Assembly: GCA_963750695.1 (NCBI GenBank)
Contig: CAVVSB010000002.1
Location: 68,047 to 132,046 of the forward strand
DNA length: 64,000 nucleotides
Reading direction: 5' to 3'
Origin: an uncultured Solirubrobacterales bacterium
Lineage (GTDB): Bacteria > Actinomycetota > Thermoleophilia > Solirubrobacterales > Solirubrobacteraceae
The position numbers were made by a program, and so were the translations under genes. Below are positions 1 to 64,000 of the stretch, in pieces; positions within the stretch are counted from its first letter, which is position 1, and each line of letters opens with the position of its first letter. The notes beneath the pieces were generated by a model. The model searched no databases. It was given only the letters and a program-made list of their open reading frames with translations, and had not been told where the DNA came from.

Positions 1-38
1 AGTTCGACGTCCTCGACGACGACCTCACAGACGACGAA

Positions 39-1055
39 ATGACGCCGCTGCGTGTCGCGGTTCTCGGAGGCGGCCGCTCCTCCGAGCACGAGGTCTCGCT
101 CGCGTCCTCAGCGTCGGTTGCGGACGGCCTGCGCGAGGCCGGTCATGACGTGCACGAGATCGCGATCGGCCGCGACGGGACGTGGCGGGCGCGCGACGGT
201 GGGCCGTCCGGCGACCCGATCGCGCTCTATCCGGGCCGCGGGATCGACGGCATCGACGTCGTTTTTCCGGTCCTGCACGGGCCGTTCGGCGAGGACGGCA
301 CCGTCCAGGGGCTGCTCGAGTGCGTCGACGTGCCCTACGTCGGCGCCGGCGTGCTCGCCTCGGCGGTGTGCATGGACAAGGTCGTGTTCAAGGAGTTGAT
401 GTCCGTCGCCGGCATCCCCCAGGTCGCCTACCAGGCCGTCCGCGAGCGGGACTGGCGCGATGGTTCCGGGGCGGTGCTGCGCTCGCTCGGCGCGCTCGGG
501 ATGCCGGTGTTCGTCAAGCCGGCGCGGCTCGGGTCATCGGTCGGGATCGTCCGGGTTGCGAGCTCGGACGAGTTGCCGGAGGCGCTCCAGACCGCGTTCT
601 CGCACGACGGCCTGGCGATCGTCGAGGCGTTCTCGTCGGGTTTGGAGGTCGAATGCTCGGTCCTCGGCAACGGCGACCCGATCGCCTCGCAGCCGGGTGA
701 GATCCTGCTCGCCGCGGGCGAGTCCGGCTGGTACGACTACGAGGCGAAGTACACGCCCGGCGGAATGGAGTTGATCGTCCCGGCGCGGATCAGCGATTCG
801 GCCCGCGAGCGGGTCCGCTCCCTGGCAGTTGAGGCGTTCGTGCGGTCAGGGTGCGCGGGGTTCGCCCGGGTCGACTTCTTCGTCGACGGCGAGAACGTCC
901 TCGTCAACGAGCTCAACACGATTCCCGGCTTCACCCAGACGAGCGTGTTCGGCTCGTTGTTCGCCGCATCCGGGATTCCGTACGCAGAACTGCTCGACCG
1001 GCTGGTGCGGCTCGCGGTCGAGCGGTATGAGACGGAGCGGCATCACCGCCACTGA
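39..1055 (+). CDS. ddl: D-alanine--D-alanine ligase
   Basis: VAVLGGGRSSEHEVSLAS, FPVLHGPFGEDG, KPARLGSSVG, YDYEAKY and NELNTIPGFT motifs. Confidence 0.97.
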   Translation: MTPLRVAVLGGGRSSEHEVSLASSASVADGLREAGHDVHEIAIGRDGTWRARDGGPSGDPIALYPGRGIDGIDVVFPVLHGPFGEDGTVQGLLECVDVPYVGAGVLASAVCMDKVVFKELMSVAGIPQVAYQAVRERDWRDGSGAVLRSLGALGMPVFVKPARLGSSVGIVRVASSDELPEALQTAFSHDGLAIVEAFSSGLEVECSVLGNGDPIASQPGEILLAAGESGWYDYEAKYTPGGMELIVPARISDSARERVRSLAVEAFVRSGCAGFARVDFFVDGENVLVNELNTIPGFTQTSVFGSLFAASGIPYAELLDRLVRLAVERYETERHHRH

Positions 1056-1083
1056 TCCGGTTGGGTGCCGAGCTGAGTCCGGG

Positions 1084-1212
1084 GCGCTCCGTGGGAGAAA
1101 CGTCGCAATCTCCGACCCGGACACGGATCGGTCGACATTCCTCCCGCTCAGCGGCACAAACGTCGACGGATCGCCGCCCCGCCGACATCCTGCGACGTTT
1201 CTCCCGGAGCGC
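1084..1212. repeat. Intergenic palindromic REP/BIME-like element, copy 1
   Basis: Perfect 15-bp inverted arms GGGAGAAACGTCGCA (1093-1107) and TGCGACGTTTCTCCC (1191-1205); outer arms GCGCTCC/GGAGCGC; central CCGCT-C-AGCGG hairpin; aligns without gaps to 24731-24837. Confidence 0.85.
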
Positions 1213-1263
1213 TCCCGACTCCGCGACCGCTCGATCCCTTCGATGCAACGCCGACCGACCGCC

Positions 1264-2760
1264 TTACTTGTACAGCGCAAGCTCGTTGATCGCGACCTGG
1301 TCGATCCCGTTGAGGTTCGTGATCCACAGCAGGTAGTAGCGGTACTTCGCGCCCGCGGCGCTCAGCTTCACGTCTGAGCGGCGCTTGACGTGAGACACAG
1401 AGCCGATGAGGTGCCAGCCGGCGTCGGGCCAGGCCATCGGCGGGTTGCCATTGCGGGCGTAGATCTGGGCGGAGAACCGGGGAGTGTCGGTCTCGATCCG
1501 CATCGCCCGGGCGCTGACGCCGGGCGCCGCGTCGAGGTAGACGCCGACGCCGGCCTTGCCGAGGTTGCCGCTCTGGTAGGTCTCGGTCGTCCACTTCGTG
1601 TCCTGCTGGCCGTCGATCGCAAAGCCGACCTCGTTGTGGTGCTCTTCCTTGTTGTCGCCGAGCGGGTCGAAGTCGTGGGCGCACGACTGGCAGAGCTGCA
1701 CCTGCTGGGGCGCAGTCGGGGGCGCGGGCTGGACGAGCTTCCCGGTTCCATGATGCGTCCGCGTGGTCGCGAGCCACACGGCGACGCCAGCGCCCGCAAG
1801 CACAAGGATCAACAGGACGACCAGCATCGTCATCCGGTGGCGGACGCGGAACGGAACGCGGGCCTGGGTGCGAGACGGGAGGGTGCGCAGCACCGTCGTC
1901 ACCTCGCCGGTCGCGCTACCCGCCCGAGCGGTCTCGATCGCGAGCACGTCCTCGAGGTCGGCGATCAACTCGGCATCGTTGGCGTAGCGGTCCTCCTGAC
2001 GCTTCGCCGTGGCGGTGTCGACGACGGCGGCGAGCGCCGAGGAGACCTCAGGCCGCTTCGTCTGGACGTCGGGCAGTTCCTCGCGGACGTGCTTCATCGC
2101 CACCGCGACCTGGCTGTCGCCCTTGAACGGAACCTCGCCGACGAGCATCTCGTATAGGCAGATCCCGAGCGCGTACAGATCCGACTGACCGGTCACGGGC
2201 TGCCCGAGAGCCTGCTCGGGGGACACGTAGTCCGTCGTTCCGAGCACGCGGCCGTCGGCGGTGAGTCCCTCCTCGTCGAGCGTGCGGGCGATCCCGAAGT
2301 CGGTGACCTTGGCCGAGCCCTCCTCGTCGATGAGCACGTTCTGGGGCTTGACGTCGCGGTGGACGATGTGACGAGCGTGCGCGGCGCCGAGCGCGCGGGC
2401 GATCTCGATCCCGTACGCGACCGCTTCGGCGATCGGGAGCCGGCCCATGCGGCGGATCCGCTCCTTGAGGGTCTCGCCCTCGACGTACTCGAACACGATG
2501 TACGGCCGGCTCTCGTCCTCGCCGGCGTCGATCACGCCGACGATGTGGGGATGTGAGAGCTGGGCGACGGCGCGCGCCTCACGGCGGAAGCGCTCGAGCT
2601 GGTCTGAGTCGGAGGCGACCTCGCGGTTCATCAGCTTGATCGCGACCTGACGCTGGAGCGTCGTGTCGAGGGCGCGATAGACCGTCGACATCCCGCCCGC
2701 ACCGATCCGCGCCTCCAATCGGTAGCGGCCCGAAAGCGTCGTGCCGAGGATCGTGCTCAT
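1264..2760 (-). CDS. Membrane Ser/Thr protein kinase (PknB-like catalytic domain) with an extracellular discoidin/galactose-binding-like domain
   Basis: IGAGGMSTVY, VAIK, HRDVKPQN, DFGIAR and GTTDYVSPEQ motifs; a TM segment; C-terminal AIDG...TKWTTETY and YRYYLLWIT; no PASTA repeats. Confidence 0.92.
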   Translation of the reverse strand: MSTILGTTLSGRYRLEARIGAGGMSTVYRALDTTLQRQVAIKLMNREVASDSDQLERFRREARAVAQLSHPHIVGVIDAGEDESRPYIVFEYVEGETLKERIRRMGRLPIAEAVAYGIEIARALGAAHARHIVHRDVKPQNVLIDEEGSAKVTDFGIARTLDEEGLTADGRVLGTTDYVSPEQALGQPVTGQSDLYALGICLYEMLVGEVPFKGDSQVAVAMKHVREELPDVQTKRPEVSSALAAVVDTATAKRQEDRYANDAELIADLEDVLAIETARAGSATGEVTTVLRTLPSRTQARVPFRVRHRMTMLVVLLILVLAGAGVAVWLATTRTHHGTGKLVQPAPPTAPQQVQLCQSCAHDFDPLGDNKEEHHNEVGFAIDGQQDTKWTTETYQSGNLGKAGVGVYLDAAPGVSARAMRIETDTPRFSAQIYARNGNPPMAWPDAGWHLIGSVSHVKRRSDVKLSAAGAKYRYYLLWITNLNGIDQVAINELALYK

Positions 2761-2822
2761 CCGTCGCCCACTATTTTGCGGTACTTGCCCACGGTCGGGG
2801 ACTACTACTACACAGATTCAAC

Positions 2823-4178
2823 GTGACCTGCGGGATGTCGGCGCGGTTCAGGACCCAGATCGGGCTGATCGGGCTGGTCGCGCTCGGCATCCGGCTGCTC
2901 TACATCCTCGCGATCGCCCCGGCGCCAGCCGGCGTCGGCGGCGATGCCGGCTTCTACCACAGCGCCGCCAATCTGATTGCGCACGGCCACTTCTACTACC
3001 GCGGGATCTTCGGCCATGCCTACCACACCGCAGAGCACCCACCGCTCTATCCGCTCGTGCTGTCGCTCAGCTCGCTCGCCGGCGGCGACACGCTGAGCGC
3101 CCACCGGATCGTCTCGTGCGTAGTCGGGTGCGTCGGGGTGATCCTCGTCGGGCTGCTCGGCCGCCGCATCGCTGGTGACCGCGCGGGCCTCATCGCGGCC
3201 GGGATCGCCGCCGTCTACCCGCCCTTCATCACCGCCGACGGACTCGTCATGAGCGAGCCGCTGTTCGTCGTGACGGTGACCGCGGCTCTGCTCGCTGCGC
3301 TCACCCTCCTGAGTGCGCCGACGACCCGCAACGCCGCGATCCTCGGCGCGGCGGTCGCGCTCGCGACCCTCACGCGCGGCGAGGGGATCCTCCTCCTCCC
3401 CCTGCTCGCCTGGCCGGCCGCCGGCCTCGCGGCCCGCGACCACCGCGTGGGCCGGGTCCTCGCCGCCACCGCCGCCACCGTCCTCGTCCTCGCGCCGTGG
3501 GTCATCCGCAACGTCATCGTCTTTCACACCCCGACGGTCGCCGCCGACTCCAACACGGTCATCGCGGGCGCAAACTGCCCGGACACGTACTACGGCCACG
3601 ACATCGGGTGGTGGAGCAACCGCTGCCTCCAGCGGGCCCGCACGCGTGAGCAGCTGCTCGTCGGCGATGCCTCGACGCGTGCCGCCTACACCTACGCGGG
3701 TGACCACCTCATCCGGCTGCCGCTGATCGCCGTTGTGCGCGTGCTCCGCACGTTCAACCTCTTCCAGCCGCTGCGTCAGGGCAACCGGGAGCCGCGCGTC
3801 GAGTGGGTCGACGTCGTCGGGCTCATGATCTACTACCCGCTGCTCATCATCGCCGTGATCGGCGCCGTCAGAATGCCCGACCGGCGGGCTCGATGGGTGC
3901 TCCTCGCCCCGATCGCGATGGTCGTCATCGTCAGTGCGCTGACCTGGGGCATCGGCCGCTTCCGGGTCGCGGCCGATGTCTCGCTCATCGTCTTTGCCGC
4001 CAGCGCTTTCGCAGCGCGACGATCCCGAGCGCCGTCCGGTAACACGCGTACGGCAGCAGCGAGCGATCCCGCTCGACCTGCCGGATCAGCCACGTGGAGC
4101 CGAGCGTGGAGCCGAACGACGCGAGCGCTCCGGCCGCGAATGGGACAGCCGTCGCCGGCGGTAGCCCGCGGCGCTTGA
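2823..4178 (+). CDS. Glycosyltransferase family 39 / ArnT-PMT-like GT-C membrane protein
   Basis: Multi-TM protein with N-terminal GDAGFYH loop, HPPLYP, MSEPLF and LTRGE; start may be ATG 2835; the 3' end runs antisense into uppP. Confidence 0.75.
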   Translation: MTCGMSARFRTQIGLIGLVALGIRLLYILAIAPAPAGVGGDAGFYHSAANLIAHGHFYYRGIFGHAYHTAEHPPLYPLVLSLSSLAGGDTLSAHRIVSCVVGCVGVILVGLLGRRIAGDRAGLIAAGIAAVYPPFITADGLVMSEPLFVVTVTAALLAALTLLSAPTTRNAAILGAAVALATLTRGEGILLLPLLAWPAAGLAARDHRVGRVLAATAATVLVLAPWVIRNVIVFHTPTVAADSNTVIAGANCPDTYYGHDIGWWSNRCLQRARTREQLLVGDASTRAAYTYAGDHLIRLPLIAVVRVLRTFNLFQPLRQGNREPRVEWVDVVGLMIYYPLLIIAVIGAVRMPDRRARWVLLAPIAMVVIVSALTWGIGRFRVAADVSLIVFAASAFAARRSRAPSGNTRTAAASDPARPAGSATWSRAWSRTTRALRPRMGQPSPAVARGA

Positions 4179-4809
4179 GCCTCACGCCCTTGAGCAGCGT
4201 TGCGCCGGCGATCACGGGCAGCGCGACGTGGCGCGAGAGCCGGTTCGCGTCCTCCCGGGTGAACAGCCGAAAGCGCGCCGCCGCGAGCGTCGCCCCGTTG
4301 CGTGAGACGCCGGGGATGAGCGCCGCCGCCTGCGCGACACCGAGCCACAGCGCGTCGACGGCCCGCGCGTCGTCGTGGCGACGGACCTGCGGTCGGCGGT
4401 CGGCGAGTGCCATGACCGCTGACCCCAAGATCAATCCGGCGGCGATCGTCGGCGGCGTCCCCAGCCGAGACTCGATCGGCCGCTCGAGCGTGTACCCGAC
4501 GATGGCCGGCGGCGCGAACGACAGCGCGATCAGCAGCATGCGGCGCATGTCGAGCCCGCCGACTGCCTCACCGACCTCGTCACGGAGGGTGATCAGCAGC
4601 GCAGCCGCCGTGCCGGCGTGGAGCACCACCTCGAAGGATTTCCGGAGCTCGGGGTCGAGCCGGTCGTAGTCCCATCCGAGCAGCCACGGAATGAGTGCGA
4701 TGTGGCCGGAGGACGAGATCGGGAGCAGTTCCGCGGGGCCGTGGAGTGCCCCGAGGGCGAGTGCCTGTCCGAGCGCGAGACGGTCCCCTGGCTGACGGCT
4801 AGCCGTCAA
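3985..4809 (-). CDS. uppP: Undecaprenyl-diphosphate phosphatase (BacA/UppP)
   Basis: ELLPISSSGH, LHAGT and ALIPGVSRNGAT motifs; TTG start at 4809 inferred (the ORF-track start at 5124 is a spurious extension). Confidence 0.9.
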   Translation of the reverse strand: MTASRQPGDRLALGQALALGALHGPAELLPISSSGHIALIPWLLGWDYDRLDPELRKSFEVVLHAGTAAALLITLRDEVGEAVGGLDMRRMLLIALSFAPPAIVGYTLERPIESRLGTPPTIAAGLILGSAVMALADRRPQVRRHDDARAVDALWLGVAQAAALIPGVSRNGATLAAARFRLFTREDANRLSRHVALPVIAGATLLKGVRLKRRGLPPATAVPFAAGALASFGSTLGSTWLIRQVERDRSLLPYACYRTALGIVALRKRWRQRR

Positions 4810-4930
4810 GGGAGCACATGACAGAGGCGGCGAGCGGCAAAGCTCGGCAAGGGTACCGGCACCAGGGCCGACCCCGAGCCGCCGGGCGGTGGCTTCGCGG
4901 ACGGGCCTGGATAGGGTGAGGGAGATGCCG

Positions 4931-5935
4931 ATGAACGTCTGGGTCGACCTCACGAATTCCCCCCACGTGCTGGTGATGCGTCCGGTGATCGCCGAGCTGC
5001 GGGCCCGGGGCCATCGCGTCCAGGTGACCGCCCGCGACTTCGCCCAGACGCTCGGACTGTGCCGGCGCTTCGGCATCGAGCACACGGCGATCGGCCGCCA
5101 CCGCGGCGGCGGTCTCGCGGCCAAGGGGATTGGTCTGATCCGGCGCTCCGCCCAGCTTGCACGGTGGGCGGACGGCCGGCGCTTTGATCTCGCCCTCGGT
5201 CACGGGTCGAACGACATCACGGTCGCCGCCCGGCTGCTGCGGATCCCGTGCTCGACGATGTTCGACTACGAGTGGGCGATTGTCCAGCACACCGTGAACT
5301 GCCGGCTTGCGCAGGGCGTCGTCGTGCCCGACGCGATCCCGCCCGAGCGCCTCAGGCGCTACGGCGCAACTCGCAAGCTGCACCCGTACCCGGGCCTCAA
5401 GGAGGAGTACTACCTCGCGGACTTCGAGCCGACGAACGAGGTGCTCGATGAGCTGGGCCTCGATCCGGCCGAGCCGATCGCGGTCATCCGCACGCCGCCG
5501 GCCGTTTCGCTCTATCACCGATTCGAGAACGACCTGTTTGCGAGCGTGCTCCAGCGGCTGCGCGGCACCCAGGTCGTCGTCCTGCCCCGAACCTCCGAGC
5601 AGCGCGCCGACCTCGAGCGGGCCGGCGGCTTCATCGTGCCTGAGCAGGCGATCGATGCGCAATCGCTGATCGCCTACGCGGATCTCGTCGTCTCGGCCGG
5701 CGGGACGATGAATCGGGAGGCGGTCGCCCTTGGTACGCCCGTGTACACGGCGTTCGAGGGGCGTCTGGGGGCCGTCGACGAGCGGCTCATCGCCGACGGG
5801 CGCCTCAGGCAGCTGACGGCCGCCAGCGACGTGTGCCTCGTCAAGTACGACCGCAGCCGCCACCGGCCACGAATCCGCCGCAATCCAGGGAAACTGACGG
5901 ACCTTCTGCTGGCGCCCGCGCTAACGCGCTCTTAG
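4931..5935 (+). CDS. DUF354 family GT-B-fold protein
   Basis: VWVDLTNSPHV, HGSNDI, YPGLKEEYYL and SAGGTMNREAVALGTP; GGAG RBS at 4921-4924. Confidence 0.85.
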   Translation: MNVWVDLTNSPHVLVMRPVIAELRARGHRVQVTARDFAQTLGLCRRFGIEHTAIGRHRGGGLAAKGIGLIRRSAQLARWADGRRFDLALGHGSNDITVAARLLRIPCSTMFDYEWAIVQHTVNCRLAQGVVVPDAIPPERLRRYGATRKLHPYPGLKEEYYLADFEPTNEVLDELGLDPAEPIAVIRTPPAVSLYHRFENDLFASVLQRLRGTQVVVLPRTSEQRADLERAGGFIVPEQAIDAQSLIAYADLVVSAGGTMNREAVALGTPVYTAFEGRLGAVDERLIADGRLRQLTAASDVCLVKYDRSRHRPRIRRNPGKLTDLLLAPALTRS

Positions 5936-5975
5936 CGCGGTCCGGGCGTGTTGCCGCACTAGAATTGCGCGTCGC

Positions 5976-7946
5976 ATGCGCCGGCGGATCAGATCCGCGG
6001 CCTTCCCCGTTCATCGCCACTCGTTGCCCCAGCTGCTGTTGGACGGTGCCTTGGTCGCGCTCGCGTACTACCTCGCGTTCCAGCTGAGGTTCGAAGGCCA
6101 TGTCCTCATCCGCTACGAGGATCTGTTTGAGCGCACGATTCCGTGGGTCGTCCCCGTCTGGCTGGTCGCGCTCGCAGCATTTGGCTGCTATCAGCGGCTG
6201 TGGACGTTCGTCAGCCAGCGTGAGTACGAGGCCGTCGTCAAGGCGGCGATCGTCGCGACGTTGGTCATCGTCGGCGCGATCGCGCTCCTGCACCCGGTGC
6301 AGACGCCGCCGCGGATCGTGCGGCACCACGACTCCTTCTCGATCACCTCGACTGCCGTCACGCTCCCGGCAAGCGTGATCGCGCTGTGCTTCCTGCTGAC
6401 GCTCCTGCTGCTGCTCGGCGCCCGATTCATCATCCATCTGATCGTGGAGGGGCGGGTCCGGAGCTTCCGCGTGAGCAAGGGTGCGCGTGACGCGCTGATC
6501 GTCGGCGGTGGCGAGGGCGGCCGGCTCGTGGCCCGCGAACTCGTCCGCAACCCGCAGCTACGGCTGCGTCCCGTCGGGTTCGTCGATGATGACCCGCGCA
6601 AGCAGGGGATCAAGGACGAGTACGGGTTGAGAGTGCTCGGGACGACCTCCGCCGACGACCTGGCGCGGATCCTCGACGAGGTCGAGCCGGACGAGGTCGT
6701 GATCGCCATGCCCTCCGCGCCGGGCACGCTGCGTGCGCGCGTCGTCGCGGCATGCCGGGCGCGCGGGATCCCGGTGCGGACGATGCCGACCGTATTCGAG
6801 CTGCTCCGTGAGGGTTCCGGTCAGCTCAAGGTGACCCGTCAGCTGCGTGAGGTCCGCGTCGAGGACATGCTCGGCCGAGAGCCGGTGCGGATGGAGCTCG
6901 AGCGGGTCGGGGCCTATCTTGCCGGCAAGGTTGTGCTGGTCACCGGTGCCGGCGGTTCGATCGGCAGCGAGCTCTGCCGCCAGATCGCTCGGGTCGGTCC
7001 GCGCAAGCTCGTACTCGTCGACCACGCCGAGGACAACCTCTTCGAGATTTTGCGCGAGCTTGAGGAGGAGCGGCACGTGCGCACCGCCACGCCCGTGCTC
7101 GCCGACTGCAAGGAGGAAGAACGGATGCGGGAGGTGCTCACCGAGCACCGGCCTGCGATCGTGTTCCACGCCGCGGCGTACAAGCACGTGATGATGATGG
7201 AGCTCAACCCGGTCGAGGCGGTGCGCAACAACGCTCTCGCGACGCGGCTCGTGGCGCGGATCGCGGGTGAGGTCGGGGTCGAGACGTTCGTCCTCATCTC
7301 GACCGACAAGGCGGTCAAGCCGGCGACCGTGATGGGTGCCTCCAAGGCGCTCGCCGAGTGGGCGGTCGAGGCGGCCGCCGCGAAGTATCCGGCCACGCGC
7401 TACGCGACTGTCCGGTTCGGCAACGTGCTCGGCTCCTCAGGCTCGGTCGTTCCGATCTTCCGCCGCCAGATCGCGGCCGGCGGGCCGGTCACCGTCACCG
7501 ACGAACGGATGACCCGCTACTTCATGACGATCCCGGAGGCGGTCCAACTCGTCATCCGGGCCGGCTCGCTCCACGACGGCAGCGGCGAGGTGTTTGTCCT
7601 GGAAATGGGCGAGCCGGTGAAGATCATCGATCTCGCCGACACGATGATTCGGCTCTCCGGGCTCGAGCCGGGGCGTGACATCGCGATCGAGGTCGTCGGG
7701 GCGCGAGCCGGCGAGAAGTTCCACGAGGACCTGTTCAACCCGACCGAGCACCCCCAGCCGACGCCGGCGCAGAAGATCCTGCGCGCCCAGCGGGAATCGC
7801 TCGATCCGGCCTGGGTCGAGGACGCGTTCGGCCGCATCAACCTGCTCGTCCTCGAGGGCGATGCGGCCGTGCTGGCGGAGCACGTATCGAGCCTCGCGTG
7901 GGGCCGACCGACGTCCGAGCCTCCTGGCGCCCGGATCGCCACGTAG
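5976..7946 (+). CDS. Membrane-bound nucleoside-diphosphate-sugar 4,6-dehydratase (CapD/PglF/WbpM family)
   Basis: N-terminal TMs; GFVDDDP; VLVTGAGGSIGSELCRQI; HAAAYKHV; ISTDKAV; RFGNVLGSSGSV; MTRYFMTIPEA. Confidence 0.95.
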   Translation: MRRRIRSAAFPVHRHSLPQLLLDGALVALAYYLAFQLRFEGHVLIRYEDLFERTIPWVVPVWLVALAAFGCYQRLWTFVSQREYEAVVKAAIVATLVIVGAIALLHPVQTPPRIVRHHDSFSITSTAVTLPASVIALCFLLTLLLLLGARFIIHLIVEGRVRSFRVSKGARDALIVGGGEGGRLVARELVRNPQLRLRPVGFVDDDPRKQGIKDEYGLRVLGTTSADDLARILDEVEPDEVVIAMPSAPGTLRARVVAACRARGIPVRTMPTVFELLREGSGQLKVTRQLREVRVEDMLGREPVRMELERVGAYLAGKVVLVTGAGGSIGSELCRQIARVGPRKLVLVDHAEDNLFEILRELEEERHVRTATPVLADCKEEERMREVLTEHRPAIVFHAAAYKHVMMMELNPVEAVRNNALATRLVARIAGEVGVETFVLISTDKAVKPATVMGASKALAEWAVEAAAAKYPATRYATVRFGNVLGSSGSVVPIFRRQIAAGGPVTVTDERMTRYFMTIPEAVQLVIRAGSLHDGSGEVFVLEMGEPVKIIDLADTMIRLSGLEPGRDIAIEVVGARAGEKFHEDLFNPTEHPQPTPAQKILRAQRESLDPAWVEDAFGRINLLVLEGDAAVLAEHVSSLAWGRPTSEPPGARIAT

Positions 7947-7960
7947 ACTGCGCTCGCAGC

Positions 7961-9148
7961 ATGGCGTCGATTCCCTTCGCCTTCTCGGTCCACCACTTCA
8001 TCAACTCGGTGGGCGCGTACGCAGGCTTTGCCGCAATCATCGGCTTGGCCGTCCTTGTGCTGCTCTATTTCGCGCAGGCACGAGAGACCGCGTCCCTGCG
8101 CGAGCAGGCCTACGAGTCGGCCCAGCACGTCCAGCAGCTCGAGAACCGGATCGCCCAGCTCATCGCCCGCCAGCCTGCGCCCGCGCCGGCCCCGCCGGTT
8201 GCCGTCCCCGCCCCCGAGCCGGCCGTCACCGGCACGGGAGCGCCACGCCCCGCTGCGGCGACCGCAGGCGCGGGAACGGCCCTCGCGACGGCGACGGCGC
8301 TGCCCGAGGTCGGTGCTCCCGCTGGTGTCGGCGCACCCGCGCTCACGGCCGCCACGAAGCTGATACCGGCCGGGGCGGTCGCTGCCGGCCTCGAGGCGTT
8401 CGGCGGTGACGAGCCCGACCTCACGACGGTCGGCGCGCCGGCTCCGGCCACTGTCGCCGGCGGCGCCAACGGCCACGCGACGATGCCACCGCCACCCGTC
8501 GGCGCCCCGGCGAGCGCCCAGCGGACCGGCGCAGGCGAGCAGACGGCGCCGCCACGCATCCAGATCCGTCCGAGCGCGGCGTCGATTCCCGGCGGTCGAC
8601 GCACGTCGCCGCCACCACGTCAGCAGGCTCAGCAGCGTCCGTCGACGGGCCGCCGGATCGTCGTGGCGCTCCTCGGCTTGCTCGTCGTCGCGGGAATCGT
8701 CGTCGCCCTGTTCGTGATCACGAACAGCGGGAGCAAAACGAACACGGGCTCCCAGCAGACCGCGGACAAGAGCACGACCAGCACGACGCCCGCCCGGCGT
8801 AAGCGCAAGCAGCCAGCCGCGTTCTCGCCCTCATCGGTGACCGTGTCCGTGCTCAACGGCACCGCGACCGCACAGCTCGCCCATCGGGTCTCGACGAAGC
8901 TCACCGGCATCGGCTACAAGGAGGGCACGGTCGCGACGGCCGCCGACCAGACGCGGACAGCGACCGTCGTCGCCTACCTTCCGGGCCACCAGCGTGACGC
9001 GCTCGCGGTGGCCAAGTCGCTGAAGCTCGGGCCGGCTTCGGTGCAGCCGATCGACCAGAGCACGCAGGCGGTCGCGTGTCCGCCCGGGACCGCCTGTGCG
9101 GGAGGCGTCGTCGTCACCGTCGGCTCCGACCTCGCCAACATCCAATAG
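7961..9148 (+). CDS. Membrane protein with Pro/Ala linker and LytR C-terminal domain
   Basis: Two TM segments and a low-complexity linker; C-terminal VSVLNGT...GLA-type LytR_C motif and VVTVGSD. Confidence 0.8.
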   Translation: MASIPFAFSVHHFINSVGAYAGFAAIIGLAVLVLLYFAQARETASLREQAYESAQHVQQLENRIAQLIARQPAPAPAPPVAVPAPEPAVTGTGAPRPAAATAGAGTALATATALPEVGAPAGVGAPALTAATKLIPAGAVAAGLEAFGGDEPDLTTVGAPAPATVAGGANGHATMPPPPVGAPASAQRTGAGEQTAPPRIQIRPSAASIPGGRRTSPPPRQQAQQRPSTGRRIVVALLGLLVVAGIVVALFVITNSGSKTNTGSQQTADKSTTSTTPARRKRKQPAAFSPSSVTVSVLNGTATAQLAHRVSTKLTGIGYKEGTVATAADQTRTATVVAYLPGHQRDALAVAKSLKLGPASVQPIDQSTQAVACPPGTACAGGVVVTVGSDLANIQ

Positions 9149-9156
9149 CCGAGGCC

Positions 9157-9930
9157 ATGATCGATCTTCTCGACCTCCCCGATCGGAGCGACAAGCCGCG
9201 CGGGCAGGGCATCACGCACGTCCTCGACCGAGGCCTGTCCGTCGGCGAGGTCGAGGGCCTGATCGAGAGTGCGGGCGAGTACATCGATCTGGTCAAACTC
9301 GGTTGGGGCACCGCACTCGTCACCGGCAACCTCGAGGGCAAGCTCGAGCGCTACCGGGCGGGCGGGATCCCGGTCGTGCTCGGCGGCACGCTGACCGAGC
9401 TGGCGATCGCCCAGGGACGGCTCGAGCCGTTCATCGAGTGGATCCGCGAGCTCGGGCTCGAGCACATCGAGATCTCAGACGGCACGATCACGATGCCGCA
9501 CGAGGAGAAGCTCGGCCTGATCGAGCGGTTCGCCTCGGAGTTCACGGTGCTCTCAGAGGTCGGCTCCAAGGACGACACGCGGATCATGGCCCCGTATCGC
9601 TGGGTCGAGCTCATTGAGAAGGAGCTCGAGGCGGGCTCGTGGAAGGTGATCGCCGAGGCGCGCGAGAGCGGAAACGTCGGCATCTTTCGGCACGACGGCG
9701 AGGTCCGGATGGGCCTGATCGACGAGATCGCACACGCGGTCGCCCCGGACCGGATCCTGTTCGAGGCCCCCCGTAAGGAGCAACAGGTCTGGTTCGTCCG
9801 CCGCTTCGGTCCCAACGTGAACCTCGGCAACATCGTGCCCGAGGACGTGGTCTCGCTCGAGACGATCCGTCTCGGCCTGCGCTCGGACACGGCGGGGGCC
9901 GGTGCGGTCGTGGCCACCGAGGATGATTGA
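9157..9930 (+). CDS. comA: Phosphosulfolactate synthase (ComA family)
   Basis: KPRGQGITHVLDRG, VKLGWGT, GGTLTE, EISDG, SEVGSK, EARESG, FEAP and NVNLGN motifs; GAGG RBS. Confidence 0.92.
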   Translation: MIDLLDLPDRSDKPRGQGITHVLDRGLSVGEVEGLIESAGEYIDLVKLGWGTALVTGNLEGKLERYRAGGIPVVLGGTLTELAIAQGRLEPFIEWIRELGLEHIEISDGTITMPHEEKLGLIERFASEFTVLSEVGSKDDTRIMAPYRWVELIEKELEAGSWKVIAEARESGNVGIFRHDGEVRMGLIDEIAHAVAPDRILFEAPRKEQQVWFVRRFGPNVNLGNIVPEDVVSLETIRLGLRSDTAGAGAVVATEDD

Positions 9931-10489
9931 GCCGCACGCACCGGGCGCAATCCTTCTCGCGCGACACGGCCAGACGAACGACAACCTAGAGCCGATCCGG
10001 GCTCAGGGTTTCCGCGACACGCCGCTGAACGAGACCGGCCGCCGCCAGGCGGCGGCGCTCGCGGAGCGGGTCGCGGACATGGGCATCATCTCGATCTGGG
10101 CCTCGGACCTGAGCCGTGCTCGGGAAACGGCGGAGACCGTCGGCCGGCGGCTCCGCCTCGACGTGCGCTTCGATGCGCGGCTGCGCGAGGCGTACCGGGG
10201 CCGGTGGGAGGGCTACCGGTTCGTCGACATCGCACGCACCGACCCGGCCGGCTATGCGGCCTGGGTGCGCGCCGGTGAGGGGTTCCGCTTTCCCGGCGGC
10301 GAATCGCTGCTCGAGCAGCAGGAGCGCGTTGCGGCGACGCTCGAGGACGTCCGCGTAGCCGGCGAACTGCCGGCCCTCGTCGTCTGCCACCGCGGCTCGA
10401 TCCGCGTCATCCTGTGCCTCTCGCATCCGCGCGGCCTGGCGGCGTTCCACACCATCCCGGTGCCGAACACGGCGGTCGTGCCGCTGTGA
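9923..10489 (+). CDS. Histidine phosphatase family protein
   Basis: LARHGQT (RHG), LSRARET, E..GRWEG and VCHRGSI; start overlaps the comA stop. Confidence 0.9.
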   Translation: MIEPHAPGAILLARHGQTNDNLEPIRAQGFRDTPLNETGRRQAAALAERVADMGIISIWASDLSRARETAETVGRRLRLDVRFDARLREAYRGRWEGYRFVDIARTDPAGYAAWVRAGEGFRFPGGESLLEQQERVAATLEDVRVAGELPALVVCHRGSIRVILCLSHPRGLAAFHTIPVPNTAVVPL

Positions 10490-12258
10490 GGCGGCTCCCG
10501 GCGCTGGCGTTCGCCGCGCTCGTCATCGCGACGGTCGGGGCCTTCTTCGTCACCCAGCACCTCAAGTCCTCGACCCCGCTGTACGCCGGGTTCCCGCGCC
10601 CGAAGCCGCAGTGGATCAACCCGGTCAGCGGAGGCTCGTGCGACGGCGTCAGCCACCGGTCCACAAAGATCTCGTTCTATCTGCTGCACCGCGCCGACGA
10701 CGTCGACGTGTACATCGTCAACAGCGCCGGGGCGATCGTCCGCACGGTCGCCTCCGGCCGCCACATGCGCATCCGCGTCCGCCGCCCGGACGGGGAATTC
10801 GAGTGGGACGGGCGCACCGACAGCGGGGCCGTGGCGCCGGACGGGGTCTACCACTTCCGGGTCGCGCTGCGCCAGCAGGGTCGCACCGTGCAGCTGTCGC
10901 AGCCGGTGATCGTCGAGACCGTCCCGCCCCATCCGCGGGTGACGAGTGTCACGCCGGCGCTCATCCCACAGGACGGGACGCCGGCGCGCATCCGCTACCG
11001 CGGTAACGAGCGCCGGGGCGGGACGCTGCTGATCTACCGCACGGACGTGGCCGGGACGCCCCCGGTTGTCGAGAGCGTCCCGATCAGTCCCCGCGTGCCG
11101 GCGACGTGGGACGGGCTCATCGGCGGCCGTCCGGCGCCCGCGGGCACGTACCTGATGGGCCTCCGGTTCGTCGACCGCGCGTGCAACGTCGGACGCTTCC
11201 CGAGCGAATTGCCTCCCGTGCCCGGCTCGACCTCACACGCCGGGCTGACCGTGCGCTATCTCGCGGCGCAACCGCCGATGGCACCGGTTGCGGCCGGGTC
11301 ACGCGCGCTCGTCTGGGTCGACTCCCGGCAGCGGGCCTACCGGTGGGCGCTGACGCGCGTTGGTGCGCGCAAGCCGGTGGAGCATGGGACCGATCGTGCG
11401 GTCGCGCTCCACGTCCGTCTCCCGCGGTCGCTCGGCGCCGGCCTGTACGTCCTGGCGTTGCGGTCCGGTTCGCATCGCACCGCGGTCCCGCTCGTCGCCG
11501 ACGCGGCGAAGCCCGGGCCGCACGTGCTCGTCGTCCTACCCGCGCTCACCTGGCAGGGACTCAACCCGGTCGACGACAACGGCGACGGATTGCCAGACAC
11601 GCTGACGGCCGGGGGCCCGATTCGCCTGACGCGGCCGCTCGCCGACGGGCTCCCGCCGGGCTTCGACGATGAGGCGTCCCTGCTCGCCCACCTCGATCGC
11701 GCTCATCTGCCGTACGACCTGACGACCGACATCGGTGTGATCAATGGGGTCGGCCCGGCGCTCAGCGGTCACACCGGCGTCGCGCTCGCGGGCGCGCAGC
11801 GCTGGACCGCGCTGGCGTTTGGTGCGGGTCTGCGCGCGTTCGTCGCCCGCGGCGGGCGGGTCGCGTCGTTCGGCGTCGACACCCTGCGTGCCGGCGTCCG
11901 CGTCACCGGCAAGGTCGCGAGCAATCCCTCCGGTCTCGCCTCGACGGACCTGTTCGGGGTCGCTGCGGCGGCGTTGGCGCGCAGCCATGACCTGATCACG
12001 GTGATCCGGGACGACCTGCACATCTTCACGGCGACGTCCGGCGCGTTCCCCGGCTTCACGTCGTTCCAGCCGCTGCACGCGCCGCGCCCACCGGCATCGG
12101 CCGCCGGAACGAGTAACGCGACGACGAGCATCATCGGCGTGCACGTCGGTCGCGGGACGCTCGTCGAGGTCGCCCTCCCCGGCTTCGGTGCCGCCGTCGC
12201 CAGCAACGTCGACGCGCAGGAGTTCCTCGGGTCGCTGTGGACGTTCCTCCGTCGCTGA
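10486..12258 (+). CDS. Secreted protein with FlgD Ig-like domain and N,N-dimethylformamidase beta-subunit-like C-terminal domain
   Basis: Signal/TM; IVRTV..G...FEWDGRTDSG...PDGVY FlgD pattern; VLVVLPALTWQGLN resembles the DMFase-beta domain; GTGA overlap with the upstream gene. Confidence 0.6.
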   Translation: MRRLPALAFAALVIATVGAFFVTQHLKSSTPLYAGFPRPKPQWINPVSGGSCDGVSHRSTKISFYLLHRADDVDVYIVNSAGAIVRTVASGRHMRIRVRRPDGEFEWDGRTDSGAVAPDGVYHFRVALRQQGRTVQLSQPVIVETVPPHPRVTSVTPALIPQDGTPARIRYRGNERRGGTLLIYRTDVAGTPPVVESVPISPRVPATWDGLIGGRPAPAGTYLMGLRFVDRACNVGRFPSELPPVPGSTSHAGLTVRYLAAQPPMAPVAAGSRALVWVDSRQRAYRWALTRVGARKPVEHGTDRAVALHVRLPRSLGAGLYVLALRSGSHRTAVPLVADAAKPGPHVLVVLPALTWQGLNPVDDNGDGLPDTLTAGGPIRLTRPLADGLPPGFDDEASLLAHLDRAHLPYDLTTDIGVINGVGPALSGHTGVALAGAQRWTALAFGAGLRAFVARGGRVASFGVDTLRAGVRVTGKVASNPSGLASTDLFGVAAAALARSHDLITVIRDDLHIFTATSGAFPGFTSFQPLHAPRPPASAAGTSNATTSIIGVHVGRGTLVEVALPGFGAAVASNVDAQEFLGSLWTFLRR

Positions 12259-12274
12259 TGGCGACGGAGCTCCG

Positions 12275-12679
12275 TCAGCGGTCGCCCGCCGGAGGTTCTC
12301 CGGGCGGGGGTGCTGGCACCGAGCCACCCGACGTCGACGCGACCCCGGCCGCAACCTCGGCCGCTGCTGCTGCGGCCCCGGCCACGGTCACCGCCTCGGG
12401 ATGCTTGGCTGCGGCGTGGTCGGCGAGGACCTGCTCGGCCGTCGGGGAGTCGCGGGGATGGTGCTTGCGACAGACGATGTGGTCGGTGCCGGCGACGGGG
12501 TGGCGGCCGATCCGGAAGCAGCCCTTCACGACGCAGTTGTGCCGGCGGAAGATGGCGTACGCACCGCCGAGCAACGTGATGTCGGCCAGTGGTCCGCTGA
12601 CGAAGTTGTAACCGTCCGGGTCGTGCCAGGTCCAGCGCAGGGCCTCCCAGAGCCCGCTGAGGAAAGCCGCGTGGAGCAC
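12275..12679 (-). CDS. Small membrane protein with a His/Cys-rich motif (HNC-x4-C...H...C-x2-HH)
   Basis: 134-aa ORF with one hydrophobic segment, then RRHNCVVKGCFRIGRHPVAGTDHIVCRKHHP; TACCTT -10 box 8 nt upstream. Confidence 0.65.
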   Translation of the reverse strand: MLHAAFLSGLWEALRWTWHDPDGYNFVSGPLADITLLGGAYAIFRRHNCVVKGCFRIGRHPVAGTDHIVCRKHHPRDSPTAEQVLADHAAAKHPEAVTVAGAAAAAAEVAAGVASTSGGSVPAPPPGEPPAGDR

Positions 12680-12755
12680 GGCGCGGCAAGGTAGTCCTCC
12701 GCCCGGACGGAGCCACGGGCGTCGACCGCCCGTCCAATCCGTACCGTGTGGCGGC

Positions 12756-14222
12756 GTGACCGGCTACCTCAAGCGCCTCGTCAGCTCGCTCGCGGCCTAT
12801 CAGCTCGCCGACGTCGTCTCGAAGTTCATCGCGGTGCTGCTGTTGCCGGTGTACACGCGGTACATCAATCCCGCGGGCTACGGCGTTGTCGAGTTGCTCG
12901 CCAACGGGGTGATCTTCGTCAGCATCCTGGTGCGCTTCGGGATGATCGAGGCGTTCCTCCGCTACTACTACACCGACGAGGACCCGCAGACACGCGATGC
13001 GCTCGTCCGGCGCGCGTTCGTGTTCCTGCTCATCACCACGACGGTCACGGCGGCGATCCTCGCCGCGTTCGCCGGTCCGTTGTCGAAGATCGTGCTCGGC
13101 CATCGGGACACGACCACGTTCCTGATCGCGGTGCTCGGGCTGTGGACGTTCACGAACCTCGAGTTTGCCTACGGCCTGCTCCGCGTCGACGAGCGATTGC
13201 GCGTGTACGCGATCGCGACGGTCTCCAACGTCCTGTTCACCGTGGCGCTGACCGTAATCCTCGTCGTCGGCCTCGGCAAGGGGTACCGCGGCCTGCTGCT
13301 CGGCAACTACGCCGTGTCGACCGTCGTGCTGTTCGTGCTGTGGTGGACGATGCGCCACCGGCTGCGGCCGCACCACGGTCGCGGGGAAAGACTTGCCGCG
13401 CTCCTGCGTTTCGGCCTGCCGACCGTGCCCGCCGAGATCTCCGTGTATGCGCTCAACATCATCGACCGCTATTTCATCTATCACCAGCGCAGCCCCGCCC
13501 TCGCCGGTCTCTACTCGATCGCGGTGAAGCTGGCCGGGGCGGTGGCGTTCATCGTGCGCGCGTTCCAGTACGCCTGGCCGCCGCTCGCGTATTCCGTGAC
13601 CGATGACGCAGAAGCGGCCCGTCTGTACGGCCTCGTGACGACGTACTACGTGCTCGTCGCCGGGTGGGCGGTCGCGGGGCTCGCCCTGCTCGGGCGGTGG
13701 GTGCTCCGGGTGCTCACCACGCCGGAGTTCTACGGCGCCTACAAGGCGCTGACGTGGGTCTCGCTCGGGTGGGCGATGTACGGCCTGTGGGTCGTGTTCC
13801 TCGTGATCGCCGGGCGTGCCAAGGTGACGACGCGCAACTTCCCGGCCTCGCTCGCCGGGCTGGCCGCGAACATCGTGCTCCTGATCGTGCTCGTGCCGCC
13901 GCTCGGCATCGCCGGTGCCGGGCTCGCGCTGTGCGGCGCGTACGTCGCGATGCTCGGGCTCATGTACGTGCTCACTCGCCGGCTGTTCACGGTCGCGTTC
14001 GAGTGGCGGCGACTCGTCCAGATCGTCGTCATCGCGGGCGGGATTGCGGCGGCGGGCGATCTGATGCTGCCGACGCACGGCCTATCCGGGTTCGTCTCCC
14101 GGGCGGTGGCGTTCGCCCTCGTCCCGGTGCTGCTGTTCGCGACCCGGTTCGCCCACCGCGAGGAGCTGCTGCAGCTTCGTGCCCTCCTCGCCCGACTGCG
14201 CCCTGCGGGAGGGACGGCATGA
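12756..14222 (+). CDS. Oligosaccharide flippase (Wzx/MOP family)
   Basis: About 12-14 TMs; LLPVYTRY..PAGYG, LLRFGLP, IDRYFI and GLYSIAVKLA. Confidence 0.9.
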   Translation: MTGYLKRLVSSLAAYQLADVVSKFIAVLLLPVYTRYINPAGYGVVELLANGVIFVSILVRFGMIEAFLRYYYTDEDPQTRDALVRRAFVFLLITTTVTAAILAAFAGPLSKIVLGHRDTTTFLIAVLGLWTFTNLEFAYGLLRVDERLRVYAIATVSNVLFTVALTVILVVGLGKGYRGLLLGNYAVSTVVLFVLWWTMRHRLRPHHGRGERLAALLRFGLPTVPAEISVYALNIIDRYFIYHQRSPALAGLYSIAVKLAGAVAFIVRAFQYAWPPLAYSVTDDAEAARLYGLVTTYYVLVAGWAVAGLALLGRWVLRVLTTPEFYGAYKALTWVSLGWAMYGLWVVFLVIAGRAKVTTRNFPASLAGLAANIVLLIVLVPPLGIAGAGLALCGAYVAMLGLMYVLTRRLFTVAFEWRRLVQIVVIAGGIAAAGDLMLPTHGLSGFVSRAVAFALVPVLLFATRFAHREELLQLRALLARLRPAGGTA

Positions 14223-15529
14223 GCCGGCCGCCGGTCACCGTGGTGATGCCGTTCGCGGGGACGCGGCGGGAGGCCGACGCGGCGCTCGCCTCGCTTGCGG
14301 CGCTCGACATCCGGCCCGGCGACGAATTGCTGTTCGTCGACAACACACGCGACCCGGTGACGACGGGTCCCGAGACGACGGTCACGATCGTCCGCGCGGT
14401 CGCCGAGCATTCGCCCGCATACGCGCGGAACATCGGCGCCGAAGGGGCCCGCAACGCGTGGGTGCTGTTCCTCGACGCCGACACGCGGGCACCGGCCGAC
14501 CTGCTCGACGCCTACTTTGCGGCCGGGGAGCCCGCGGCCGACGTCGGCGCGCTCGCCGGTGAGGTCGTCGGGGCGGCGGGCGATGTGAGCGTCGCCGCCC
14601 GCTACGGCGCCGCGCGCGGCTTCCTCAGCCAGGCGACGCACCTGGCGCACCCGTACCGCCCGCGGGCTGTCGCAGCGAACCTGCTCGTCCGGGGCGACGC
14701 CTTTGCGCAGATCGGCGGCTTTTACGAGGGCGTCCGCGCGGCCGAGGACACCGATTTCAGCTGGCGCCTGCAGCAGGCGGGGTGGCGGCTCGAGCTGCGG
14801 CCGGACGCTCGCGTCGAGCATGTGTACCGCACCACCGTGCGCGCCCTACGTCGGCAGTGGCGCGGGTATGCGGCCGGCCGGGCGTGGCTCGGTCGCCGCT
14901 ACGAGGGGTTCGCCCCGGAGCCGGCGCTGCGCCGCGTCCTGCGTGGGCAGGGGCGGCGCTCGGGCGGGTCCGGTGCGCCGGCACGTCCGGGCGGGCCGCC
15001 CTCGCCCCTCGAGCGCGCGCGGCATCTCGTCCTCGACGGCGTGCTCGCGATCGAGGAACTCGTCGGCTTCCTCCTCTCCAACCAGCCGCGCCGCCGCCGC
15101 ATGGCTGAGAGGCCGCAGGTCGTGCTCGTCGCGGACCGCTTCCCCGCTCAGGACGATCCGCTCGTCGAGTTCGCCCGCGCGCTCGATCGTGCCCGGGTCG
15201 AGGCCGTTGCGCGCCCGTCACGGGTGTCCCCGGAGGCGTCCCGTGCCCTGCGCATCGACTATCGCGAGGACGACGGGGCGGCTGCGCGAGCGATCGCGAT
15301 CGCACGGTTGGCGCTCCGCCACCCGCTGCGGATGATCCGGGCCGCGCGATCCGGCGAGCCGGGCATCGCGGAGCTGGCTCCGGCGGCGGTTCGGCTCGCC
15401 CGTGAGCCCGCGGCGCGGCTGCAGGCGCTCGGCGGCGGCGAAGCAGAGCGGATCGCGGCGGCGCTCGCCCGGTTGAGCGGCCGGCCGAGCGACGGCGGCC
15501 GGCACACCGAGGGCGGCGGAGCCGTCTGA
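14219..15529 (+). CDS. Glycosyltransferase family 2 with a C-terminal extension
   Basis: VTVVMPF, FVDN, LFLDAD and GGFYEGVRAAEDTDF; ATGA overlap with the flippase. Confidence 0.85.
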   Translation: MSRPPVTVVMPFAGTRREADAALASLAALDIRPGDELLFVDNTRDPVTTGPETTVTIVRAVAEHSPAYARNIGAEGARNAWVLFLDADTRAPADLLDAYFAAGEPAADVGALAGEVVGAAGDVSVAARYGAARGFLSQATHLAHPYRPRAVAANLLVRGDAFAQIGGFYEGVRAAEDTDFSWRLQQAGWRLELRPDARVEHVYRTTVRALRRQWRGYAAGRAWLGRRYEGFAPEPALRRVLRGQGRRSGGSGAPARPGGPPSPLERARHLVLDGVLAIEELVGFLLSNQPRRRRMAERPQVVLVADRFPAQDDPLVEFARALDRARVEAVARPSRVSPEASRALRIDYREDDGAAARAIAIARLALRHPLRMIRAARSGEPGIAELAPAAVRLAREPAARLQALGGGEAERIAAALARLSGRPSDGGRHTEGGGAV

Positions 15530-16632
15530 TGCGCGTCGATCTCATCGACGCGTCGGCGTTCACACCTCCGTACGAGCATGCGCTCGCCGCTGCGCTCGCC
15601 CGCGCCGGGGTGACCGTCCGGCTCGTCACGAGTCGCTTTCCGTATGCGGAGGTTCCGGCGCCGGAGGGATACTCCGTGTGCGAACACTTCTACCGGCACG
15701 CCCGCGGCGCGGCCGGGTCACGCGCGCGCCGGCTCTCAAAGCTGGCCGAGCACGTCCCCGACATGCTCCGCTATCGCCGGCTGCGCCGAGACGCGGACAT
15801 CGCGCACTTCCAGTGGCTCGATGTGCAGTGGCTCGACGGCGTCCTGCTGCCCACGCGGCCGCGGGTGCTGACCGCGCACGACCTGCTCCCGCGCGAGCCG
15901 AGGCCGGGTCAGGCGGCCGCCCAGCGGCGCCTGCTCCGGCGGATGGACGCCGTCATCGCTCACTCCGACTACGGACGGCGACAACTGATCGACGGTCTCG
16001 GGCTCGCCCCGGAGCGCGTCCACGTCATTCATCACGGTGCGTTCGACCACCTGACGGCGCGCGCCGACGAGCGGCCGCTGCCCGAGGAGCTGCAACACGT
16101 CGACACGCCGGTCGTCCTGTTCTTCGGGCTGCTGCGGCCGTACAAGGGTCTCGACGTGCTGCTCGACGCCTGGCGCGGTGTGGCCGATGCGGAGCTGTGG
16201 ATCGTCGGGCATCCACGGATGCCGCTCGAGCCGTTGCAGGCGCGCGCCGGGGCGGGCGTCCGCTTCGTCACGCGGTTCGTCGCCGACAGCGAGCTGCCGG
16301 CGTTCTTCCGCCGCGCCGACGTCGTCGTGCTCCCGTACACGCGGACCGAGCGATTCGATCAGTCCGGGGTGCTCGCGACGGCACTCGCGTTCGGCACGCC
16401 GAGCGTGCTCAGCGACATCGGGGGGTTCGCCGAGATCGCCGCGACGGGCGCCGGCCGGCTCGTGCCGCCGGGTGATGCCGTCGCGCTCCACGAGGCGCTG
16501 ACGTGGCTCCTCGGCGACGCCGCGCTCCGGAGGCAAATGGGTGAGGCGGCGGCGCGGGCGGCGGCGAAACCGTATTCGTGGGATGCAGCGGCCCGCCGCA
16601 CGCTCGACCTGTACGAGTCGCTCCTGGGGTGA
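15529..16632 (+). CDS. Glycosyltransferase family 4
   Basis: LTAHD, FFGLLRPYKG, ADVVVLPY and QSGVLATALAFGTP. Confidence 0.92.
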   Translation: MRVDLIDASAFTPPYEHALAAALARAGVTVRLVTSRFPYAEVPAPEGYSVCEHFYRHARGAAGSRARRLSKLAEHVPDMLRYRRLRRDADIAHFQWLDVQWLDGVLLPTRPRVLTAHDLLPREPRPGQAAAQRRLLRRMDAVIAHSDYGRRQLIDGLGLAPERVHVIHHGAFDHLTARADERPLPEELQHVDTPVVLFFGLLRPYKGLDVLLDAWRGVADAELWIVGHPRMPLEPLQARAGAGVRFVTRFVADSELPAFFRRADVVVLPYTRTERFDQSGVLATALAFGTPSVLSDIGGFAEIAATGAGRLVPPGDAVALHEALTWLLGDAALRRQMGEAAARAAAKPYSWDAAARRTLDLYESLLG

Positions 16633-16675
16633 CGGCGCGGTCGGCAGGCGCGGCGGTCGGTCACAATCCGCCGCC

Positions 16676-17833
16676 GTGACCGTGCTCGCGATTCTGTTCT
16701 GGGTCTGCACCGGCCTGCTCATCTACACGCACGTGGGCTACCCGGTGGTGCTGGCGCTGCTGGCGCGGCTGCGGCGCGGCCCGCGTGGCGCGAGCGGCGC
16801 GAGCAGGCGACGAGCGGCGGGCGCCGACACCGCCGCCCTGCCCGAGGTCTCGGTGATCATCGCCGCGTACGCCGAGGAGGACGTCATCGCTCCCCGGATC
16901 GAGAACCTGCGGTCCCTCGACTACCCCGCGGACAAGGTCGAGGTGATCGTCGCGTGCGACGGGTCACCGGATGCGACGGCAAACCGCGCTCGAGACGCTG
17001 GCGCCGACGTCGTGCTCGAACTCCCCCGGGGAGGCAAGATCCGGGCGCAGGACGCAGGCGTCGATCGATCCCGCGGCGCGCTCGTCGCGTTCTCGGATGC
17101 CAACGCCCTGTGGGAGCCCGCCGCGCTACGCCGCCTCGCGAGCGCGTTCGACGATGCACGCGTCGGCTACGCCTGCGGCCAGGTGCGGTTCGTCAACGAG
17201 CACGGCTCGAACCAGGAGGGGCTCTACTGGCGATACGAGATGGGCGTCCGCGGGCTCGAATCGCGGGTGCGGTCGGTCACCGGCGGTAACGGCGCGATCT
17301 ACGCCACGCGCCGCGAGTCCTACCTCGTCGTCGACCCGATCATGGGCCACGACCTGTCGTTCCCATTCAACATGGTCAAGCGCGGATGGCGAGCGGTCTA
17401 CGTGCCGGACGCCCGGGCGACCGAGAAGATGGTGCCGACGATCGAGGGCGAATTCGCCCGCAAGCGGCGGATGATGAGCCACGGGTGGCCGATCGTCCTC
17501 CGCGGCGGGATGCTCTCGCCACGCGGTTACGACCCGCTGTACGCACTGATGATCTTCTCGCACCGGATCCTGCGCTACATGTCCCCGTTCCTGCACCTGG
17601 CGGCTCTCGGGCTGAGCATCGCTCTCGTCGGGCAGGGTTGGATCTACATCGCCGCGGTGGCCGTGCAGGTGGCGATCCTGATCGCTGCGCTGCTCGCGCC
17701 GCTGGTACGCGTCAAGCCGTTTCTCGTCGCGCGGTATTACGTGATGACGACGGCCTCGCTCGCCGCCGGCCTGTGGGACTGGCTCGCCCACGGGACGGCC
17801 GCTGGCTGGGAGCCCGCCGAGGGCACGCGATGA
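16676..17833 (+). CDS. Glycosyltransferase family 2 (membrane-associated, PgaC/IcaA-like)
   Basis: VSVIIAAYAEE, VACDGSPD, AFSDAN and NGAIYATR; C-terminal TMs; GTG start at 16676 inferred. Confidence 0.88.
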   Translation: MTVLAILFWVCTGLLIYTHVGYPVVLALLARLRRGPRGASGASRRRAAGADTAALPEVSVIIAAYAEEDVIAPRIENLRSLDYPADKVEVIVACDGSPDATANRARDAGADVVLELPRGGKIRAQDAGVDRSRGALVAFSDANALWEPAALRRLASAFDDARVGYACGQVRFVNEHGSNQEGLYWRYEMGVRGLESRVRSVTGGNGAIYATRRESYLVVDPIMGHDLSFPFNMVKRGWRAVYVPDARATEKMVPTIEGEFARKRRMMSHGWPIVLRGGMLSPRGYDPLYALMIFSHRILRYMSPFLHLAALGLSIALVGQGWIYIAAVAVQVAILIAALLAPLVRVKPFLVARYYVMTTASLAAGLWDWLAHGTAAGWEPAEGTR

Positions 17834-18420
17834 AACGCTCTCTCGACGTCGTGCTTGGCCTCGCCGGGGCGATCGTCTCGGCACCGTTCGTCGCCCTGCT
17901 CGCGCTGCTCATCCGGCTTGAGACGCCGGGGCACCCGATTTACACGCAGACCCGGGTCGGCCTCGACGGGCGGACGTTTGCGATCTACAAGCTGCGGACG
18001 ATGGTCCGCGGCGCCGAGTTCACCGGCGCCGGGCTCTCGATCCAGGAGGGCGATGACCGGATCACCCGGATCGGGGCTTGGCTGCGGCGCTACTCACTCG
18101 ACGAGCTCCCGAATCTCTGGAACGTCGTCCGCGGTGACATGTCGATCGTCGGCCCGCGCCCGACGATTCCGGTGCAGGTCGAGCAGTACACCGAGCGCCA
18201 GCGCGGCCGTCTGTGCGTCAAGCCAGGAATCACCGGCTGGGCGCAAATCAAGGGGCGCGCCGCCCTACCCTGGTCTGAGCGGATCGAGCTCGACCTCTGG
18301 TACGTCGAGCACCAATCGCTCGCGCTCGATCTGAAGATCGTGGTGCGGACCATTGAGATGGTCTTCACCGGACGAGGCCTCTACAAGGGAGAAACTGGCG
18401 GATGGCACCCCCGGGCGTAG
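17830..18420 (+). CDS. Initiating polyprenyl-phosphate phosphoglycosyl transferase (PglC-like 'sugar transferase')
   Basis: KRSLDV, YKLRTM, DDRITRIG, SLDELP, GPRP and KPGITGWAQI; ATGA overlap. Confidence 0.93.
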   Translation: MKRSLDVVLGLAGAIVSAPFVALLALLIRLETPGHPIYTQTRVGLDGRTFAIYKLRTMVRGAEFTGAGLSIQEGDDRITRIGAWLRRYSLDELPNLWNVVRGDMSIVGPRPTIPVQVEQYTERQRGRLCVKPGITGWAQIKGRAALPWSERIELDLWYVEHQSLALDLKIVVRTIEMVFTGRGLYKGETGGWHPRA

Positions 18421-19409
18421 ACATCGGCGTCCTGTTGACCGGTGTCGGCAAGCGCTACGACATCGTCTCGGCGTTCGCCCAGCACGCGACGGTCGTCGCC
18501 GCGGACCCGAACCCACTGGCGCCGGCCCAGTACGCGGCGCACCATCGCGTGGCGGTTCCCCGGATCGCCGATCCGGAGTATGTGCCGGCGCTCCAGGCGC
18601 TGTGCGAGCAACACAACGTCGGCGCCGTGGTCCCGCTGACCGACCTCGACATCGAGGTGCTCGCGCACGCGCGCGAGGCCGGCCAGCTGCCGGCGTTTGT
18701 CCCGGATCCGGAGATCGCGCGCGCGACGTTCGACAAGTACGAGGCCCATCTGCTGCTCGGACGTCACGACCTGCCGTCCCCGCTGACGGTGCTCCCGGGC
18801 GAGCCGGTCCCGTCGTTTCCGGTGATGGTCAAGCCGCGCCAGGGGTCGGGCGCGCGCTCGATCCACCGCGCCGACGACGCGCGTGCGGCAGAGTTCTTCG
18901 TCGACTACGTCAAGGAGCCGACGATGGTCCAGCGGTTGATGGACGGCCCGGAGTTCTCGATCGACTGTCTGTCGGACCTCGACGGGCGGTGCCTGAACGC
19001 GATCCCGCGCACGATGATCGAGTCGCGGGGCGGCGAATCGATCAAGGGCACGGTGATCGCCGACCCCGAGTTGATCGAACTCGGCCGTCGGGTCGTCGAG
19101 TCGCTCGGGGTGCGCGGCCCATGCACCGTCCAGGCGTTCCGCGACCGGCAGATCGGCCTCGGCATCACCGACGTCAACACGCGCTTTGGCGGTGCTTTCC
19201 CGGCCCCGATGTACGCGGCCCGGCCGGGGTGCACATATCCCGAGCTGATCGCCCGGATGGCTCGCGGCGAGCAGATCGAGCCGCACGTCGGCGACTTCCG
19301 AGCCGGCGTGACGTTTACGCGCTATTTCTGGCAGCTCGAACTCGACGAGGAACTCCGGCCGACCGGCCGGGACATCGTCAAGCCTCCGGGTCCGCCCGCA
19401 CCGAGGTAG
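18402..19409 (+). CDS. ATP-grasp domain protein (carbamoyl-phosphate-synthase-like, polysaccharide-locus type)
   Basis: LLTGVGKR, VPLTDLD, DKYEAH, VKPRQGSGARSI, EFSIDC and DVNTRFGGA. Confidence 0.85.
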   Translation: MAPPGVDIGVLLTGVGKRYDIVSAFAQHATVVAADPNPLAPAQYAAHHRVAVPRIADPEYVPALQALCEQHNVGAVVPLTDLDIEVLAHAREAGQLPAFVPDPEIARATFDKYEAHLLLGRHDLPSPLTVLPGEPVPSFPVMVKPRQGSGARSIHRADDARAAEFFVDYVKEPTMVQRLMDGPEFSIDCLSDLDGRCLNAIPRTMIESRGGESIKGTVIADPELIELGRRVVESLGVRGPCTVQAFRDRQIGLGITDVNTRFGGAFPAPMYAARPGCTYPELIARMARGEQIEPHVGDFRAGVTFTRYFWQLELDEELRPTGRDIVKPPGPPAPR

Positions 19410-19537
19410 GGCCGGGGAGACCTCCGTATGGAGATTTTTGGAGCGATTGGAGAGATCCGCGCGGTCGGCCCGCACGGAAAGGTGCGAGTTCGGTGCGGGA
19501 TTCGCTTTTTTGCCCCCGAGCCGAGATAATACCGGCC

Positions 19538-21445
19538 ATGGAAGCAAGCGCGGTGCCGCGGGCAGCACCGGCAGGGGTTTCCGCAATGTTCTCGTCGCCG
19601 CACCTGTGGCGATTGGCGACAGATGCGCGGCTGGTCGCACTCGTCCGTGAACGCAATCCGGCCGCTTTTGAGGCCGTTTACAACCGTCACCATCGAGCGA
19701 TTCTGTCGTTCTGTCGGCACATGCTCGGCGACCCGCAGGAAGCCGAGGACGCCGTCCAGCAGACGTTCCTCGCGGCGTACAGCGACCTGATCAGCTCCGA
19801 TAAGCCGATCCACTTGCGCGCGTGGCTGTTCACGATCGCGCGCAACCGCTGCTACTCGCTGCTCCGCGGTCGCCGCGAGCAGCCAGCGAGCGACCTCGAG
19901 GAGCCGCTTACCGAGGGCCTCGCGTCGCAGGTGCAGCGCCGGCAGGATCTCCGGGATCTCGTCGTCGACCTGCGCCAGCTGCCGGATGAGCAGCGGGCCG
20001 CCCTCGTCCTCGCCGAGCTCGACGCGCTCAGCCACGAGGAGATCGCGATCGCTCTCGACGTCCCGCGGGAGAAGGTCAAGGCCCTTGTCTTCCAGGCGCG
20101 AGAGTCGCTCGTGGCGAGCCGCACCGCTCGCGAAACGGACTGCACCGAGATCCGCGAACAGCTCGCCACCCAGCGGGGCGGCGCGCTGCGTCGGGGGAAT
20201 CTGCGCCGCCACCTACGCGAGTGCGCCGGCTGCCGCGACTTCCGTCGCGAGGTCGAGCGCCAGCGCCGCCAGCTCGCTGCGCTGCTGCCGGTTGTGCCGA
20301 CCGTGGCACTCAAGGAGGGCGTGCTCGGAGGGACGATCGGCGGCGGGGCCGCCGCGGGCGTCGGCACTGGTGGCCTCGTGCTCTCGACCGCGCTCAAAAG
20401 CGGTCTGGCCAAGGGGGCGCTCGGAGCGCTTCTCGCCGGCGCGGGCGCGGCGACGACCATCGTCGCGACGCATGGCCTCACCGTGCACAGTTCCCACGGC
20501 GCCTCGAGCCGGCACCAGGCAGCAGCGGTCGCCACGACCGCCGGGAATGGCGCCGGCACGACGACGGTGGCGCGTGCGCTCGTTTCCGGCGACGCGAGCG
20601 CCTCGGCGCCCACCGGCGGTGCGAAGACTACCGCGGGCTTCGGCTCGGCGCTGCCGACGGTCACGTCGTCCACGCACGCAGCGACCGGGTCCTTCATCCG
20701 CCGGGCCGCATTGAACCCATTCGCCACGCTGCTCGGGATCCCGAGGCCGCTGAAGGGCGGTGCCGCGCCTCGGCGCACGGCCACTCTTGTGCCGACGGCC
20801 GCGCCCGTCCAGCCCGTCACCGCGTCGCCGCCCTCGGCCCCGGTGCCCCCGGCGAACATGACGCCGGTTCAGATTCCGACCCCCGGATCGACGACCCACG
20901 GCTCAGGTGGTCACGACGGCGGCGGGACGGGAACCCCCTTCGGTAGCGGTCGCGGCGATTCAACCGGCGGGTCCGGGCGCAATGGGTCGTCTGGCTCCGG
21001 CTACGGCGGGGGCGGTGACAACGGCGGCGGCACACCGGTGCCGCAGAGGGGCGGAACTGGATCGACCGGCGGTGGAACCCGCGGTCAGGGCTCGACCGGA
21101 AACACCGGGACCGGGTCGACTGGGAACAGCGGTGCGACGGGCAACAGCGGCACCACCGGTACCGGCGCCACCGGCACCACCGGCACCACCGGCGCGACTG
21201 GAACGACGGGCACCGCCGGAACCGGAACGACCGGGACGACCGGCACGGTCCCTGCGGGTAGCGGCGGCACCGTCACCGGGACGACGACCGGTACCGGCAC
21301 CGGAGCGGCCGACACGACGAGCGGCTCGACTTCGACCAGCGGTTCTTCCGGGTCGACGACTGCCGGCGGCGCGAGCGACGCCACGACGACTGCGACCGTC
21401 GTTCCGAGTGGAACGACCCGCGGCGAGACGACCGCCACCCAGTGA
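19538..21445 (+). CDS. ECF sigma-70 factor with fused zinc-finger (ZAS-like) domain, hydrophobic segment and Pro/Thr/Gly-rich tail
   Basis: AFEAVYNRH, AEDAVQQTFL, WLFTIARNRC and LPDEQRAALVL sigma regions; C...HLRECAGC; real start is 19538, not 18353. Confidence 0.88.
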   Translation: MEASAVPRAAPAGVSAMFSSPHLWRLATDARLVALVRERNPAAFEAVYNRHHRAILSFCRHMLGDPQEAEDAVQQTFLAAYSDLISSDKPIHLRAWLFTIARNRCYSLLRGRREQPASDLEEPLTEGLASQVQRRQDLRDLVVDLRQLPDEQRAALVLAELDALSHEEIAIALDVPREKVKALVFQARESLVASRTARETDCTEIREQLATQRGGALRRGNLRRHLRECAGCRDFRREVERQRRQLAALLPVVPTVALKEGVLGGTIGGGAAAGVGTGGLVLSTALKSGLAKGALGALLAGAGAATTIVATHGLTVHSSHGASSRHQAAAVATTAGNGAGTTTVARALVSGDASASAPTGGAKTTAGFGSALPTVTSSTHAATGSFIRRAALNPFATLLGIPRPLKGGAAPRRTATLVPTAAPVQPVTASPPSAPVPPANMTPVQIPTPGSTTHGSGGHDGGGTGTPFGSGRGDSTGGSGRNGSSGSGYGGGGDNGGGTPVPQRGGTGSTGGGTRGQGSTGNTGTGSTGNSGATGNSGTTGTGATGTTGTTGATGTTGTAGTGTTGTTGTVPAGSGGTVTGTTTGTGTGAADTTSGSTSTSGSSGSTTAGGASDATTTATVVPSGTTRGETTATQ

Positions 21446-21570
21446 CCATCCGGCGCTCGGCGACGCCGTTGGCTGACCACCGGGCGGCCAACACGCCCCA
21501 GGCGGTACCGTCTGACGCCCTACCGCACGTGGGCCCGCGGGGTCGGGCCGGATCTAGGAGGATCGGTTCC

Positions 21571-22527
21571 ATGGCTAAACCTCTTCGCTCGCTCGCCGGG
21601 CAGACCGTCGCAATCACCGGCGGGGGACGCGGGATCGGCCGCGCCACCACCGCCGCGCTGATTGCTCAGGGCGCCCGGGTCGCGATCGGCGACATCGATG
21701 GCGCGCTCGCCGAGCGGACGGCCGGAGAGCTCGGAAGCGGGACGGTCGGGCTGCCGCTCGACGTCACCGACCGCAGCAGCTTCGACCGCTTCCTCACCGA
21801 GGTCGAGGATCGGCTCGGGCCGCTCGACATCCTCATCAACAACGCCGGGATCATGCCGATCGGCCCGTTCATCGAGGAGTCCGACGCGATCGCCAATCGG
21901 ATGATCGACATCAACCTCGTCGGCGTCATCTACGGCTCCAAGCTCGCGCTGGCCCGATTCACGAAGCGCGGCCGCGGCCACCTTGTCCAGATTGCATCGA
22001 TGGCAGGCAAGGCGGGGTTCCCGGGCGGCGCCACCTACTGCGCCACCAAGCACGCTGTCGTCGGCCTCAGTGAGGCGATCCGCGCCGAGCTCCGTGACAC
22101 GAACATCGACATCAGTGTCGTGATGCCGGTCGTCGTCAACACCGAGCTCGGGTCCGGCCTCCCGGAGACGCGCGGGTTCAAGGCGGTTCAGCCTGAGGAC
22201 GTCGCGGACTGCATCGTCGAGGCGCTGCAGACGGGCCGCTTCGAGGTGTTCGTGCCGAAGTCGATCAGCGGCATGGTCCGCGTCAACGCCCTGCTGCCTC
22301 GCCGTGCCGTCGAGTGGATGGGTCGCGCGCTCAAGGGCGATCAGGTGCTCGCCCATCCGGACCACACCGCGCGTGCCGCGTACGAGAAGCGTATGGCGGA
22401 GACGGTCGCCTCCTCCCAGGTGCCGTCCGCCAAGCAGCCGCCGGCGAAGCCGGCCCCGAAGATCGACGAGACGGCGGCGGCCGTCGAGGCCGCGGCAACG
22501 GGCGCCAGCGAGCGCGAGCGGGTCTGA
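21571..22527 (+). CDS. Short-chain dehydrogenase/reductase
   Basis: TGGGRGIG, NNAG and YCATK; GGAGG RBS. Confidence 0.93.
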   Translation: MAKPLRSLAGQTVAITGGGRGIGRATTAALIAQGARVAIGDIDGALAERTAGELGSGTVGLPLDVTDRSSFDRFLTEVEDRLGPLDILINNAGIMPIGPFIEESDAIANRMIDINLVGVIYGSKLALARFTKRGRGHLVQIASMAGKAGFPGGATYCATKHAVVGLSEAIRAELRDTNIDISVVMPVVVNTELGSGLPETRGFKAVQPEDVADCIVEALQTGRFEVFVPKSISGMVRVNALLPRRAVEWMGRALKGDQVLAHPDHTARAAYEKRMAETVASSQVPSAKQPPAKPAPKIDETAAAVEAAATGASERERV

Positions 22528-22637
22528 CCGCGGCGTGGAAGCATCTCCGTCTGGGGCGCCGGCCGTCCGGGCCTGGCTGGCTGGCCGACCGGCGCTCCCT
22601 GTTCGAGCCGAGGCTCGTCCCTGTCCCACGGGACCGC

Positions 22638-22675
22638 TTGGGGAGTTGTGTACAAATAGTGTCGTCAACCTCCCA
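22638..22675. repeat. TTGGGAGTT/AACTCCCAA-type hairpin, copy A
   Basis: TTGGGAGTTG (22638-22647) pairs with CAACCTCCCAA (22665-22675) with one bulge; same arm sequence as 23062-23102. Confidence 0.6.
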
Positions 22676-22849
22676 AACGCCGAGGCTCCACGGGCGTATT
22701 TGACCGACGCTGGCTGATGTGGGACGGCGCTGAGGCTCGGGCGCTCGTGCTCGAGAAGAAGGTGTACGCGGCTCGATACGTGACGAAGCCTCGGGACAGG
22801 GGGCGATTCGGACCCAGCCCGTACGTGATCGGATTCCTGCAGGGCGAGG

Positions 22850-23074
22850 ACTGGGGGCAGCGGGTTCCCGTTCGACCTGCCGGCGATGGAAACGATCGAT
22901 CGGCTTCGCCTCGACCAACCCGTGACGCTACTCGTCGGCGACAACGGAAGCGGCAAGTCGACCATCCTGGAAGCGGTGGCGGCGGCGATCGGGTTCGACG
23001 AGCAGGGCGGCGAGCTCGAGCGGCTCGGCGAGTTGCCCGCGGCCAGCGCCGTCGACCCTGACTTTGGGAGTTAG
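22850..23074 (+). pseudogene. Truncated AAA/ABC-type ATPase (COG3910-like) 5' remnant
   Basis: FPFDLPAMETIDRLRLDQPVTLLVGDNGSGKSTILEAVA carries a Walker A, then stops after about 60 codons; in-frame stop at 22826 upstream; no Walker B. Confidence 0.7.
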
Positions 23075-23102
23075 CCCGAATGACTCACGGTAACTCCCAA
23101 AG
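23062..23102. repeat. TTGGGAGTT/AACTCCCAA-type hairpin, copy B (possible bidirectional terminator or REP-like element)
   Basis: Perfect 12-bp inverted repeat CTTTGGGAGTTA (23062-23073) / TAACTCCCAAAG (23091-23102). Confidence 0.7.
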
Positions 23103-23126
23103 CCAATCGCCGACCGGCGTCGACGA

Positions 23127-24008
23127 TCAGCCGGCGGTCAACCAGTCCGCGATCAGCCGACCGATCTCCGGCCCGGCGTCCTCCTGGAGGAAGTGGCTCG
23201 CGTTCTCGATCACGTGGGCGACCTCGGTCCCGATTGCGGCCGCGAAGCGCCGCCCGGTCTCAAGCGTGAGCACCGGGTCGGAGTCCGCCCACAGCACGAG
23301 CTTCGGCCGTGCGTCGCCGCGGAGTGTCTCGAGGACGCGCTGGCCAGCTTCGGCGCCCGGCATGTCGGGCGAGGTCGGGAGGATCAGCGGGAAGGCGCGG
23401 GCTCCCGCCTTTGCGGCGGCGTTCGGGTACGGCGCCTCGTAGCCGACGATCACCTCGTCGCCGGGGTCGGTCTTGCACGCCCCACGGACCAAGAACCCGA
23501 CCGGGAGGTCCTCGGTCCGGTCGACGAAGTTCCGGAACGCGATCCATGCGTCGCTCATCTTCTGGTGGCCGGTGAACAAGCCGGTGTCCAGCGCGATGAT
23601 CCGGTCGAAGCGCTCGGCGTGCTCGACCGCGAGGCGCAGCCCAATCGGTCCGCCCCAGTCGTGGACGACCGCGGTGGCCCCGTGCAGGTCGAGCTCCTCG
23701 AGCAGCGGAGCGAGGGCAGCGACGTGCTGGTCATAGCTGTACCAGTCGAAGTCGGTCGGCTTGTCGGAGCGGCCAAAGCCGGGCATGTCCGGCGCAATGC
23801 AGCGAAACCCGGCGTCGCGGACCGAGGGGATCACCTTGCGCCAGAGGTACGACCACGTTGGCTCGCCATGGAAGAACACGACCGGTGCGCCGTCACCTTC
23901 GTCGAGGTGGGCGAGGCGGAGGCCGTCGTATGTGCGGTAGTGCGGCTCGAACGGGAACTCGGGCAGTCCCTCGAGCAGCTGATCAGGGGTGCGGATGGCG
24001 TCGGTCAC
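23127..24008 (-). CDS. Haloalkane dehalogenase (DhmA/DhlA-like alpha/beta hydrolase)
   Basis: FHGEPTWSYL, PDMPGFGRSDKP, VHDWGGPIG nucleophile and HFLQED; TAGGTT -10 box 7 nt upstream. Confidence 0.9.
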   Translation of the reverse strand: MTDAIRTPDQLLEGLPEFPFEPHYRTYDGLRLAHLDEGDGAPVVFFHGEPTWSYLWRKVIPSVRDAGFRCIAPDMPGFGRSDKPTDFDWYSYDQHVAALAPLLEELDLHGATAVVHDWGGPIGLRLAVEHAERFDRIIALDTGLFTGHQKMSDAWIAFRNFVDRTEDLPVGFLVRGACKTDPGDEVIVGYEAPYPNAAAKAGARAFPLILPTSPDMPGAEAGQRVLETLRGDARPKLVLWADSDPVLTLETGRRFAAAIGTEVAHVIENASHFLQEDAGPEIGRLIADWLTAG

Positions 24009-24029
24009 GGCCGAGAACCTATCCCAACG

Positions 24030-24676
24030 GCGACAATGGACGTCGTTGTCGCGGTTTGCGCTCGGACCGACGCCATCCGCACGGCATCAAGTTCGGCGAG
24101 CACCATCCGACGGGCGTTTTGCGCAGGAAGCTCTTTCATCGCGACAAGCGTGTTCACCTCGACTCCGCGCTGATCGCCGACGAGGTCCGCTCGATGGTCC
24201 GTGAAGCCGCTGGCGAGGACAGCTCCGAGTTTCCGCTGCGGATGATCGGCATGCGGGAGCTGCGCTCACACAACTCGTGGATGCACAACGTGCCGAAGCT
24301 GATGGCCGGCGACCGCGTCCATACGGCGCGCGTGCACCCCGACGACGCGCGTGACCGTGGGATCGAGGACGGCGAGTCGTGCCGCGTCGTGTCGGCCACC
24401 GGCGTGATCGAACTGCCCGCCAAGCTGACCGACGAGGTGATGCGCGGCGTGATCGCGATCCCCCACGGTTGGGGTCACGGCAGCGGCGGCGGGTGGCGCA
24501 CCGCGGACAGCGCCGGCGGGGCAAACGTCAATCGGCTCGCGTCCACGGCTCCGATCGGTCTCGAGCGGCTCGCCGGGATGGCGTTCCTCAACGGGATCCC
24601 GGTGCGACTCGAGGCGGTTTCGGCGGGCGAGGCGGCTGGGTCGACTGAGACCGCCGTCGCTACCGCGGCCGACTGA
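24030..24676 (+). pseudogene. 5'-truncated molybdopterin oxidoreductase (only the C-terminal dinucleotide-binding region remains)
   Basis: HPHG, LRMIGMRELRSHNSWMHN, VHPDDA, IPHGWGH and GANVNRL; no plausible start or N-terminal catalytic domain; left boundary approximate. Confidence 0.75.
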
Positions 24677-24724
24677 GGCGTGCCGGGTCTGAGACCCCGG
24701 ACCGGTGCGAGCTGACCTCCGGAC

Positions 24725-24837
24725 GGGGAATAACGTCGCAAGCCGCGGTCGCGGGACGGATCCTGCGACGTTACTCCCGCTGAGCGGGAGGAACGTTGAC
24801 GGATCGCTGCGCCACTCACATCCTGCGACGTTTCTCC
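24725..24837. repeat. Intergenic palindromic REP/BIME-like element, copy 2
   Basis: AACGTCGCA...TGCGACGTT arms; central CTCCCGCT-G-AGCGGGAG hairpin; 82/107 identity (counted by hand) to 1098-1204 without gaps. Confidence 0.85.
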
Positions 24838-25174
24838 GCGATGTGGACGGCGAGAGGACCGACCGGGCGCACTATCCCCCTCCCCTCAATGCAAAAGAGC
24901 AGGCGAAGCAGGCCGGTCAAGGTCGGTCGGTGGGCCACCAACGACGACGCGGCCGACTGTCCGGGCACGTTGGCGGCGCGGTGCCGTCCGTCTGGCGCGC
25001 CGCTGACCCACCGGACCGGGACACGTGTCCGCGGCACGAGGCCGCGGCGGAAGCGTGGACCGTCGTGCCGATGTGGGCGGGACGATGTTCCGATCTGGCC
25101 AGCGAGGGCGCGACAGCGGACAGTTGCCGCGGTTTCGGGACGAAGCGACGCCGGCTCAGCCCGCGCCGGCCGCC

Positions 25175-26620
25175 TCACTTGGGCCCGTCGACGAGGTACC
25201 CCGACGCATCCGAGGCGACGGTGACCGAGATCGAGCTCAGACTGCGGCTCCACGCGATCAGGTTGAGCGCCTGGAGGCGGTCGAGCAGTGACTGGAACGC
25301 CGCCGCTTGGGCGCCGCTCGCGTAGCGACGGTCGATCAGGAATGTATACCCGGTGAGCGAGTCCGGATCGTCGATCCCGAGGGCGTGCTGGTAGCGGCTG
25401 TCGGTCACCGCCCCGCCGACGATCAGCGAGGCGCGGGATCGGGACCCGCCGCTCAGCGCCCGCGCCCGGACACCGAGCTCGACGAGGAGGTCGAGCGCCG
25501 CCGGGCGCAGACCGCGGTACACGGCGGGCGACACCCCGATCCGCCGCGCCCCTTCGCCGAGCGTGCGGCCGTAGACCAATCCGAGCGCGGTGCCGTTCCG
25601 GGGAAGCCGGACGAGCTCTCGCTTACCGTAGGCCGCCCCGAGCTCGGCCGGATCGGCGTACGCAGTCGTCCGGTCAGGCGGATGCAGGACGGCGGCGGTC
25701 GAGTCACGTTCGGTCTGCAGCGTGGCGAGTCGCTCGAGCGCGCCTCGGTCATGGCGGTAGAGCTTCATCACCTGTACGGCGCCGAGCACGCGCCAGTAGT
25801 AGAGCGAGGACTGATCCCCGAACCCGGACAGCAACCGGTACGTCGCCGGGTTGTGGTCCGGAGCGGTGTTGAAGTACAGCTGCGCGTAGGGGACCGCATG
25901 GCCGCCGTTGTAGTCGCTGAGGACGTGCTCGAGATTCCCGATCCCCATGTGGTAGGAGACGACGGCAAGATCGGCGCGCCCGAATCGGCGCTCGGCGGTC
26001 TGCAGGTAGCGAACCGTCGCCGCGAGGGCGCGGCGCGGCGCGAAGCGGTCATCGGCACGTTGCAGCGCCCGCAAATCCCGCTGGAAGGCCTTCGGCGAGG
26101 CAGCGTTGCCGAGCTTGACCAGCAGCGCTCGACTGCGGGCGAGATTGATGTGCATGCCAAGGAGCGACGAGCCGGTGTCCGCGAGGATCTGGGTCAGACC
26201 GGCGGCCGACGCGGCGTCGGATCCGGCAAGGACATAGGGCCGCCCGGCACTCTCGACGAACACCATTCCCTCGACCACGTCGGGGTTGATGTCCGTGCCG
26301 CGCACGGCGGCGTCGATCTGTGGTCGGAACGCGGCGACGCGCTTCGCAGTGGCGATCGCTCCGCCTGGGCTCTGGCTGAACAGGACGTGGGAGCTGCCGG
26401 CCGTCGCCCTGGCGACGAACGCGGCGTCGTGGCCGGGGACCCACAGGAACGGGTCGCCGGCGCGTGCGGGGCGCCCGATCCCCGGCAGGGGGACGCGGAC
26501 GCCCGAGTTCGAGCCACCGCTCGTCGCCGCCACGATGATCCCGATGAGAAGCAGCAGAGCGCCGCCGGCGAGCAGCAGCCGCAGCCGCGAGCTCGCCACG
26601 ACCAGCCCGGCATCACTCAT
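25175..26620 (-). CDS. Secreted/anchored lytic transglycosylase (SLT-like) with a DUF5715-like C-terminal domain
   Basis: TM; VFVESAG (catalytic Glu), AAGLTQI (GLMQ-like) and SYHMGIGN (AYNAG-like); C-terminal LRPAAL...TGYTF.I..RYAS; ATG 26620 preferred. Confidence 0.7.
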   Translation of the reverse strand: MSDAGLVVASSRLRLLLAGGALLLLIGIIVAATSGGSNSGVRVPLPGIGRPARAGDPFLWVPGHDAAFVARATAGSSHVLFSQSPGGAIATAKRVAAFRPQIDAAVRGTDINPDVVEGMVFVESAGRPYVLAGSDAASAAGLTQILADTGSSLLGMHINLARSRALLVKLGNAASPKAFQRDLRALQRADDRFAPRRALAATVRYLQTAERRFGRADLAVVSYHMGIGNLEHVLSDYNGGHAVPYAQLYFNTAPDHNPATYRLLSGFGDQSSLYYWRVLGAVQVMKLYRHDRGALERLATLQTERDSTAAVLHPPDRTTAYADPAELGAAYGKRELVRLPRNGTALGLVYGRTLGEGARRIGVSPAVYRGLRPAALDLLVELGVRARALSGGSRSRASLIVGGAVTDSRYQHALGIDDPDSLTGYTFLIDRRYASGAQAAAFQSLLDRLQALNLIAWSRSLSSISVTVASDASGYLVDGPK

Positions 26621-28137
26621 GAGCGGTACGTCATCCGGATGCCGCGGCAACGTGCACGCTGGGCGGCCGTCATGAGGTGGCTGGGAACGATCGCCCAGCC
26701 GTCGCGGAGCGGGTGGAACGTCACGAGCGGGTGCGGGTGGAGGGCGAACTTCTTCTTCGTGATGTAGAGCGAGCCGACGTCACTGCCGGTGTACCAGGCG
26801 AACACGCTCTGGTAGCCGATCGGGAGGTTGGGGGTGCCGCAGGCCCGGATCCGCTCGATCCCGCCCAGCCGGGTGATCGCCGCGGACAGGCGCCCGAGCT
26901 CGTGCGCCCGCGCTCGCTCGTGAACGAGGTCGGCCTTCTCGATGTGCACGCGCGACCGCGCGCCCGGCAGCCATGTGGCCACGAAGAGGAGCACGAGGAG
27001 CCCGGTCGCCCACCCGACGACGCCCGGCGAGAGCCGCGGGCCCACGCGCGAGAGGAGTGGCGGCAATTCAACAATCACGCGACCGACGGCGTACCCGGCG
27101 AGCACGCACGCGACGGCGACGGGCTCGAACAGGTAGCGCGGGACGCCGGGCCAGCCGTGGAGCACGAACGCCACTTCGACGAGCACCCACACGACGGCGC
27201 CCGCGGCGAGCAGCAACACGAACCGCTGGCGACGGATCGCGGCGAATGTAACACCTGCCAGCGCGGCCACCCAGATCGGCAACTCGTGCAGGTCGAGGAA
27301 GCGGTCGATCGTGCCCCAGATCTTGTTCTCGTGCAGCGCTCGCACGGACTTCAAAGCGTTGTCTCCGGCGACGAATGGGCTGCGGGCGGTCAGACCTGGG
27401 ATGCCGAACCAGAGCAACGGAATAGCGACGATCCCGGCGACGATCATCCGCCGTTGTGCGGGGTCGCGGCGCCACAGCCAGACCGTGTAGAAGCCGAGGA
27501 ACGGCCACACCTCAGGCCGGCCGAGCGCGCCGAGCACCAGCATCCAGAACGCCCAGCGCAGGCGCCCGCACAGGTAGCAGTCGATCGCGGCCAGGCACAG
27601 CGCCACGATCATCGGATCGGACTGCGAGGACAGGTAGAAGTGGGTGTAGTCGCGGATCCCGAGCACGCCGATCGCGGCGACCGCGCCCGCCGCATACGCC
27701 GCGTAGCGACGCTCCGGGGCGGCATCGACGAGCCGGAACGCGATCCGCCACGCGAACACGGCGCCGCTCAACGAGACGGCGACCGCGGTGATCATCCACA
27801 GCCACAGGGCGTAGTGACCGAACACCGAATACGGGAGCGTGAACAGATACGGCAGCGGCTTCCACGACGGCGCACCATCGGTCTCGAGCTTCCAGTGGAG
27901 CGAGAGCTTGCCCCAGACGAGCCAGCCGTAAGGGTCATAACCGGGACGAACCCGGGCGGCGAGGACGATCACCGTCGAGATCGCGAGCAGTCCGAGCGCT
28001 CCGAGGACCCAGCGATAGCGCCAGGCAAACGTGCGCAGCGTCTCTCCAAGAGACGTGTGCGCGGGTCCGCTGCCGGACCGCGACGGCGGGGCTGGCGGGA
28101 CGTCGATCGACGGTGCTTCTGCGGTCTGATGGGCCAC
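26617..28137 (-). CDS. Multi-pass membrane protein, GT-C-fold-like
   Basis: About 11 TMs; first loop YDPYGWLVWG; PSWKPLP, SDPM, LGRPE and PRY motifs typical of GT-C; GTG start at 28137 inferred. Confidence 0.6.
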   Translation of the reverse strand: MAHQTAEAPSIDVPPAPPSRSGSGPAHTSLGETLRTFAWRYRWVLGALGLLAISTVIVLAARVRPGYDPYGWLVWGKLSLHWKLETDGAPSWKPLPYLFTLPYSVFGHYALWLWMITAVAVSLSGAVFAWRIAFRLVDAAPERRYAAYAAGAVAAIGVLGIRDYTHFYLSSQSDPMIVALCLAAIDCYLCGRLRWAFWMLVLGALGRPEVWPFLGFYTVWLWRRDPAQRRMIVAGIVAIPLLWFGIPGLTARSPFVAGDNALKSVRALHENKIWGTIDRFLDLHELPIWVAALAGVTFAAIRRQRFVLLLAAGAVVWVLVEVAFVLHGWPGVPRYLFEPVAVACVLAGYAVGRVIVELPPLLSRVGPRLSPGVVGWATGLLVLLFVATWLPGARSRVHIEKADLVHERARAHELGRLSAAITRLGGIERIRACGTPNLPIGYQSVFAWYTGSDVGSLYITKKKFALHPHPLVTFHPLRDGWAIVPSHLMTAAQRARCRGIRMTYRS

Positions 28138-28297
28138 GAGAATCAGGGTCAGCCGGGGATGACGGCAGTGGGCCGAGCCGGCGCGGACGGTAGCAGTCGA
28201 GGAGTGCCACTCGAGATGACCTCTGAGAATCCCGTAACCTAGGGCGCCGCGCCGGACTACCGTCTGTTGTCCTGCCGATTTTCGACGCCTGAACATC

Positions 28298-29290
28298 GTG
28301 AGCGCATCCACACCCGATAGCAGCCTCACCGGCCGTCGTGTCCTCGTCACCGGAGGCTCGGGATTCATCGGCCGGCACATGGTTGCCGAGCTGACAGCCG
28401 ACGGCGCGCACGTGCGTGTCATCGACCTGAAGCCCCATCCGGACCCGTCGGTCGAGATCGTCCTCGGTGACCTCGCCGAACCGGAGGTCGTCGCCGAGGC
28501 GCTGAGTGGCGGATTCGACGCTGTCGTCCATCTCGCCGCCGTCACCTCCGTCCTGCGCTCGGTGCAGGAGCCGGAGCTCACCTACCGCACGAACGTGCAG
28601 GCAACCCACGGACTGCTCGAGGGTGCCCGCAGGGCCGGCGTCAAGGCGCTCGCGTTCGCCTCGACCAACGCGGTCACCGGACCGATGGAAGCACCGGCCA
28701 TCACCGAGAAAGCGACGCTCAAGCCTCTGACGCCGTACGGCGCGACGAAGGCCGCTGGCGAGATGCTGATGTCCGCGTACACCGCCTCCTACGGTGTCCG
28801 CTGCGCATGCCTGCGCCTCACGAACGTCTACGGCCTCGGCATGCAGGCGAAGGACAGCATCGTCGCCCGTCTGATGCGAGTCATTCGACTCGGCGGCAAC
28901 TTCGAGATCTACGGCGACGGGACCCAGGTTCGCGACTATGTCAACGCCGCCGACGTCGCCGCGGGGTTCCGGCTCGCGCTCACGAGTGATGAATGGCAGG
29001 GGCCCGTTGTGATCGGCTCCGGCCATTCGCTATCCGTGCTCGAGGTGCTCGATGCCGTCCGCGCAGCGACAGGCGCGACGTTTGAGGTCCGGCACGGCCC
29101 CGCCAAGGCGGGGGAGATGCCGGCCGTGATCGTCGATCCGGCGGCGGCCCACGCGAAGGGATGGAAGCCGAAGTTCAGCTTTGAAGATGGACTGGCCCGG
29201 GTCTGGGAAGAATGGTCCCGCGCCGACCCCGAGACGATCGCCGCCGGTGCGCCCGCCGCACCAGTGAGCGCAGGAGCGCAGACACCGTGA
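28298..29290 (+). CDS. NAD-dependent epimerase/dehydratase (GalE-like extended SDR)
   Basis: VTGGSGFIG, HLAA, YGATK, RLTNVYG and GDGTQVRDYV. Confidence 0.92.
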   Translation: MSASTPDSSLTGRRVLVTGGSGFIGRHMVAELTADGAHVRVIDLKPHPDPSVEIVLGDLAEPEVVAEALSGGFDAVVHLAAVTSVLRSVQEPELTYRTNVQATHGLLEGARRAGVKALAFASTNAVTGPMEAPAITEKATLKPLTPYGATKAAGEMLMSAYTASYGVRCACLRLTNVYGLGMQAKDSIVARLMRVIRLGGNFEIYGDGTQVRDYVNAADVAAGFRLALTSDEWQGPVVIGSGHSLSVLEVLDAVRAATGATFEVRHGPAKAGEMPAVIVDPAAAHAKGWKPKFSFEDGLARVWEEWSRADPETIAAGAPAAPVSAGAQTP

Positions 29291-30114
29291 GTTTGACCAC
29301 CCAGAAGCCCTTCAACCTCGACGACGAGCTCGGCCGGCTCGATCCCGCGGAGCGGGGCGCTGCCGCTGCGTTCGTGGCCGCGCATCCGGCCGGCCTCGGC
29401 GCGCCGCTCGCGATCGTGATCCCCGCCTACAACGAGGAGCCGACGGTCGCCGAGGTGATTGCCGAGATTCCGGGTGAGGCCGCCGGGCTTCAGGCCGAGG
29501 TCATCGTCGTCGTCGACGGTGCCAAGGACGCGACCGCAGCCGAGGCGACCCGCGCCGGAGCGCTCGTCTGCGATGTTCCCGTCAATCGCGGGCAGGGCGC
29601 CGCGCTCCGTCTCGGTTACTGGCTTGCGCGAGCCCGCGGCGCGCGCGTGATCTGCACGATCGACGCCGACGGTCAGTATGAGCCGGAGGAGATCGGGCGC
29701 GTTGTGCAGCCGATTCTCGACGGCCGTGCCGAGTTCGTCTCGGGATCGCGCCGGCTTGGCGCCGAACTGACGACGGACAAGGTCCGCCATCTCGGCGTGC
29801 TGGTGTTCGGTGCCCTGATCAGCGTCCTCGTACGTCACCGGGTCACCGATCCTGCCTGTGGCCTGCGGGCGATGCGGTCCGACGTCAGCGGCGCGGTCCG
29901 GCTCGAGCAGCCCCAGTACCAAGCGTCAGAGCTGATGATCAGCGCGGCGCTGCACGGCTACCGCCTCGCCGAGGTCCCGACGACGATGCGTGACCGCGGC
30001 CAGCACGCGACCGGCACCAAGAAGGGTGGGAACTTCGGTTACGGCGTGCGGTTCGCCCGGGCGGCCATCCACACCTGGCGCCGGGACCGCAGGGCCGCCC
30101 GCACGCGGCTCTGA
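29287..30114 (+). CDS. Polyprenol-phosphate glycosyltransferase (DPM1-like GT2)
   Basis: IVIPAYNEE, VVDGAKD, NRGQGAA, IDADGQY, SGSR and DPACGLRA; GTGA overlap. Confidence 0.88.
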   Translation: MSLTTQKPFNLDDELGRLDPAERGAAAAFVAAHPAGLGAPLAIVIPAYNEEPTVAEVIAEIPGEAAGLQAEVIVVVDGAKDATAAEATRAGALVCDVPVNRGQGAALRLGYWLARARGARVICTIDADGQYEPEEIGRVVQPILDGRAEFVSGSRRLGAELTTDKVRHLGVLVFGALISVLVRHRVTDPACGLRAMRSDVSGAVRLEQPQYQASELMISAALHGYRLAEVPTTMRDRGQHATGTKKGGNFGYGVRFARAAIHTWRRDRRAARTRL

Positions 30115-30551
30115 CCCGAGAAGATCCAGTGCTGGTAGAGGAAGAACCTCACGCCGTACAGCGCCGCCAACACTGCGAAGTACGACGCGGTCACGAGCAG
30201 CACGCGGATCCCGTGGCCGGCCGGTATTGACTGCACCTGGTCGTGCGTCCACCCGGTGACAAGCGACAGCGTCACGAGCGTCGTCGCCGAGATCACGATG
30301 TAGGCGATCACCTCACGCCCGAACGCCACGCGCCCCTCGACCTTCCAGGTCCAGCGGCGGTTGAGCGTCCAGTTCGGGACTGCGCCGGCGACGAACGCCG
30401 CGATCGAGCACACGGTCGTTGAGAACCCGAGCACGTAGAGAATCGGGAACACGACGGCGCTCGTTCCTGCCGCAACCATCGAAGAAACGGCGAATCGAGC
30501 GATTCGCCGGTCGAGGATCCGTCGCAACTTCTTCGGTAGAAGACTGGGCAC
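30039..30551 (-). CDS. GtrA family lipid-linked sugar translocase
   Basis: Four TMs; RFAVSS...; NWTLNRRWTW; RFFLYQHWIF. Confidence 0.85.
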   Translation of the reverse strand: MPSLLPKKLRRILDRRIARFAVSSMVAAGTSAVVFPILYVLGFSTTVCSIAAFVAGAVPNWTLNRRWTWKVEGRVAFGREVIAYIVISATTLVTLSLVTGWTHDQVQSIPAGHGIRVLLVTASYFAVLAALYGVRFFLYQHWIFSGQSRVRAALRSRRQVWMAARANRTP

Positions 30552-30623
30552 AGCCTTGAAATCCTAGCGGTTGCGCCGTCGGGTCGCTGTCAACCGGACC
30601 TGTCGGTACGTTCTTTATCGCCC

Positions 30624-31526
30624 ATGCGCCTGCAGTCTGCCGATGCGCCGGTATGCCTCGATGATGACCTCGTGATCGTCGGAGACAACGCGCCCGCGAT
30701 GGCGTCATTGCCCGACGGGGCGTTCGACCTCGTGTACATGGACCCGCCGTTCAACACCGGTCGGGCACAGGCTCGACGCTCGCTCGAGGTCACGGCGGAC
30801 GACGCCGAGGGTGACCGGGTCGGGTTCGGTGGCCGGCGATATCGCTCCCGCCTGCTGCGGACGCTCAGCTACGACGACGCGTTCGGGGATTACCTCGCGT
30901 TTCTCGAGCCGCGGCTGACGCGGGCGCGGGAGCTGCTCACCCCGCAGGGCACGCTCTACTTTCACATCGACTACCGCGAGGCGCATTACTGCAAGCTGCT
31001 GCTCGACGAGATCTTCAGCCGCGAGGCGTTCCTCAACGAGCTGATCTGGGCGTACGACTACGGCGCCAAGCCGCGGCGGCGCTGGCCCGCGAAGCACGAC
31101 ACGATCCTCGTCTACGTGCGCACGCCCGGCGGCCACCACTTCGACGCGGACGCGGTCGAGCGTGAGCCGTACATGGCTCCCGGGCTCGTGAGCGCAGAGA
31201 AGGCGGCGCGCGGCAAGCGGCCGACCGACGTGTGGTTTCACACGATCGTGCCGACGAACGGCCGAGAGAAGACGGGATATCCGACGCAGAAGCCCGAGGG
31301 CGTGCTGCGCCGCCTCGTCGCCGCGTCCTCGCGGCCGGGCGGGTGGTGCCTTGACCCGTTCGCCGGGTCGGGCACGCTCGGGGCGGTGTGCAGCGGGCTC
31401 GGTCGCCGGTTCGTCCTGATCGACGAGAGCCCGACCGCGATCGACGTGATGCGCAAGCGCCTTGAGGAGCCGGTGCAGGCGACGCTCACGGACGATCGGG
31501 GCCGTGCACGAGCGGCACGAACCTGA
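30624..31526 (+). CDS. Orphan N6/N4 site-specific DNA methyltransferase (beta class)
   Basis: DLVYMDPPF (motif IV) precedes LDPFAGSGT (motif I); YPTQKPE; no adjacent endonuclease. Confidence 0.9.
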   Translation: MRLQSADAPVCLDDDLVIVGDNAPAMASLPDGAFDLVYMDPPFNTGRAQARRSLEVTADDAEGDRVGFGGRRYRSRLLRTLSYDDAFGDYLAFLEPRLTRARELLTPQGTLYFHIDYREAHYCKLLLDEIFSREAFLNELIWAYDYGAKPRRRWPAKHDTILVYVRTPGGHHFDADAVEREPYMAPGLVSAEKAARGKRPTDVWFHTIVPTNGREKTGYPTQKPEGVLRRLVAASSRPGGWCLDPFAGSGTLGAVCSGLGRRFVLIDESPTAIDVMRKRLEEPVQATLTDDRGRARAART

Positions 31527-32115
31527 CCGGCTCGAGCCACGTCCGCTCGATCCGCTTCGCGACCCGGCGCTCGAGGATCAGACGCTGTTCGTCGTTCGCC
31601 CCGACCGGGGCAACGAGCCGGCCGTGCTCCGCGAGTTGCTGCTCGAGCGTGGCCAGACCCTCAGCAGTCGTCGCGGCCGCGACGTTGATCGCATCAAACG
31701 GCGCTGCGTCCGGTAGGCCGGCGTAGCCGTCGCCGACGACGAACTCGACATTCGTGACGCCGATCGCGGCGATCGCGCGCCGGGCCTGCTCGGTCAGCTC
31801 CGGGTGGCGCTCGATCGTCCACACTCGGGCCACGAGCCTCGCTAGCAGCGCCGCGTGGTACCCGGATCCGGTGCCGACATCGAGCACGTGGTCGGACGGC
31901 TGCAGCTCGAGCACGTCGAGCATCCGGGCCACGACGAGCGGCTGGGAGATCGTCTGACCGCAGTCGATCGGCAGGGCGGCGTTGTCGTACGCGTGGTCGA
32001 GCTGCTCTGCAGGGACGAACAGCTCACGGGGAACATCTGCGATTGCAGCGAGAACGCGCGGGTCCGCAACGACCCGTCGAAGACGGCGCGCGAGGTCTGC
32101 GGCCTGCTCAGCCAT
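31486..32115 (-). CDS. pcm: Protein-L-isoaspartate O-methyltransferase
   Basis: VPRELFVP, QTISQP, VLDVGTGSGY, GDGYAG..APFDAI and GRLVAPVG. Confidence 0.93.
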   Translation of the reverse strand: MAEQAADLARRLRRVVADPRVLAAIADVPRELFVPAEQLDHAYDNAALPIDCGQTISQPLVVARMLDVLELQPSDHVLDVGTGSGYHAALLARLVARVWTIERHPELTEQARRAIAAIGVTNVEFVVGDGYAGLPDAAPFDAINVAAATTAEGLATLEQQLAEHGRLVAPVGANDEQRLILERRVAKRIERTWLEPVRFVPLVHGPDRP

Positions 32116-32131
32116 GAGAAGATCGTGACCG

Positions 32132-34015
32132 ATGTCGGCGACGATGGACGAGTCGGTAGGCCGTCAGCTCACCGAGCATGCACCGGAGAGGGGCCTTCGA
32201 GACCGAGTTGGCCGGCTACTTCGCGCGGTGCCGTGGCCGGTCTGCGTCGTCACGCTCATCGCTGCGCTGCTGCGGTTCATCGCGATCGAGGACGTCAGCT
32301 CCAACCAGTTCTACGACGCGGCGGTTCGGAGCATGGCGCTGTCGTGGCACAACTTCTTCTTCGGCGCGTTCGACCCAGCGGGCATCCTCGCGGTCGACAA
32401 GCCGCCGCTCGACCTGTGGCTACAGGTCCTGAGCGTGAAGCTGCTCGGGTGGGGCCAGTTCTCGCTCAAGCTCCCCGAGGCGCTGGCCGGGACGCTCGCG
32501 GTGCCGTTGCTCTACGACACGGTCCGCCGGGCTGTGAACCGTCCCGCCGGACTCGTCGCCGCGGTCGCGCTCGCGGTGCTGCCGGAGTCCGTCCTCACCG
32601 CGCGCAGCGACACGATGGACTCGGTGATGATGCTCTGCGTCATCGCCGCGCTGTGGCTCGTCGTCCACGCGACGGGGCCGGGTGCCCGTCCGCGGAGGGA
32701 CGTCGTGCTCGCCGGCGTGGCGCTCGGGCTCGCGTTCAACGTCAAGCTGCTCGAGGCGATGATCGCCGCGCCCGCGATGGTCGTGTTTCTGCTGCTTGCG
32801 GCGCCGCCGGGGCGGGTGCGGGTCGGCGTCCTGCGGAACGTCGCGGTGGGGGCGCTCGCGGCTGCGGGCGTCGGCCTCTGCTGGGCGGTACTGGCCTCGA
32901 TCGCCCCCGGCCGCCACCCGTGGGCGGTCGGATCGACCGACGGGAGCGTCTGGAACGCGATGTTCGTGTTCAACGGGTTCGGCAAGGTCGACAGCACCGC
33001 GCCGATCGCAAAGCCGGGCGGTCCAGGGCCGTTTCGCCTGCTCGTCTCGACCGGATGGCATTACGACGAGCTGTTCGGCTGCATGCTCATCGCCGCCATC
33101 GCGATCGGTGGCGCCGCCGTCGGGTTGACGTACTGGCGGTCGCGGCACGCCCGTCCGAAGGCGACCGACGCGAGTCCGGTCCCGCGCCCGTTTGCGACCT
33201 GCCTTGCCGTCTGGATTGCCTGCTCGCTGCTCGCCTTCGACACGATGCACACCGTCCACGCGCGCTACCTGGAGGCGATGGCACCGGCGCTCGCGGCGAC
33301 GATCGGATACGGGACCGCCGTTCTGGCCGGCCTCGTCGGATCGCGGCCGGGGTCGGATCCACGGCGGCGTCCCTCGCTCGCTGCGGTAATCGCAGCACTC
33401 GCGTGCATCTGCGTTTACACGTTCAGCCTCAGGCCGGCGTCGCTTGCCCTCGCCGCGGGCGCGCTCATCCTCTCCGCTGTCGGGGCAGCGCTGATCGCTC
33501 GTAGCCCTGGGCCGTTGGAGCGGCCGGCGCGGTGGCTGCTCGCGTCGATGATCGCCGCGAGCGCGCTCGTGTTCCCGGTGCATGAGACGCTGTCCCTCGT
33601 GCGTTCAAAGGCGAACGACTCGCTCGGTCTCGCCACCACTGCTCCGGAGAACGCGACCGCGCTGTCCGCCTATCTGCGGGATCGCACCGTCGCGGTCCGC
33701 TTCGAGCTCGCGGTCGACGAGCCGCTGTCGCTGGCGCCGCTCGTGATCCGCGACCAGCGGCCGATCCTGCCGTTGACGAGCTTCGGCGGACGCCAGCTGA
33801 CGAGCGTTGAGGCCCTGCGCGCCGCGGTCCGATCTGGCGCGGTCCGCTACGGGCTCGTCTCCCGCGTCGGCTGCGCGCTGCCGCGCAACACGACGGCGGC
33901 CGCATGTGCCCCGGCGTCGCAGTGGGTCCGGGCCCACGGCGTCGACGTGACGGGCTCAGTCGGGCTCGTTGGCGCCGCCCGTCTCTATCGACTCCCGCCG
34001 GACGGTGCCCGGTAG
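32132..34015 (+). CDS. Glycosyltransferase family 39 (ArnT/YkcB-like GT-C)
   Basis: NQFYDAAVRSM...FFGAFDP, VDKPPLDLW, RSDTMD, AFNVKLL and WAVGSTDGSVW. Confidence 0.88.
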   Translation: MSATMDESVGRQLTEHAPERGLRDRVGRLLRAVPWPVCVVTLIAALLRFIAIEDVSSNQFYDAAVRSMALSWHNFFFGAFDPAGILAVDKPPLDLWLQVLSVKLLGWGQFSLKLPEALAGTLAVPLLYDTVRRAVNRPAGLVAAVALAVLPESVLTARSDTMDSVMMLCVIAALWLVVHATGPGARPRRDVVLAGVALGLAFNVKLLEAMIAAPAMVVFLLLAAPPGRVRVGVLRNVAVGALAAAGVGLCWAVLASIAPGRHPWAVGSTDGSVWNAMFVFNGFGKVDSTAPIAKPGGPGPFRLLVSTGWHYDELFGCMLIAAIAIGGAAVGLTYWRSRHARPKATDASPVPRPFATCLAVWIACSLLAFDTMHTVHARYLEAMAPALAATIGYGTAVLAGLVGSRPGSDPRRRPSLAAVIAALACICVYTFSLRPASLALAAGALILSAVGAALIARSPGPLERPARWLLASMIAASALVFPVHETLSLVRSKANDSLGLATTAPENATALSAYLRDRTVAVRFELAVDEPLSLAPLVIRDQRPILPLTSFGGRQLTSVEALRAAVRSGAVRYGLVSRVGCALPRNTTAAACAPASQWVRAHGVDVTGSVGLVGAARLYRLPPDGAR

Positions 34016-34919
34016 CCTGCGAGGTGGCGCGCCGGTGCTGCTTGCCCTGGCGTTGGTCGGAGCAGCTGTGGCGGGCGCCGCCACACCGGCCGCGACGCCC
34101 GCGTGTATGAGCGCCCCAGCGCCCGGTCAGAGCTCGCTCGCGATCACCGTCGATGGAACCACTCGCACAGCACTCGTCCACGTCCCTGCCGGGCTCGCCG
34201 CGGAGCGGCCGGTGGCGCTCGTGATCGCCTTGCACGGCGTCGGGGGGAGCGGGCCGAAGATGGAGCGCTACAGCGGGCTCTCTGCCGTCGCAGATCGGCA
34301 CCGCCTCATCGTCGTGTACCCCAGCTCGGCGGGGCCGTACTGGAACAGCACGGCGGCGCCTCGGCTCCCGAACGACGTCCGGTTCATCAGCCGGCTGATC
34401 GGAGCCATCGAATCGGGCTGGTGCATCGATCGCGATCGCGTGTATCTCGCTGGGGTCTCAAATGGCGGCGGGATGGCGGCGATCGCCGGGTGTGAGCTCG
34501 CCGCGCATGTCGCCGGCATTGCGTCGGTCGCCGGTGGGTACGACGGCCAACCGGCCTGTCGGCCGGCGCGACCGCTGTCGGTGTTCGAGGTGCACGGCAC
34601 GGCCGACCCGGTCGTTCCGTACTTCGGCCGGACGCGACGGCCCACCCGGGACGGTCTGCCGCCGTTCGTCAACGGGTGGGTTGCGCGCGATCGGTGCCCC
34701 GGGCACGCGGGCGTGTCACGGGTCGCGTCCCGCGCGACCGCGTTCCGCTGGTCGCGGTGCGCCGATGGCGTCCACGTCGAGCACATCCGGGTTCTTCACG
34801 GGCGCCATCAGTGGCCGGGGGCGACGCCGCCGGACCCCGGGCCGCCGGCGACCTTCTGCGCGGCATGCGAGATCTGGCGATTCTTCGCCGCTGTTGACAG
34901 CGGTTCACGGCGATGGTGA
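34005..34919 (+). CDS. Secreted PHB-depolymerase/LpqC-like esterase
   Basis: Signal peptide; LVIALHG, DDV-like PNDVRF, AGVSNGG (GxSxG), HGTADPVVP and HQWPG. Confidence 0.85.
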   Translation: MPGSLRGGAPVLLALALVGAAVAGAATPAATPACMSAPAPGQSSLAITVDGTTRTALVHVPAGLAAERPVALVIALHGVGGSGPKMERYSGLSAVADRHRLIVVYPSSAGPYWNSTAAPRLPNDVRFISRLIGAIESGWCIDRDRVYLAGVSNGGGMAAIAGCELAAHVAGIASVAGGYDGQPACRPARPLSVFEVHGTADPVVPYFGRTRRPTRDGLPPFVNGWVARDRCPGHAGVSRVASRATAFRWSRCADGVHVEHIRVLHGRHQWPGATPPDPGPPATFCAACEIWRFFAAVDSGSRRW

Positions 34920-36121
34920 GCCTGCGGCTCGCGGCGGGGGTGAGTCTGCGGCTCGCGGCCGCGACCGTCGTCGCGGCGGCGGCGCTGGCGATCGTTGGCT
35001 GCGGGGCGACGAAGCATCGCCGGACGGTCGTGCGGTTGCCTCAGGTTCCGCCGCTCGTCAACCGCACGCCGCGGACGCTGACGCACGCTCCCGCGTTGGG
35101 CGTCTACTACCACGTGCCGCCGTTGCTCGATCCCCGCAACGTGTACGCCGCCGACACGGTCGTCGCCCCGATCGCCCGGCGCGATCCCCCGCTCGTGTAC
35201 GTGCCGGACACCGGGAGCGATGACGTCTACGAGATCAACCCGCGGACGTACCGCGTCGTCCGTCATTTCAACGTCGGCGCCGTGCCGCAGCACATCGTGC
35301 CCTCCTATGACCTGCGGACGCTCTGGGTCAACAACGACATCGGCAACAGCCTCACCGCGATCAACCCCGCGACCGGCAAGCCGGGTCGGACGATCCCGGT
35401 TGACGACCCCTACAACCTGTACTTCACACCGGACGGGCACTACGCGATGGTGATGGCCGAGCAGCGCCGGCGTATCGACTTCCGCGATCCGCACACGATG
35501 AAGCTCCACCATGAGTTGCCGGTGCCGATGTGCGCCGGTGTCAACCATGCCGACTTCACCGCGAACGGCCGATACATGCTCGTCAGCTGTGAGTTCGCGC
35601 CGCGCATGATCGTCGTCGACATTCCCGAGCAGCGGGTCGTCAAGGTGGTGCCGTTGCGCCGCCGCGCCTCGCCCCAGGACGTCAAGCTCTCGCCCGACGG
35701 GCGGACGTTCTACGTCGCCGACTTGACCTACGGCGGCGTGTGGGTGATCGGGGCCCGACACTTCCGGAGGCGACGCTTCATCCGCTCGGGGACGGGCGCC
35801 CACGGCCTGTATGCGAGCCGCGACGCGCGCAACCTGTACGTGTCCAACCGGGGTGCGGGCACGATCTCGGTGATCCGCTTCGCCACGAAGCGGATCGTCG
35901 CCACCTGGAAGATCCCCGGAGGCTCGCCGGACATGGGCAACGTGTCCGCCGACGGACGCGTGCTGTGGCTCTCCGGCCGCTACGACAACTCCGTCTACGC
36001 GATCAACACGCGGACGGGGAAGCTGATCCGGCGGATCCCGGTCGGGTTCGAGCCCCACGGGCTGTGCGTCTGGCCGCAGCCGGGCCGGTACTCGCTCGGG
36101 CACACCGGGGTGATGCGCTGA
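34913..36121 (+). CDS. YncE/YVTN-family beta-propeller lipoprotein
   Basis: Lipobox-like IVGC; repeated FTPDG/SPDG/SADG...YV blades; IPVG.EPHG. Confidence 0.82.
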   Translation: MVSLRLAAGVSLRLAAATVVAAAALAIVGCGATKHRRTVVRLPQVPPLVNRTPRTLTHAPALGVYYHVPPLLDPRNVYAADTVVAPIARRDPPLVYVPDTGSDDVYEINPRTYRVVRHFNVGAVPQHIVPSYDLRTLWVNNDIGNSLTAINPATGKPGRTIPVDDPYNLYFTPDGHYAMVMAEQRRRIDFRDPHTMKLHHELPVPMCAGVNHADFTANGRYMLVSCEFAPRMIVVDIPEQRVVKVVPLRRRASPQDVKLSPDGRTFYVADLTYGGVWVIGARHFRRRRFIRSGTGAHGLYASRDARNLYVSNRGAGTISVIRFATKRIVATWKIPGGSPDMGNVSADGRVLWLSGRYDNSVYAINTRTGKLIRRIPVGFEPHGLCVWPQPGRYSLGHTGVMR

Positions 36122-36172
36122 CCGGGCGTCCCGGCGTCCCGCTGGCCGCCTGCGAAAATCTGAAGCCGCCCG

Positions 36173-36805
36173 ATGCTCGCCTCCTCGGCCACCCAGCGCC
36201 TCCTCCTGCTCGTCCTCGTGACGCTGCTGGCGGCGATCGGCGTCGTCCTGCTCGTCAGCCGCGGCTCCGGTAAGACGCAGACGGTGCCGAACACCCAGTC
36301 GAAGTTCGCCGGACCGACGATGCCGCCGGGGCTCATCGCCAAGAACTTCTCATTGGCCGATCAGAACGGGCACCGCGTGACCTTGTCCTCCTACCGGGGA
36401 CACGTCGTGATCCTCACGTTCATCCACTCGCTCTGCCAGGACGACTGCCCGTTCATGGTCGAGCAGATCAAGGGCGCGCTCGACGACATGCCTGGCTCCG
36501 GCCAGGGGATCCCGACGGTCGGCGTCAGCGTCGCCCCGAAGGAGGACACCGTGGCGAATCGCCGCAAGTTCCTCACGCGGCACCGGATGAACGCGCGGAT
36601 CGCGTTCGTCAACGGCTCGGTGGCGACGATGCGCCGGATCTGGCACGAGTACGCGATCGCGCCCGGCACCGGCCCCCAGGGTCACTCGGCGGTCGTTGTG
36701 CTCGTCGACAAGAAGGGCGTCGAGCGGGTCGGGTTCGGCGCGGCCCAGCTCACGCCCGAGGAGCTGTCACACGACCTGCGCGTGCTCGAGGCCGAGCCGG
36801 CGTAG
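36173..36805 (+). CDS. SCO1/SenC family protein
   Basis: TM anchor; FSLADQNG, TFIHSLCQDDCP (CxxxC) and HS..V.LVDKKG. Confidence 0.88.
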   Translation: MLASSATQRLLLLVLVTLLAAIGVVLLVSRGSGKTQTVPNTQSKFAGPTMPPGLIAKNFSLADQNGHRVTLSSYRGHVVILTFIHSLCQDDCPFMVEQIKGALDDMPGSGQGIPTVGVSVAPKEDTVANRRKFLTRHRMNARIAFVNGSVATMRRIWHEYAIAPGTGPQGHSAVVVLVDKKGVERVGFGAAQLTPEELSHDLRVLEAEPA

Positions 36806-37122
36806 CCCGAGGACGGCGGGTGGGGGCGGCCGGACCTGCACCACCAAAAGGGTCCGCCGGTCGGCCCTCCGGAGCCCCATCGGACCGTAGTGTCGCTCCG
36901 AGCGTGAAAACGTCCCGATCTGCCGCCGGGACTCCTTCTGGCGATCCGGCAACCGTTGCTCACGCCTCCCTTGACGCACGAGTAAAATACACACGTGTCT
37001 CTCACTGTCACGGACGCGGCGAGGCAGGCGCCGGGGCTCCGGCGCACTCACTCGACGCGCCGCTCGTGACGACGACCGCACCGCCAAGGCGGTCGTTCCC
37101 GATGTCAGTACGGAGGGTCTCG

Positions 37123-38502
37123 ATGTGGCGATGGGCTAGGCGAATGGCGCCGGTGGGGTGCGTGCTGGCGCTGGTGAGTGCGCCGGCGGCCGATGCGAGC
37201 GGCCCCGGTCCGTGGCCGGCGTGCGTGGCGCGGCCGGCACCCACCCGGATCGGCCTTCGCGAGGCCAGCCGCGCGCGGCATGGGCGGCTGATCACGCTGA
37301 TGCTGCGCTCCGCGGCGATGGGCGACGTCCAGCCCGTCGATGTCCTGCTGCCCCCGGGCTACGACGCCTCCGGACGCACGCGGTACCACGTCCTCTACCT
37401 GCTCCACGGGGCGGGCGGGAGCTACCGCTCATGGATCGACGGGCACCTCACGCCGCTGCTCGGGAGCCTCCCCGTCATCACCGTGATGCCGAACGGGACT
37501 GAGGACGGGTTCAACGGCGCCTACACCGACTGGACTGCGATGGCCGCGGGGGACACGCGACGCGCGCCGGCGTGGGAGACCTACCACATCCGCGAGCTCC
37601 TCCCGTTCATCGACCGACACTTCCCGATCATCCCTGGACCGACCGGCCACGCGGTCGCGGGGATCTCGATGGGCGGCGGCGGCGCGACGAAGTACGCCGC
37701 CGAGTATCCGGGGACGTTCGGGTATACCGGCACGTTCTCCGGAGAGGCGCATCCGCTGATGCCGTTGGCGCTGGCCGCGCAGACGAAGAACTGCCGCTGG
37801 GGCGATCCGGCACGAGATCAGGTGATCTGGCGTGACAACGACTCCGCGGACCTCGCGTCGAACCTCCTGGGTGTGCGGGTGTTCATCCGCTCCGGCGACG
37901 GTCAGCCCGGGCCATACGACTCGCCGACGGCGCCCGCGAATCCGCTCGCGGCCCTCATCCGGCGCGGCCAGCTCGCGATCGAATACGGCGCGGGGCTCGA
38001 GAACAAGGCGCTCTTGTCCGGGTTGCATGCGGTCGGGGCGAGCGTTAACGCCCGCTTCTTCCACGGGTCGCACAGCCTGCCGTACTGGCAGCGAGACATG
38101 ACCGAGTTCGTCGCGTGGCTGCGATTGCAGTTCCGCCATCCACCGGTCGTGCGACGGCGCTTCTCGGTGCAGTCGACGCACCGGTGGTTCACGGCGTGGG
38201 GCTGGCACTTCCAGGCGATGCGGCGCGTGCGGGAGTTCGTCTACGTCACCGTCGACGGGGGGCGGATGCGGGCGACGGGCAGCGGCGTGCTCGTTGTCTC
38301 CTCGCCGCCGCGGTTCCGTGCCCGCCAGCCGGTGATGGTGGGGTTCGGCCGGCGGGACGTGCGGCTCCGGGCCGGCGGTGACGGCCGGGTGACGTTCCGG
38401 CTCGGCCTCGGGCCGAGCCACACCCGCCAGCAGACCGCGTTTGGCCGCGGCGCGCGGCGCGGCTGGCGGACCGCCACTGCTGTGATCGGTCCGGCGACGT
38501 AG
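37123..38502 (+). CDS. Secreted antigen-85/tributyrin-esterase-like alpha/beta hydrolase with a C-terminal extension
   Basis: VLLPPGY, VLYLLHG, WETYHIREL, AGISMGG and GSHSLPYW; GGAGG RBS 6 nt before ATG 37123. Confidence 0.82.
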   Translation: MWRWARRMAPVGCVLALVSAPAADASGPGPWPACVARPAPTRIGLREASRARHGRLITLMLRSAAMGDVQPVDVLLPPGYDASGRTRYHVLYLLHGAGGSYRSWIDGHLTPLLGSLPVITVMPNGTEDGFNGAYTDWTAMAAGDTRRAPAWETYHIRELLPFIDRHFPIIPGPTGHAVAGISMGGGGATKYAAEYPGTFGYTGTFSGEAHPLMPLALAAQTKNCRWGDPARDQVIWRDNDSADLASNLLGVRVFIRSGDGQPGPYDSPTAPANPLAALIRRGQLAIEYGAGLENKALLSGLHAVGASVNARFFHGSHSLPYWQRDMTEFVAWLRLQFRHPPVVRRRFSVQSTHRWFTAWGWHFQAMRRVREFVYVTVDGGRMRATGSGVLVVSSPPRFRARQPVMVGFGRRDVRLRAGGDGRVTFRLGLGPSHTRQQTAFGRGARRGWRTATAVIGPAT

Positions 38503-38511
38503 GGCTGACCG

Positions 38512-39495
38512 TCAGCGCGCCTCGACCGCGCGCCCGTGGCGCTCGACGATCGGAGCGAGGTACTCCCGGAGCTCGTCGGGCGCGACTGCCGGGACCTCGA
38601 AGCTCGCGTCGCCGTGATTGGTGTGGATCACGAGGTGGGCGCGACCGTCTCGCCGACGGCGGCGCAGCCCCTTGTTCGGCGGGACGCTCAGCGTCCGAAT
38701 GTCGTTCCAGGTGAGGCGACCGAGTGGCTCGTGAGCGCCCCGCACTATGTCGAGGCCGAAGCGGGAGATGCGCAGCTCGATGTCGCGCTCGCCGGCAGCG
38801 AGGTTGGCGACGCCACCGAGGTGGATGACCGCGAGGCGGAGCGCCTCTCCCGAGTCGTCATCCGCGCGCGTCGCCGGGGCGACCTCGTGGGGCTCGATCG
38901 GGGTCGGCAAGACCTCGTGCGCTCCGGGCTCCTGCGGCTCGGGCTGCGGTTCGGGTTCGGGGTCGGCTGCGGCCTCGGGCGGCTCGGGCTGCGGTTCGGG
39001 TTCGGGGTCGGCTGCGGCCGCAGGCGGCTCCGGCTCCGCTTCGGGCTCTGCCGCTTCGGGCTCTGCCGCTTCGGGCTCTGCCGCTTCGGGCTCTGCCGCT
39101 TCGGGCTCTGCCGCTTCGGGCTCTGCCGCTTCGGGCTCTGCCGTCTCGGGCTCTGCCGTCTCGGGCCGCCGCGCCTCCACGGCCTCACGGCTCTCCTCGT
39201 ACGACGGCGCCCCGACGATCTCCTGTGCGCGGACGACGGCCGGATGGGAGAGCGCCTCGCCGAGGCCGATCCCCAGCTCCTCGGTCGCGACGCCCGCGAG
39301 GGCGCGACGCCACTGCAGGCCATCCGCCCGGTCGGCGGCCCGCTGGACCATCTCTTCGATCTGTTCGTCACTCAGCTCAAGGACGTCCGCGTGCTTGGCG
39401 GCGGCATCCCTGAACGCCGGCCGCAGACGCTCCACCAGCGCATCGCGACCGCGCCCGGCGATCCGCTGGGCGGTGTCCTCGAGCGTGTCGGTCAC
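38512..39495 (-). CDS. Hypothetical protein with a helical N-terminus, acidic PEAAE-repeat linker and PH-like C-terminal domain
   Basis: GAGGAG RBS; repeats; C-terminal LTWNDIRTLSV...HLVIHT..G.ASFE resembles bacterial PH domains (inference). Confidence 0.7.
   Translation of the reverse strand: MTDTLEDTAQRIAGRGRDALVERLRPAFRDAAAKHADVLELSDEQIEEMVQRAADRADGLQWRRALAGVATEELGIGLGEALSHPAVVRAQEIVGAPSYEESREAVEARRPETAEPETAEPEAAEPEAAEPEAAEPEAAEPEAAEPEAAEPEAEPEPPAAAADPEPEPQPEPPEAAADPEPEPQPEPQEPGAHEVLPTPIEPHEVAPATRADDDSGEALRLAVIHLGGVANLAAGERDIELRISRFGLDIVRGAHEPLGRLTWNDIRTLSVPPNKGLRRRRRDGRAHLVIHTNHGDASFEVPAVAPDELREYLAPIVERHGRAVEAR
38935..39165. repeat. Coding tandem repeats: 7 x CCGCTTCGGGCTCTG plus 2 variant units, and a 40-bp duplication with 45-bp period
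   Basis: 15-bp units at 39036-39140 and variants at 39141-39165; the 40-mer at 38935-38974 is identical to 38980-39019. Confidence 0.95.
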
Positions 39496-40154
39496 CCTGT
39501 GCCCTCCTCAATCATTCGCTTGATCAGCCCCAGGAAACGACTCGCTTGCGGCCCGTAGAGGATCCGGTGATCGCAGGCGAGCGTCAACGTCAGTACGTGA
39601 CCCGGCACGATAACCCCATCCTGCGTCACCGGCACACTGCGCACGGCGCCGACGGCGAGGGCGGCGGCCTGGGGCGGGATCACGAGCGGAGTCGCCTGCG
39701 CGACGCCGTCGACGCCGGGATGCCAGAGCGTGAACGTCGCGCCGGAGGTCTCCGGTGCCAGCAGCTCATTGGAGGCGGCCCGCGCGGTCAGCCGATCCAG
39801 CTCCTCGCTGATCTCCACGGTGCCCTTCTCGTCCGCATCGAAGATCGTCGGGATCGCAAACGTGTCCTCGGTGGCGACGACGACCCCGACGTTGATCCGT
39901 CCGTACAGCTCGAATTGACCGTCGCGATAGGCGGCGTTTGCCCGCGGAACGGCACGCAGGGCACGGGCGATGGCGCGGACGAGGCCGGCGGTCGTGACCG
40001 CCGCGGCGTTGGAGATCGTCGCCTCGGCACCCAACTCGAGGTCGGGCACCGTGGCACGGGACTCGGAGCTGCGGCGCGCGACCGAGCGCGCGGCGCGGTC
40101 TGGCGCCTGCGTCGTCACCTCGCCCTTGGCCCCGGACATGATCGGCTGGCTCAT
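39492..40154 (-). CDS. Stand-alone 2-oxoacid dehydrogenase E2 (acyltransferase) core-like protein lacking lipoyl/E3-binding domains
   Basis: INVGVVV, PTIFDAD, GATFT, QAAALAVG and LTLACDHRILYG; about 220 aa; TAGTGT -10 box 7 nt before ATG 40154. Confidence 0.8.
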   Translation of the reverse strand: MSQPIMSGAKGEVTTQAPDRAARSVARRSSESRATVPDLELGAEATISNAAAVTTAGLVRAIARALRAVPRANAAYRDGQFELYGRINVGVVVATEDTFAIPTIFDADEKGTVEISEELDRLTARAASNELLAPETSGATFTLWHPGVDGVAQATPLVIPPQAAALAVGAVRSVPVTQDGVIVPGHVLTLTLACDHRILYGPQASRFLGLIKRMIEEGTG

Positions 40155-40190
40155 CGGCCCCACACTAGTACCCGCGTCTCGACGGGGGCA

Positions 40191-40430
40191 CTAGCCATCC
40201 GTCCCTTCCCAGGTCATGATGAATTCGTCCGCGTCCATCGTCGCGAGGTCGGTCCGCAGCTCCCGCAGCAGTCGCGTTGCCTCCTTGGCCGACAGGTCCC
40301 AGAACAGCACGACCTCGCCGTCGTCGATCGAGACGACCTCGATCCGGTCCAGGCGTTCCGGGTCGGCCATGAACGCCGGCTCGATCCCCCCGCGCGAGAC
40401 GATCAGCTCGAACGCGCGGTTGGCCTTCAT
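40191..40430 (-). CDS. Small hypothetical protein (79 aa)
   Basis: MKANRAFELIVSRGG...; AGAGGACGGAG RBS; start overlaps the stop of the DsbA-like gene; high GC3. Confidence 0.6.
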   Translation of the reverse strand: MKANRAFELIVSRGGIEPAFMADPERLDRIEVVSIDDGEVVLFWDLSAKEATRLLRELRTDLATMDADEFIMTWEGTDG

Positions 40431-40981
40431 GCTCCGTCCTCTAACGCGCGAAGGCACGCGGCGAGCGCCTGTTCGCCTTCGAACAGGAGCCCATCGAGTT
40501 CGATCGCGGGAAGGCGGCTGACGCCCGCCTCGTTCGCCCGCTCGCGGGCCTGCTCGAGTCCACCGACGACCGACGAGAGCGCGATCCCCTTGAGCACCGC
40601 GGTCGGGTGCATCTCGCACGCCGCGGCGGCGATCAGCAGGGTGTCGCTGTCGCCCAGGTCGCGGCCTGCGGCGAACGCCTGGCGAAACGCGGCGAGCGAG
40701 AACGCGACGCTCCGCCCGATCCGCTTGGCGTACGTCGCGACGAGCATCGCCTCGCGGGTGTCCGGCGGCCAGTTGCGCGGCCAGCGCATCGGCATCAGCT
40801 CAAGCGCGGCGGCGGCGTGCTCGATCCGCTCCCGGTCGACCGTCTCGAGCGTCGGAGCGAGGATCGGCTCCCATTCGGGGACGACCGGCAGCGCCGTGTT
40901 GATCTGCTCGGCGACGAGGTACGACGCTGGACTCCCCAGGTCGTAGTAGAAGACCGGCTGCGAACCGGACTCGGTCGACAC
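40427..40981 (-). CDS. DsbA-like thioredoxin-fold protein (2-hydroxychromene-2-carboxylate isomerase / GST-kappa type)
   Basis: FYYDLGSPASYL; GV..LP.I..DG.LF.G; no CxxC; start inferred. Confidence 0.75.
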   Translation of the reverse strand: MSTESGSQPVFYYDLGSPASYLVAEQINTALPVVPEWEPILAPTLETVDRERIEHAAAALELMPMRWPRNWPPDTREAMLVATYAKRIGRSVAFSLAAFRQAFAAGRDLGDSDTLLIAAAACEMHPTAVLKGIALSSVVGGLEQARERANEAGVSRLPAIELDGLLFEGEQALAACLRALEDGA

Positions 40982-41148
40982 GTCTTCAGTGCCCTGAGTG
41001 AGACATTCGGTGGCAGCCTCGCGGCGTCTGAACGCGCCTGACAGGAGGCGGCGAACACGCCGGACCACCAGTACGACTTAGTTCGCCGCCTCCCGCCAGC
41101 CACGCCCACCCACTCGCGACGCTGCTCACGAATCTCCGACTCACGACA

Positions 41149-42522
41149 CTAGCCGTGGATCAGCCAGCCGTCGGCGGCGCGGGCCGCTTCCATCACGCCC
41201 TCGGACAGGGTCGGATGGCCGTGGATGATCCGCGCCACCTCGGGATAGCCGCCCTCGAGCGCCCGCACATTGACGAGCTCCTGAATGAGCTCGGTCGCCT
41301 TGGCGCCGATGATGTGTCCCCCGAGCAGTTCGCCGTAGCGCTTCTCGCCGACAACCTTGATCACGCCGGTGCGGTCCCCGTACACCGTGCCGGCGCCGAC
41401 GGCGCCGTACTGGACCTTGCCGATGACGACGTCGTGTCCCTCATCGCGCGCCTGCGCCTCGGTGAGCCCAAAGCTGGCGACGTTGGGAGTGCAGAACGTG
41501 GCGCGCGGGATGTCGATGTACTCGATCGGGTGCGTGCTCATGCCGGCGGCGTCCTCGACAGCGATCACGCCTTCGTCGGACGCCTTGTGGGCGAGGGCGG
41601 GACCGTGCACGAGGTCGCCGATCGCGTACACGCCCTCGACATTCGTCCGCATCGCGCCGTCGACCGCGATCAGCCCGCCGTCGTCGAACGCGACGCCGGC
41701 GGTGTCGAGCTTCAGCGCCTCGACGTCGGGCCCGCGGCCTGCCGCGATCACGAGCCAGTCTGCCTCGCCGGGCTCCTCGCCGTAGCTGAACGTGACGCTC
41801 GTCTCGCCGGAGCTCACATCGCGCACCAGCGTGCCGGTGTGAACCTGGATGCGCTGCTTCTTGAACCCGCGCTCGGCGGCCTTGGAGATGTCGGCGTCCT
41901 CGGTCGGGAGCACGCGATCGAGCGCCTCAAACAACTTGACGTCGGTGCCGAGCCGGGCGAATGCCGATGCGATCTCCGCGCCCGACGCGCCCGCGCCGAC
42001 GACGGCCATCGACTTCGGCAGCTCAGACAGCGCCCACGCTTCCTCCGTGCCGATCACGCGGCCGCCGAACTGCGTGCCGGGGATCGGCTTCTTCACAGAG
42101 CCGGTGGCGAGCAGGATCGTGTTCGCGTCGATACGCTGGTCCCCGACGCCGACCGTCCCGGGACCGAGAAGTGCGCCTGTGCCTTCGACCAGCTGGATCC
42201 CATTTTTCTTGAACAGTCCCGATACGCCGCCAGTGAGGGTCCCCACGACCTTCTCCCGCCGCGCGTTGACGGCGCTGAAGTCGACCTGCGGTTCTGCCGT
42301 GAGCGTGATCCCGAACTCGCCGGCCTCCCTGACCTCGGAGAGTACGTCGGCGGCGCGGAGCACGGCCTTGGCGGGAATGCACGCGTAGTTCAGACAGCGG
42401 CCGCCGACCCGGTCCTTCTCGATCACGGCGGTCTTCATCCCGAGCTGCGCAGCCCGGATCGCGGCGACATAGCCGCCGGGACCGGACCCGATGACGACGC
42501 AGTCATAGGCAGACTCAGGCAT
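41149..42522 (-). CDS. lpdA: Dihydrolipoyl dehydrogenase
   Basis: VIGSGPGGY, GGRCLNYACIP redox disulfide, VGAGASGAE, YAIGD, LAHKA and HGHPTLSE. Confidence 0.95.
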   Translation of the reverse strand: MPESAYDCVVIGSGPGGYVAAIRAAQLGMKTAVIEKDRVGGRCLNYACIPAKAVLRAADVLSEVREAGEFGITLTAEPQVDFSAVNARREKVVGTLTGGVSGLFKKNGIQLVEGTGALLGPGTVGVGDQRIDANTILLATGSVKKPIPGTQFGGRVIGTEEAWALSELPKSMAVVGAGASGAEIASAFARLGTDVKLFEALDRVLPTEDADISKAAERGFKKQRIQVHTGTLVRDVSSGETSVTFSYGEEPGEADWLVIAAGRGPDVEALKLDTAGVAFDDGGLIAVDGAMRTNVEGVYAIGDLVHGPALAHKASDEGVIAVEDAAGMSTHPIEYIDIPRATFCTPNVASFGLTEAQARDEGHDVVIGKVQYGAVGAGTVYGDRTGVIKVVGEKRYGELLGGHIIGAKATELIQELVNVRALEGGYPEVARIIHGHPTLSEGVMEAARAADGWLIHG

Positions 42523-42557
42523 GTCCTGAGCCTACTAAGCGGTCCGCGATTCGGTCG

Positions 42558-43085
42558 CTACGAGCGTCCGGGCGGTGTCGGCAACTGCAGCCGGCTGAGG
42601 ACGCGAACGAGCTTGAAGAACAGAAAGCCGCCTCCGCCGATGACGACGACGCAGATGAGCGCGCCGAGGATCGTCGAGGCCTTGACGAGCGCCAGCGAGA
42701 AACCGAGCACGCCGATGGCGAGCAGGGTCTGGAAGCCGAGGACGGCCCAGTAGCGCATCAGCCACATCCCGGCGGCGCACATGATCATGAGGCCGCTGAA
42801 GACGAGGATCTCGAACAGGTGGGGCTTCGACCCGCCGACGTGCGGCTTGACCCCGGCGATGAACAAGATCAGGTTGGCGAGCCCGAGCAGCAGCGCGATC
42901 CCCACCGCGAACGTGATCGCGGCGGGACGCTCGCCGTCGGCGAACGGCTTGAGCGACGCGCGGACGGCGGCGTTTCTCTCCTCGGAGCTCATCCGCGGCC
43001 GGGGCTGCTGTGGCGGGGTCGCGGGCGCGGCGTTTGGTGCCGGGGCGGCCCCGCGCCGGCCACGCTTGCGGCTACGTTGTCCCAA
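42558..43085 (-). CDS. Hypothetical membrane protein (4 TMs, basic N-terminus)
   Basis: Hydrophobic segments; TTG start overlaps the thiE 3' end. Confidence 0.65.
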   Translation of the reverse strand: MGQRSRKRGRRGAAPAPNAAPATPPQQPRPRMSSEERNAAVRASLKPFADGERPAAITFAVGIALLLGLANLILFIAGVKPHVGGSKPHLFEILVFSGLMIMCAAGMWLMRYWAVLGFQTLLAIGVLGFSLALVKASTILGALICVVVIGGGGFLFFKLVRVLSRLQLPTPPGRS

Positions 43086-43716
43086 CGCGATCCTCCCCGT
43101 GGTGGAGCGCGTTGCGAAGCACGCTCGCGGTCAGTTCCGGGTTCGACGACTGGGTCAGGGCCCGCACGACGACCACGCGTTCGGCGCCGGCGGCGACGAC
43201 GGCAGCGATGTTGCCCGGGTTGATCCCGCCGATCGCGAACCAGGGCAGCGTCGCATGCGCCGCCGCGTAGGACACGAGCGCCAGTCCGACCGCCGACCGT
43301 CCGGGCTTCGTGGGTGTGGCGTGCACCGGGCCAACACCGATGTAATCGACGCCGGCCGAGGCGGCCGCGTCAACCTGCGCCGGGCTGTGGGTGGAAAGGC
43401 CGACGATCCGGTCCTCGCCGACGACCGCGCGGGCGTCGGCCGGTGAGACGTCGTCCTGACCGACGTGCACGCCGTCGGCACCGCAGGCCGCGGCAAGGTC
43501 CGGACGGTCGTTGACGATGAACAACGCGCCGTGCTCGCGGCACACCGCTGCAAACCGCTCCGCAGCGGCCAGCACGTCGCCGTCGGCCGCGTCCTTGCAC
43601 CGCAGCTGGACGACGTCGACGCCGCCCCGCACAGCGGCACCGACAAAGTCGTCTGACTGGGCGTCGCAGACGAGGTACAGCCGGGCCGCGGATAGGCGCT
43701 GCCTGAGTTCGGACAC
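43072..43716 (-). CDS. thiE: Thiamine-phosphate synthase
   Basis: RLYLV, VQLRCK, FIVNDRPD, GVHVGQDD, GLSTH, TPTKP and FAIGGI; GTG start at 43716 inferred. Confidence 0.95.
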   Translation of the reverse strand: MSELRQRLSAARLYLVCDAQSDDFVGAAVRGGVDVVQLRCKDAADGDVLAAAERFAAVCREHGALFIVNDRPDLAAACGADGVHVGQDDVSPADARAVVGEDRIVGLSTHSPAQVDAAASAGVDYIGVGPVHATPTKPGRSAVGLALVSYAAAHATLPWFAIGGINPGNIAAVVAAGAERVVVVRALTQSSNPELTASVLRNALHHGEDRVGTT

Positions 43717-43743
43717 CCACCCAGTCTGCCATGAGCGGGGCGC

Positions 43744-43749
43744 TACGAT
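43744..43749 (+). promoter_or_regulatory. Putative -10 element (TACGAT) upstream of the TPP riboswitch
   Basis: TAnnnT hexamer about 7 nt before the aptamer start. Confidence 0.5.
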
Positions 43750-43755
43750 TCCACT

Positions 43756-43850
43756 GAACGGGAGCCCTGAGCGCGAGCGGGCTGAGAGGGTGGAGCAAGC
43801 ATCCGCCGACCGTCTGAACCTGACCCGGATCATGCCGGCGTAGGGAGACC
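43756..43850 (+). ncRNA. TPP (THI-box) riboswitch controlling thiO-thiS-thiG
   Basis: Conserved GGG...GGCTGAGAG...GACCG-TCTGAACCTGA-CCGGATCATGCCGGCGTAGGGA pattern; the 3' end overlaps the GGGAG RBS of thiO. Confidence 0.95.
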
Positions 43851-43854
43851 GAGT

Positions 43855-44993
43855 TTGTCGCAATCATCGACATCGTTTGACGTAGCCGTCGTCGGCGGCG
43901 GCGTGATCGGTTTGGCGATCGCGTGGCGGGCGGCTCAGCGGGGGATGCGGGTCGCCGTGTTCGAGCGCGAGGAGTTCGGCGCCGGGAGCTCGCGGATCGC
44001 CGCCGGGATGATCGCGCCGATCAGCGAGGCGCGGGCGACCGAGCAGCCCCTGCTGGCGCTCAACCTGCGCAGCTCGCACGCATACGGGGCGTTCGCCGCG
44101 GAGATCGCGGAAGCGTCCGGAATGGATCCCGGATACGTCGCGTGCGGCACGATCGCAGTGGCGCGCGACGCCGACGACGCCGAGGCGCTCCAGCGCGAGC
44201 TTGTCATGCGTCAGGGCCTCGGGCTGCCGGTTCGCCGGCTGCTCCCGAGCGAGGCGCGTCGGCTCGAGCCGGGCCTCGCACCGACGGTGCGACTCGCGCT
44301 CGACGTGCCCGATGACCACGCGATCGACCCTCGCGCGCTCGCACCGGCGCTCGTCGCCGCGGCCGCCAGGGCCGGCGTCGAGTTGCACGCCGGGCGTAGG
44401 GTGCAGGAGGTGATCCGTTCGACGGACCGCATCGGGGGGTTGATGCTCGAGGACGCCGAGCGCGTGAGCGCCGAGCAGGTCGTGATCGCCGCCGGCGTGT
44501 GGTCGGACGCCGTCGGCGGTATCCCCGAGGGAGCGCGCGTCCCGGTGAGGCCGGTGAAGGGGCAGATCATGCGCCTGCATGACCCCGCCGGGCCGGGTCT
44601 CCTGAGTCGTGCGCTGCGGATCCAGGGCGGTCCCTACGTCGTGCCGCGCGGCGACGGGCGCTATGTCCTCGGCGCGACCGTCGAGGAGCGCGGGTTTGAC
44701 ACGCTCGTGACCGCCGGGCCGTTGTTCGACATGCTGCGTGACGCGATTGAGGCGCTCCCCGGTCTCTCCGAGCTGGTGATCGACGAGCTGATCGCGGGGC
44801 TGCGGCCGGCGACGCCGGACAACGCACCGGCGATCGGGCCGAGCTCACTGCGCGGGCTCCACTGGGCGGTCGGTCACTATCGGCACGGCATCCTGCTTGC
44901 GCCGGTCACCGCCGAGATAGCGGTCGACGCGCTGCTCGGGACCGATCCGCCGCCGGAGTTCGCGCCGAGCCGGTTCGAGGGGGCGGCTGTCGG

Positions 44994-45000
<7 letters not shown>
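43855..45000 (+). CDS. thiO: Glycine oxidase ThiO
   Basis: VVGGGVIG, SSRIAAGMIAP, PVKGQ, YVVPR, GLRPATPDNAP and GHYRHGILLAP. Confidence 0.95.
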
Positions 45001-46472
<1,472 letters not shown>

Positions 46473-46567
46473 GGGCCGGGGCGAGCTGGACGGCGCGCCC
46501 ACGATTTGGCAGGGATTGTCCTGTCTATGTCATTGCGGCCAACTCCGTGGAGCGTGATGATGCCCGC

Positions 46568-47587
46568 ATGCCGCCCCGCCGCATCGTCCTCGTCGCGTTC
46601 CCGGACGTTCAGATCCTCGACGTCACAGGGCCGAGTGAGGTGTTCTCGCTCGCCACCCGGGAGACCGAGCACGGTGGAGGTGGCGGCGAGGCGTACACGC
46701 TCGAGCTCGTCGCGCCGGACCCCGGGGAGATCGTGGCGTCAAGTGGGCTCCGGCTCGTCCCCGACCGCACTCTCGAAGCTCACCGCGGCCCGATCGACAC
46801 GCTCGTCGTCGCCGGTGGCCTGGGCACCCAGGCGGCGGCCCGTGACGCGCGGCTGGCGAACTGGCTGCGCCTCGCCGCGCGCCGCTCGCGTCGGGTGAGC
46901 TCGGTGTGCACCGGGGCGTTTCTGCTTGCTCGCGCCGGACTGCTCGACGGTCGCCGCGCGACCACCCACTGGAACGCCTGCGCCGCGCTCGCCCGCCACT
47001 ACCCGAGCGTGGAGGTCGAGCCGGACCCGATCTTCGTCCGAGACGGCAACGTCTACACGTCCGCCGGCGTGACGGCCGGCATCGACCTCGCGCTCGCGCT
47101 CGTCGAGGAGGATCTCGGGCGGGAGCTGGCGCTGACGGTCGCCCGGGACCTCGTCCTGTTCATCCGCCGACCGGGTGGCCAGGCGCAGTTCAGCTCCGGG
47201 CTCGCCGGCCAGGCGGCGTCGCGTCCGGGCGTCCGCGAGCTCCAGGCATGGATCGCCGACCATCTCGATCACGACCTCAGCGTGCCTGCGCTCGCCGAGC
47301 GGGCGTTCATGAGTCCGCGGAACTTCGCGCGGGTGTTCGCCCGCGAGGTCGGCGTCACGCCCGCCGCCTACGTCGAGAGCCTGCGGCTCGAACGCGCGCG
47401 CACGCTGCTCGAGACCGGCGGAGGGCTCGGACTCGACGAGATCGCGCTGCGCTGCGGCTTTGGGACCGTCGAGACGCTGCGCCGGGTCTTCGGGCGTCGA
47501 CTCGGGGTCAGCCCGAACGCGTACCGCAGTCGCTTCGCCTCCACCACCAACGTCATCCCGATCACGAGAAAGGACTCAGCCGCATGA
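46568..47587 (+). CDS. GlxA family transcriptional regulator (DJ-1/PfpI sensor plus AraC HTH)
   Basis: LDVTGP.EVF, SVCTGAF, ATTHW, TSAGVTAGID, RPGGQAQFS and MSPRNFARVF. Confidence 0.93.
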   Translation: MPPRRIVLVAFPDVQILDVTGPSEVFSLATRETEHGGGGGEAYTLELVAPDPGEIVASSGLRLVPDRTLEAHRGPIDTLVVAGGLGTQAAARDARLANWLRLAARRSRRVSSVCTGAFLLARAGLLDGRRATTHWNACAALARHYPSVEVEPDPIFVRDGNVYTSAGVTAGIDLALALVEEDLGRELALTVARDLVLFIRRPGGQAQFSSGLAGQAASRPGVRELQAWIADHLDHDLSVPALAERAFMSPRNFARVFAREVGVTPAAYVESLRLERARTLLETGGGLGLDEIALRCGFGTVETLRRVFGRRLGVSPNAYRSRFASTTNVIPITRKDSAA

Positions 47588-48225
47588 GCTTCAACATTGC
47601 CATCCCGATCTTTGACCGCCTCACGGCACTCGACGCGGTCGGCCCCTATGAGGTGCTCTCGCGCCTGCCTGGGGCCACCGTCCACTTCATCGCCGAAACG
47701 ACCGGGCCGAAGCGGACCGAGACGAAGATGCTCGCGCTCGTCGCCGACCGGACCCTCGACGAGCTCTCCGAGCCGGAGGTCATCGTCGTTCCCGGCGGGT
47801 ACGGCACGCGTCCCCTGATGGAGGACGAGACGATGCTCGCCTGGCTGCGCCATGCTCACGCCCACGCTGAGTGGACGACTTCCGTGTGCACCGGGTCGCT
47901 GCTGCTCGCCGCTGCCGGGATCCTCGACGGCCTGGAGGCCACGACCCATTGGCGGGCGCTCGAAACGCTCCGGGAGTATGGCGCCAGGCCGGTCGGCGAC
48001 CGCCGCGTCGTCGAGCAGGGCACGATCATCACTGCGGCCGGCGTATCTGCGGGGATCGACATGGCGCTGACACTGGCGGCGCGGATCGCCGGCGAGCAGA
48101 TCGCCCAAGCGATCCAACTCGGGATCGAATACGACCCGCAACCGCCGTTCGTCGGCGGCTCGACGCAGACGACGCCGCCGGAGATCGTCGAACTCGTCAA
48201 CCAGAACGCGCCGGCGCTCGCCTAG
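47584..48225 (+). CDS. DJ-1/PfpI family protein (isonitrile hydratase InhA-like)
   Basis: LDAVGPYEVL, SVCTGS, TAAGVSAGID and EYDPQPPF; ATGA overlap. Confidence 0.9.
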   Translation: MSFNIAIPIFDRLTALDAVGPYEVLSRLPGATVHFIAETTGPKRTETKMLALVADRTLDELSEPEVIVVPGGYGTRPLMEDETMLAWLRHAHAHAEWTTSVCTGSLLLAAAGILDGLEATTHWRALETLREYGARPVGDRRVVEQGTIITAAGVSAGIDMALTLAARIAGEQIAQAIQLGIEYDPQPPFVGGSTQTTPPEIVELVNQNAPALA

Positions 48226-48875
48226 CGAGCCGGCCACGCGATGTGTGTGAGCACGGGCGCGTGATCTGACAGGTGGCCGCGCTCGAGCACGTCGCCGGGC
48301 GCGACCGCCGTGACGCCGCGCAGCAGCACGTGATCGACGTCGTGCCCGCCGGCGAACACGAATCCCGGGAGCTCGAAGCGGCTCAGGTTGAAATCGCCGC
48401 CGAGCACGATCGGCCCGTCGCCCGCCCAGTCCCGCAGCACGCGAGCACTGCGGGCGACCTCGGCAACGCCGCGTCCCGACGCGTGCAGGTTGCCGATCCA
48501 CAGCCCGTTGTCGAGCCTCACGCCAAGCAGCCACCGTCGCTCGGGCAGGAGTCGGAGGCACGCCGCACGTCGTGCGACGATGCGGCGCCCGTGGCGAGTG
48601 AGGGTCGCGTTGCAGCCGCCGCCGTTCGACTTGATGACGTCGGGCCAGCGTTCGGCCGCCGCGCGCCGGAGTCCGAGTCCGGCGTTGCGCGAGGTCAGCA
48701 CGAGCGCGTGTTCCTCGGCGAGACGCGCCGGCCACCACGGCGGGACCTCCTGGAGCAGTGCGACATCCCACTCCCATCCCGCGAGTGCGCCGGCGAATTC
48801 GTCGAACAGGTTGCGGCCCGCCGAGGGCACGGCGCGGCCGTGTTTGAGGTTCCAGGTGAGGACCCGCAGCGTCAC
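48222..48875 (-). CDS. Endonuclease/exonuclease/phosphatase family protein
   Basis: LTWN, LLQE, NLH, GGDFN, DHV and SDHAP; GTG start at 48875 with a TACGTT -10 box 7 nt upstream. Confidence 0.88.
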   Translation of the reverse strand: MTLRVLTWNLKHGRAVPSAGRNLFDEFAGALAGWEWDVALLQEVPPWWPARLAEEHALVLTSRNAGLGLRRAAAERWPDVIKSNGGGCNATLTRHGRRIVARRAACLRLLPERRWLLGVRLDNGLWIGNLHASGRGVAEVARSARVLRDWAGDGPIVLGGDFNLSRFELPGFVFAGGHDVDHVLLRGVTAVAPGDVLERGHLSDHAPVLTHIAWPAR

Positions 48876-48882
48876 CGCCTTC

Positions 48883-48892
48883 AACGTACACT
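48883..48892. promoter_or_regulatory. Bidirectional overlapping -10 elements (TACGTT on -, TACACT on +) for two leaderless genes
   Basis: AACGTACACT lies exactly 7 nt from GTG 48875 (-) and 7 nt from GTG 48900 (+). Confidence 0.65.
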
Positions 48893-48899
48893 CCGCGCG

Positions 48900-49796
48900 G
48901 TGCCGCGCCACTTCCTCACCGGAGCCGAGCTGAGTCGCGACGAGCTGAGTAGCCTCATCGCCCGATCACTTGAGCTGAAAGCCGCTCCGCACTCCTCGAA
49001 CGTGTTTGCGCGGCGGAGCGTCGCGCTCATCTTCCAGAAGCCGTCGACGCGCACCCGGGTGTCGTTCGAGGCGGGGGTCACGGAGCTCGGCGGCCATCCG
49101 ATGGTGCTCCGCACCGAGGAACTCCAGCTGACTCGCGGCGAGTCGGTCCGCGATACCGCCTACGTCCTCTCGCGCCACGCCGCGGCGGTCGGCATTCGCA
49201 CCGGTCCGGATGAGCTCGTCGAAGAGCTCGCCGACCACGCGACGATCCCCGTCGTCAACATGCTCACCGCGCGCCATCACCCGTGCCAGGCACTCGCCGA
49301 TCTGATGACGCTCCAGGAGACGTTCGGTCACCTCGACGGGTTGTCGCTCGCCTACATCGGCGACGGGAACAATGTCGCGCGCTCGCTGGCGATCCTCGGC
49401 GAGATCGCCGGCGTCGAGGTGCGCGTCGCCTCACCTGCCGGTTACGAACTCGAGCCTGTCGCGGGTGCCGTCCTCACGGACGATCCGCACGCTGCAGCTG
49501 CCGGTGCGGACGCGGTGTACACCGACGTGTGGGTGAGCATGAGTGACGACCCGGAGACGGCCGCGGCGCGCCGTCTGGTGCTCGGCCGCTATCGCATCGA
49601 CGATGCACTGATGGACCTTGCCGCCCCACAGGGGGTGGCGATGCACTGTCTGCCGGCACATCTCGGCGAGGAGATCACGGCCGAGGTTCTCTACGGCTCG
49701 CGCCAGCGAATCTGGGACCAGGCGGAGAATCGACGACACGCGCAGAAGGCTCTGCTCGAGTTCCTTGTTGGCGGCCCGGACCGCTCGGAAGGGTAA
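48900..49796 (+). CDS. argF: Ornithine carbamoyltransferase
   Basis: KPSTRTRVSF, HPCQALAD, YTDVWVSM, HCLPAH and QAENR. Confidence 0.95.
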   Translation: MPRHFLTGAELSRDELSSLIARSLELKAAPHSSNVFARRSVALIFQKPSTRTRVSFEAGVTELGGHPMVLRTEELQLTRGESVRDTAYVLSRHAAAVGIRTGPDELVEELADHATIPVVNMLTARHHPCQALADLMTLQETFGHLDGLSLAYIGDGNNVARSLAILGEIAGVEVRVASPAGYELEPVAGAVLTDDPHAAAAGADAVYTDVWVSMSDDPETAAARRLVLGRYRIDDALMDLAAPQGVAMHCLPAHLGEEITAEVLYGSRQRIWDQAENRRHAQKALLEFLVGGPDRSEG

Positions 49797-49825
49797 GCTC
49801 GGCGGGACTGACGAGGAGGGTAGTG

Positions 49826-50383
49826 ATGCCAGCAGCGAAGTCGTCCGGAAACTCGCGCCCCGCTCAGGCCGAGCCGAGCGCGGCGAGCGGGAGCGACGGA
49901 CTCGCGAATGTCGTCGAGCAGCTCGCCAACCGGCTCTTCAAACGACTGGACCTCGTCGTGCTCACCCGCGACCGGATCCAGGAGACGATGGACGATGCTG
50001 CCGAGCGCGGCCGCGTGACGCGCAGCGACGCGAACGCACTCGCCGCAGAACTCGTCCGGCGCGGCCGCCAGCAGCGCGAGGACATCTGGAGCGAGATCGA
50101 GCAGGTGCTCGGACGCGGTCGCGACCAGCTGGACTCGGCGACCCAGCGGGCGCGGCAAGCGGAGCCCGTCGACCGGATCGTCCGCAGCGCCGACCGGGCG
50201 CGCCGGACAGTCAATCTTGGGTCATCGTTCCCGATCTCCGGCTACGACGAGCTCACGGCGCGCCAGGTCATGGCGAAGCTCGGCCAGCTGTCGCCCGCCG
50301 AACTCCGTCGCGTCGGCGAGCACGAGCGGCGCCACGCGAACCGCAAATCGGTCCTGGCGGCTGTCGACAAAGCGCTCGGCTGA
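49826..50383 (+). CDS. Phasin-like helical protein with a C-terminal PISGYDELT domain
   Basis: IQETMDDAAERG...LVRRG phasin-like segment; FPISGYDELT...ERRHANRKSVL; GAGGAG RBS. Confidence 0.6.
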   Translation: MPAAKSSGNSRPAQAEPSAASGSDGLANVVEQLANRLFKRLDLVVLTRDRIQETMDDAAERGRVTRSDANALAAELVRRGRQQREDIWSEIEQVLGRGRDQLDSATQRARQAEPVDRIVRSADRARRTVNLGSSFPISGYDELTARQVMAKLGQLSPAELRRVGEHERRHANRKSVLAAVDKALG

Positions 50384-50397
50384 CCGGCGATCGAGCG

Positions 50398-51885
50398 CTA
50401 CGCGAGCGCGAGGTCGTCGAGCAGCACGCGGAGGTCAAGTTGCTCGCCGGTGAGCTCGGCGAGCAGTTCATCCGGCGTCTGGCGCTGTCCGTCTCGCCAC
50501 AGCGACCGCAGCAGCGCGCCGGCGTCCGCGGACTCGAACCACAGCTCGCCGAAACGCTCGACTAAATGACGCCGCAGATGGGCCTCGAGGGCCCAGGCGC
50601 GCAGGTAGCACGACGAGTAGAAGCCGGGATCGACGTCGGCGAGGTAGCTCTCGCCCGTCCAGGTCACGCGGAGTCCCTCACTCAGCAGCGCGGCATAGCG
50701 GTCGGCGAGTGGGGCCAGCGACTGTGGCTGGTCGTGCAGCTCGAGCTCGTAGGCGAATTTGGCGCAATACCGGCGGAGATACAGCGTCCGGGTGGCCCGT
50801 CCCTGCGCCGCGATTGCGCCCGCGTCGGTGATGCCGAGCCGTCGCTCGAGCCACGCAGGCGTCTCGACGAGGCGCTCGAGCAGGAACGCGAACGACTCGG
50901 TGATCGCGTTGTCGCCGAGCATCCGGAACTCGAATGGAAGCCCGGGATCGACGGACGCGTAATGCTCGGTATGGCCACCCTCGTGGAACAGGATCACGAA
51001 GTCGTCGTGGCCGCCGATGGGCGAGAGCACGAGATAGACCTCCCCGGGAGCGCGGACCGGCGCGCAGAATGCGCGCGGCGTCTTGCTCGGGCGTTGCTCG
51101 AGGTCGAGCACGACGCCCTCCTGGGTGTGGAGGTCGATGCCGAGTCCGCGCAGCGTCTGCTCGAAGGAGTCCACGAGCCGATCTGCCGGGAACAGGGCGT
51201 CGAGGTCAGGGGCACGCATGAAGCGTGAGATGTCCGCGCGCTGGAGCCGGTCAAGCCCATAACCGAGAGCAGACTGCAGCGGCTCGTCAACGGCGCCCGC
51301 ATATCCGGCGTCGGACGCAGCCGTGAACGCGCTCGTCTGCTCGGCGAGCACGTCGAGATCCAGACCCTTGCACGTCTCGCACAGCTCGCGGTAGCTGCGG
51401 TACCCGAGCTCGCGGGCGACGGCGTGCTGGCAGCCGATCAGCTCGCCGTAGAGATCATTGAGGTCGGAGGCAATGAGCGTGAGCCGGGCGTCCTCGATCG
51501 CCGCTCGGCGCGCCGGGTCCGGCTCGTTGGCCTGCACGACCGACGACTCTCGGAACCCGAGGCGCTGGCCGTCCACCTCGAGCGTCAGCGTCGCCTCGCG
51601 CCCGGCGAGCTCGGCCTCGGCCCGCTTGGCCGCATCGCCGATGTGCCCCTGCACGGCGAAGTCGAGCAGCATCCGCAGCCGCCGCTGCTGATCGCTGCCG
51701 GGGGAGGAGGCGTCGGTCAGCCCCCGGAGCCGCTCGACCGAGCCACGGGTGAACAGCTCGGCGTGCGCCTCGTAGATCGGCTCGATCTCGTAGCTGTTCT
51801 TGAGCCCAGCGAAATGACGGTATTCCTCCCGGGTCAGATCGGTGAGGAAGGCTTCGGCAGACTGGCGGTAGGCCTCGAGCTCCAC
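50398..51885 (-). CDS. M3/M2-like zinc metallopeptidase (oligoendopeptidase-like)
   Basis: KTPRAFCAP, HEGGH (HExxH) and a downstream TESFA Glu. Confidence 0.75.
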   Translation of the reverse strand: MELEAYRQSAEAFLTDLTREEYRHFAGLKNSYEIEPIYEAHAELFTRGSVERLRGLTDASSPGSDQQRRLRMLLDFAVQGHIGDAAKRAEAELAGREATLTLEVDGQRLGFRESSVVQANEPDPARRAAIEDARLTLIASDLNDLYGELIGCQHAVARELGYRSYRELCETCKGLDLDVLAEQTSAFTAASDAGYAGAVDEPLQSALGYGLDRLQRADISRFMRAPDLDALFPADRLVDSFEQTLRGLGIDLHTQEGVVLDLEQRPSKTPRAFCAPVRAPGEVYLVLSPIGGHDDFVILFHEGGHTEHYASVDPGLPFEFRMLGDNAITESFAFLLERLVETPAWLERRLGITDAGAIAAQGRATRTLYLRRYCAKFAYELELHDQPQSLAPLADRYAALLSEGLRVTWTGESYLADVDPGFYSSCYLRAWALEAHLRRHLVERFGELWFESADAGALLRSLWRDGQRQTPDELLAELTGEQLDLRVLLDDLALA

Positions 51886-51905
51886 GCCCCTGCCATCCTA
51901 GAGGC

Positions 51906-53273
51906 GTGACTTCATCCACGCCCTCCACTCCGGCGGCCGCTCGACCCAGCCGCGGCGACGAGCTCGAGCTGACGATCGACTCGCTCGCCTACGGCGGCAA
52001 CGGTGTCGCCCGGCGAGACGGATACGTCGTGTTCGTCCAGGGCGCGATCTCCGGCGACCGCGTCCGCGCCGTCGTCACGAAGTCAAAGCGCGCGTATGCC
52101 GAGGCGCGCGCGGTCGAGATCCTCCAGCCGGGCCCGGCGCGGATCCCACCCGTCGCCCATCACCCAGGCGCACCGTGGCAGGTGCTCGGCTACGAGCGTC
52201 AGCTCGAGGTCAAGCAGGAGCAGGTCGACGACGCTTTGCGGCGGATCGGCAAGCTCGACGGGTTCGAACTCGAGGAGATCGTGCCCGCCGTCGAACCGTG
52301 GCGCTACCGCAATAAGCTCGAATATTCGTTCGGTGCCGACCCCGACGACGGCCACCTCGTGTGTGGGTTCCACGCCCCCGGCCGCTGGAACGAGATCGTC
52401 GACATCGACGACTGCCTGCTCGCCTCCGAGGCGGTCAGCGCCGCGCGGAGCGAGATCGTCGAGTGGTGCCGCCGTTCCGGCCTGGCGCCGTATGACCGGC
52501 GTACCGGCGAGGGCGTCCTGCGCAACCTCGTCATCCGCGAGGGTCGGCGCACCGGCCAGCTCCAGGTCCGGCTCGTCACGACCCCGACCAAGCTCGACAC
52601 GGACGCGCTCGCGCAGGCGAGCAGCGCGGACGCGCTGCTGTGGACGCGGATCGACTCGGTCGCCGAAGTTACGCAGGGCGGCGACACGGACCTCCTCACC
52701 GGCGTTGAACGCATCGAGGAAGAGCTCGGCGGGATGCGGTTCCAGATCTCGCCGCACGCGTTCTTTCAGACGAACACCGAGATGGCTGAGCAGCTCTACG
52801 CCCTCGCGACGGAAGCCGCCGAGCTGCGCGGCTATGAACGTGTCTACGACCTGTTCTGCGGGATCGGGACGATCGGGCTGCTGCTGGCGCCCCGGGCGGC
52901 CGAGGTGTGGGGACTCGAGCTGATCGAGGAGGCGATCGCCGACGCGATCACGAACGCCCGACTCAACGAGATCGACAACGCCCGCTTCTACGCCGGGGAT
53001 GTGCGCCTCGCGCTGCGCGAGCTGGTGTCGAAGGCCGGCCGCCCCGACGTGATCGTCGTCGACCCGCCGCGAGCCGGGCTCTCCCGGAAGGTTGTCCGGC
53101 GGCTGATCGAGGCCTCGGCGAGGCGGATCGTGTACGTCTCGTGCAATCCGACCACGCTCGCCCCGAACGCCGCCCAGCTCGTGGAGGCCGGCTATACGCT
53201 GACCCGTGTGCGTCCGGTCGACATGTTCCCGCAGACGCCGCACATCGAGTGCGTAGCCGTGCTCGAGCGGTAG
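51906..53273 (+). CDS. rlmD: 23S rRNA (uracil-1939-C5)-methyltransferase
   Basis: TRAM domain; YRNK, FFQTN, DLFCGIG, VDPPRAG, YVSCNP and DMFPQTPHIE. Confidence 0.93.
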   Translation: MTSSTPSTPAAARPSRGDELELTIDSLAYGGNGVARRDGYVVFVQGAISGDRVRAVVTKSKRAYAEARAVEILQPGPARIPPVAHHPGAPWQVLGYERQLEVKQEQVDDALRRIGKLDGFELEEIVPAVEPWRYRNKLEYSFGADPDDGHLVCGFHAPGRWNEIVDIDDCLLASEAVSAARSEIVEWCRRSGLAPYDRRTGEGVLRNLVIREGRRTGQLQVRLVTTPTKLDTDALAQASSADALLWTRIDSVAEVTQGGDTDLLTGVERIEEELGGMRFQISPHAFFQTNTEMAEQLYALATEAAELRGYERVYDLFCGIGTIGLLLAPRAAEVWGLELIEEAIADAITNARLNEIDNARFYAGDVRLALRELVSKAGRPDVIVVDPPRAGLSRKVVRRLIEASARRIVYVSCNPTTLAPNAAQLVEAGYTLTRVRPVDMFPQTPHIECVAVLER

Positions 53274-53286
53274 GGTTTCCGGCCTC

Positions 53287-54228
53287 ATGCGTGCCGTCGT
53301 GATCAGGGATCAGGAGCTGTTCGTCGAGGAGCAGCCCGACCCCGAGCCCGGCGCCGGACAGGTACTCGTCGCGATCAAGGCGGCGGGACTCAACGGCGCC
53401 GACATGCACCAGCGCCTCGGGCGCTACCCGGCGCCGCCGGGATCGCCGCAGGACATCCCGGGGCTCGAGTTCGCCGGCGAGGTCGCTCGCTGCGGCCCTG
53501 GCGCCGACCGGTTCTCGCCGGGTGACCGCGTGATGGCGGTTGTCGGGGGTGGCGGCCAGGCGGAGACGACCGTCGTCCACGAGCGGATGCTGATGCCGGT
53601 GCCGGAGAACCTCAGTTGGCCGGAGGCCGGCGGGATGCCGGAGGTGTTCACGACCGCCCACGACGCCGTCTTCAGCCAGGCCGGGCTGAAGCCCGGAGAG
53701 CGGCTGCTCGTCCACGGCGCCGCCGGGGGCGTCGGGACCGCCGCGATCCAGCTTGGGCGCGCGGCCGGGGCGACGGTGACCGCGACCGTGCGCAATCCGG
53801 ATCTGCGCAACGGGGTCGCCGCGTTCGGCGCGACGGTGATCTCGCCGGAGGGGTTCCCCGACCACGGCCCGTTCGACGTCATCCTCGAGCTCGTCGGCGC
53901 TCCGAACCTATCGGACAACCTCAAGGCGCTCGACCTGTGGGGTCGGATCGCGGTCATCGGGATCGGCGCCGGCGCCAAGGGCGAGCTCAACCTCGGGCTG
54001 CTGATGGGCAAGCGCGCCCGGATCTGCGGCTCGACGCTGCGGCCGCGTCCGCTCGAGGAGAAGGCGCTTGCGGCCCGGGCGGTCGAGCGCTCAGTGTTGC
54101 CGCTGATCGCCTCGGGCGACGTGCGCGTGCCGGTCGCGGCGACGTATCCACTCGATGAGGTGCGCGACGCCTACGAGCGGTTCTCCGCGGGCGGGAAGCT
54201 CGGGAAGATCGTGCTCGTGACCGAGTAA
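53287..54228 (+). CDS. NAD(P)H:quinone oxidoreductase (PIG3-type MDR)
   Basis: AAGLNGAD, PGLEFAG, LVHGAAGGVG, GSTLRPR and GKIVL. Confidence 0.92.
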   Translation: MRAVVIRDQELFVEEQPDPEPGAGQVLVAIKAAGLNGADMHQRLGRYPAPPGSPQDIPGLEFAGEVARCGPGADRFSPGDRVMAVVGGGGQAETTVVHERMLMPVPENLSWPEAGGMPEVFTTAHDAVFSQAGLKPGERLLVHGAAGGVGTAAIQLGRAAGATVTATVRNPDLRNGVAAFGATVISPEGFPDHGPFDVILELVGAPNLSDNLKALDLWGRIAVIGIGAGAKGELNLGLLMGKRARICGSTLRPRPLEEKALAARAVERSVLPLIASGDVRVPVAATYPLDEVRDAYERFSAGGKLGKIVLVTE

Positions 54229-54261
54229 TCCGTCCGAGGCGGATAATGCCCGGCACCGGCG

Positions 54262-55086
54262 ATGGCGAGCGACGCTCTTCTCCAGCTGATCGGGGACACC
54301 CACAGCCTGCTTGACCTTGACGAGTTCCGTCTGGAGGTGCTCGCGGCGCTCGACCGCGCGATTCCGTCGGACTGGGTGTCGCTCAACGACATCGGCCCGG
54401 ACCCCGAGGACGCGGTCGTGATCGCCGAGCCGGAGCCTCCGCCGGGGCTGCTCGAGTCGTTCCTTCGCTACGCGCACCAGAACCCACTCGTCGCGCACCA
54501 CGTGGCGACGCTCGACGGGCGCCCGTGGCGGTTCTCAGACTTCCTCTCGCAGCGGGAATTGCACGCGCTCGATCTTTACAAGCAGGTGTACGCCAAGCTC
54601 GGCGTCGAGTACCAGATCGCGTTTACGCTGCCGAACGAGCGCGGGCGGGTCCTGGGGATCGCGCTCAGCCGCCGCGACTGCGACTTCACCGACGAAGAGC
54701 GCGACCTCCTTGCCGAAGCCCGGCCGTTCCTCATCCAGTCCTACCGCAACGCGCTGCGGTACACCGACGTGCTGCGCAATCCGGCCGCGATCGAGTCGCC
54801 GCGCCGCGACCGGCTGATCGCGCTCGGGCTCACCGGCAGACAGGCGGACGTGCTGCTGCTCGTCGCCACCGGCGCGTCCGAGCGGACGGCCGCCGAGCGC
54901 CTCGGGATCAGCCACCGCACGGTGCAAAAGCACCTCGAGCGGTGTTATCGACAACTCGGCGTGTCGAGCCGCTCACAGGCGGCGGCGGTCGCGTGGGCGA
55001 CGGCGGAGCCTCGACCCGCGGGCTACTCAGGCTCGCTGAACCCGGCCTCGTCCGCGGCCAGCCCCGGCTCATCCTCGGCGGCGTGA
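54262..55086 (+). CDS. LuxR-type HTH regulator with a GAF-like N-terminal domain
   Basis: LTGRQADVL...AERLGISHRTVQKHLERCYRQLGVSSR. Confidence 0.85.
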   Translation: MASDALLQLIGDTHSLLDLDEFRLEVLAALDRAIPSDWVSLNDIGPDPEDAVVIAEPEPPPGLLESFLRYAHQNPLVAHHVATLDGRPWRFSDFLSQRELHALDLYKQVYAKLGVEYQIAFTLPNERGRVLGIALSRRDCDFTDEERDLLAEARPFLIQSYRNALRYTDVLRNPAAIESPRRDRLIALGLTGRQADVLLLVATGASERTAAERLGISHRTVQKHLERCYRQLGVSSRSQAAAVAWATAEPRPAGYSGSLNPASSAASPGSSSAA

Positions 55087-55208
55087 ATCGAGCACAGCGC
55101 CGGTCCGCCGGACTCCATCACCGCCTCGATCTCCTGAGGAGTGAGCTTTGCCCCGCACTCCTCACAACGATCGCCGATCTGCTCGATGGTGCGCTCTTCG
55201 AGGTCCAT
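55023..55208 (-). CDS. Small putative zinc-binding protein (CxxC...CxxH), 61 aa
   Basis: RCEECG...LCSIH; TACACT -10 box 6 nt upstream of the ATG; acidic composition. Confidence 0.7.
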   Translation of the reverse strand: MDLEERTIEQIGDRCEECGAKLTPQEIEAVMESGGPALCSIHAAEDEPGLAADEAGFSEPE

Positions 55209-55260
55209 AGAGCGAGTGTAACTCCGCGATGCCGACGAGCGGGGTGCGATTGGACACCGA

Positions 55261-55866
55261 TCAGTACGGCGGCAGATCGGCCCACCACCGGCCGAGCACC
55301 CGGAACGCCGACCAGAACTCGCGCTTGGCGGTTTCCTCGTCGAGCGCGTCGTCGATATTCGGCACGTACAGGGCCTCGATCGATGGCGTGTAGCGCTGGA
55401 CGTCGCCGAAATCAGGGGTCAGCTCGCGGTGGAGCGGGACGTCGAGCTCGTTCATCACGGTCAGCGCCTCGGCGCCCATCACGACGATCATCTTCGGCTG
55501 GACGATCGCGAGTTCCTCGGCGAGCCGGGCGATGCAGCCGGGGTCGGCCATCACCGGGTCGAACACGGGGCATTTGGCGCACAGCGTCCCGTAGACGGCG
55601 AGCGGATCGATCGACAGGCGCTTGAGCGATTTCATCAGCGCGTTGCCGGTGCGGCCGTAGAACGCGACCCCCTCCTCGACCTCGGAGGGCCGAGCCGAGT
55701 ACTTGACGAGGAAGATGTCCGCCTGGGGGTGCCCGGACCCGAGCACGGGCATGAGCGCGCCCCGCGGGCACTGCGTACAGCTCTGGAGATCGCGGGAGAA
55801 GGCGTTCAGCTCGCGGATCGCCCGCTCGAGATATTTCTCGCGGATCTCGTCATCGGTGGCCGGCAT
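55261..55866 (-). CDS. Family-4 uracil-DNA-glycosylase-like protein with the catalytic motifs replaced
   Basis: CTQCP...PVLGSGHPQADI, G.AFYGRTG, AKC and QPKMIVVMG match the UDG4 scaffold; GEAPG is replaced by KYSAR and HP by PN. Confidence 0.8.
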   Translation of the reverse strand: MPATDDEIREKYLERAIRELNAFSRDLQSCTQCPRGALMPVLGSGHPQADIFLVKYSARPSEVEEGVAFYGRTGNALMKSLKRLSIDPLAVYGTLCAKCPVFDPVMADPGCIARLAEELAIVQPKMIVVMGAEALTVMNELDVPLHRELTPDFGDVQRYTPSIEALYVPNIDDALDEETAKREFWSAFRVLGRWWADLPPY

Positions 55867-55910
55867 CCCCCTCGGATTGGACGGCGGCTCAGCTTGTCCT
55901 TGCGCATGCA

Positions 55911-57800
55911 TCAGGACTTGCGCTGGACGCGGCGCACCCTTCGGTCCCGCGAGGCGCGTCTCGCGGCCTCCGGCAGGGCCTTCGTCTGGATGAATTTGAG
56001 CGCCTGGACGTAGAGCAGGCTGGCTGGGTTGCGCACGATGTCGGCGTCCCGCAGCGACTCGAGAAACTCCTCCGGCCCGTCGAAGTCCCGCATCCGGATC
56101 CGGACTGAGCCGAGTCCCTGGGGCACGTGAGCGTCGGACCCGGCACCCGCCGGGACCCGGTACTTGGCGGCGAACCGGACTGCCTCTTCGTTGAACTCGG
56201 CGATCGCGATCCGCGGGTTGAAGACCTCGATCGCGTCGACATCGTCGAGGACGTCGAGCAGGTGCTTGTAGTCAGGGACCGAGTGCATCCGGTCGAACGG
56301 GTGCGGCACGTACACCACACCGCCCTGGCGCTTGATCTCGGCGATCGTCTCCTGGAGCGTCATGCCGCGGCGGATCTTCTCGGTGAGGAACAGGCCGATG
56401 ACCTCGCCTTGGTCAGCGGTCTTGACCTCCTCGCCGACGATCACCTTGATGCCGTTCGCCTTCGCCTGCGCCTCGACCGCGCCGGAGATCTCGTTGTGGT
56501 CGGTCACCGCGATCGCACCGAGTCCTCGGGTCCGAGCCTCGGCGAGCAGCACCTCGACCGGAGTCGCGCAGTCGTAGGAGTGGTCGGTGTGCATGTGGAG
56601 GTCGACGTCGATGAGCGGCCGTCCGGAGAGCTTGCGGCGAAGCTTCGGAACCCCGCGGCCGTCGTGGCGCCGCGCGACGAGGTCGCCGTAGACGTCCTCG
56701 AAGTCGTCGGTCAGCCGTGACCACGACAGCGTCGCCCGCAGCGGCTCGGCCGCGCTGACGAACTCTCGGTGGGTGTCGGGCTCGCGCAGCAGCCGCTCGA
56801 GGTGCGCGGCGAGCGTCTGGACGTCGCCGGGCTCGAATTCCGGCCCATAGCGTCCCTCGGAGAGGAGCTCCTCGTACGGGGCGAGGCGGGACGTGACCGG
56901 GACGGCCTGTGCGGCGAGCGCCCGCACGAGTGTGCCCGGTGTCGCGCGGACGCCCTCGGAGGCGAGCACAACGATGCCAGCGGCCGCGATCGCGTCGCCT
57001 TCGGACATCTGTGAGGCGTCAACGAATCGCACCCGGTCGCGGAGCGCTCGGCCGAGCGTCGCCGGCGCGGCGAGCGGCCGGGACGACCACACCGTGGCGT
57101 GCCATTCAAGCTCCACCGGGAGCAGTCGCAGCGCGCGCAGGAACGTCCGCAGCGCGGCCCGCTCCTCCCGCGCGATCATCACCAGCTCGGTGCTGTCGCC
57201 GTCCGTCCGTTCGGGCTCGTCGGCCGCCGGAAGGATCACGCGGTAGTCGGCCGGGAAGAACCGCTGCATCAGCTCCCGCGTCGCGTGGTAGCTCGCGGTT
57301 CGGGCATCGAGTCGCCCGAACAGCAGTCGCGAAAGACCACGTGCGAGCTGCGTCGACAGGATCCGCTCGGTCGGTGCGTGGAACGTGCCGACGTTCAGCG
57401 CGCGCGAGTGGCGCAGGGCGATGCTCGAAGCGCTCGGTGCGAACGGCTCGTGCACATGGACGAGATCGAGCGCCAGATCGGTGAGCGCGTCCTCGATCGT
57501 CCTCGCGACGTCGACGGGGAGCGACGCCGTCCGCCGCTTCGTCGGCGAGAAGGGAAGCACCTCCCCGACGCCGAGCACGACGGGACCGTTCTCGGCGCGT
57601 GTGAGCAGTGCGTCCGGTGAGCTTCGCAGCGCCCGCCGCGTTTCGCGGACGAGCTCGCCGGACTCAGACGGCGCCACGATGAGGACGCGGTGACCGCGCC
57701 GCGCGAGCTCGTCGGAGACTCGCGCGACGTAGTGGTTCACCTCGTTCGTCGCCTCCCAGGCGAAGGGGGTCACCTGGGCGATCGCGAGCGCGCCGGGCAC
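55911..57800 (-). CDS. Fusion of a PimA-like GT4 domain (degenerate) and a PHP phosphoesterase domain
   Basis: AQVTPF, RGHRV, VHVHEPFAPS and VGTFH (PimA-like); DLHMHT, TDHN, GEEV, PHPFD and GSDAH (PHP); GTG 57800 with a TATCCT -10 box 7 nt upstream. Confidence 0.85.
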   Translation of the reverse strand: MPGALAIAQVTPFAWEATNEVNHYVARVSDELARRGHRVLIVAPSESGELVRETRRALRSSPDALLTRAENGPVVLGVGEVLPFSPTKRRTASLPVDVARTIEDALTDLALDLVHVHEPFAPSASSIALRHSRALNVGTFHAPTERILSTQLARGLSRLLFGRLDARTASYHATRELMQRFFPADYRVILPAADEPERTDGDSTELVMIAREERAALRTFLRALRLLPVELEWHATVWSSRPLAAPATLGRALRDRVRFVDASQMSEGDAIAAAGIVVLASEGVRATPGTLVRALAAQAVPVTSRLAPYEELLSEGRYGPEFEPGDVQTLAAHLERLLREPDTHREFVSAAEPLRATLSWSRLTDDFEDVYGDLVARRHDGRGVPKLRRKLSGRPLIDVDLHMHTDHSYDCATPVEVLLAEARTRGLGAIAVTDHNEISGAVEAQAKANGIKVIVGEEVKTADQGEVIGLFLTEKIRRGMTLQETIAEIKRQGGVVYVPHPFDRMHSVPDYKHLLDVLDDVDAIEVFNPRIAIAEFNEEAVRFAAKYRVPAGAGSDAHVPQGLGSVRIRMRDFDGPEEFLESLRDADIVRNPASLLYVQALKFIQTKALPEAARRASRDRRVRRVQRKS

Positions 57801-57823
57801 GGCGCGGAGGATAGAGCGCGCGG

Positions 57824-59002
57824 CTACTTCGCCGCGCTCGCGCTCTTCTTCTTTGCCGGGCTCGCCTTCACCGGCTTCTTGCGCGCGTACTTGGCGATGA
57901 ACGCCTCGGTCTGCTCGCGCGCCTCGTCGTCGGGACGCTGGTGCATCGGAGACTTCATCAGGTACGAGCTGGGACCGTCGAGCTGGCCGGAGAGGCCGTT
58001 GTCGAGCGCGAGCTTCACAATCCGCGTTGCGTCGATCACGATGCCGGCCGAGTTCGGGGAGTCCCACACCTCGAGCTTGAGCTCGGCGGTCAGCGGTACG
58101 TCGCCGAACGCCTGGCCCTCGAGGCGGATGTGCGCCCACTTGCGGTCGGTCAGCCACGGCACGTAGTCCGACGGACCGACGTGAACGTCGTCAGCGGGCA
58201 GGGTGTGCCCCATGATCGACGTGACGGCGTTCGTCTTGGAGATCTTCTTCGACTCCAGCCGCTCGCGCTCGAGCATGTTGTAGAAGTCCATGTTGCCGCC
58301 GACGTTGAGCTGCGAGGTCCGCATCAGCTTCACGCCGCGGTCATGGAAGAGGCGCGCCAGCGAGCGGTGCACGATGGTTGCGCCAACCTGCGACTTGATG
58401 TCGTCGCCGATGATCGGGAGCTTGGCCTTCTTGAAGCGCTTGCTCCAGTAGTCCTCGCGGGCGATGAATACGGGGATGCAATTGACGAAGCCGCAGCCGG
58501 CCTCGAGCACCTGCTCGACGTACCACTTCGTCGCCTGCTCAGAGCCGACGGGCAGGTAGGAGACGACGACGTCGGTGCGCGTGTCCTTGAGGATTTGGAC
58601 GATGTCGGCCGTCGGGCCGGGGGCCTTCTTGATCTTCTGGCTCAGGTACTTGCCGAGCCCGTCATGCGTCATCCCGCGCTGAACCTCGACGCCGAGCTTC
58701 GAGATGTCGCCGCCGAGCTTGAGCGTGTTGTTCTGACCGGAGAAGATCGCCTCTGACAAGTCCTTGCCGACCTTGTCGGCGTCGATGTCGAACGCGGCGC
58801 TGAACTCGATGTCCCGCACGTGGTAGCCGCCGAGATCGACGTGCATGAGGCCCGGCACAGAGTCGCGCGGATCAGCGTCCTTGTAGTACTGAACGCCCTG
58901 CACAAACGAGCTGGCGCAGTTGCCGACGCCGATGATCGCGACACGGACCTTGTCCGCCTGATAGCGCGCGGCGCCGTTGGTGGAACCGTTGGTGGTGGTC
59001 AC
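57824..59002 (-). CDS. ino1: myo-Inositol-1(3)-phosphate synthase
   Basis: [45 protein letters not shown] and DSPNSAG. Confidence 0.96.
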
Positions 59003-59092
59003 GAGGAAGTTCCCTTCTTGAAAGATTGAGTCTGCGCGACTTCGGTCACGGCGCAGACGACCTATTTAGGCTTTCTGGCGCGTTTTGTTACA

Positions 59093-59734
59093 TCACGCCG
59101 TGGCGTTCAGCTGATTGCGCACATAGGCGATCCGCTGAATCGTCGTCAAGAGCGTGAGCCCGGCGAGGACATACACCGCCGGGGCGAGCAACTCAAAGTG
59201 CCCGATCGAGGCGCCCTTTGCGAACACGAGCCCGATCGACAGGATCACGACGCGCACGGGCCGGGTCGCGAGACCGACCTTACACGCGACCCCGAGTGCC
59301 TCCGCGCGGGCCCGGGTGTAGGACACCATCAGGCTGAACAGAACCGCGGCGACGACTGCGGCGACCGCGACCTGGTTGTGGCGTGAGGCGAAGTACGCGC
59401 CGACCGCGGTGAGCACGATGCCCTCCTCGAGGCGGTCGAGCGTCGAGTCGAGGAACGCGCCGAACGGGGTCCCCTTGCCCGACATCCGGGAGTAGCGGCC
59501 GTCGAGCGTGTCCATGATCGACCCGACGATGAACGCAATCCCGGCGAGGAAGAACAGGCGGCCGACGACGAGCGCGGCGGCAGCGATGTTGAGCGCGAAG
59601 CCGGTCAGCGAGATCGCGTTCGGCGTGAGCCGGGACTCGATCAGCCGCTCGCGCATCAGTTCCTGCGTCGTTGGCCCCTCGCCACGCCTGCGCGCGCCTC
59701 GGTTCCGAGTCCGCGCCTCGGTTCGGTCTGGCAT
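59093..59734 (-). CDS. pgsA: CDP-alcohol phosphatidyltransferase, probably phosphatidylinositol-phosphate synthase
   Basis: TPNAIS, DTLDGRYSR...GAFLDSTLDR, SYTRARAE and G..TRPVR; adjacent to ino1. Confidence 0.88.
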   Translation of the reverse strand: MPDRTEARTRNRGARRRGEGPTTQELMRERLIESRLTPNAISLTGFALNIAAAALVVGRLFFLAGIAFIVGSIMDTLDGRYSRMSGKGTPFGAFLDSTLDRLEEGIVLTAVGAYFASRHNQVAVAAVVAAVLFSLMVSYTRARAEALGVACKVGLATRPVRVVILSIGLVFAKGASIGHFELLAPAVYVLAGLTLLTTIQRIAYVRNQLNATA

Positions 59735-59740
59735 TCGTGC

Positions 59741-60538
59741 TTAGGCGGTCGCTGGGTGGAAGGCTCGTGCCGGCCGGAAGGCCCAGGCGTCAGGACGCGC
59801 GCGTGCGAGCAGCCGGCTCGCGATCAGCCACGAGGCGCCGGCGGTCAGCGCGCCGAGGAACACGTCGGTGAGGTAGTGGTTGCCGGTCGCGACGACCACG
59901 AAGGTGATCAGCAGTGGGTACAGCCGCCACGCGACCCGGGCTGGCCGGCGTCTCGTCAGCCGGGCCATCGGGATCCCGACCATCAGTGCGAAGCACACGT
60001 GCATCGAGGGTACGGCGGCGTACAGGTTGATGAGCGCGCTCGAGGCACCCTTCTCGACCGTGATCCCGGTGAACTGCTGGATCGAATCGGTGAAGCCCCA
60101 CTCCGGCATCAGCCGCGGCGGTGCGGTCGGGTACAGCGCGTAGCCGACGAGCGCAAGGGCCATCGCGATCATGAAGACGTTGCGCACGAAGTAGAACGAG
60201 TCGTTGCGGCGGAAGTAGATGAACAGCAGCGCCCCGAGCGTGACGAAGTAGTGGGCGTTCAGGTAGGTCCAGGAGGCGATGTCCATCAACCAGTGACGGC
60301 CGGCCACCCACGCCTGGATGCTGGGCTCGGCGAATACATGCAGCAGCCGCTCGAGGTGGATGATCTTGGTGGCGTCGCCGAACGGCTTGTAGCCAGGGCT
60401 GTACGCATTGCCGTAGACGACCGCGCGCACGAGCTCATAGAGCATGTATGCGCCCGCGCCGAGCAGGACCTGGCGAAACGCGTCCTTCCAGCCCCGCGGC
60501 AACACTTTCGTGCCGATCTGGTCGATTCGGCGTCGCAT
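59741..60538 (-). CDS. PAP2-superfamily membrane enzyme, AUR1/inositol-phosphoceramide-synthase-like
   Basis: YPTAPPR, AAVPSMH (C2) and ATGNHYLTD (C3); 6 TMs; ATG 60538 with GAGG RBS. Confidence 0.82.
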   Translation of the reverse strand: MRRRIDQIGTKVLPRGWKDAFRQVLLGAGAYMLYELVRAVVYGNAYSPGYKPFGDATKIIHLERLLHVFAEPSIQAWVAGRHWLMDIASWTYLNAHYFVTLGALLFIYFRRNDSFYFVRNVFMIAMALALVGYALYPTAPPRLMPEWGFTDSIQQFTGITVEKGASSALINLYAAVPSMHVCFALMVGIPMARLTRRRPARVAWRLYPLLITFVVVATGNHYLTDVFLGALTAGASWLIASRLLARARPDAWAFRPARAFHPATA

Positions 60539-60615
60539 CCGCCTCTGATCGTAACTCACGTCGTGTTGATGCTCAGTAAGCGTCCGCACTTAACGCCCGG
60601 TTTTGGCGGATCCGG

Positions 60616-62193
60616 TCAGCTACAGCGCTCCGACCGCGCCCCGATGCGGTCAAATGCGAAGGCGATCGCCAGGCGCACGCGCTCGGGCCTCGGCACCGTG
60701 ATCGCGGTGAATTCGCCGCCGGGCGCGACGCAGCCGGCTCCGCGTTCGATCGACCAGTACGGCGTGAAACGCACGCGCACGAACAGCGTGCCCGCCCGGT
60801 GGGCCTCGATCGTGAGGTCGTCGGGCCCGAGGCCGGTCAGTGTCGCCGGTCCCTGAACGATCGGTGTCGGCTGCTCGACGGCGTACACGCGCCAGTGCTG
60901 GGAGCGCATCACGAGCTTGAGGTAGGGCAGCCCACCGCGGACAAGTGCCGTTTCCTTCTCCGCCGAGAAGTCGAGGCGGGCATCGGAGATCGCGACGAAC
61001 CGCACCGCGAGCGAGTGCAGCCACGCCTCGTACGTCCGCGCATTGAGCGTGCCGTCGTAGAACAGGTGGTTGTACTTGATGTCGAGCTGACGCTCCCAGC
61101 CCCGCGCGAGGGGGAAGTAGGGCGCGACGTCGTACGTCTCCCAGTGGAACTTGGTGAACGGGATCTCGATCCGGAAGGGCGGTCCGGTCTGACGGCGCAG
61201 AAACGCGAGCAGCGGGTCGTAGTACGAGGCCTGTACCGACGGGTCGTTGGCCGAGCGGTTCACGTCACGGACGGGCGCCTGCCACTGCACGTACGCGAGG
61301 GGCAGTACCGCCGCAAGCAGCCAGCGGGGATGACGGCGCCACCAGAGCAGCGCGGCCAGGGGACCGCCGATGAGCGCGGCGAGCCGGGCGGCGTTGCTCC
61401 CAACCGGGCTTGAGAGTGCGTAGGCCGCGAGTGTGCCGAGGCCGTACAGGAGGACTCCGATCCGAAGCGCGAGCTCTTCCTTGGGGAGCGCGAAGAACGT
61501 CGCCGCCGAGATCACGATGACCGGCCACAGGGTCGCGAACGTGAACGGCTCGCTGCCGCCCTCCGGAAACGCGACCACGAGTAGGGCGACGGGGAGCAGC
61601 GCACCGACGACGACCGCTGCACCGGGGAGCGCGGCCCTGATGCGGCGCTCGGTGATGAGCTTGGCGAGCGCGACCGCCGCGCCGCCGAGGGCGGCGAAGA
61701 GGGCTGCGACCGGGCTCGCGAGTGCGGCGAGGACGGCGCCGATGGTGGCGAGGACGGGTTGTCGGCGCCTCAGCGCGACCATCGCCGCCATTGCCGGCAG
61801 CATCCCGAACGCGAACGCGAGTCGGCCGGTGAACAGGTTGCTCGCAGTTGCGGCGCCGAACCACACCGACCCGAGCCACGCATCGGGGCCGAAGTGCTCG
61901 TACGCGAGCAGCTCGAACAGCGCCGCCGTCGCGACGCATGCGAGTCCGGCGGCCAGCTGGGGCGAGAGGGCGGCCTCGATCGGTGGGAACAGGACGCTGT
62001 AGCCGAGCGTGTGGTGCCCGGCGTACCACCAGTTGTTCCACAGCCCGAAGCCCTCGGCTCGGAACAGCTTGGCGCGCAGCAGATGCGCCGCGAGATCGAA
62101 GCTCGGCGGCGAGACGATCACGTACACCGTCGCCAGCACCGCGGCCACGATCGTCGGGGCCGCGCGCTTGAGGTTGATGCGACGGCCTCTCAC
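60616..62193 (-). CDS. Multi-pass membrane protein, GT-C-like (putative glycolipid glycosyltransferase)
   Basis: About 11 TMs; first-loop DLAAHLLRA...WNNWWY.GH; GR..FA; soluble RIEIP...RGWERQLD region; GTGA overlap with the upstream hydrolase. Confidence 0.55.
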   Translation of the reverse strand: MRGRRINLKRAAPTIVAAVLATVYVIVSPPSFDLAAHLLRAKLFRAEGFGLWNNWWYAGHHTLGYSVLFPPIEAALSPQLAAGLACVATAALFELLAYEHFGPDAWLGSVWFGAATASNLFTGRLAFAFGMLPAMAAMVALRRRQPVLATIGAVLAALASPVAALFAALGGAAVALAKLITERRIRAALPGAAVVVGALLPVALLVVAFPEGGSEPFTFATLWPVIVISAATFFALPKEELALRIGVLLYGLGTLAAYALSSPVGSNAARLAALIGGPLAALLWWRRHPRWLLAAVLPLAYVQWQAPVRDVNRSANDPSVQASYYDPLLAFLRRQTGPPFRIEIPFTKFHWETYDVAPYFPLARGWERQLDIKYNHLFYDGTLNARTYEAWLHSLAVRFVAISDARLDFSAEKETALVRGGLPYLKLVMRSQHWRVYAVEQPTPIVQGPATLTGLGPDDLTIEAHRAGTLFVRVRFTPYWSIERGAGCVAPGGEFTAITVPRPERVRLAIAFAFDRIGARSERCS

Positions 62194-62996
62194 CGCAGGA
62201 AGTCTTCGATCGCATGGGCGGCCCCCGGGTCATCGAGCCAGGGCCAGTGGCCGGCCGCGGGGAATCGCGCGACGGTGGCGTCCGGAAGGCGCGTGGCGAG
62301 CTCGTCGATGTCCCGGGCGTCGCGCCATGGGTCGTGCTCGCCGACGACGATCAAGGTCGGTTGTGTCACCTCGTCAAGGGCGGCGGTGGCGCTCACGAGC
62401 AGCGAGGTGTCGGTGGCGCGGTGCAGGCGGAGCGTCGCCCGCTGGGTGCCCTGATCGAACTGTTCCCACAATGGGTCGACGCGGGCCTTGGGCCATGTTT
62501 CCGGCGTCGCACTCGCGCGCCGCAGTTCCCGTGCGAACAGGGCCCTCGTCGTCGACCCCATCGCAAGCTCGCCGACGACCGGGCGCCGCCAGGTGCGGGC
62601 GAGGCGGTGCCAGTGCACGGTCGGCAGCGGCGCCAGGGGGTTGCAGAGCGCGATCCTGTCGATCCGCTCCGGGTGACGCTCGGCGAGCGTCAGGGCGACG
62701 GCGGCACCCCAATCATGGGCGACGAGCTTCACGTTCTCGACGCCGAGCTCGTCCAGAAACTCGATGACGAAGTCGCTTAGGCCGCTGAGCGAGTAGTCGA
62801 GGTGGCCACCCTTGCCGCTGCGGCCGAAGCCGATCAGGTCAGGGGCCAGCCCGCCCGTTCGCTCGAGCAGCTCGCTCCAGTCATCGGAGCTGGTCGGGAT
62901 CCCGTGGAGGTACAGCGGCGGTGGATCGGCGACGGGAGCGCTGCGATAGAAGACGGGCGATTGGTCGAGAGTGATCGTGTGCTCATCGACGCGCAC
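62190..62996 (-). CDS. Alpha/beta hydrolase (epoxide hydrolase/dehalogenase-type, Asp nucleophile)
   Basis: LHGIPTSS, PDLIGFGRS, AHDWG and AGHWP. Confidence 0.88.
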   Translation of the reverse strand: MRVDEHTITLDQSPVFYRSAPVADPPPLYLHGIPTSSDDWSELLERTGGLAPDLIGFGRSGKGGHLDYSLSGLSDFVIEFLDELGVENVKLVAHDWGAAVALTLAERHPERIDRIALCNPLAPLPTVHWHRLARTWRRPVVGELAMGSTTRALFARELRRASATPETWPKARVDPLWEQFDQGTQRATLRLHRATDTSLLVSATAALDEVTQPTLIVVGEHDPWRDARDIDELATRLPDATVARFPAAGHWPWLDDPGAAHAIEDFLR

Positions 62997-63005
62997 GCGG
63001 CGGCG

Positions 63006-63015
63006 AGGATAACGT
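63006..63015. promoter_or_regulatory. Bidirectional overlapping -10 elements (TATCCT on -, TAACGT on +)
   Basis: AGGATAACGT lies in a 26-bp divergent gap, 9 nt from GTG 62996 (-) and 7 nt from GTG 63023 (+). Confidence 0.55.
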
Positions 63016-63022
63016 CCCGGCC

Positions 63023-63928
63023 GTGTCCGGCCGAACCCTGTGCATCGGTGATGCGCTCGTCGATCTCATCTGCGAGCGGCCGATTCGTACGCTCGGCGAG
63101 GCCGACGCGTTCGTCCCGCACTTCGGCGGCGTCGTCGCGAACGTGGCCTACGCGGCGTCGCAGGCCGGCGCGCAGGTGGCGATTCTCGGCGGTGTCGGCG
63201 ATGACCCATGGGGCCGCTGGCTCTGCTCGCGGCTGGGGGCGGCCGGCGTCGATCTGTCCCGCTTCATGTTGCTCGCGGGCCGTCAGACCCCGGTGGCGTT
63301 CGTCACCGTCGACGAGCTTGGTGAGGCGACATACGTCGTCTACGGCGCCGACCTCGGGTCGGTGACGTACCTCCGGGACGTTGATCTCGAGCAGGCGGTT
63401 GAGGGTTCGGCGGCGCTGTTCATCACGACGAACACGTTGGTGGACGAAGCCGAGCGGGCGGTGACGATGCGGGCGCGGGAGTTGGCGCTGAGGTTGGAGC
63501 GACCGGTGATCTTCGATCCGAACCTGCGGCTGCACCGCTGGAGCTCCGCGTCCGAGGCGGCAGCGAGTGCGAACGCGTGCCTGCCGGGGGCTCTGTTGGT
63601 TCGCTGCAACGCGAATGAGGCATTGATCATGACCGGGGAGGACGACCCGGAACGCGCGGCCCTGTCGCTGCTGAAGGCGGGCGCGCACCTCGTCGTGATC
63701 ACGCTCGGCGCCGACGGGGCGATCCTCCGTGGAGAGCTCCGGGCGGATGTCGACGCGGTGACGCCGGCGCGAGTTGTGAGCACGATCGGGGCGGGCGACG
63801 TGCTGATGGGCGTGCTGCTGGAACGGCTTGCCGCGACCGGGTTCTATCCGTCCGCGGTCGCGGCCGGCCTGCGTGACGCGGTCGCCGCCGCGGCGCGGGC
63901 GTGTGAGCGGTGGGGGGCCGTTGAGTAG
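63023..63928 (+). CDS. PfkB family carbohydrate kinase
   Basis: GDALVD, GGVVANVA, VGDDPWG, FDPNLR, ITLGADG and STIGAGD. Confidence 0.9.
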   Translation: MSGRTLCIGDALVDLICERPIRTLGEADAFVPHFGGVVANVAYAASQAGAQVAILGGVGDDPWGRWLCSRLGAAGVDLSRFMLLAGRQTPVAFVTVDELGEATYVVYGADLGSVTYLRDVDLEQAVEGSAALFITTNTLVDEAERAVTMRARELALRLERPVIFDPNLRLHRWSSASEAAASANACLPGALLVRCNANEALIMTGEDDPERAALSLLKAGAHLVVITLGADGAILRGELRADVDAVTPARVVSTIGAGDVLMGVLLERLAATGFYPSAVAAGLRDAVAAAARACERWGAVE

Positions 63929-64000
63929 CGCGGCTGCGACGTGGTCGCGCCCGCCGGCCCGGCGGGTCCGGGCGATCCGGGACCGGCTGCGGCTCGTTTA

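Follow-up and report, generated by a model that had tools for sequence, protein, structure and literature searches.

A phosphosulfolactate synthase gene at a fixed position in an envelope-glycan operon of Solirubrobacteraceae points to a possible sulfonated envelope component

What does a phosphosulfolactate synthase do among genes for an envelope glycan? Exploring a 64,000-nucleotide stretch of DNA from an uncultured Solirubrobacterales bacterium (hereafter the window), we examined a comA gene on the forward strand (9157-9930; ATG at 9157, TGA at 9928-9930) encoding a predicted (2R)-phospho-3-sulfolactate synthase of 257 aa. The protein matches Pfam PF02679 over its full length (297 bits, E 1e-88, model positions 2-243 of 243, cut-off 25.2) and scores 255 bits, below the cut-off of 280, against the archaeal equivalog NCBIfam TIGR03849. 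Among solved structures, YitD of B. subtilis (1U83, E 2e-58) comes closest, with ComA of M. jannaschii (1QWG, E 7e-48) next, and the SEVGSK block, carrying the catalytic lysine motif, as well as the EARESG and FEAP-K-QQ blocks align with 1U83 and 1QWG-type sequences. Together, these sequence comparisons support the assignment of ComA as a canonical-looking phosphosulfolactate synthase. The window copy is the sole ComA of the genome, and a homologue search with it returned matches in close Solirubrobacterales relatives only. The gene overlaps by 8 nt (ATGATTGA, read from the sequence) with a gene on the same strand, HP (9923-10489), that encodes a His_Phos_1 (RHG) phosphatase (PF00300, 162 bits) starting at ATG 9923 (or GTG 9902) and ending with TGA at 10487-10489. 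The HP stop in turn shares GTGA (10486-10489) with the GTG start of the downstream gene, a 4-nt overlap, and only 9 nt separate the end of the preceding LytR_C gene from the comA start. A promoter and terminator scan, uninformative overall, found no terminator-like site between the LytR_C gene, comA, HP and the downstream gene.

The pair is embedded in a run of genes on the forward strand. At the upstream end of this run lies a GT-C type glycosyltransferase of the PMT_2 kind (2823-4178; PF13231, 49.7 bits), which in some related loci sits 5' of the DUF354 gene. The GT-B-like DUF354 protein (4889-5935; PF04007, 147.5 bits) had no match in a PDB sequence search; throughout the class Thermoleophilia its gene is constantly found with capD, the two being syntenic in families f1, f3, f4 and f7. 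It is followed by a membrane-bound CapD/PglF-like UDP-HexNAc 4,6-dehydratase (5976-7946; Pfam Polysacc_synt_2, 361 bits, plus CoA_binding_3), whose scores against the PseB and FnlA models fall under their cut-offs, and by a LytR_C membrane protein (7961-9148; PF13399, 49.8 bits). The latter resembles the envelope protein Cei, with a weak NF035953 Cei match, and in translation it has hydrophobic helices and a linker rich in Ala and Pro; its ORF opens at 7898, and the likely start is ATG 7961. Downstream of HP, a membrane-anchored extracytoplasmic protein (10486-12258; Pfam FlgD_ig and DMFA2_C) carries Ig-like beta-sandwich domains and a C-terminal domain like that of dimethylformamidase and N-acyl-beta-phenylalanine acylase. 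Its PDB sequence search gave weak matches to an FlgD Ig-like domain and nothing else; its AlphaFold model (pLDDT 92.3) was matched best by Foldseek with the acylase 8I59/8HUY and the dimethylformamidase 6LVE (E about 1e-11 to 1e-9).

The run continues with a Wzx-like flippase of the MOP family (12756-14222; Polysacc_synt and Polysacc_synt_3) and a GT2 glycosyltransferase (13664-15529; Glyco_trans_2_3) that had no match in a PDB sequence search; its ORF as listed overlaps the flippase gene, so that the true start is probably near 14222. A GT4 glycosyltransferase (15529-16632; Glyco_trans_1_4, Glycos_transf_1 and Glyco_transf_4), whose nearest solved relative is MshA (3C48, E 3e-14), precedes a second GT2 enzyme (16541-17833; Glycos_transf_2; PDB 6YV7, E 7e-13) and a Bac_transf protein (17386-18420; PF02397, 209 bits; TIGR03025, 264 bits), a PglC-like initiating polyprenyl-phosphate sugar-phosphate transferase. 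As the Bac_transf domain occupies ORF residues 150-327, from about 17833, the start codon of this gene is uncertain. Bac_transf, the flippase, two GT2, one GT4, PMT_2 and Polysacc_synt_2 in one orientation mark the run as a Wzx-dependent surface-glycan operon. The initial annotation of this DNA, made from its letters, had described a full-motif comA overlapping an RHG phosphatase within such a run. Pfam matched every member of that run (CapD-like, LytR_C, flippase, glycosyltransferases, PglC-like), and the motif alignment, the overlap and the phosphatase residues bore out the rest. The ATP-grasp enzyme that it had counted in (39-1055) dropped out, being a D-Ala-D-Ala ligase parted from the operon by an oppositely oriented Ser/Thr kinase gene; it is of the DdlA type, above NCBIfam cut-offs, which also disposed of it as a candidate sulfolactate ligase. 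A second Ddl copy, of the DdlB type, lies on another contig (C3). Among the ORFs scanned, Pfam matched no Wzy polymerase or ligase. Since the window holds no ligase, acyltransferase, nucleotidyltransferase or other obvious enzyme for attaching a hydroxy acid, decoration of the glycan with sulfolactate is something that we infer.

If ComA makes phosphosulfolactate, which enzyme would take it further? A survey of the whole genome (95.6% complete) found no match to ComB (PF04029), which was matched in 7 of 14 control genomes, and ComC (Ldh_2, PF02615) was absent genome-wide; the lack of both genes that had been noticed in the window, with a wider search for comB proposed, thus extends to the genome. 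Without ComC there is no route onward to sulfopyruvate or coenzyme M (CoM). Genes of the CysH/CysD family were found elsewhere, so the genome can make sulfite. HP is not of the ComB fold family and matches His_Phos_1 only. It has the full catalytic set of RHG, Arg, Glu and second His, the blocks ARHGQT, SDLSRA, REAYRGRWEG and CHRG aligning with PhoE, and these residues are kept in all orthologues. PhoE (1EBB) is its best solved relative, followed by the M. tuberculosis glucosyl-3-phosphoglycerate phosphatase (4PZ9), E 2e-17. No assignment to a characterised subfamily emerged when CobC, GpmB, PspA and GpgP were tried; all NCBIfam equivalog scores lie under their cut-offs, the best being CobC TIGR03162 with 127 bits versus 162.9. 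The substrates of PhoE and GpgP are small phospho-acids akin to phosphoglycerate, and by analogy HP may carry out a similar phospho-acid hydrolysis.

To characterize the association of the two genes, we surveyed 141 Solirubrobacteraceae genomes for the contents of the slot between the LytR_C gene and the downstream gene. The slot has four forms, namely ComA with HP, ComA alone with HP elsewhere, HP alone, and neither; the downstream gene is its constant neighbour in every state. Cluster-type ComA is present in 68 of the 141 genomes and directly adjoins HP in 43. HP, an orthologue that with few exceptions is single-copy in the family, is retained somewhere in 65 of the 68 genomes and occurs in 34 of the 73 lacking cluster-type ComA (naive Fisher p = 4e-11, uncorrected for phylogeny). 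Of the three ComA genomes that lack HP, two (G300 and G493) carry ComB, and given these counts ComA appears to need HP or ComB. Of the 43 genomes in which the pair is adjacent, 37 are without any ComB-family gene and only 3 carry the high-scoring ComB type; ComB occurs also in genomes without ComA. Among genomes without cluster-type ComA, HP stood alone in the slot, its catalytic residues unbroken, in all 11 checked; nine of these have no ComA whatever (G366, G455, G438, G417, G423, G404, G467, G431 and G449), and the other two (G210 and G505) have a divergent ComA elsewhere together with ComB. ComA likewise stays in the operon without an adjoining HP, directly preceding the downstream gene in all six genomes checked that lack an adjacent HP (G510, G436, G465, G459, G494 and G300); for about 15 further genomes without an adjacent HP, we infer that ComA occupies the same slot. 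A VOC protein adjoins the relocated HP in G510 and G436, and has just ordinary homologues in the source genome.

The proposal that the RHG phosphatase replaces ComB was therefore upheld in part: retention of HP with ComA, and ComB in two of the three exceptions, speak for it, whereas an HP orthologue that sits in the slot without ComA, and that has left the operon elsewhere despite ComA, is at odds with a dedicated replacement. The HP sequence tracks phylogeny and not ComA state, and nothing in these sequences points to a specificity tuned for phosphosulfolactate. Given that HP does not depend on ComA, it is a predicted broader phospho-acid phosphatase and not a specialised replacement of ComB. 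The position of ComA is more regular. All 80 of the closest ComA loci keep the order CapD-(LytR_C)-ComA-HP-downstream gene-flippase-glycosyltransferases, the gene order of the glycan operon is conserved in more than 100 loci, and in about half of the sampled Solirubrobacteraceae genomes ComA lies inside this operon. Across family-level divergence, ComA (66-93% identical) is found at one slot among envelope genes.

Phylogenies of ComA and CapD were congruent. Cluster ComAs form one clade, sister to the ComAs of the Thermoleophilia families f4 and f7, where the distance between ComA and the same CapD/DUF354 genes is still 2-6 kb. Cluster HPs of genomes whose cluster lacks ComA branch off first in the rooted HP tree. 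As read from these trees, the data indicate that ComA and HP are both ancestral to the slot and were inherited vertically, and they support an old and conserved link of ComA to the glycan operon. The expected linkage of comA to the glycan cluster thus held with HP (43 genomes), in the six checked genomes without an adjacent HP, and more loosely in f4 and f7. The comA-phosphatase linkage held in the 43 Solirubrobacteraceae genomes and failed outside the family, where a sample of 401 Actinomycetota genomes yielded no adjacency bar one unrelated case. That case, G388 of family f4, was rejected as an independent pairing; its His_Phos_1 gene is unrelated and divergently adjacent, and none of 17 loci found for this type of protein has ComA nearby, making it a singleton. 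In other Thermoleophilia families, ComA lies beside Sat and an FAD protein, or beside fumarase and TauE, with no adjoining phosphatase. In f4, ComA, Sat and the FAD protein make up a separate unit behind a LysR regulator, which looks like a stand-alone sulfonate module; the downstream protein of that family (about 665 aa, secreted) has no BLAST similarity to the downstream protein of the window. The source genome has no homologue of the f4-type Sat; it does encode homologues of the FAD protein of f4 (36-39% identical) and of TauE of the f7 type, on other contigs and away from the window. Actinobacterial ComA genes sampled outside Thermoleophilia have no CapD, DUF354 or other operon-type neighbours, and a Pfam scan of four such loci found that the immediate neighbours are not glycan genes. 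Another actinobacterial ComA locus, L122, shows a context of Lyase_1 and ATP-grasp genes.

How does this arrangement compare with known systems? With the ComA/ComB steps of the M. jannaschii CoM route and with B. subtilis YitD/YitC it shares ComA homology and the predicted conversion of PEP and sulfite to phosphosulfolactate and on to sulfolactate. It differs in having neither ComB nor ComC, in the adjacent phosphatase, an unrelated His_Phos_1 enzyme that is not confined to ComA genomes, and in its setting, comA lying in an envelope-glycan operon here, with the sulfate-activation genes yitA/B in B. subtilis and with CoM genes elsewhere. In Wzx-dependent PglC/PglF-type loci, we find the same Bac_transf, PglF/CapD-like dehydratase, MOP flippase and GT2/GT4/GT-C enzymes; unlike these, the window has no bacillosamine-type aminotransferase or acetyltransferase and no recognisable Wzy, and adds ComA, HP, the LytR_C protein and the dimethylformamidase-like ectoprotein. 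HP also recalls GpgP (Rv2419c, PDB 4PZ9) of mycobacterial methylglucose lipopolysaccharide synthesis (GpgS/GpgP): both are His_Phos_1 enzymes, and in a glycan pathway of actinobacteria GpgP works on the three-carbon phospho-acid moiety of its substrate, but the similarity is at superfamily level only and no GpgS-like GT81 was recognised. Phosphosulfolactate has no free hydroxyl and so cannot itself be a glycosyl acceptor; in contrast to the GpgS/GpgP route, no glycosylation is possible before dephosphorylation. We also considered, and rejected, that sulfolactate imitates D-3-phosphoglycerate towards a glycosyltransferase like GpgS, (R)-sulfolactate being L-like by CIP reasoning and no GT81-like enzyme having been found. 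Two further systems recruit a bacterial ComA homologue. In CoM synthesis of Xanthobacter (XcbB-E), phosphosulfolactate is likewise handled by an enzyme other than ComB, but this is a lyase of the aspartase/fumarase family that eliminates the phosphate, and no such gene lies beside the window ComA (PMC9457059). [quoted passage not shown] In the literature searched, we found no report of ComA with a histidine phosphatase and no paper describing a sulfolactate-bearing glycan.

Taken together, the fixed position of comA in the envelope operon points to an undescribed sulfonated envelope component. We favor, at a probability of roughly 0.4, a pathway in which ComA makes phosphosulfolactate, HP as a broader phosphatase releases sulfolactate, and the latter enters the envelope-glycan pathway, the two genes forming an ancient vertical module. 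In the well-supported step, ComA would join sulfite, possibly from an assimilatory CysH route encoded elsewhere in the genome, to PEP, yielding (2R)-phospho-3-sulfolactate. HP would then strip the 2-phosphate and so fill the job of the missing ComB, phosphosulfolactate hydrolysis being one activity of a broader phosphatase already in the glycan operon. The last step is the weakest: as there is no ComC, sulfolactate would be the end product and would be passed to the surrounding pathway, where the polymer, or a glycoconjugate built by the glycosyltransferases of the operon, may carry it as a sulfonated substituent or aglycone. ComA-HP would be an accessory module of ancient, vertical descent that occupies one set position in an operon conserved among Solirubrobacteraceae, from which ComA was lost repeatedly and HP relocated at least twice.

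It is also conceivable, though we regard it as unlikely, that HP belongs to a different step of the glycan pathway and that phosphosulfolactate is not its physiological substrate. HP would then dephosphorylate, for example, a sugar phosphate or a phospho-acceptor that has been glycosylated, in the way that GpgP follows GpgS and MshA2 follows MshA; the product of ComA would be used as such or by another enzyme, and the gene overlap would reflect mere shared operon membership. The intact HPs in slots without ComA, the ComA-less clusters at the base of the HP tree and the ComA that stays in the operon once HP has gone all fit this possibility, as do the glucosyl-3-phosphoglycerate phosphatase among the solved relatives of HP, the nearness of the GT4 to MshA-type enzymes, which glycosylate a phosphorylated acceptor, and the ComB-free processing of phosphosulfolactate in bacteria. 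They have to be set against the near-constant company of HP or ComB that ComA keeps, the lack, next to ComA in Solirubrobacteraceae, of any other evident phosphatase or enzyme that uses phosphosulfolactate, and the unfitness of phosphosulfolactate as a glycosyl acceptor.

If HP does act on phosphosulfolactate, sulfolactate might nevertheless stay free in the cytoplasm as a solute, counter-ion or sulfite sink, as in B. subtilis spores, with none in the polymer and with the operon position reflecting inherited synteny or co-regulation with envelope growth. We think this improbable, given that ComA is kept at a tight slot between envelope genes even after HP has left, and that in Solirubrobacteraceae it is grouped, with predicted co-transcription, with membrane and extracytoplasmic envelope genes and not with those of sulfur assimilation. 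Still, free sulfolactate in spores is to our knowledge the only known non-CoM role of bacterial ComA/ComB products, and ComA resembles YitD; the absence of an attaching enzyme from the window, the stand-alone look of the f4 unit and the persistence of the operon without ComA, which makes ComA dispensable for it, agree with a free product. That the pair belongs to CoM biosynthesis or, with ComA running in reverse to PEP and sulfite, to sulfolactate breakdown can be virtually dismissed. ComA is indeed the first CoM enzyme of class I methanogens (PMC9457059), but CoM biosynthesis is countered by the missing ComB and ComC and by the lack of an Xcb-type Lyase_1 partner beside ComA, unlike at L122, and breakdown by the absence of a kinase partner and by the adjoining phosphatase, which would be futile in that direction; the envelope-biosynthesis context speaks against both.

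The favored pathway leads to a bolder and rather doubtful proposal, that an envelope glycopolymer or glycoconjugate of Solirubrobacteraceae, perhaps of Thermoleophilia more widely, bears sulfolactate that ComA supplies and a promiscuous histidine phosphatase sets free. Our survey corrects the too-simple idea of a dedicated ComB analogue; HP already belonged to the operon and ComA seems to depend on it, which is a caution for annotation by gene neighbourhood. Envelope sulfonates are rare in bacteria, examples being the sulfoquinovose of some archaeal N-glycans, taurine amides and sulfonolipids, and Solirubrobacterales are abundant in soils. If the proposal is true, the surface acid would be a C-S bonded, permanently anionic, three-carbon group; in lineages from which ComA has gone, the same polymer would bear a non-sulfonated counterpart or none at all, and the slot would be an evolutionary switch of surface charge chemistry in an abundant soil lineage. 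Should the product reach the surface, it would represent a new class of wall decoration and a new sink for sulfite and PEP, and the genomes with both, one or neither gene would provide a natural series for tests of function.

The comA gene (9157-9930) is single-copy in a genome of 7.5 Mb and about 70% GC, and its product matches the whole Pfam ComA model with 297 bits. The closest solved proteins are YitD of B. subtilis (1U83, E 2e-58) and ComA of M. jannaschii; alignment with them preserves the SEVGSK lysine block along with the remaining conserved blocks, and the predicted chemistry, PEP plus sulfite to phosphosulfolactate, very probably holds for this protein. A similarity search placed all its relatives in the Solirubrobacterales or Solirubrobacteraceae (class Thermoleophilia, Actinomycetota). 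The ATG (9923) of the next gene falls within the final comA codons (ATGATTGA), giving an 8-nt overlap; this gene, ending at 10489, encodes a histidine phosphatase (HP; His_Phos_1, 162 bits) with RHG, Arg, Glu and second His present, and its stop is overlapped (GTGA) by the GTG start of a downstream gene for a 590-aa protein (10486-12258). A LytR_C membrane protein gene ends 9 nt upstream of comA, and co-oriented genes for PMT_2, DUF354, a membrane CapD/PglF-like dehydratase, an MOP flippase, GT2, GT4, GT2 and a PglC-like Bac_transf flank the trio. The overlap, family matches and catalytic motifs bear out the initial annotation of comA coupled to a phosphatase inside a co-oriented envelope-glycan run. 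The 'ATP-grasp enzyme' (39-1055) that it included in this run scores above NCBIfam cut-offs as a member of the D-Ala-D-Ala ligase family, and a Ser/Thr kinase gene of opposite orientation lies between it and the run. This ligase is DdlA-like (NF002528, 378 bits) and shares 36% identity with a second paralogue (contig C3, 88277-89200); in several relatives it likewise adjoins the kinase gene at the margin of the glycan locus. Contig C13 (350160-351155) carries a second DUF354 paralogue with 55% identity to that of the window. Two gaps of 0.5-0.7 kb in the tight gene run (4179-4888 and 12259-12755) hold no convincing ORF by GC3 criteria; the matching intervals in relatives span 0.5 to >5 kb, with extra genes.

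The 80 loci whose ComA is most similar (73-93% identity) all keep the order CapD-(LytR_C)-ComA-HP-downstream gene-flippase-GT2-GT4-GT2-Bac_transf. Given that these loci represent one clade, a broader survey was required, and we scored 141 Solirubrobacteraceae genomes for ComA of the glycan-operon type (cluster-type), HP orthologues and genes of the family of ComB, the known phosphosulfolactate phosphatase. Cluster-type ComA was encoded in 68 genomes, HP, nearly always single-copy, in 99 and ComB-family genes in 21. ComA immediately adjoined HP in 43 genomes, 22 encoded both at non-adjacent positions, three had ComA without HP and 34 had HP without cluster-type ComA. Representative loci fetched from the survey were used to read the contents of the slot between the LytR_C gene and the downstream gene. 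ComA alone, directly upstream of the downstream gene, occupied the slot in six genomes, with HP located elsewhere or, in one (G300), absent; HP alone occupied it in nine genomes devoid of any ComA and in two (G210 and G505) carrying a divergent ComA (about 52% identical) elsewhere, and one slot (G158) held neither. This divergent type is accompanied by ComB in 6 of the 7 genomes having it. In some Solirubrobacteraceae a second, divergent ComA (about 150 bits) has a divergent ComB (about 110-120 bits) nearby, at G045:C1:263224-268889 and on G468:C9, G517:C9, G515:C73, G429:C48 and G451:C204; the two constitute a ComA-ComB pair of the classical kind, distinct from the ComA of the glycan operon. 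Three short ComA fragments immediately upstream of HP in one genome (G491:C7:665138-666382) look like ComA decay under way. Relocated HP genes occupy one of two settings: they diverge from a gene for an FbiC-like radical-SAM FO synthase, or they directly follow a small glyoxalase/VOC gene that itself lies behind an AraC regulator (loci L150 of G459, L146 of G465 and L162 of G494; L144 of G510 and L152 of G436).

Every HP of the family, regardless of slot state, fell into a single clade (support 100/97), distinct from the sole HP paralogue of the genome under study and from the enzyme of genome G388. The ComA tree is congruent with that of CapD, which resolves two main clades within Solirubrobacteraceae, and the cluster ComAs group in a single clade whose sisters are the ComAs of two other Thermoleophilia families, f4 and f7. 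An ancestor carrying both genes in the slot explains this pattern most simply, followed by repeated loss of ComA with HP retained and by relocation of HP, at least twice, with ComA retained. The proposed linkage of ComA to the glycan operon is conserved, old and robust. ComA keeps its place among the envelope genes even where HP has departed, and a functional tie to the envelope pathway accounts for this better than chance does.

ComA has stayed near CapD/DUF354 (2-6 kb away) in families f4 and f7, with partners that differ from those in Solirubrobacteraceae. Its f4 partners are an ATP sulfurylase, an FAD_binding_2 protein and a conserved secreted protein of about 665 aa. The first two, possibly a sulfite-generating module, flank ComA at L112 (G131, 6397-11672) and L111 (G322, 7508-12472), and the secreted protein after ComA at both loci has no Pfam match; a LysR regulator precedes the unit in L111. 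The f7 partners are a class I fumarase and TauE: at L114 (G223, 8144-11655) ComA has genes for the two subunits of a class I fumarase-like enzyme on one side and a TauE/SafE exporter of sulfite/sulfonate on the other, suggesting that the sulfonate meets a different fate in this family. Across an Actinomycetota sample, ComA occurred in 42 of 401 genomes, and its contexts elsewhere in the phylum (PrpD/MmgE, Lyase_1 plus ATP-grasp, DUF7714, Meth_synt_2) are unrelated to the operon. ComA at L122 (G160, 8429-11932) has an ATP-grasp L-amino-acid-ligase-like gene on one side and an Xcb-like lyase of the aspartase/fumarase family on the other, and a distant ComA-like gene at L115 (G011, 9263-11857) adjoins MmgE/PrpD and DUF488.

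ComA seems to need a phosphatase. HP is kept somewhere in 65 of the 68 ComA genomes versus 34 of the 73 without ComA (naive Fisher p = 4e-11 over 141 genomes, inflated by shared ancestry), ComB is carried by two of the three ComA genomes lacking HP, and 37 of the 43 genomes with adjacent ComA and HP are free of any ComB-family gene. Together with the 8-nt overlap, these counts make HP the best candidate phosphosulfolactate phosphatase here, and the odds that it acts as one are about even. The solved proteins nearest to HP are PhoE and GpgP, whose substrates are acids of the phosphoglycerate type, which they hydrolyse. The proposal that the RHG enzyme replaces ComB holds to this extent, but not as a dedicated analogue: HP persists, catalytically intact by its residues, in the slot of lineages without ComA, and its sequence follows phylogeny rather than ComA state, indicating that it probably performs a ComA-independent job in or near the glycan pathway. 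That persistence also favors the view that phosphosulfolactate is not the real substrate of HP, which we consider the less likely reading in light of HP retention among ComA genomes and of ComB in most of the exceptions.

Neither ComB (PF04029), a search for which had been proposed after its absence from the window, nor ComC (Ldh_2, PF02615) was found in the 95.6%-complete genome by searches that were positive in control genomes. Sulfite is available, since three PAPS_reduct-family (CysH/CysD family) genes are present. With ComB and ComC both missing, sulfolactate or phosphosulfolactate would be an end product rather than a CoM intermediate. An AlphaFold model of the downstream protein, built from 37 orthologues (pLDDT 92.3), predicts a protein anchored in the membrane at its N-terminus, with several beta-sandwich domains of the Ig-like type and, at the C-terminus, an alpha/beta domain; in a Foldseek search the model matched N-acetyl-beta-phenylalanine acylase and dimethylformamidase. 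The C-terminal domain of this ectoprotein resembles N-acyl-beta-phenylalanine acylase/dimethylformamidase. Its gene is the invariant neighbor of the slot, found in every slot state, and the protein is therefore not sulfolactate-specific. The window holds no obvious candidate for an enzyme able to attach a hydroxy-acid to a sugar; delivery of the ComA/HP product to the glycan is a tentative proposal, and decoration of the polymer, as first suggested, would be its final step. To the whole route, from ComA through HP to the glycan, we assign a probability of roughly 0.4.

Bacterial CoM synthesis processes phosphosulfolactate by a lyase instead of ComB (PMC9457059), and a homologue of ComA provides misaugamycin B with its 2-sulfoacetyl tail (PMC9136965). 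Our literature search returned no paper on sulfolactyl glycans, nor any that links a histidine phosphatase to phosphosulfolactate synthase. The ComA-HP operon feature, of which we found no description in the literature searched, is real and conserved, and is best classed as a case in which an envelope-glycan operon has recruited sulfonate synthesis based on ComA, with a phosphatase that is neither ComB nor dedicated.

Follow-up and report, generated by a model that had tools for sequence, protein, structure and literature searches.

[quoted passage not shown] For mycobacteria, the first-pass annotation of the DNA analysed here had recorded a gap at this step, and a July 2026 preprint bears this out, describing the mycobacterial PIP phosphatase as 'as-yet unidentified' (bioRxiv 10.64898/2026.07.15.738315). 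The window, the whole stretch of 64,000 nucleotides from an uncultured soil bacterium of the Solirubrobacterales, raises the question of which protein may carry out this conversion in another lineage, as it contains a gene in which a PimA-like GT4 domain is fused to a PHP phosphoesterase. We put this fusion forward as the best candidate in its lineage for the PIP-to-PI enzyme, because it combines a gutted PimA-like fold with an intact metal phosphatase and lies in a conserved operon with both of the PIP-making enzymes.

The fusion gene and its operon

The fusion gene belongs to a tight operon on the minus strand, the members of which are, in operon order:

62190..62996, minus strand: alpha/beta-hydrolase of the haloalkane-dehalogenase/epoxide-hydrolase type with an Asp nucleophile (AHDWG), the first operon gene
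60616..62193, minus strand: 525-aa polytopic membrane protein with no family match
59741..60589, minus strand: PAP2_3 (AUR1/IPC-synthase-like) membrane protein (Pfam PAP2_3, E 7e-42; NF052609 weak)
59093..59734, minus strand: CDP-alcohol phosphatidyltransferase (PIP synthase; NF045883, E 1e-36; NF040950, E 2e-37)
57824..59002, minus strand: myo-inositol-phosphate synthase (MIPS/Ino1; Pfam Inos-1-P_synth; TIGR03450, E 7e-162)
55911..57800, minus strand: fusion gene, 629 aa, GT4-like (PimA-like) plus PHP phosphoesterase (GTG start at 57800, TGA stop at 55911-55913)
55261..55911, minus strand: family-4 UDG-like gene directly downstream of the fusion, with a 1-nt overlap (TGATG) if its first ATG is used

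PAP2_3 lies 6 bp upstream of the PIP synthase gene, and gaps of 90 bp and 23 bp separate PIP synthase from MIPS and MIPS from the fusion, the start codon of which is backed by orthologues beginning M-P-G-A-L-A-I-A-Q at the same position. The CDP-alcohol phosphatidyltransferase matched PIP synthase and archaetidylinositol-phosphate synthase best, though neither score reached its equivalog cut-off, and PgsA came out at only E 1e-6. Di-myo-inositol-phosphate synthesis was considered and rejected: this transferase is a protein of 213 aa in which Pfam found only CDP-OH_P_transf and no cytidylyltransferase domain, and its scores for PIP/AIP synthase greatly exceed those for IPCT/DIPPS. Read by eye, the PAP2_3 protein contains PSMH and NHYLTD and lacks the KxxxxxxRP phosphatase motif.

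The order PIP synthase, MIPS, fusion is kept across the class Thermoleophilia in fusions that are only 28-37% identical, and the distance between PIP synthase and fusion is about 3-8 kb in most of the Thermoleophilia genomes sampled. Of 80 related loci, 74 contain MIPS, 61 PIP synthase, 78 the UDG-like gene, 50 PAP2_3, 45 the 525-aa membrane protein and at least 34 the alpha/beta-hydrolase; the length of flank fetched limits the MIPS and PIP synthase counts. Several lineages with this three-gene order lack PAP2_3, and the alpha/beta-hydrolase is absent from deep-branching operons that keep the fusion. This genomic context, which the first-pass annotation had not used, points strongly to PIP or inositol-lipid chemistry. 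However, the conserved synteny also takes in genes unrelated to such chemistry, namely the UDG-like gene and a TRAM methyltransferase, so that common descent within a single class, and not function, may account for part of it.

Domain organization of the fusion protein

Four regions can be distinguished in the fusion:

57201..57800, minus strand: GT-B N-terminal acceptor-side Rossmann domain, residues 1-200 (Pfam Glyco_transf_4, alignments, conservation)
56646..57200, minus strand: GT-B C-terminal donor-side Rossmann domain, residues 201-385, degenerate (alignments, conservation)
56019..56618, minus strand: PHP plus PHP_C metal-dependent phosphoesterase domain, residues 395-594 (Pfam, NCBIfam, conservation, PHP-only model, Foldseek)
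55914..56018, minus strand: C-terminal two-helix tail, residues 595-629 (secondary structure, charge calculation)

Pfam matches comprised Glyco_transf_4 at residues 21-192 (55.9 bits), Glyco_trans_1_4 at residues 207-339, PHP (PF02811) at residues 400-465 (48.8 bits, cut-off 26.4) and PHP_C (PF13263) at residues 535-585 (48.3 bits, cut-off 21.3); Glycos_transf_1 (PF00534) stayed under its gathering score (20.5 bits vs 26.4), and the PgpA domain (PF04608) was absent from the fusion. By calculation, the tail carries a net charge of +9 and the remainder of the protein is acidic; the tail may serve as a membrane-surface anchor. All strings quoted by the first-pass annotation were present in the translation of the ORF (55911-57800, minus strand), in which EATNEVNHYV is encoded at 57726-57755, DLVHVHEPFAPS at 57432-57467, EGVRATPGTLVRALAAQ at 56907-56957, DLHMHT at 56586-56603 and GSDAHV at 56124-56141, all on the minus strand; VGTFH, AVTDHNE, GEEVKT and VPHPFDRMH also occur.

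A PimA-like fold without its donor site

The N-terminal half had been said to resemble PimA, and PimA was indeed its top match both by sequence (PDB 4n9w/2gej, E 3e-10) and by predicted fold (2gej, Foldseek E 2e-16, TM 0.81 on target). The AF2 model of the fusion (pLDDT 89.3, pTM 0.86) contains a two-Rossmann GT-B fold. Residues 1-385 share this architecture, the H118-E-P motif and R201 with PimA (GDP-mannose:phosphatidylinositol alpha-mannosyltransferase, GT4), at about 20% identity, and PimA acts, at the cytoplasmic side of the membrane, on the lipid family that is also proposed for the fusion, which differs in being joined to a phosphatase. An MshA/MshA2-like mycothiol step was rejected: PimA, not MshA, is the best match and MshC was not above cut-off in the genome.

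Residue correspondences were taken from HMMER and MAFFT alignments to PimA and to the intact PimA-like GT4 of the same genome. In PimA, G16 of the Gly-rich loop and K202 hold the donor pyrophosphate, E274 binds the sugar and E282 the ribose, and in the related mannosyltransferase ManT mutating the equivalent Lys and Glu residues abolishes activity (PMC9883506, PMC4506291). Four of five donor-binding residues of PimA (Gly16, Lys202, Glu274 and Glu282) are substituted in the fusion. As the first-pass annotation had reported, the Gly-rich loop is lost, being replaced by EATNEVNHYV so that G15-G16 correspond to N19-E20; K202 corresponds to A215, and E274 and E282 to R285 and R293 in the segment EGVRATPGTLVRALAAQ. 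With all four replaced, the canonical GDP-mannose site is gone from the fusion; as judged from sequence, the donor site of the GT half is dead. Other features are kept: PimA H118 is retained as H117 in the motif H117-E118-P119, the equivalent of R201 is R214 of the donor-side domain, invariant among fusion orthologues, and an Arg-rich acceptor-side cleft is conserved among orthologues, as is a basic loop, R89-R90, in the N-terminal Rossmann domain.

These losses recur throughout the orthologues. None of 81 Thermoleophilia orthologues has Glu at either E-x7-E column or Lys at the K202 column, the G16 column is Glu or Asp in 74 of them, and the second E-x7-E position is Arg in most and the first in about four in ten. 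Since the donor site is never restored in these 81 sequences and the PHP ligand columns are conserved, its loss is not a matter of chance or local decay. Recent decay to a pseudogene was also rejected, since the reading frame is unbroken, the GT half is kept across 81 species, and R293 and R214 are conserved.

The rates of evolution follow the same division. Among fusion orthologues dN was 0.11 for the PHP domain, 0.28 for the N-half of the GT and 0.46 for its donor-side half, a roughly fourfold difference between the donor-binding subdomain and the PHP domain, which are the fastest- and slowest-evolving parts of the protein; with dS near saturation (0.5-1.4), only relative dN and a paralogue control were used. 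In that control the C-domain/N-domain identity ratio was 0.76 for the GT half of the fusion vs 1.05 for the intact PimA-like paralogue in the same genomes. The GT half as a whole is under purifying selection.

An intact PHP phosphoesterase domain

The PHP domain, described in the first-pass annotation as retaining its metal ligands, does have the complete set (HxH, D, H, E, H, DxH), namely H402, H404, D410, H435, E458, H500, D556 and H558, the columns of which are conserved in 80-81 of the 81 orthologues. D503, H506, D522, E525 and N528 are further invariant residues of this domain, and a PHP-only model reached a pLDDT of 96. By Foldseek, the nearest solved PHP structures were TM0559 (2anu, uncharacterised), RNase AM (7ug9) and the Cv1693 pAp phosphatase (2yb1), at about 20% identity. 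The closest PHP structures being RNA- or nucleotide-directed, homology alone would suggest a nucleotide substrate. However, scores against the equivalogs for TrpH/YciV RNase AM and 3',5'-bisphosphate nucleotidase fell far short of their cut-offs (NF041577, 43.8 bits vs 400; NF047791, 42.6 vs 375). TrpH/YciV-type enzymes (7ug9, 2yb1, 2anu and BAD_1165, 3e0f) share with the fusion the PHP plus PHP_C fold, the full His/Asp/Glu ligand set and phosphoester hydrolysis chemistry, but they align with a TM of only 0.56-0.65, act on nucleotides or RNA, and none is fused to a GT-B domain or tied to lipid genes.

Distribution and ancestry of the fusion

Orthologues of the fusion are confined to the class Thermoleophilia, and the fusion therefore does not assign the mycobacterial PIP phosphatase. 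Other Actinomycetota have only stand-alone PHP relatives unlinked to PIP synthase, and no PHP_C protein occurs in Corynebacterium glutamicum, which was used as a control. The genome loci of stand-alone relatives outside the class lacked PIP synthase and MIPS; they held TldD/PmbA pairs, an NTP_transferase and, once, PAP2_3, with no conserved link, while two further metagenome contigs were so short that the gene had no visible neighbours.

The first-pass annotation had claimed that E-x7-E is lost, and had named its retention by orthologues as an observation that would speak against its reading. The claim stands for the fusion and its 81 orthologues and has to be narrowed beyond them, because some deep-branching fusions keep the motif (EWLQQTGLE in P0152/L095; EAGSPVLRE in L090) and many others retain its second Glu, EPRK plus the second Glu also being seen. 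Part or all of the motif being kept in this way, the ancestor of the fusion was probably an active GT, and loss of the donor motif is specific to Solirubrobacterales/Thermoleophilaceae. In one lineage with the same operon (f4; L090 and L091), six of nine PHP ligands of the fusion are lost. PHP activity is thus not indispensable everywhere, and PIP dephosphorylation in that lineage, if it happens, needs another enzyme. We considered whether an intact fusion GT compensates for an absent separate PimA; this pattern was not found, a separate PimA-like GT4 being present in 21 of the 23 genomes searched (22 genomes of the class plus G000) whatever the motif state of the fusion.

The two halves thus appear to have died in different lineages, and a tentative interpretation, to which we give roughly one chance in four, is that the ancestor was a bifunctional PIP phosphatase and inositol-lipid glycosyltransferase from which one or other activity was lost in separate Thermoleophilia lineages, the GT in Solirubrobacterales/Thermoleophilaceae and the PHP in f4, the dead PimA fold being rebuilt as a receptor for the PIP headgroup or membrane, or as a docking platform for PIP synthase. 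The fusion of both halves is nevertheless intact across the sampled class, which on this interpretation would mean that each half needs the other physically. If so, the fusion would remove phosphate from a lipid headgroup by means of a PHP-type domain, as an analogue of the PgpA-type phosphatase in Bacteroides.

A candidate role in PI biosynthesis

The fold of the fusion, its residue losses, the pattern of conservation and the synteny are shown by the analysis; its substrate and the role of its dead domain we infer. Our current working hypothesis, which we hold at about even confidence, is that PIP loses its inositol 3-phosphate through the action of the PHP domain, which would make the fusion the lineage-specific phosphatase of the two-step PI pathway. 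MIPS would make inositol-3-phosphate, PIP synthase would join this to CDP-diacylglycerol to give PIP, and the C-terminal PHP domain would hydrolyse the remaining inositol phosphate monoester via a multinuclear metal centre formed by the eight ligands listed above; the resulting PI would supply the AUR1-like transferase PAP2_3 of the operon and, for PIM, the intact PimA-like GT4 encoded separately in the genome. The PimA-derived GT-B fold in Solirubrobacterales would no longer bind nucleotide sugar and would be kept as a non-catalytic module, its Arg-rich acceptor-side cleft, together with the basic loop and the polybasic C-terminal tail, holding the fusion at the cytoplasmic membrane face, where the same basic surfaces probably bind the anionic inositol-phosphate headgroup. 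The dead GT fold may deliver PIP to the PHP domain, as the first-pass annotation proposed, the support for this being the conserved Arg-rich cleft.

Several considerations favour a PIP phosphatase. MIPS, PIP synthase and a PIP phosphatase are exactly the enzymes that a minimal PI pathway calls for, and no PgpA-type PIP phosphatase (PF04608) was found anywhere in the genome; PI, the substrate of PimA, is the product of the proposed PHP reaction; the PHP ligands are conserved and the PHP domain is the slowest to evolve; and other needs are covered, the genome having four ordinary IMPase-family genes and an intact PimA-like GT4, encoded separately and itself joined to an LPG_synthase_TM/flippase-like domain, and lacking the mycothiol pathway, with no MshC above cut-off. 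Use of the fusion as a replacement for IMPase is likewise unlikely given those four genes. Solirubrobacter has been reported to contain PI and PIM. In the literature searched, no connection between PHP and PIP phosphatase, or between GT4 and PHP, was found.

The operon context would equally support other inositol-phosphate species, so that the PHP domain might act on another phosphomonoester of the pathway, be it soluble inositol-3-phosphate in IMPase-like fashion, a phosphorylated product made from PIP by PAP2_3, or some other glycosyl- or phospho-inositol intermediate; BshA and MshA, which follow PimA as the best fold matches, take small anionic acceptors, inositol phosphate in the case of MshA. 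We nevertheless think this rather unlikely, as the IMPase-family genes are already there and a mycothiol ligase is not, inositol phosphate is consumed directly by PIP synthase, and PAP2_3 is dispensed with in several lineages. It is improbable that the domain is a TrpH/YciV-like nucleotide or RNA phosphoesterase, of pAp phosphatase or RNase AM type, with an incidental link to inositol lipids. The nearest characterised relatives by profile and fold are indeed 3',5'-bisphosphate nucleotidase, RNase RNM/AM and DNA polymerase PHP domains, and the UDG-like gene and a TRAM RNA methyltransferase are neighbours, but the low equivalog scores and fold identities argue otherwise, and the fusion to a PimA-like fold and the class-wide adjacency of PIP synthase and MIPS would be left unexplained.

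Two further explanations give the GT half or another protein the leading part. Persistence of both activities, with the GT half glycosylating PIP or PI via a non-canonical donor site before the PHP half removes the phosphate, would accord with a known design of GT-B and phosphatase fusions (trehalose-P, sucrose-P and glucosylglycerol-P pathways), with the motifs kept in deep-branching fusions, and with purifying selection and an invariant cleft (H117, R214 and many Arg) in the GT half. However, replacement of G16, K202, E274 and E282 (two by Arg) without exception in 81 sequences, the sub-threshold Glycos_transf_1 score, the fast evolution of the donor side and the intact PimA-like GT4 elsewhere in the genome make this highly improbable. 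Slightly less probable again is that another operon protein is the PIP phosphatase, either the alpha/beta-hydrolase (62190-62996) or, less likely, PAP2_3, with the fusion mainly a scaffold or regulator of a PI-synthesis complex. The present candidate for the PIP phosphatase of mycobacteria, EphE (Rv3670), is an epoxide-hydrolase-like alpha/beta-hydrolase with predicted binding to PimA (bioRxiv 10.64898/2026.07.15.738315), a related gene type heads the operon and recurs in the loci counted above, and f4 tolerates a dead PHP domain. Yet the hydrolase is absent from deep-branching operons retaining the fusion and has a normal Asp nucleophile, unlike EphE; PAP2_3 matches an AUR1/IPC-synthase-like family and lacks KxxxxxxRP by eye; and invariant PHP ligands under the strongest constraint are not expected of a scaffold. 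EphE, likewise a candidate only, has an alpha/beta-hydrolase fold without nucleophile that is unrelated to PHP, and where its association with PimA is a predicted physical one, that of the fusion with a PimA-like fold is covalent.

Comparison with known systems

GT-B synthase/phosphatase fusions are known in trehalose-6-P synthase/phosphatase, sucrose-P synthase with an SPP-like domain and GgpPS, and some have an inactive partner domain, as in the SPP-like domain of plant SPS and in class II TPS. Like the fusion described here, they join a GT-B domain covalently to a phosphatase of the same pathway, but their phosphatase is HAD-type and their acceptors are soluble sugar phosphates, whereas the fusion has a PHP-type phosphatase and an inactive GT half. 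It is a clean natural pseudo-glycosyltransferase that has apparently been retained for binding or as a scaffold, and in a sister lineage it is the other domain that is dead.

In the Bacteroides BT_1522-1526 cluster the third PI-pathway enzyme is the PgpA-like BT_1525, encoded beside an AUR1-like gene, and its knockout in Bacteroides thetaiotaomicron accumulates PIP (Heaver et al., 2022, PMC9246714). BT_1525 fills the same logical slot as the fusion, its operon likewise encoding MIPS, PIP synthase and an AUR1-like PAP2, and carries out the reaction proposed for the fusion. The PgpA and PHP folds have no homology, however, and a shared function would be analogous; moreover, BT_1525 was assigned by genetics, whereas the fusion is known here from sequence and context. 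Should the candidate prove correct, this step would have a second solution, a PHP-type PIP phosphatase unrelated to the first, and among the PHP enzymes compared here it would be the first with a lipid headgroup as substrate. The fusion offers a soluble, easily expressed candidate for PIP-to-PI conversion and, by complementation, could help to show what is missing in the M. smegmatis ephE mutant.

The fusion gene and its operon

The fusion, a 629-residue protein with a PimA-like GT-B half and a PHP/PHP_C half, is encoded by an ORF at 55911-57800 on the minus strand. An alternative longer ORF, starting at 58157, runs into the preceding inositol-phosphate synthase gene, and orthologue N-termini (MPGALAIAQ...) coincide with the GTG at 57800, so the coordinates of the first-pass annotation are right; all peptides that it quoted were also found in the translation. 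Pfam places Glyco_transf_4 (the GT4 N-domain) at residues 21-192, a weak Glyco_trans_1_4 (GT C-domain) at 207-339, PHP at 400-465 and PHP_C at 535-585, while Glycos_transf_1, at 20.5 bits, misses its gathering score of 26.4 bits. Matches to NCBIfam were all sub-threshold (CehA/McbA-type metallohydrolase, pAp phosphatase, RNase RNM and DNA polymerase III PHP). The gene belongs to a tight, minus-strand operon of seven genes.

Genes of the operon, in order
62190-62996, minus: alpha/beta-hydrolase of haloalkane-dehalogenase/epoxide-hydrolase type, Asp nucleophile (AHDWG)
60616-62193, minus: 525-aa polytopic membrane protein, no Pfam or NCBIfam match
59741-60589, minus: AUR1/IPC-synthase-like PAP2_3 protein, 6 bp upstream of the PIP synthase
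59093-59734, minus: CDP-alcohol phosphatidyltransferase, best matches PIP synthase and archaetidylinositol-phosphate synthase
57824-59002, minus: inositol-phosphate synthase (MIPS)
55911-57800, minus: the fusion
55261-55911, minus: family-4 UDG-like gene, directly downstream of the fusion

The UDG-like gene scores far under the NCBIfam UDG cut-offs; it overlaps the fusion by 1 nt (TGATG) if its first ATG is used and lies about 44 bp from it with the Met at 55866. The PAP2_3 gene, with phosphoinositol transfer as its presumed activity, stands beside a PIP synthase gene in an actinobacterium, a group that is not known for sphingolipids.

The minimal bacterial route to phosphatidylinositol (PI) consists of MIPS, PIP synthase and a PIP phosphatase. 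The window operon shares its logic with BT_1522-1526 of Bacteroides, an experimentally dissected cluster encoding an AUR1-like PI-DHC synthase, PIP synthase, a PgpA-like PIP phosphatase and MIPS (PMC9246714), and the fusion holds the slot of the Bacteroides PgpA-like phosphatase. The window's own genome contains four IMPase-family genes; no PgpA gene and no mycothiol ligase was found in it.

Residues of the PimA-like half

The top PDB sequence match of the fusion was M. smegmatis PimA (4n9w/2gej; E 3e-10). An AlphaFold2 model built on an alignment of 23 diverse family members was confident (pLDDT 89.3, pTM 0.86), and a Foldseek search of the PDB with it again ranked PimA first (2gej; E 2e-16, target TM 0.81), followed by BshA and MshA, which bears out the PimA likeness first read in the N-terminal half. 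In PimA the donor pyrophosphate is held by Gly16, Arg196 and Lys202, Glu282 clamps the ribose, Glu274 touches the mannose and His118 is a further conserved substrate-binding residue; equivalent Lys/Glu mutants of the related mannosyltransferase ManT had activity abolished or crippled (PMC9883506, PMC4506291). The fusion family was aligned to PimA and to the intact PimA-like GT4 of the window's genome, the motifs of which read PGGV, ERKG and ESFGMVLTE, and column states were counted in 81 Thermoleophilia orthologues.

PimA residues and their equivalents in the fusion
G16, fusion E20: Glu or Asp in 74/81
K202, fusion A215: Lys in 0/81
E274, fusion R285: Glu in 0/81 (Ala 32, Arg 31)
E282, fusion R293: Glu in 0/81 (Arg 69)
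H118, fusion H117: His in 79/81
R201, fusion R214: Arg in 81/81

The GT4 signatures noted as missing, at the equivalents of G16, K202, E274 and E282, are indeed replaced, and by the residue states across the orthologues the cleft has retained its acceptor side and not its donor side. Nonsynonymous divergence from 80 orthologues rose from 0.11 in PHP to 0.28 in the GT N-domain and 0.46 in the GT C-domain; with dS close to saturation, these values are comparable only relative to one another. With the canonical PimA-like paralogue of the same genomes as control for domain rates, the C-domain/N-domain identity ratio was 0.76 in the fusion versus 1.05 in the paralogue. The losses in the GT half are old and selective and do not reflect decay. 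Conservation within this half peaks at residues 106-150 (the HVHEP...VGTFH region) and 211-225 (EERAALRTFLRALR), and R100, R130, R146, R163, R167, R214, R218, R222, R225 and R256 are near-invariant, a pattern compatible with a module that may still bind an anionic partner at its acceptor side or at the membrane.

The PHP half and C-terminal tail

All PHP metal ligands are kept, as had been read from the single sequence: H402, H404, D410, H435, E458, H500, D556 and H558, and likewise D503, H506, D522, E525 and N528, are unchanged in at least 80 of the 81 orthologues. The nearest structures to a PHP-only model (pLDDT 96) were TM0559 (2anu), the RNase AM PHP domain (7ug9), PsfC (7rty), BAD_1165 (3e0f) and the Cv1693 pAp phosphatase (2yb1); because all five are only about 20% identical, with TM 0.56-0.68, this PHP domain is a separate subfamily without a characterized close relative. 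Residues 595-629 form two helices after the PHP domain with a net charge of +9, the remainder being acidic (GT half -6, PHP domain -13), and this tail resembles a membrane-surface anchor. The window's genome has a second PHP_C-containing open frame of about 801 aa (G000:C9:434250-434402, plus strand), too dissimilar to surface in the whole-fusion search.

Distribution and variation of the family

The family is large, with more than 8000 matches in a word-indexed search (a lower bound) and 7402 in a representative library at E <= 1e-3, 499 of them at E <= 1e-30. Thermoleophilia (Solirubrobacterales, Thermoleophilaceae and Conexibacter) account for every one of the 80 best genome loci. Within the 6-kb flanks that bound these counts, the fusion is accompanied by the UDG-like gene in 78/80 loci, MIPS in 74/80, PIP synthase in 61/80, PAP2_3 in 50/80, the 525-aa membrane protein in 45/80 and the upstream alpha/beta-hydrolase in at least 34/80. 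PIP synthase, MIPS and the fusion adjoin one another even at 28-37% fusion identity, and the UDG-like gene also adjoins it down to that level. Among 301 sampled Actinomycetota genomes, the fusion occurs in all of the same order and nearly all of the same class, usually 3-8 kb from PIP synthase on the same contig. Outside Thermoleophilia this sample held only stand-alone PHP relatives (37-50% identity), none with a PIP-synthase-like gene beside it; the remaining 249/301 genomes had no match to the fusion, and no PHP_C protein was found in the Corynebacterium glutamicum control genome. The fusion is thus a Thermoleophilia solution and not the mycobacterial one. Outside the class, the closest stand-alone relatives (locus L103, 5966-6706, minus, and locus L102, about 6227-6808, minus; about 46% identity) lie immediately 3' of paired TldD/PmbA peptidase genes and close to an NTP_transferase gene; a PAP2_3 gene is 3 kb from PHP in L103 and absent from the L102 locus.

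The first-pass annotation had staked its reading on orthologues lacking E-x7-E, which holds for the 81 orthologues, none with either Glu, but not for lineage f5 or locus L090. Four fusion lineages within Thermoleophilia differ in this respect. E-x7-E is kept in f5 (P0152, L095; EWLQQTGLE), with Arg at the K202 position; f6 (P0143, L093, L094) has lost the first Glu but retains the second, along with EPRK and the WG-V loop; and in f7 (L092, L098; P0148 type) the second Glu is the sole motif residue kept. Both f4 fusions (L090 5033-6850, plus; L091 about 5481-7157, minus) keep H-E-P, and L090 also E-x7-E, and lack six of the nine PHP ligands (DLHMHT reads DLRVRT, AVTDHN reads AVAAPGG and GAGSDAHV reads TAGSAAAA), in the same operon of PIP synthase, MIPS, fusion and UDG-like gene as elsewhere. 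With its dead PHP and intact E-x7-E, the L090 protein shows the reverse of the state in the window's fusion. Because motif states differ among f4-f7, the ancestor was probably a bifunctional GT and PHP enzyme, from which lineages lost different halves; in Solirubrobacterales, the window's order, the dead half is by its motifs the GT.

A separate PimA-like GT4 is present in 21/23 genomes (22 of the class and the window's own) irrespective of the fusion's motif state, and the fusion's GT is therefore never the sole PimA-like enzyme. In the window's genome this intact GT4 is fused to an LPG_synthase_TM/flippase-like domain (L002 295-2718, minus, that is G000:C21 around 835871-837010; 807 aa, membrane domain C-terminal). 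This fusion seems to be conserved in the order, since most of its other sampled genomes have an open frame of 773-803 aa at the orthologous site. Solirubrobacter has been reported with PI and PIM (PMC10722151).

Candidate function

The best explanation, to which we give about even credence, is that the PHP domain is a PIP (PI3P) phosphatase, which would remove the phosphate from PIP to yield PI, and that the GT half would serve, without catalysis, as a membrane/headgroup module. We favour it because MIPS and PIP synthase adjoin the fusion while the known phosphatase type is missing from the genome, and because the third conserved partner joins a phosphomonoesterase-type metal enzyme, still intact, to a fold whose closest relative is a PI-binder. 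Chief among the facts that hold our confidence at this level are the f4 lineage with its dead PHP and the operon alpha/beta-hydrolase. Action of the PHP domain on a different inositol phosphate in this pathway would fit the same neighbours and is a lesser possibility. A nucleotide or RNA substrate is what homology alone would suggest; beside MIPS and PIP synthase we consider it improbable. Residual glycosyltransferase activity, giving a synthase/phosphatase couple, is rendered a little more doubtful still by the donor-site replacements, E-x7-E in f5 and L090 notwithstanding. Least probable is that another operon protein is the real phosphatase and the fusion a scaffold, an arrangement that f4 would suit and the conserved PHP ligands elsewhere would not.

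None of the papers covered by the literature search ties a PHP domain to PIP dephosphorylation, and none describes a GT4-PHP fusion. If the PIP phosphatase assignment is right, the fusion fills the role of the Bacteroides PgpA-type enzyme without being homologous to it, and bears a pseudo-glycosyltransferase module. As of July 2026 the mycobacterial PIP phosphatase was still 'unidentified', the current candidate being EphE, an alpha/beta-hydrolase (bioRxiv 10.64898/2026.07.15.738315). Both EphE and the operon alpha/beta-hydrolase are epoxide-hydrolase-like, EphE without the nucleophile and the operon protein with Asp.
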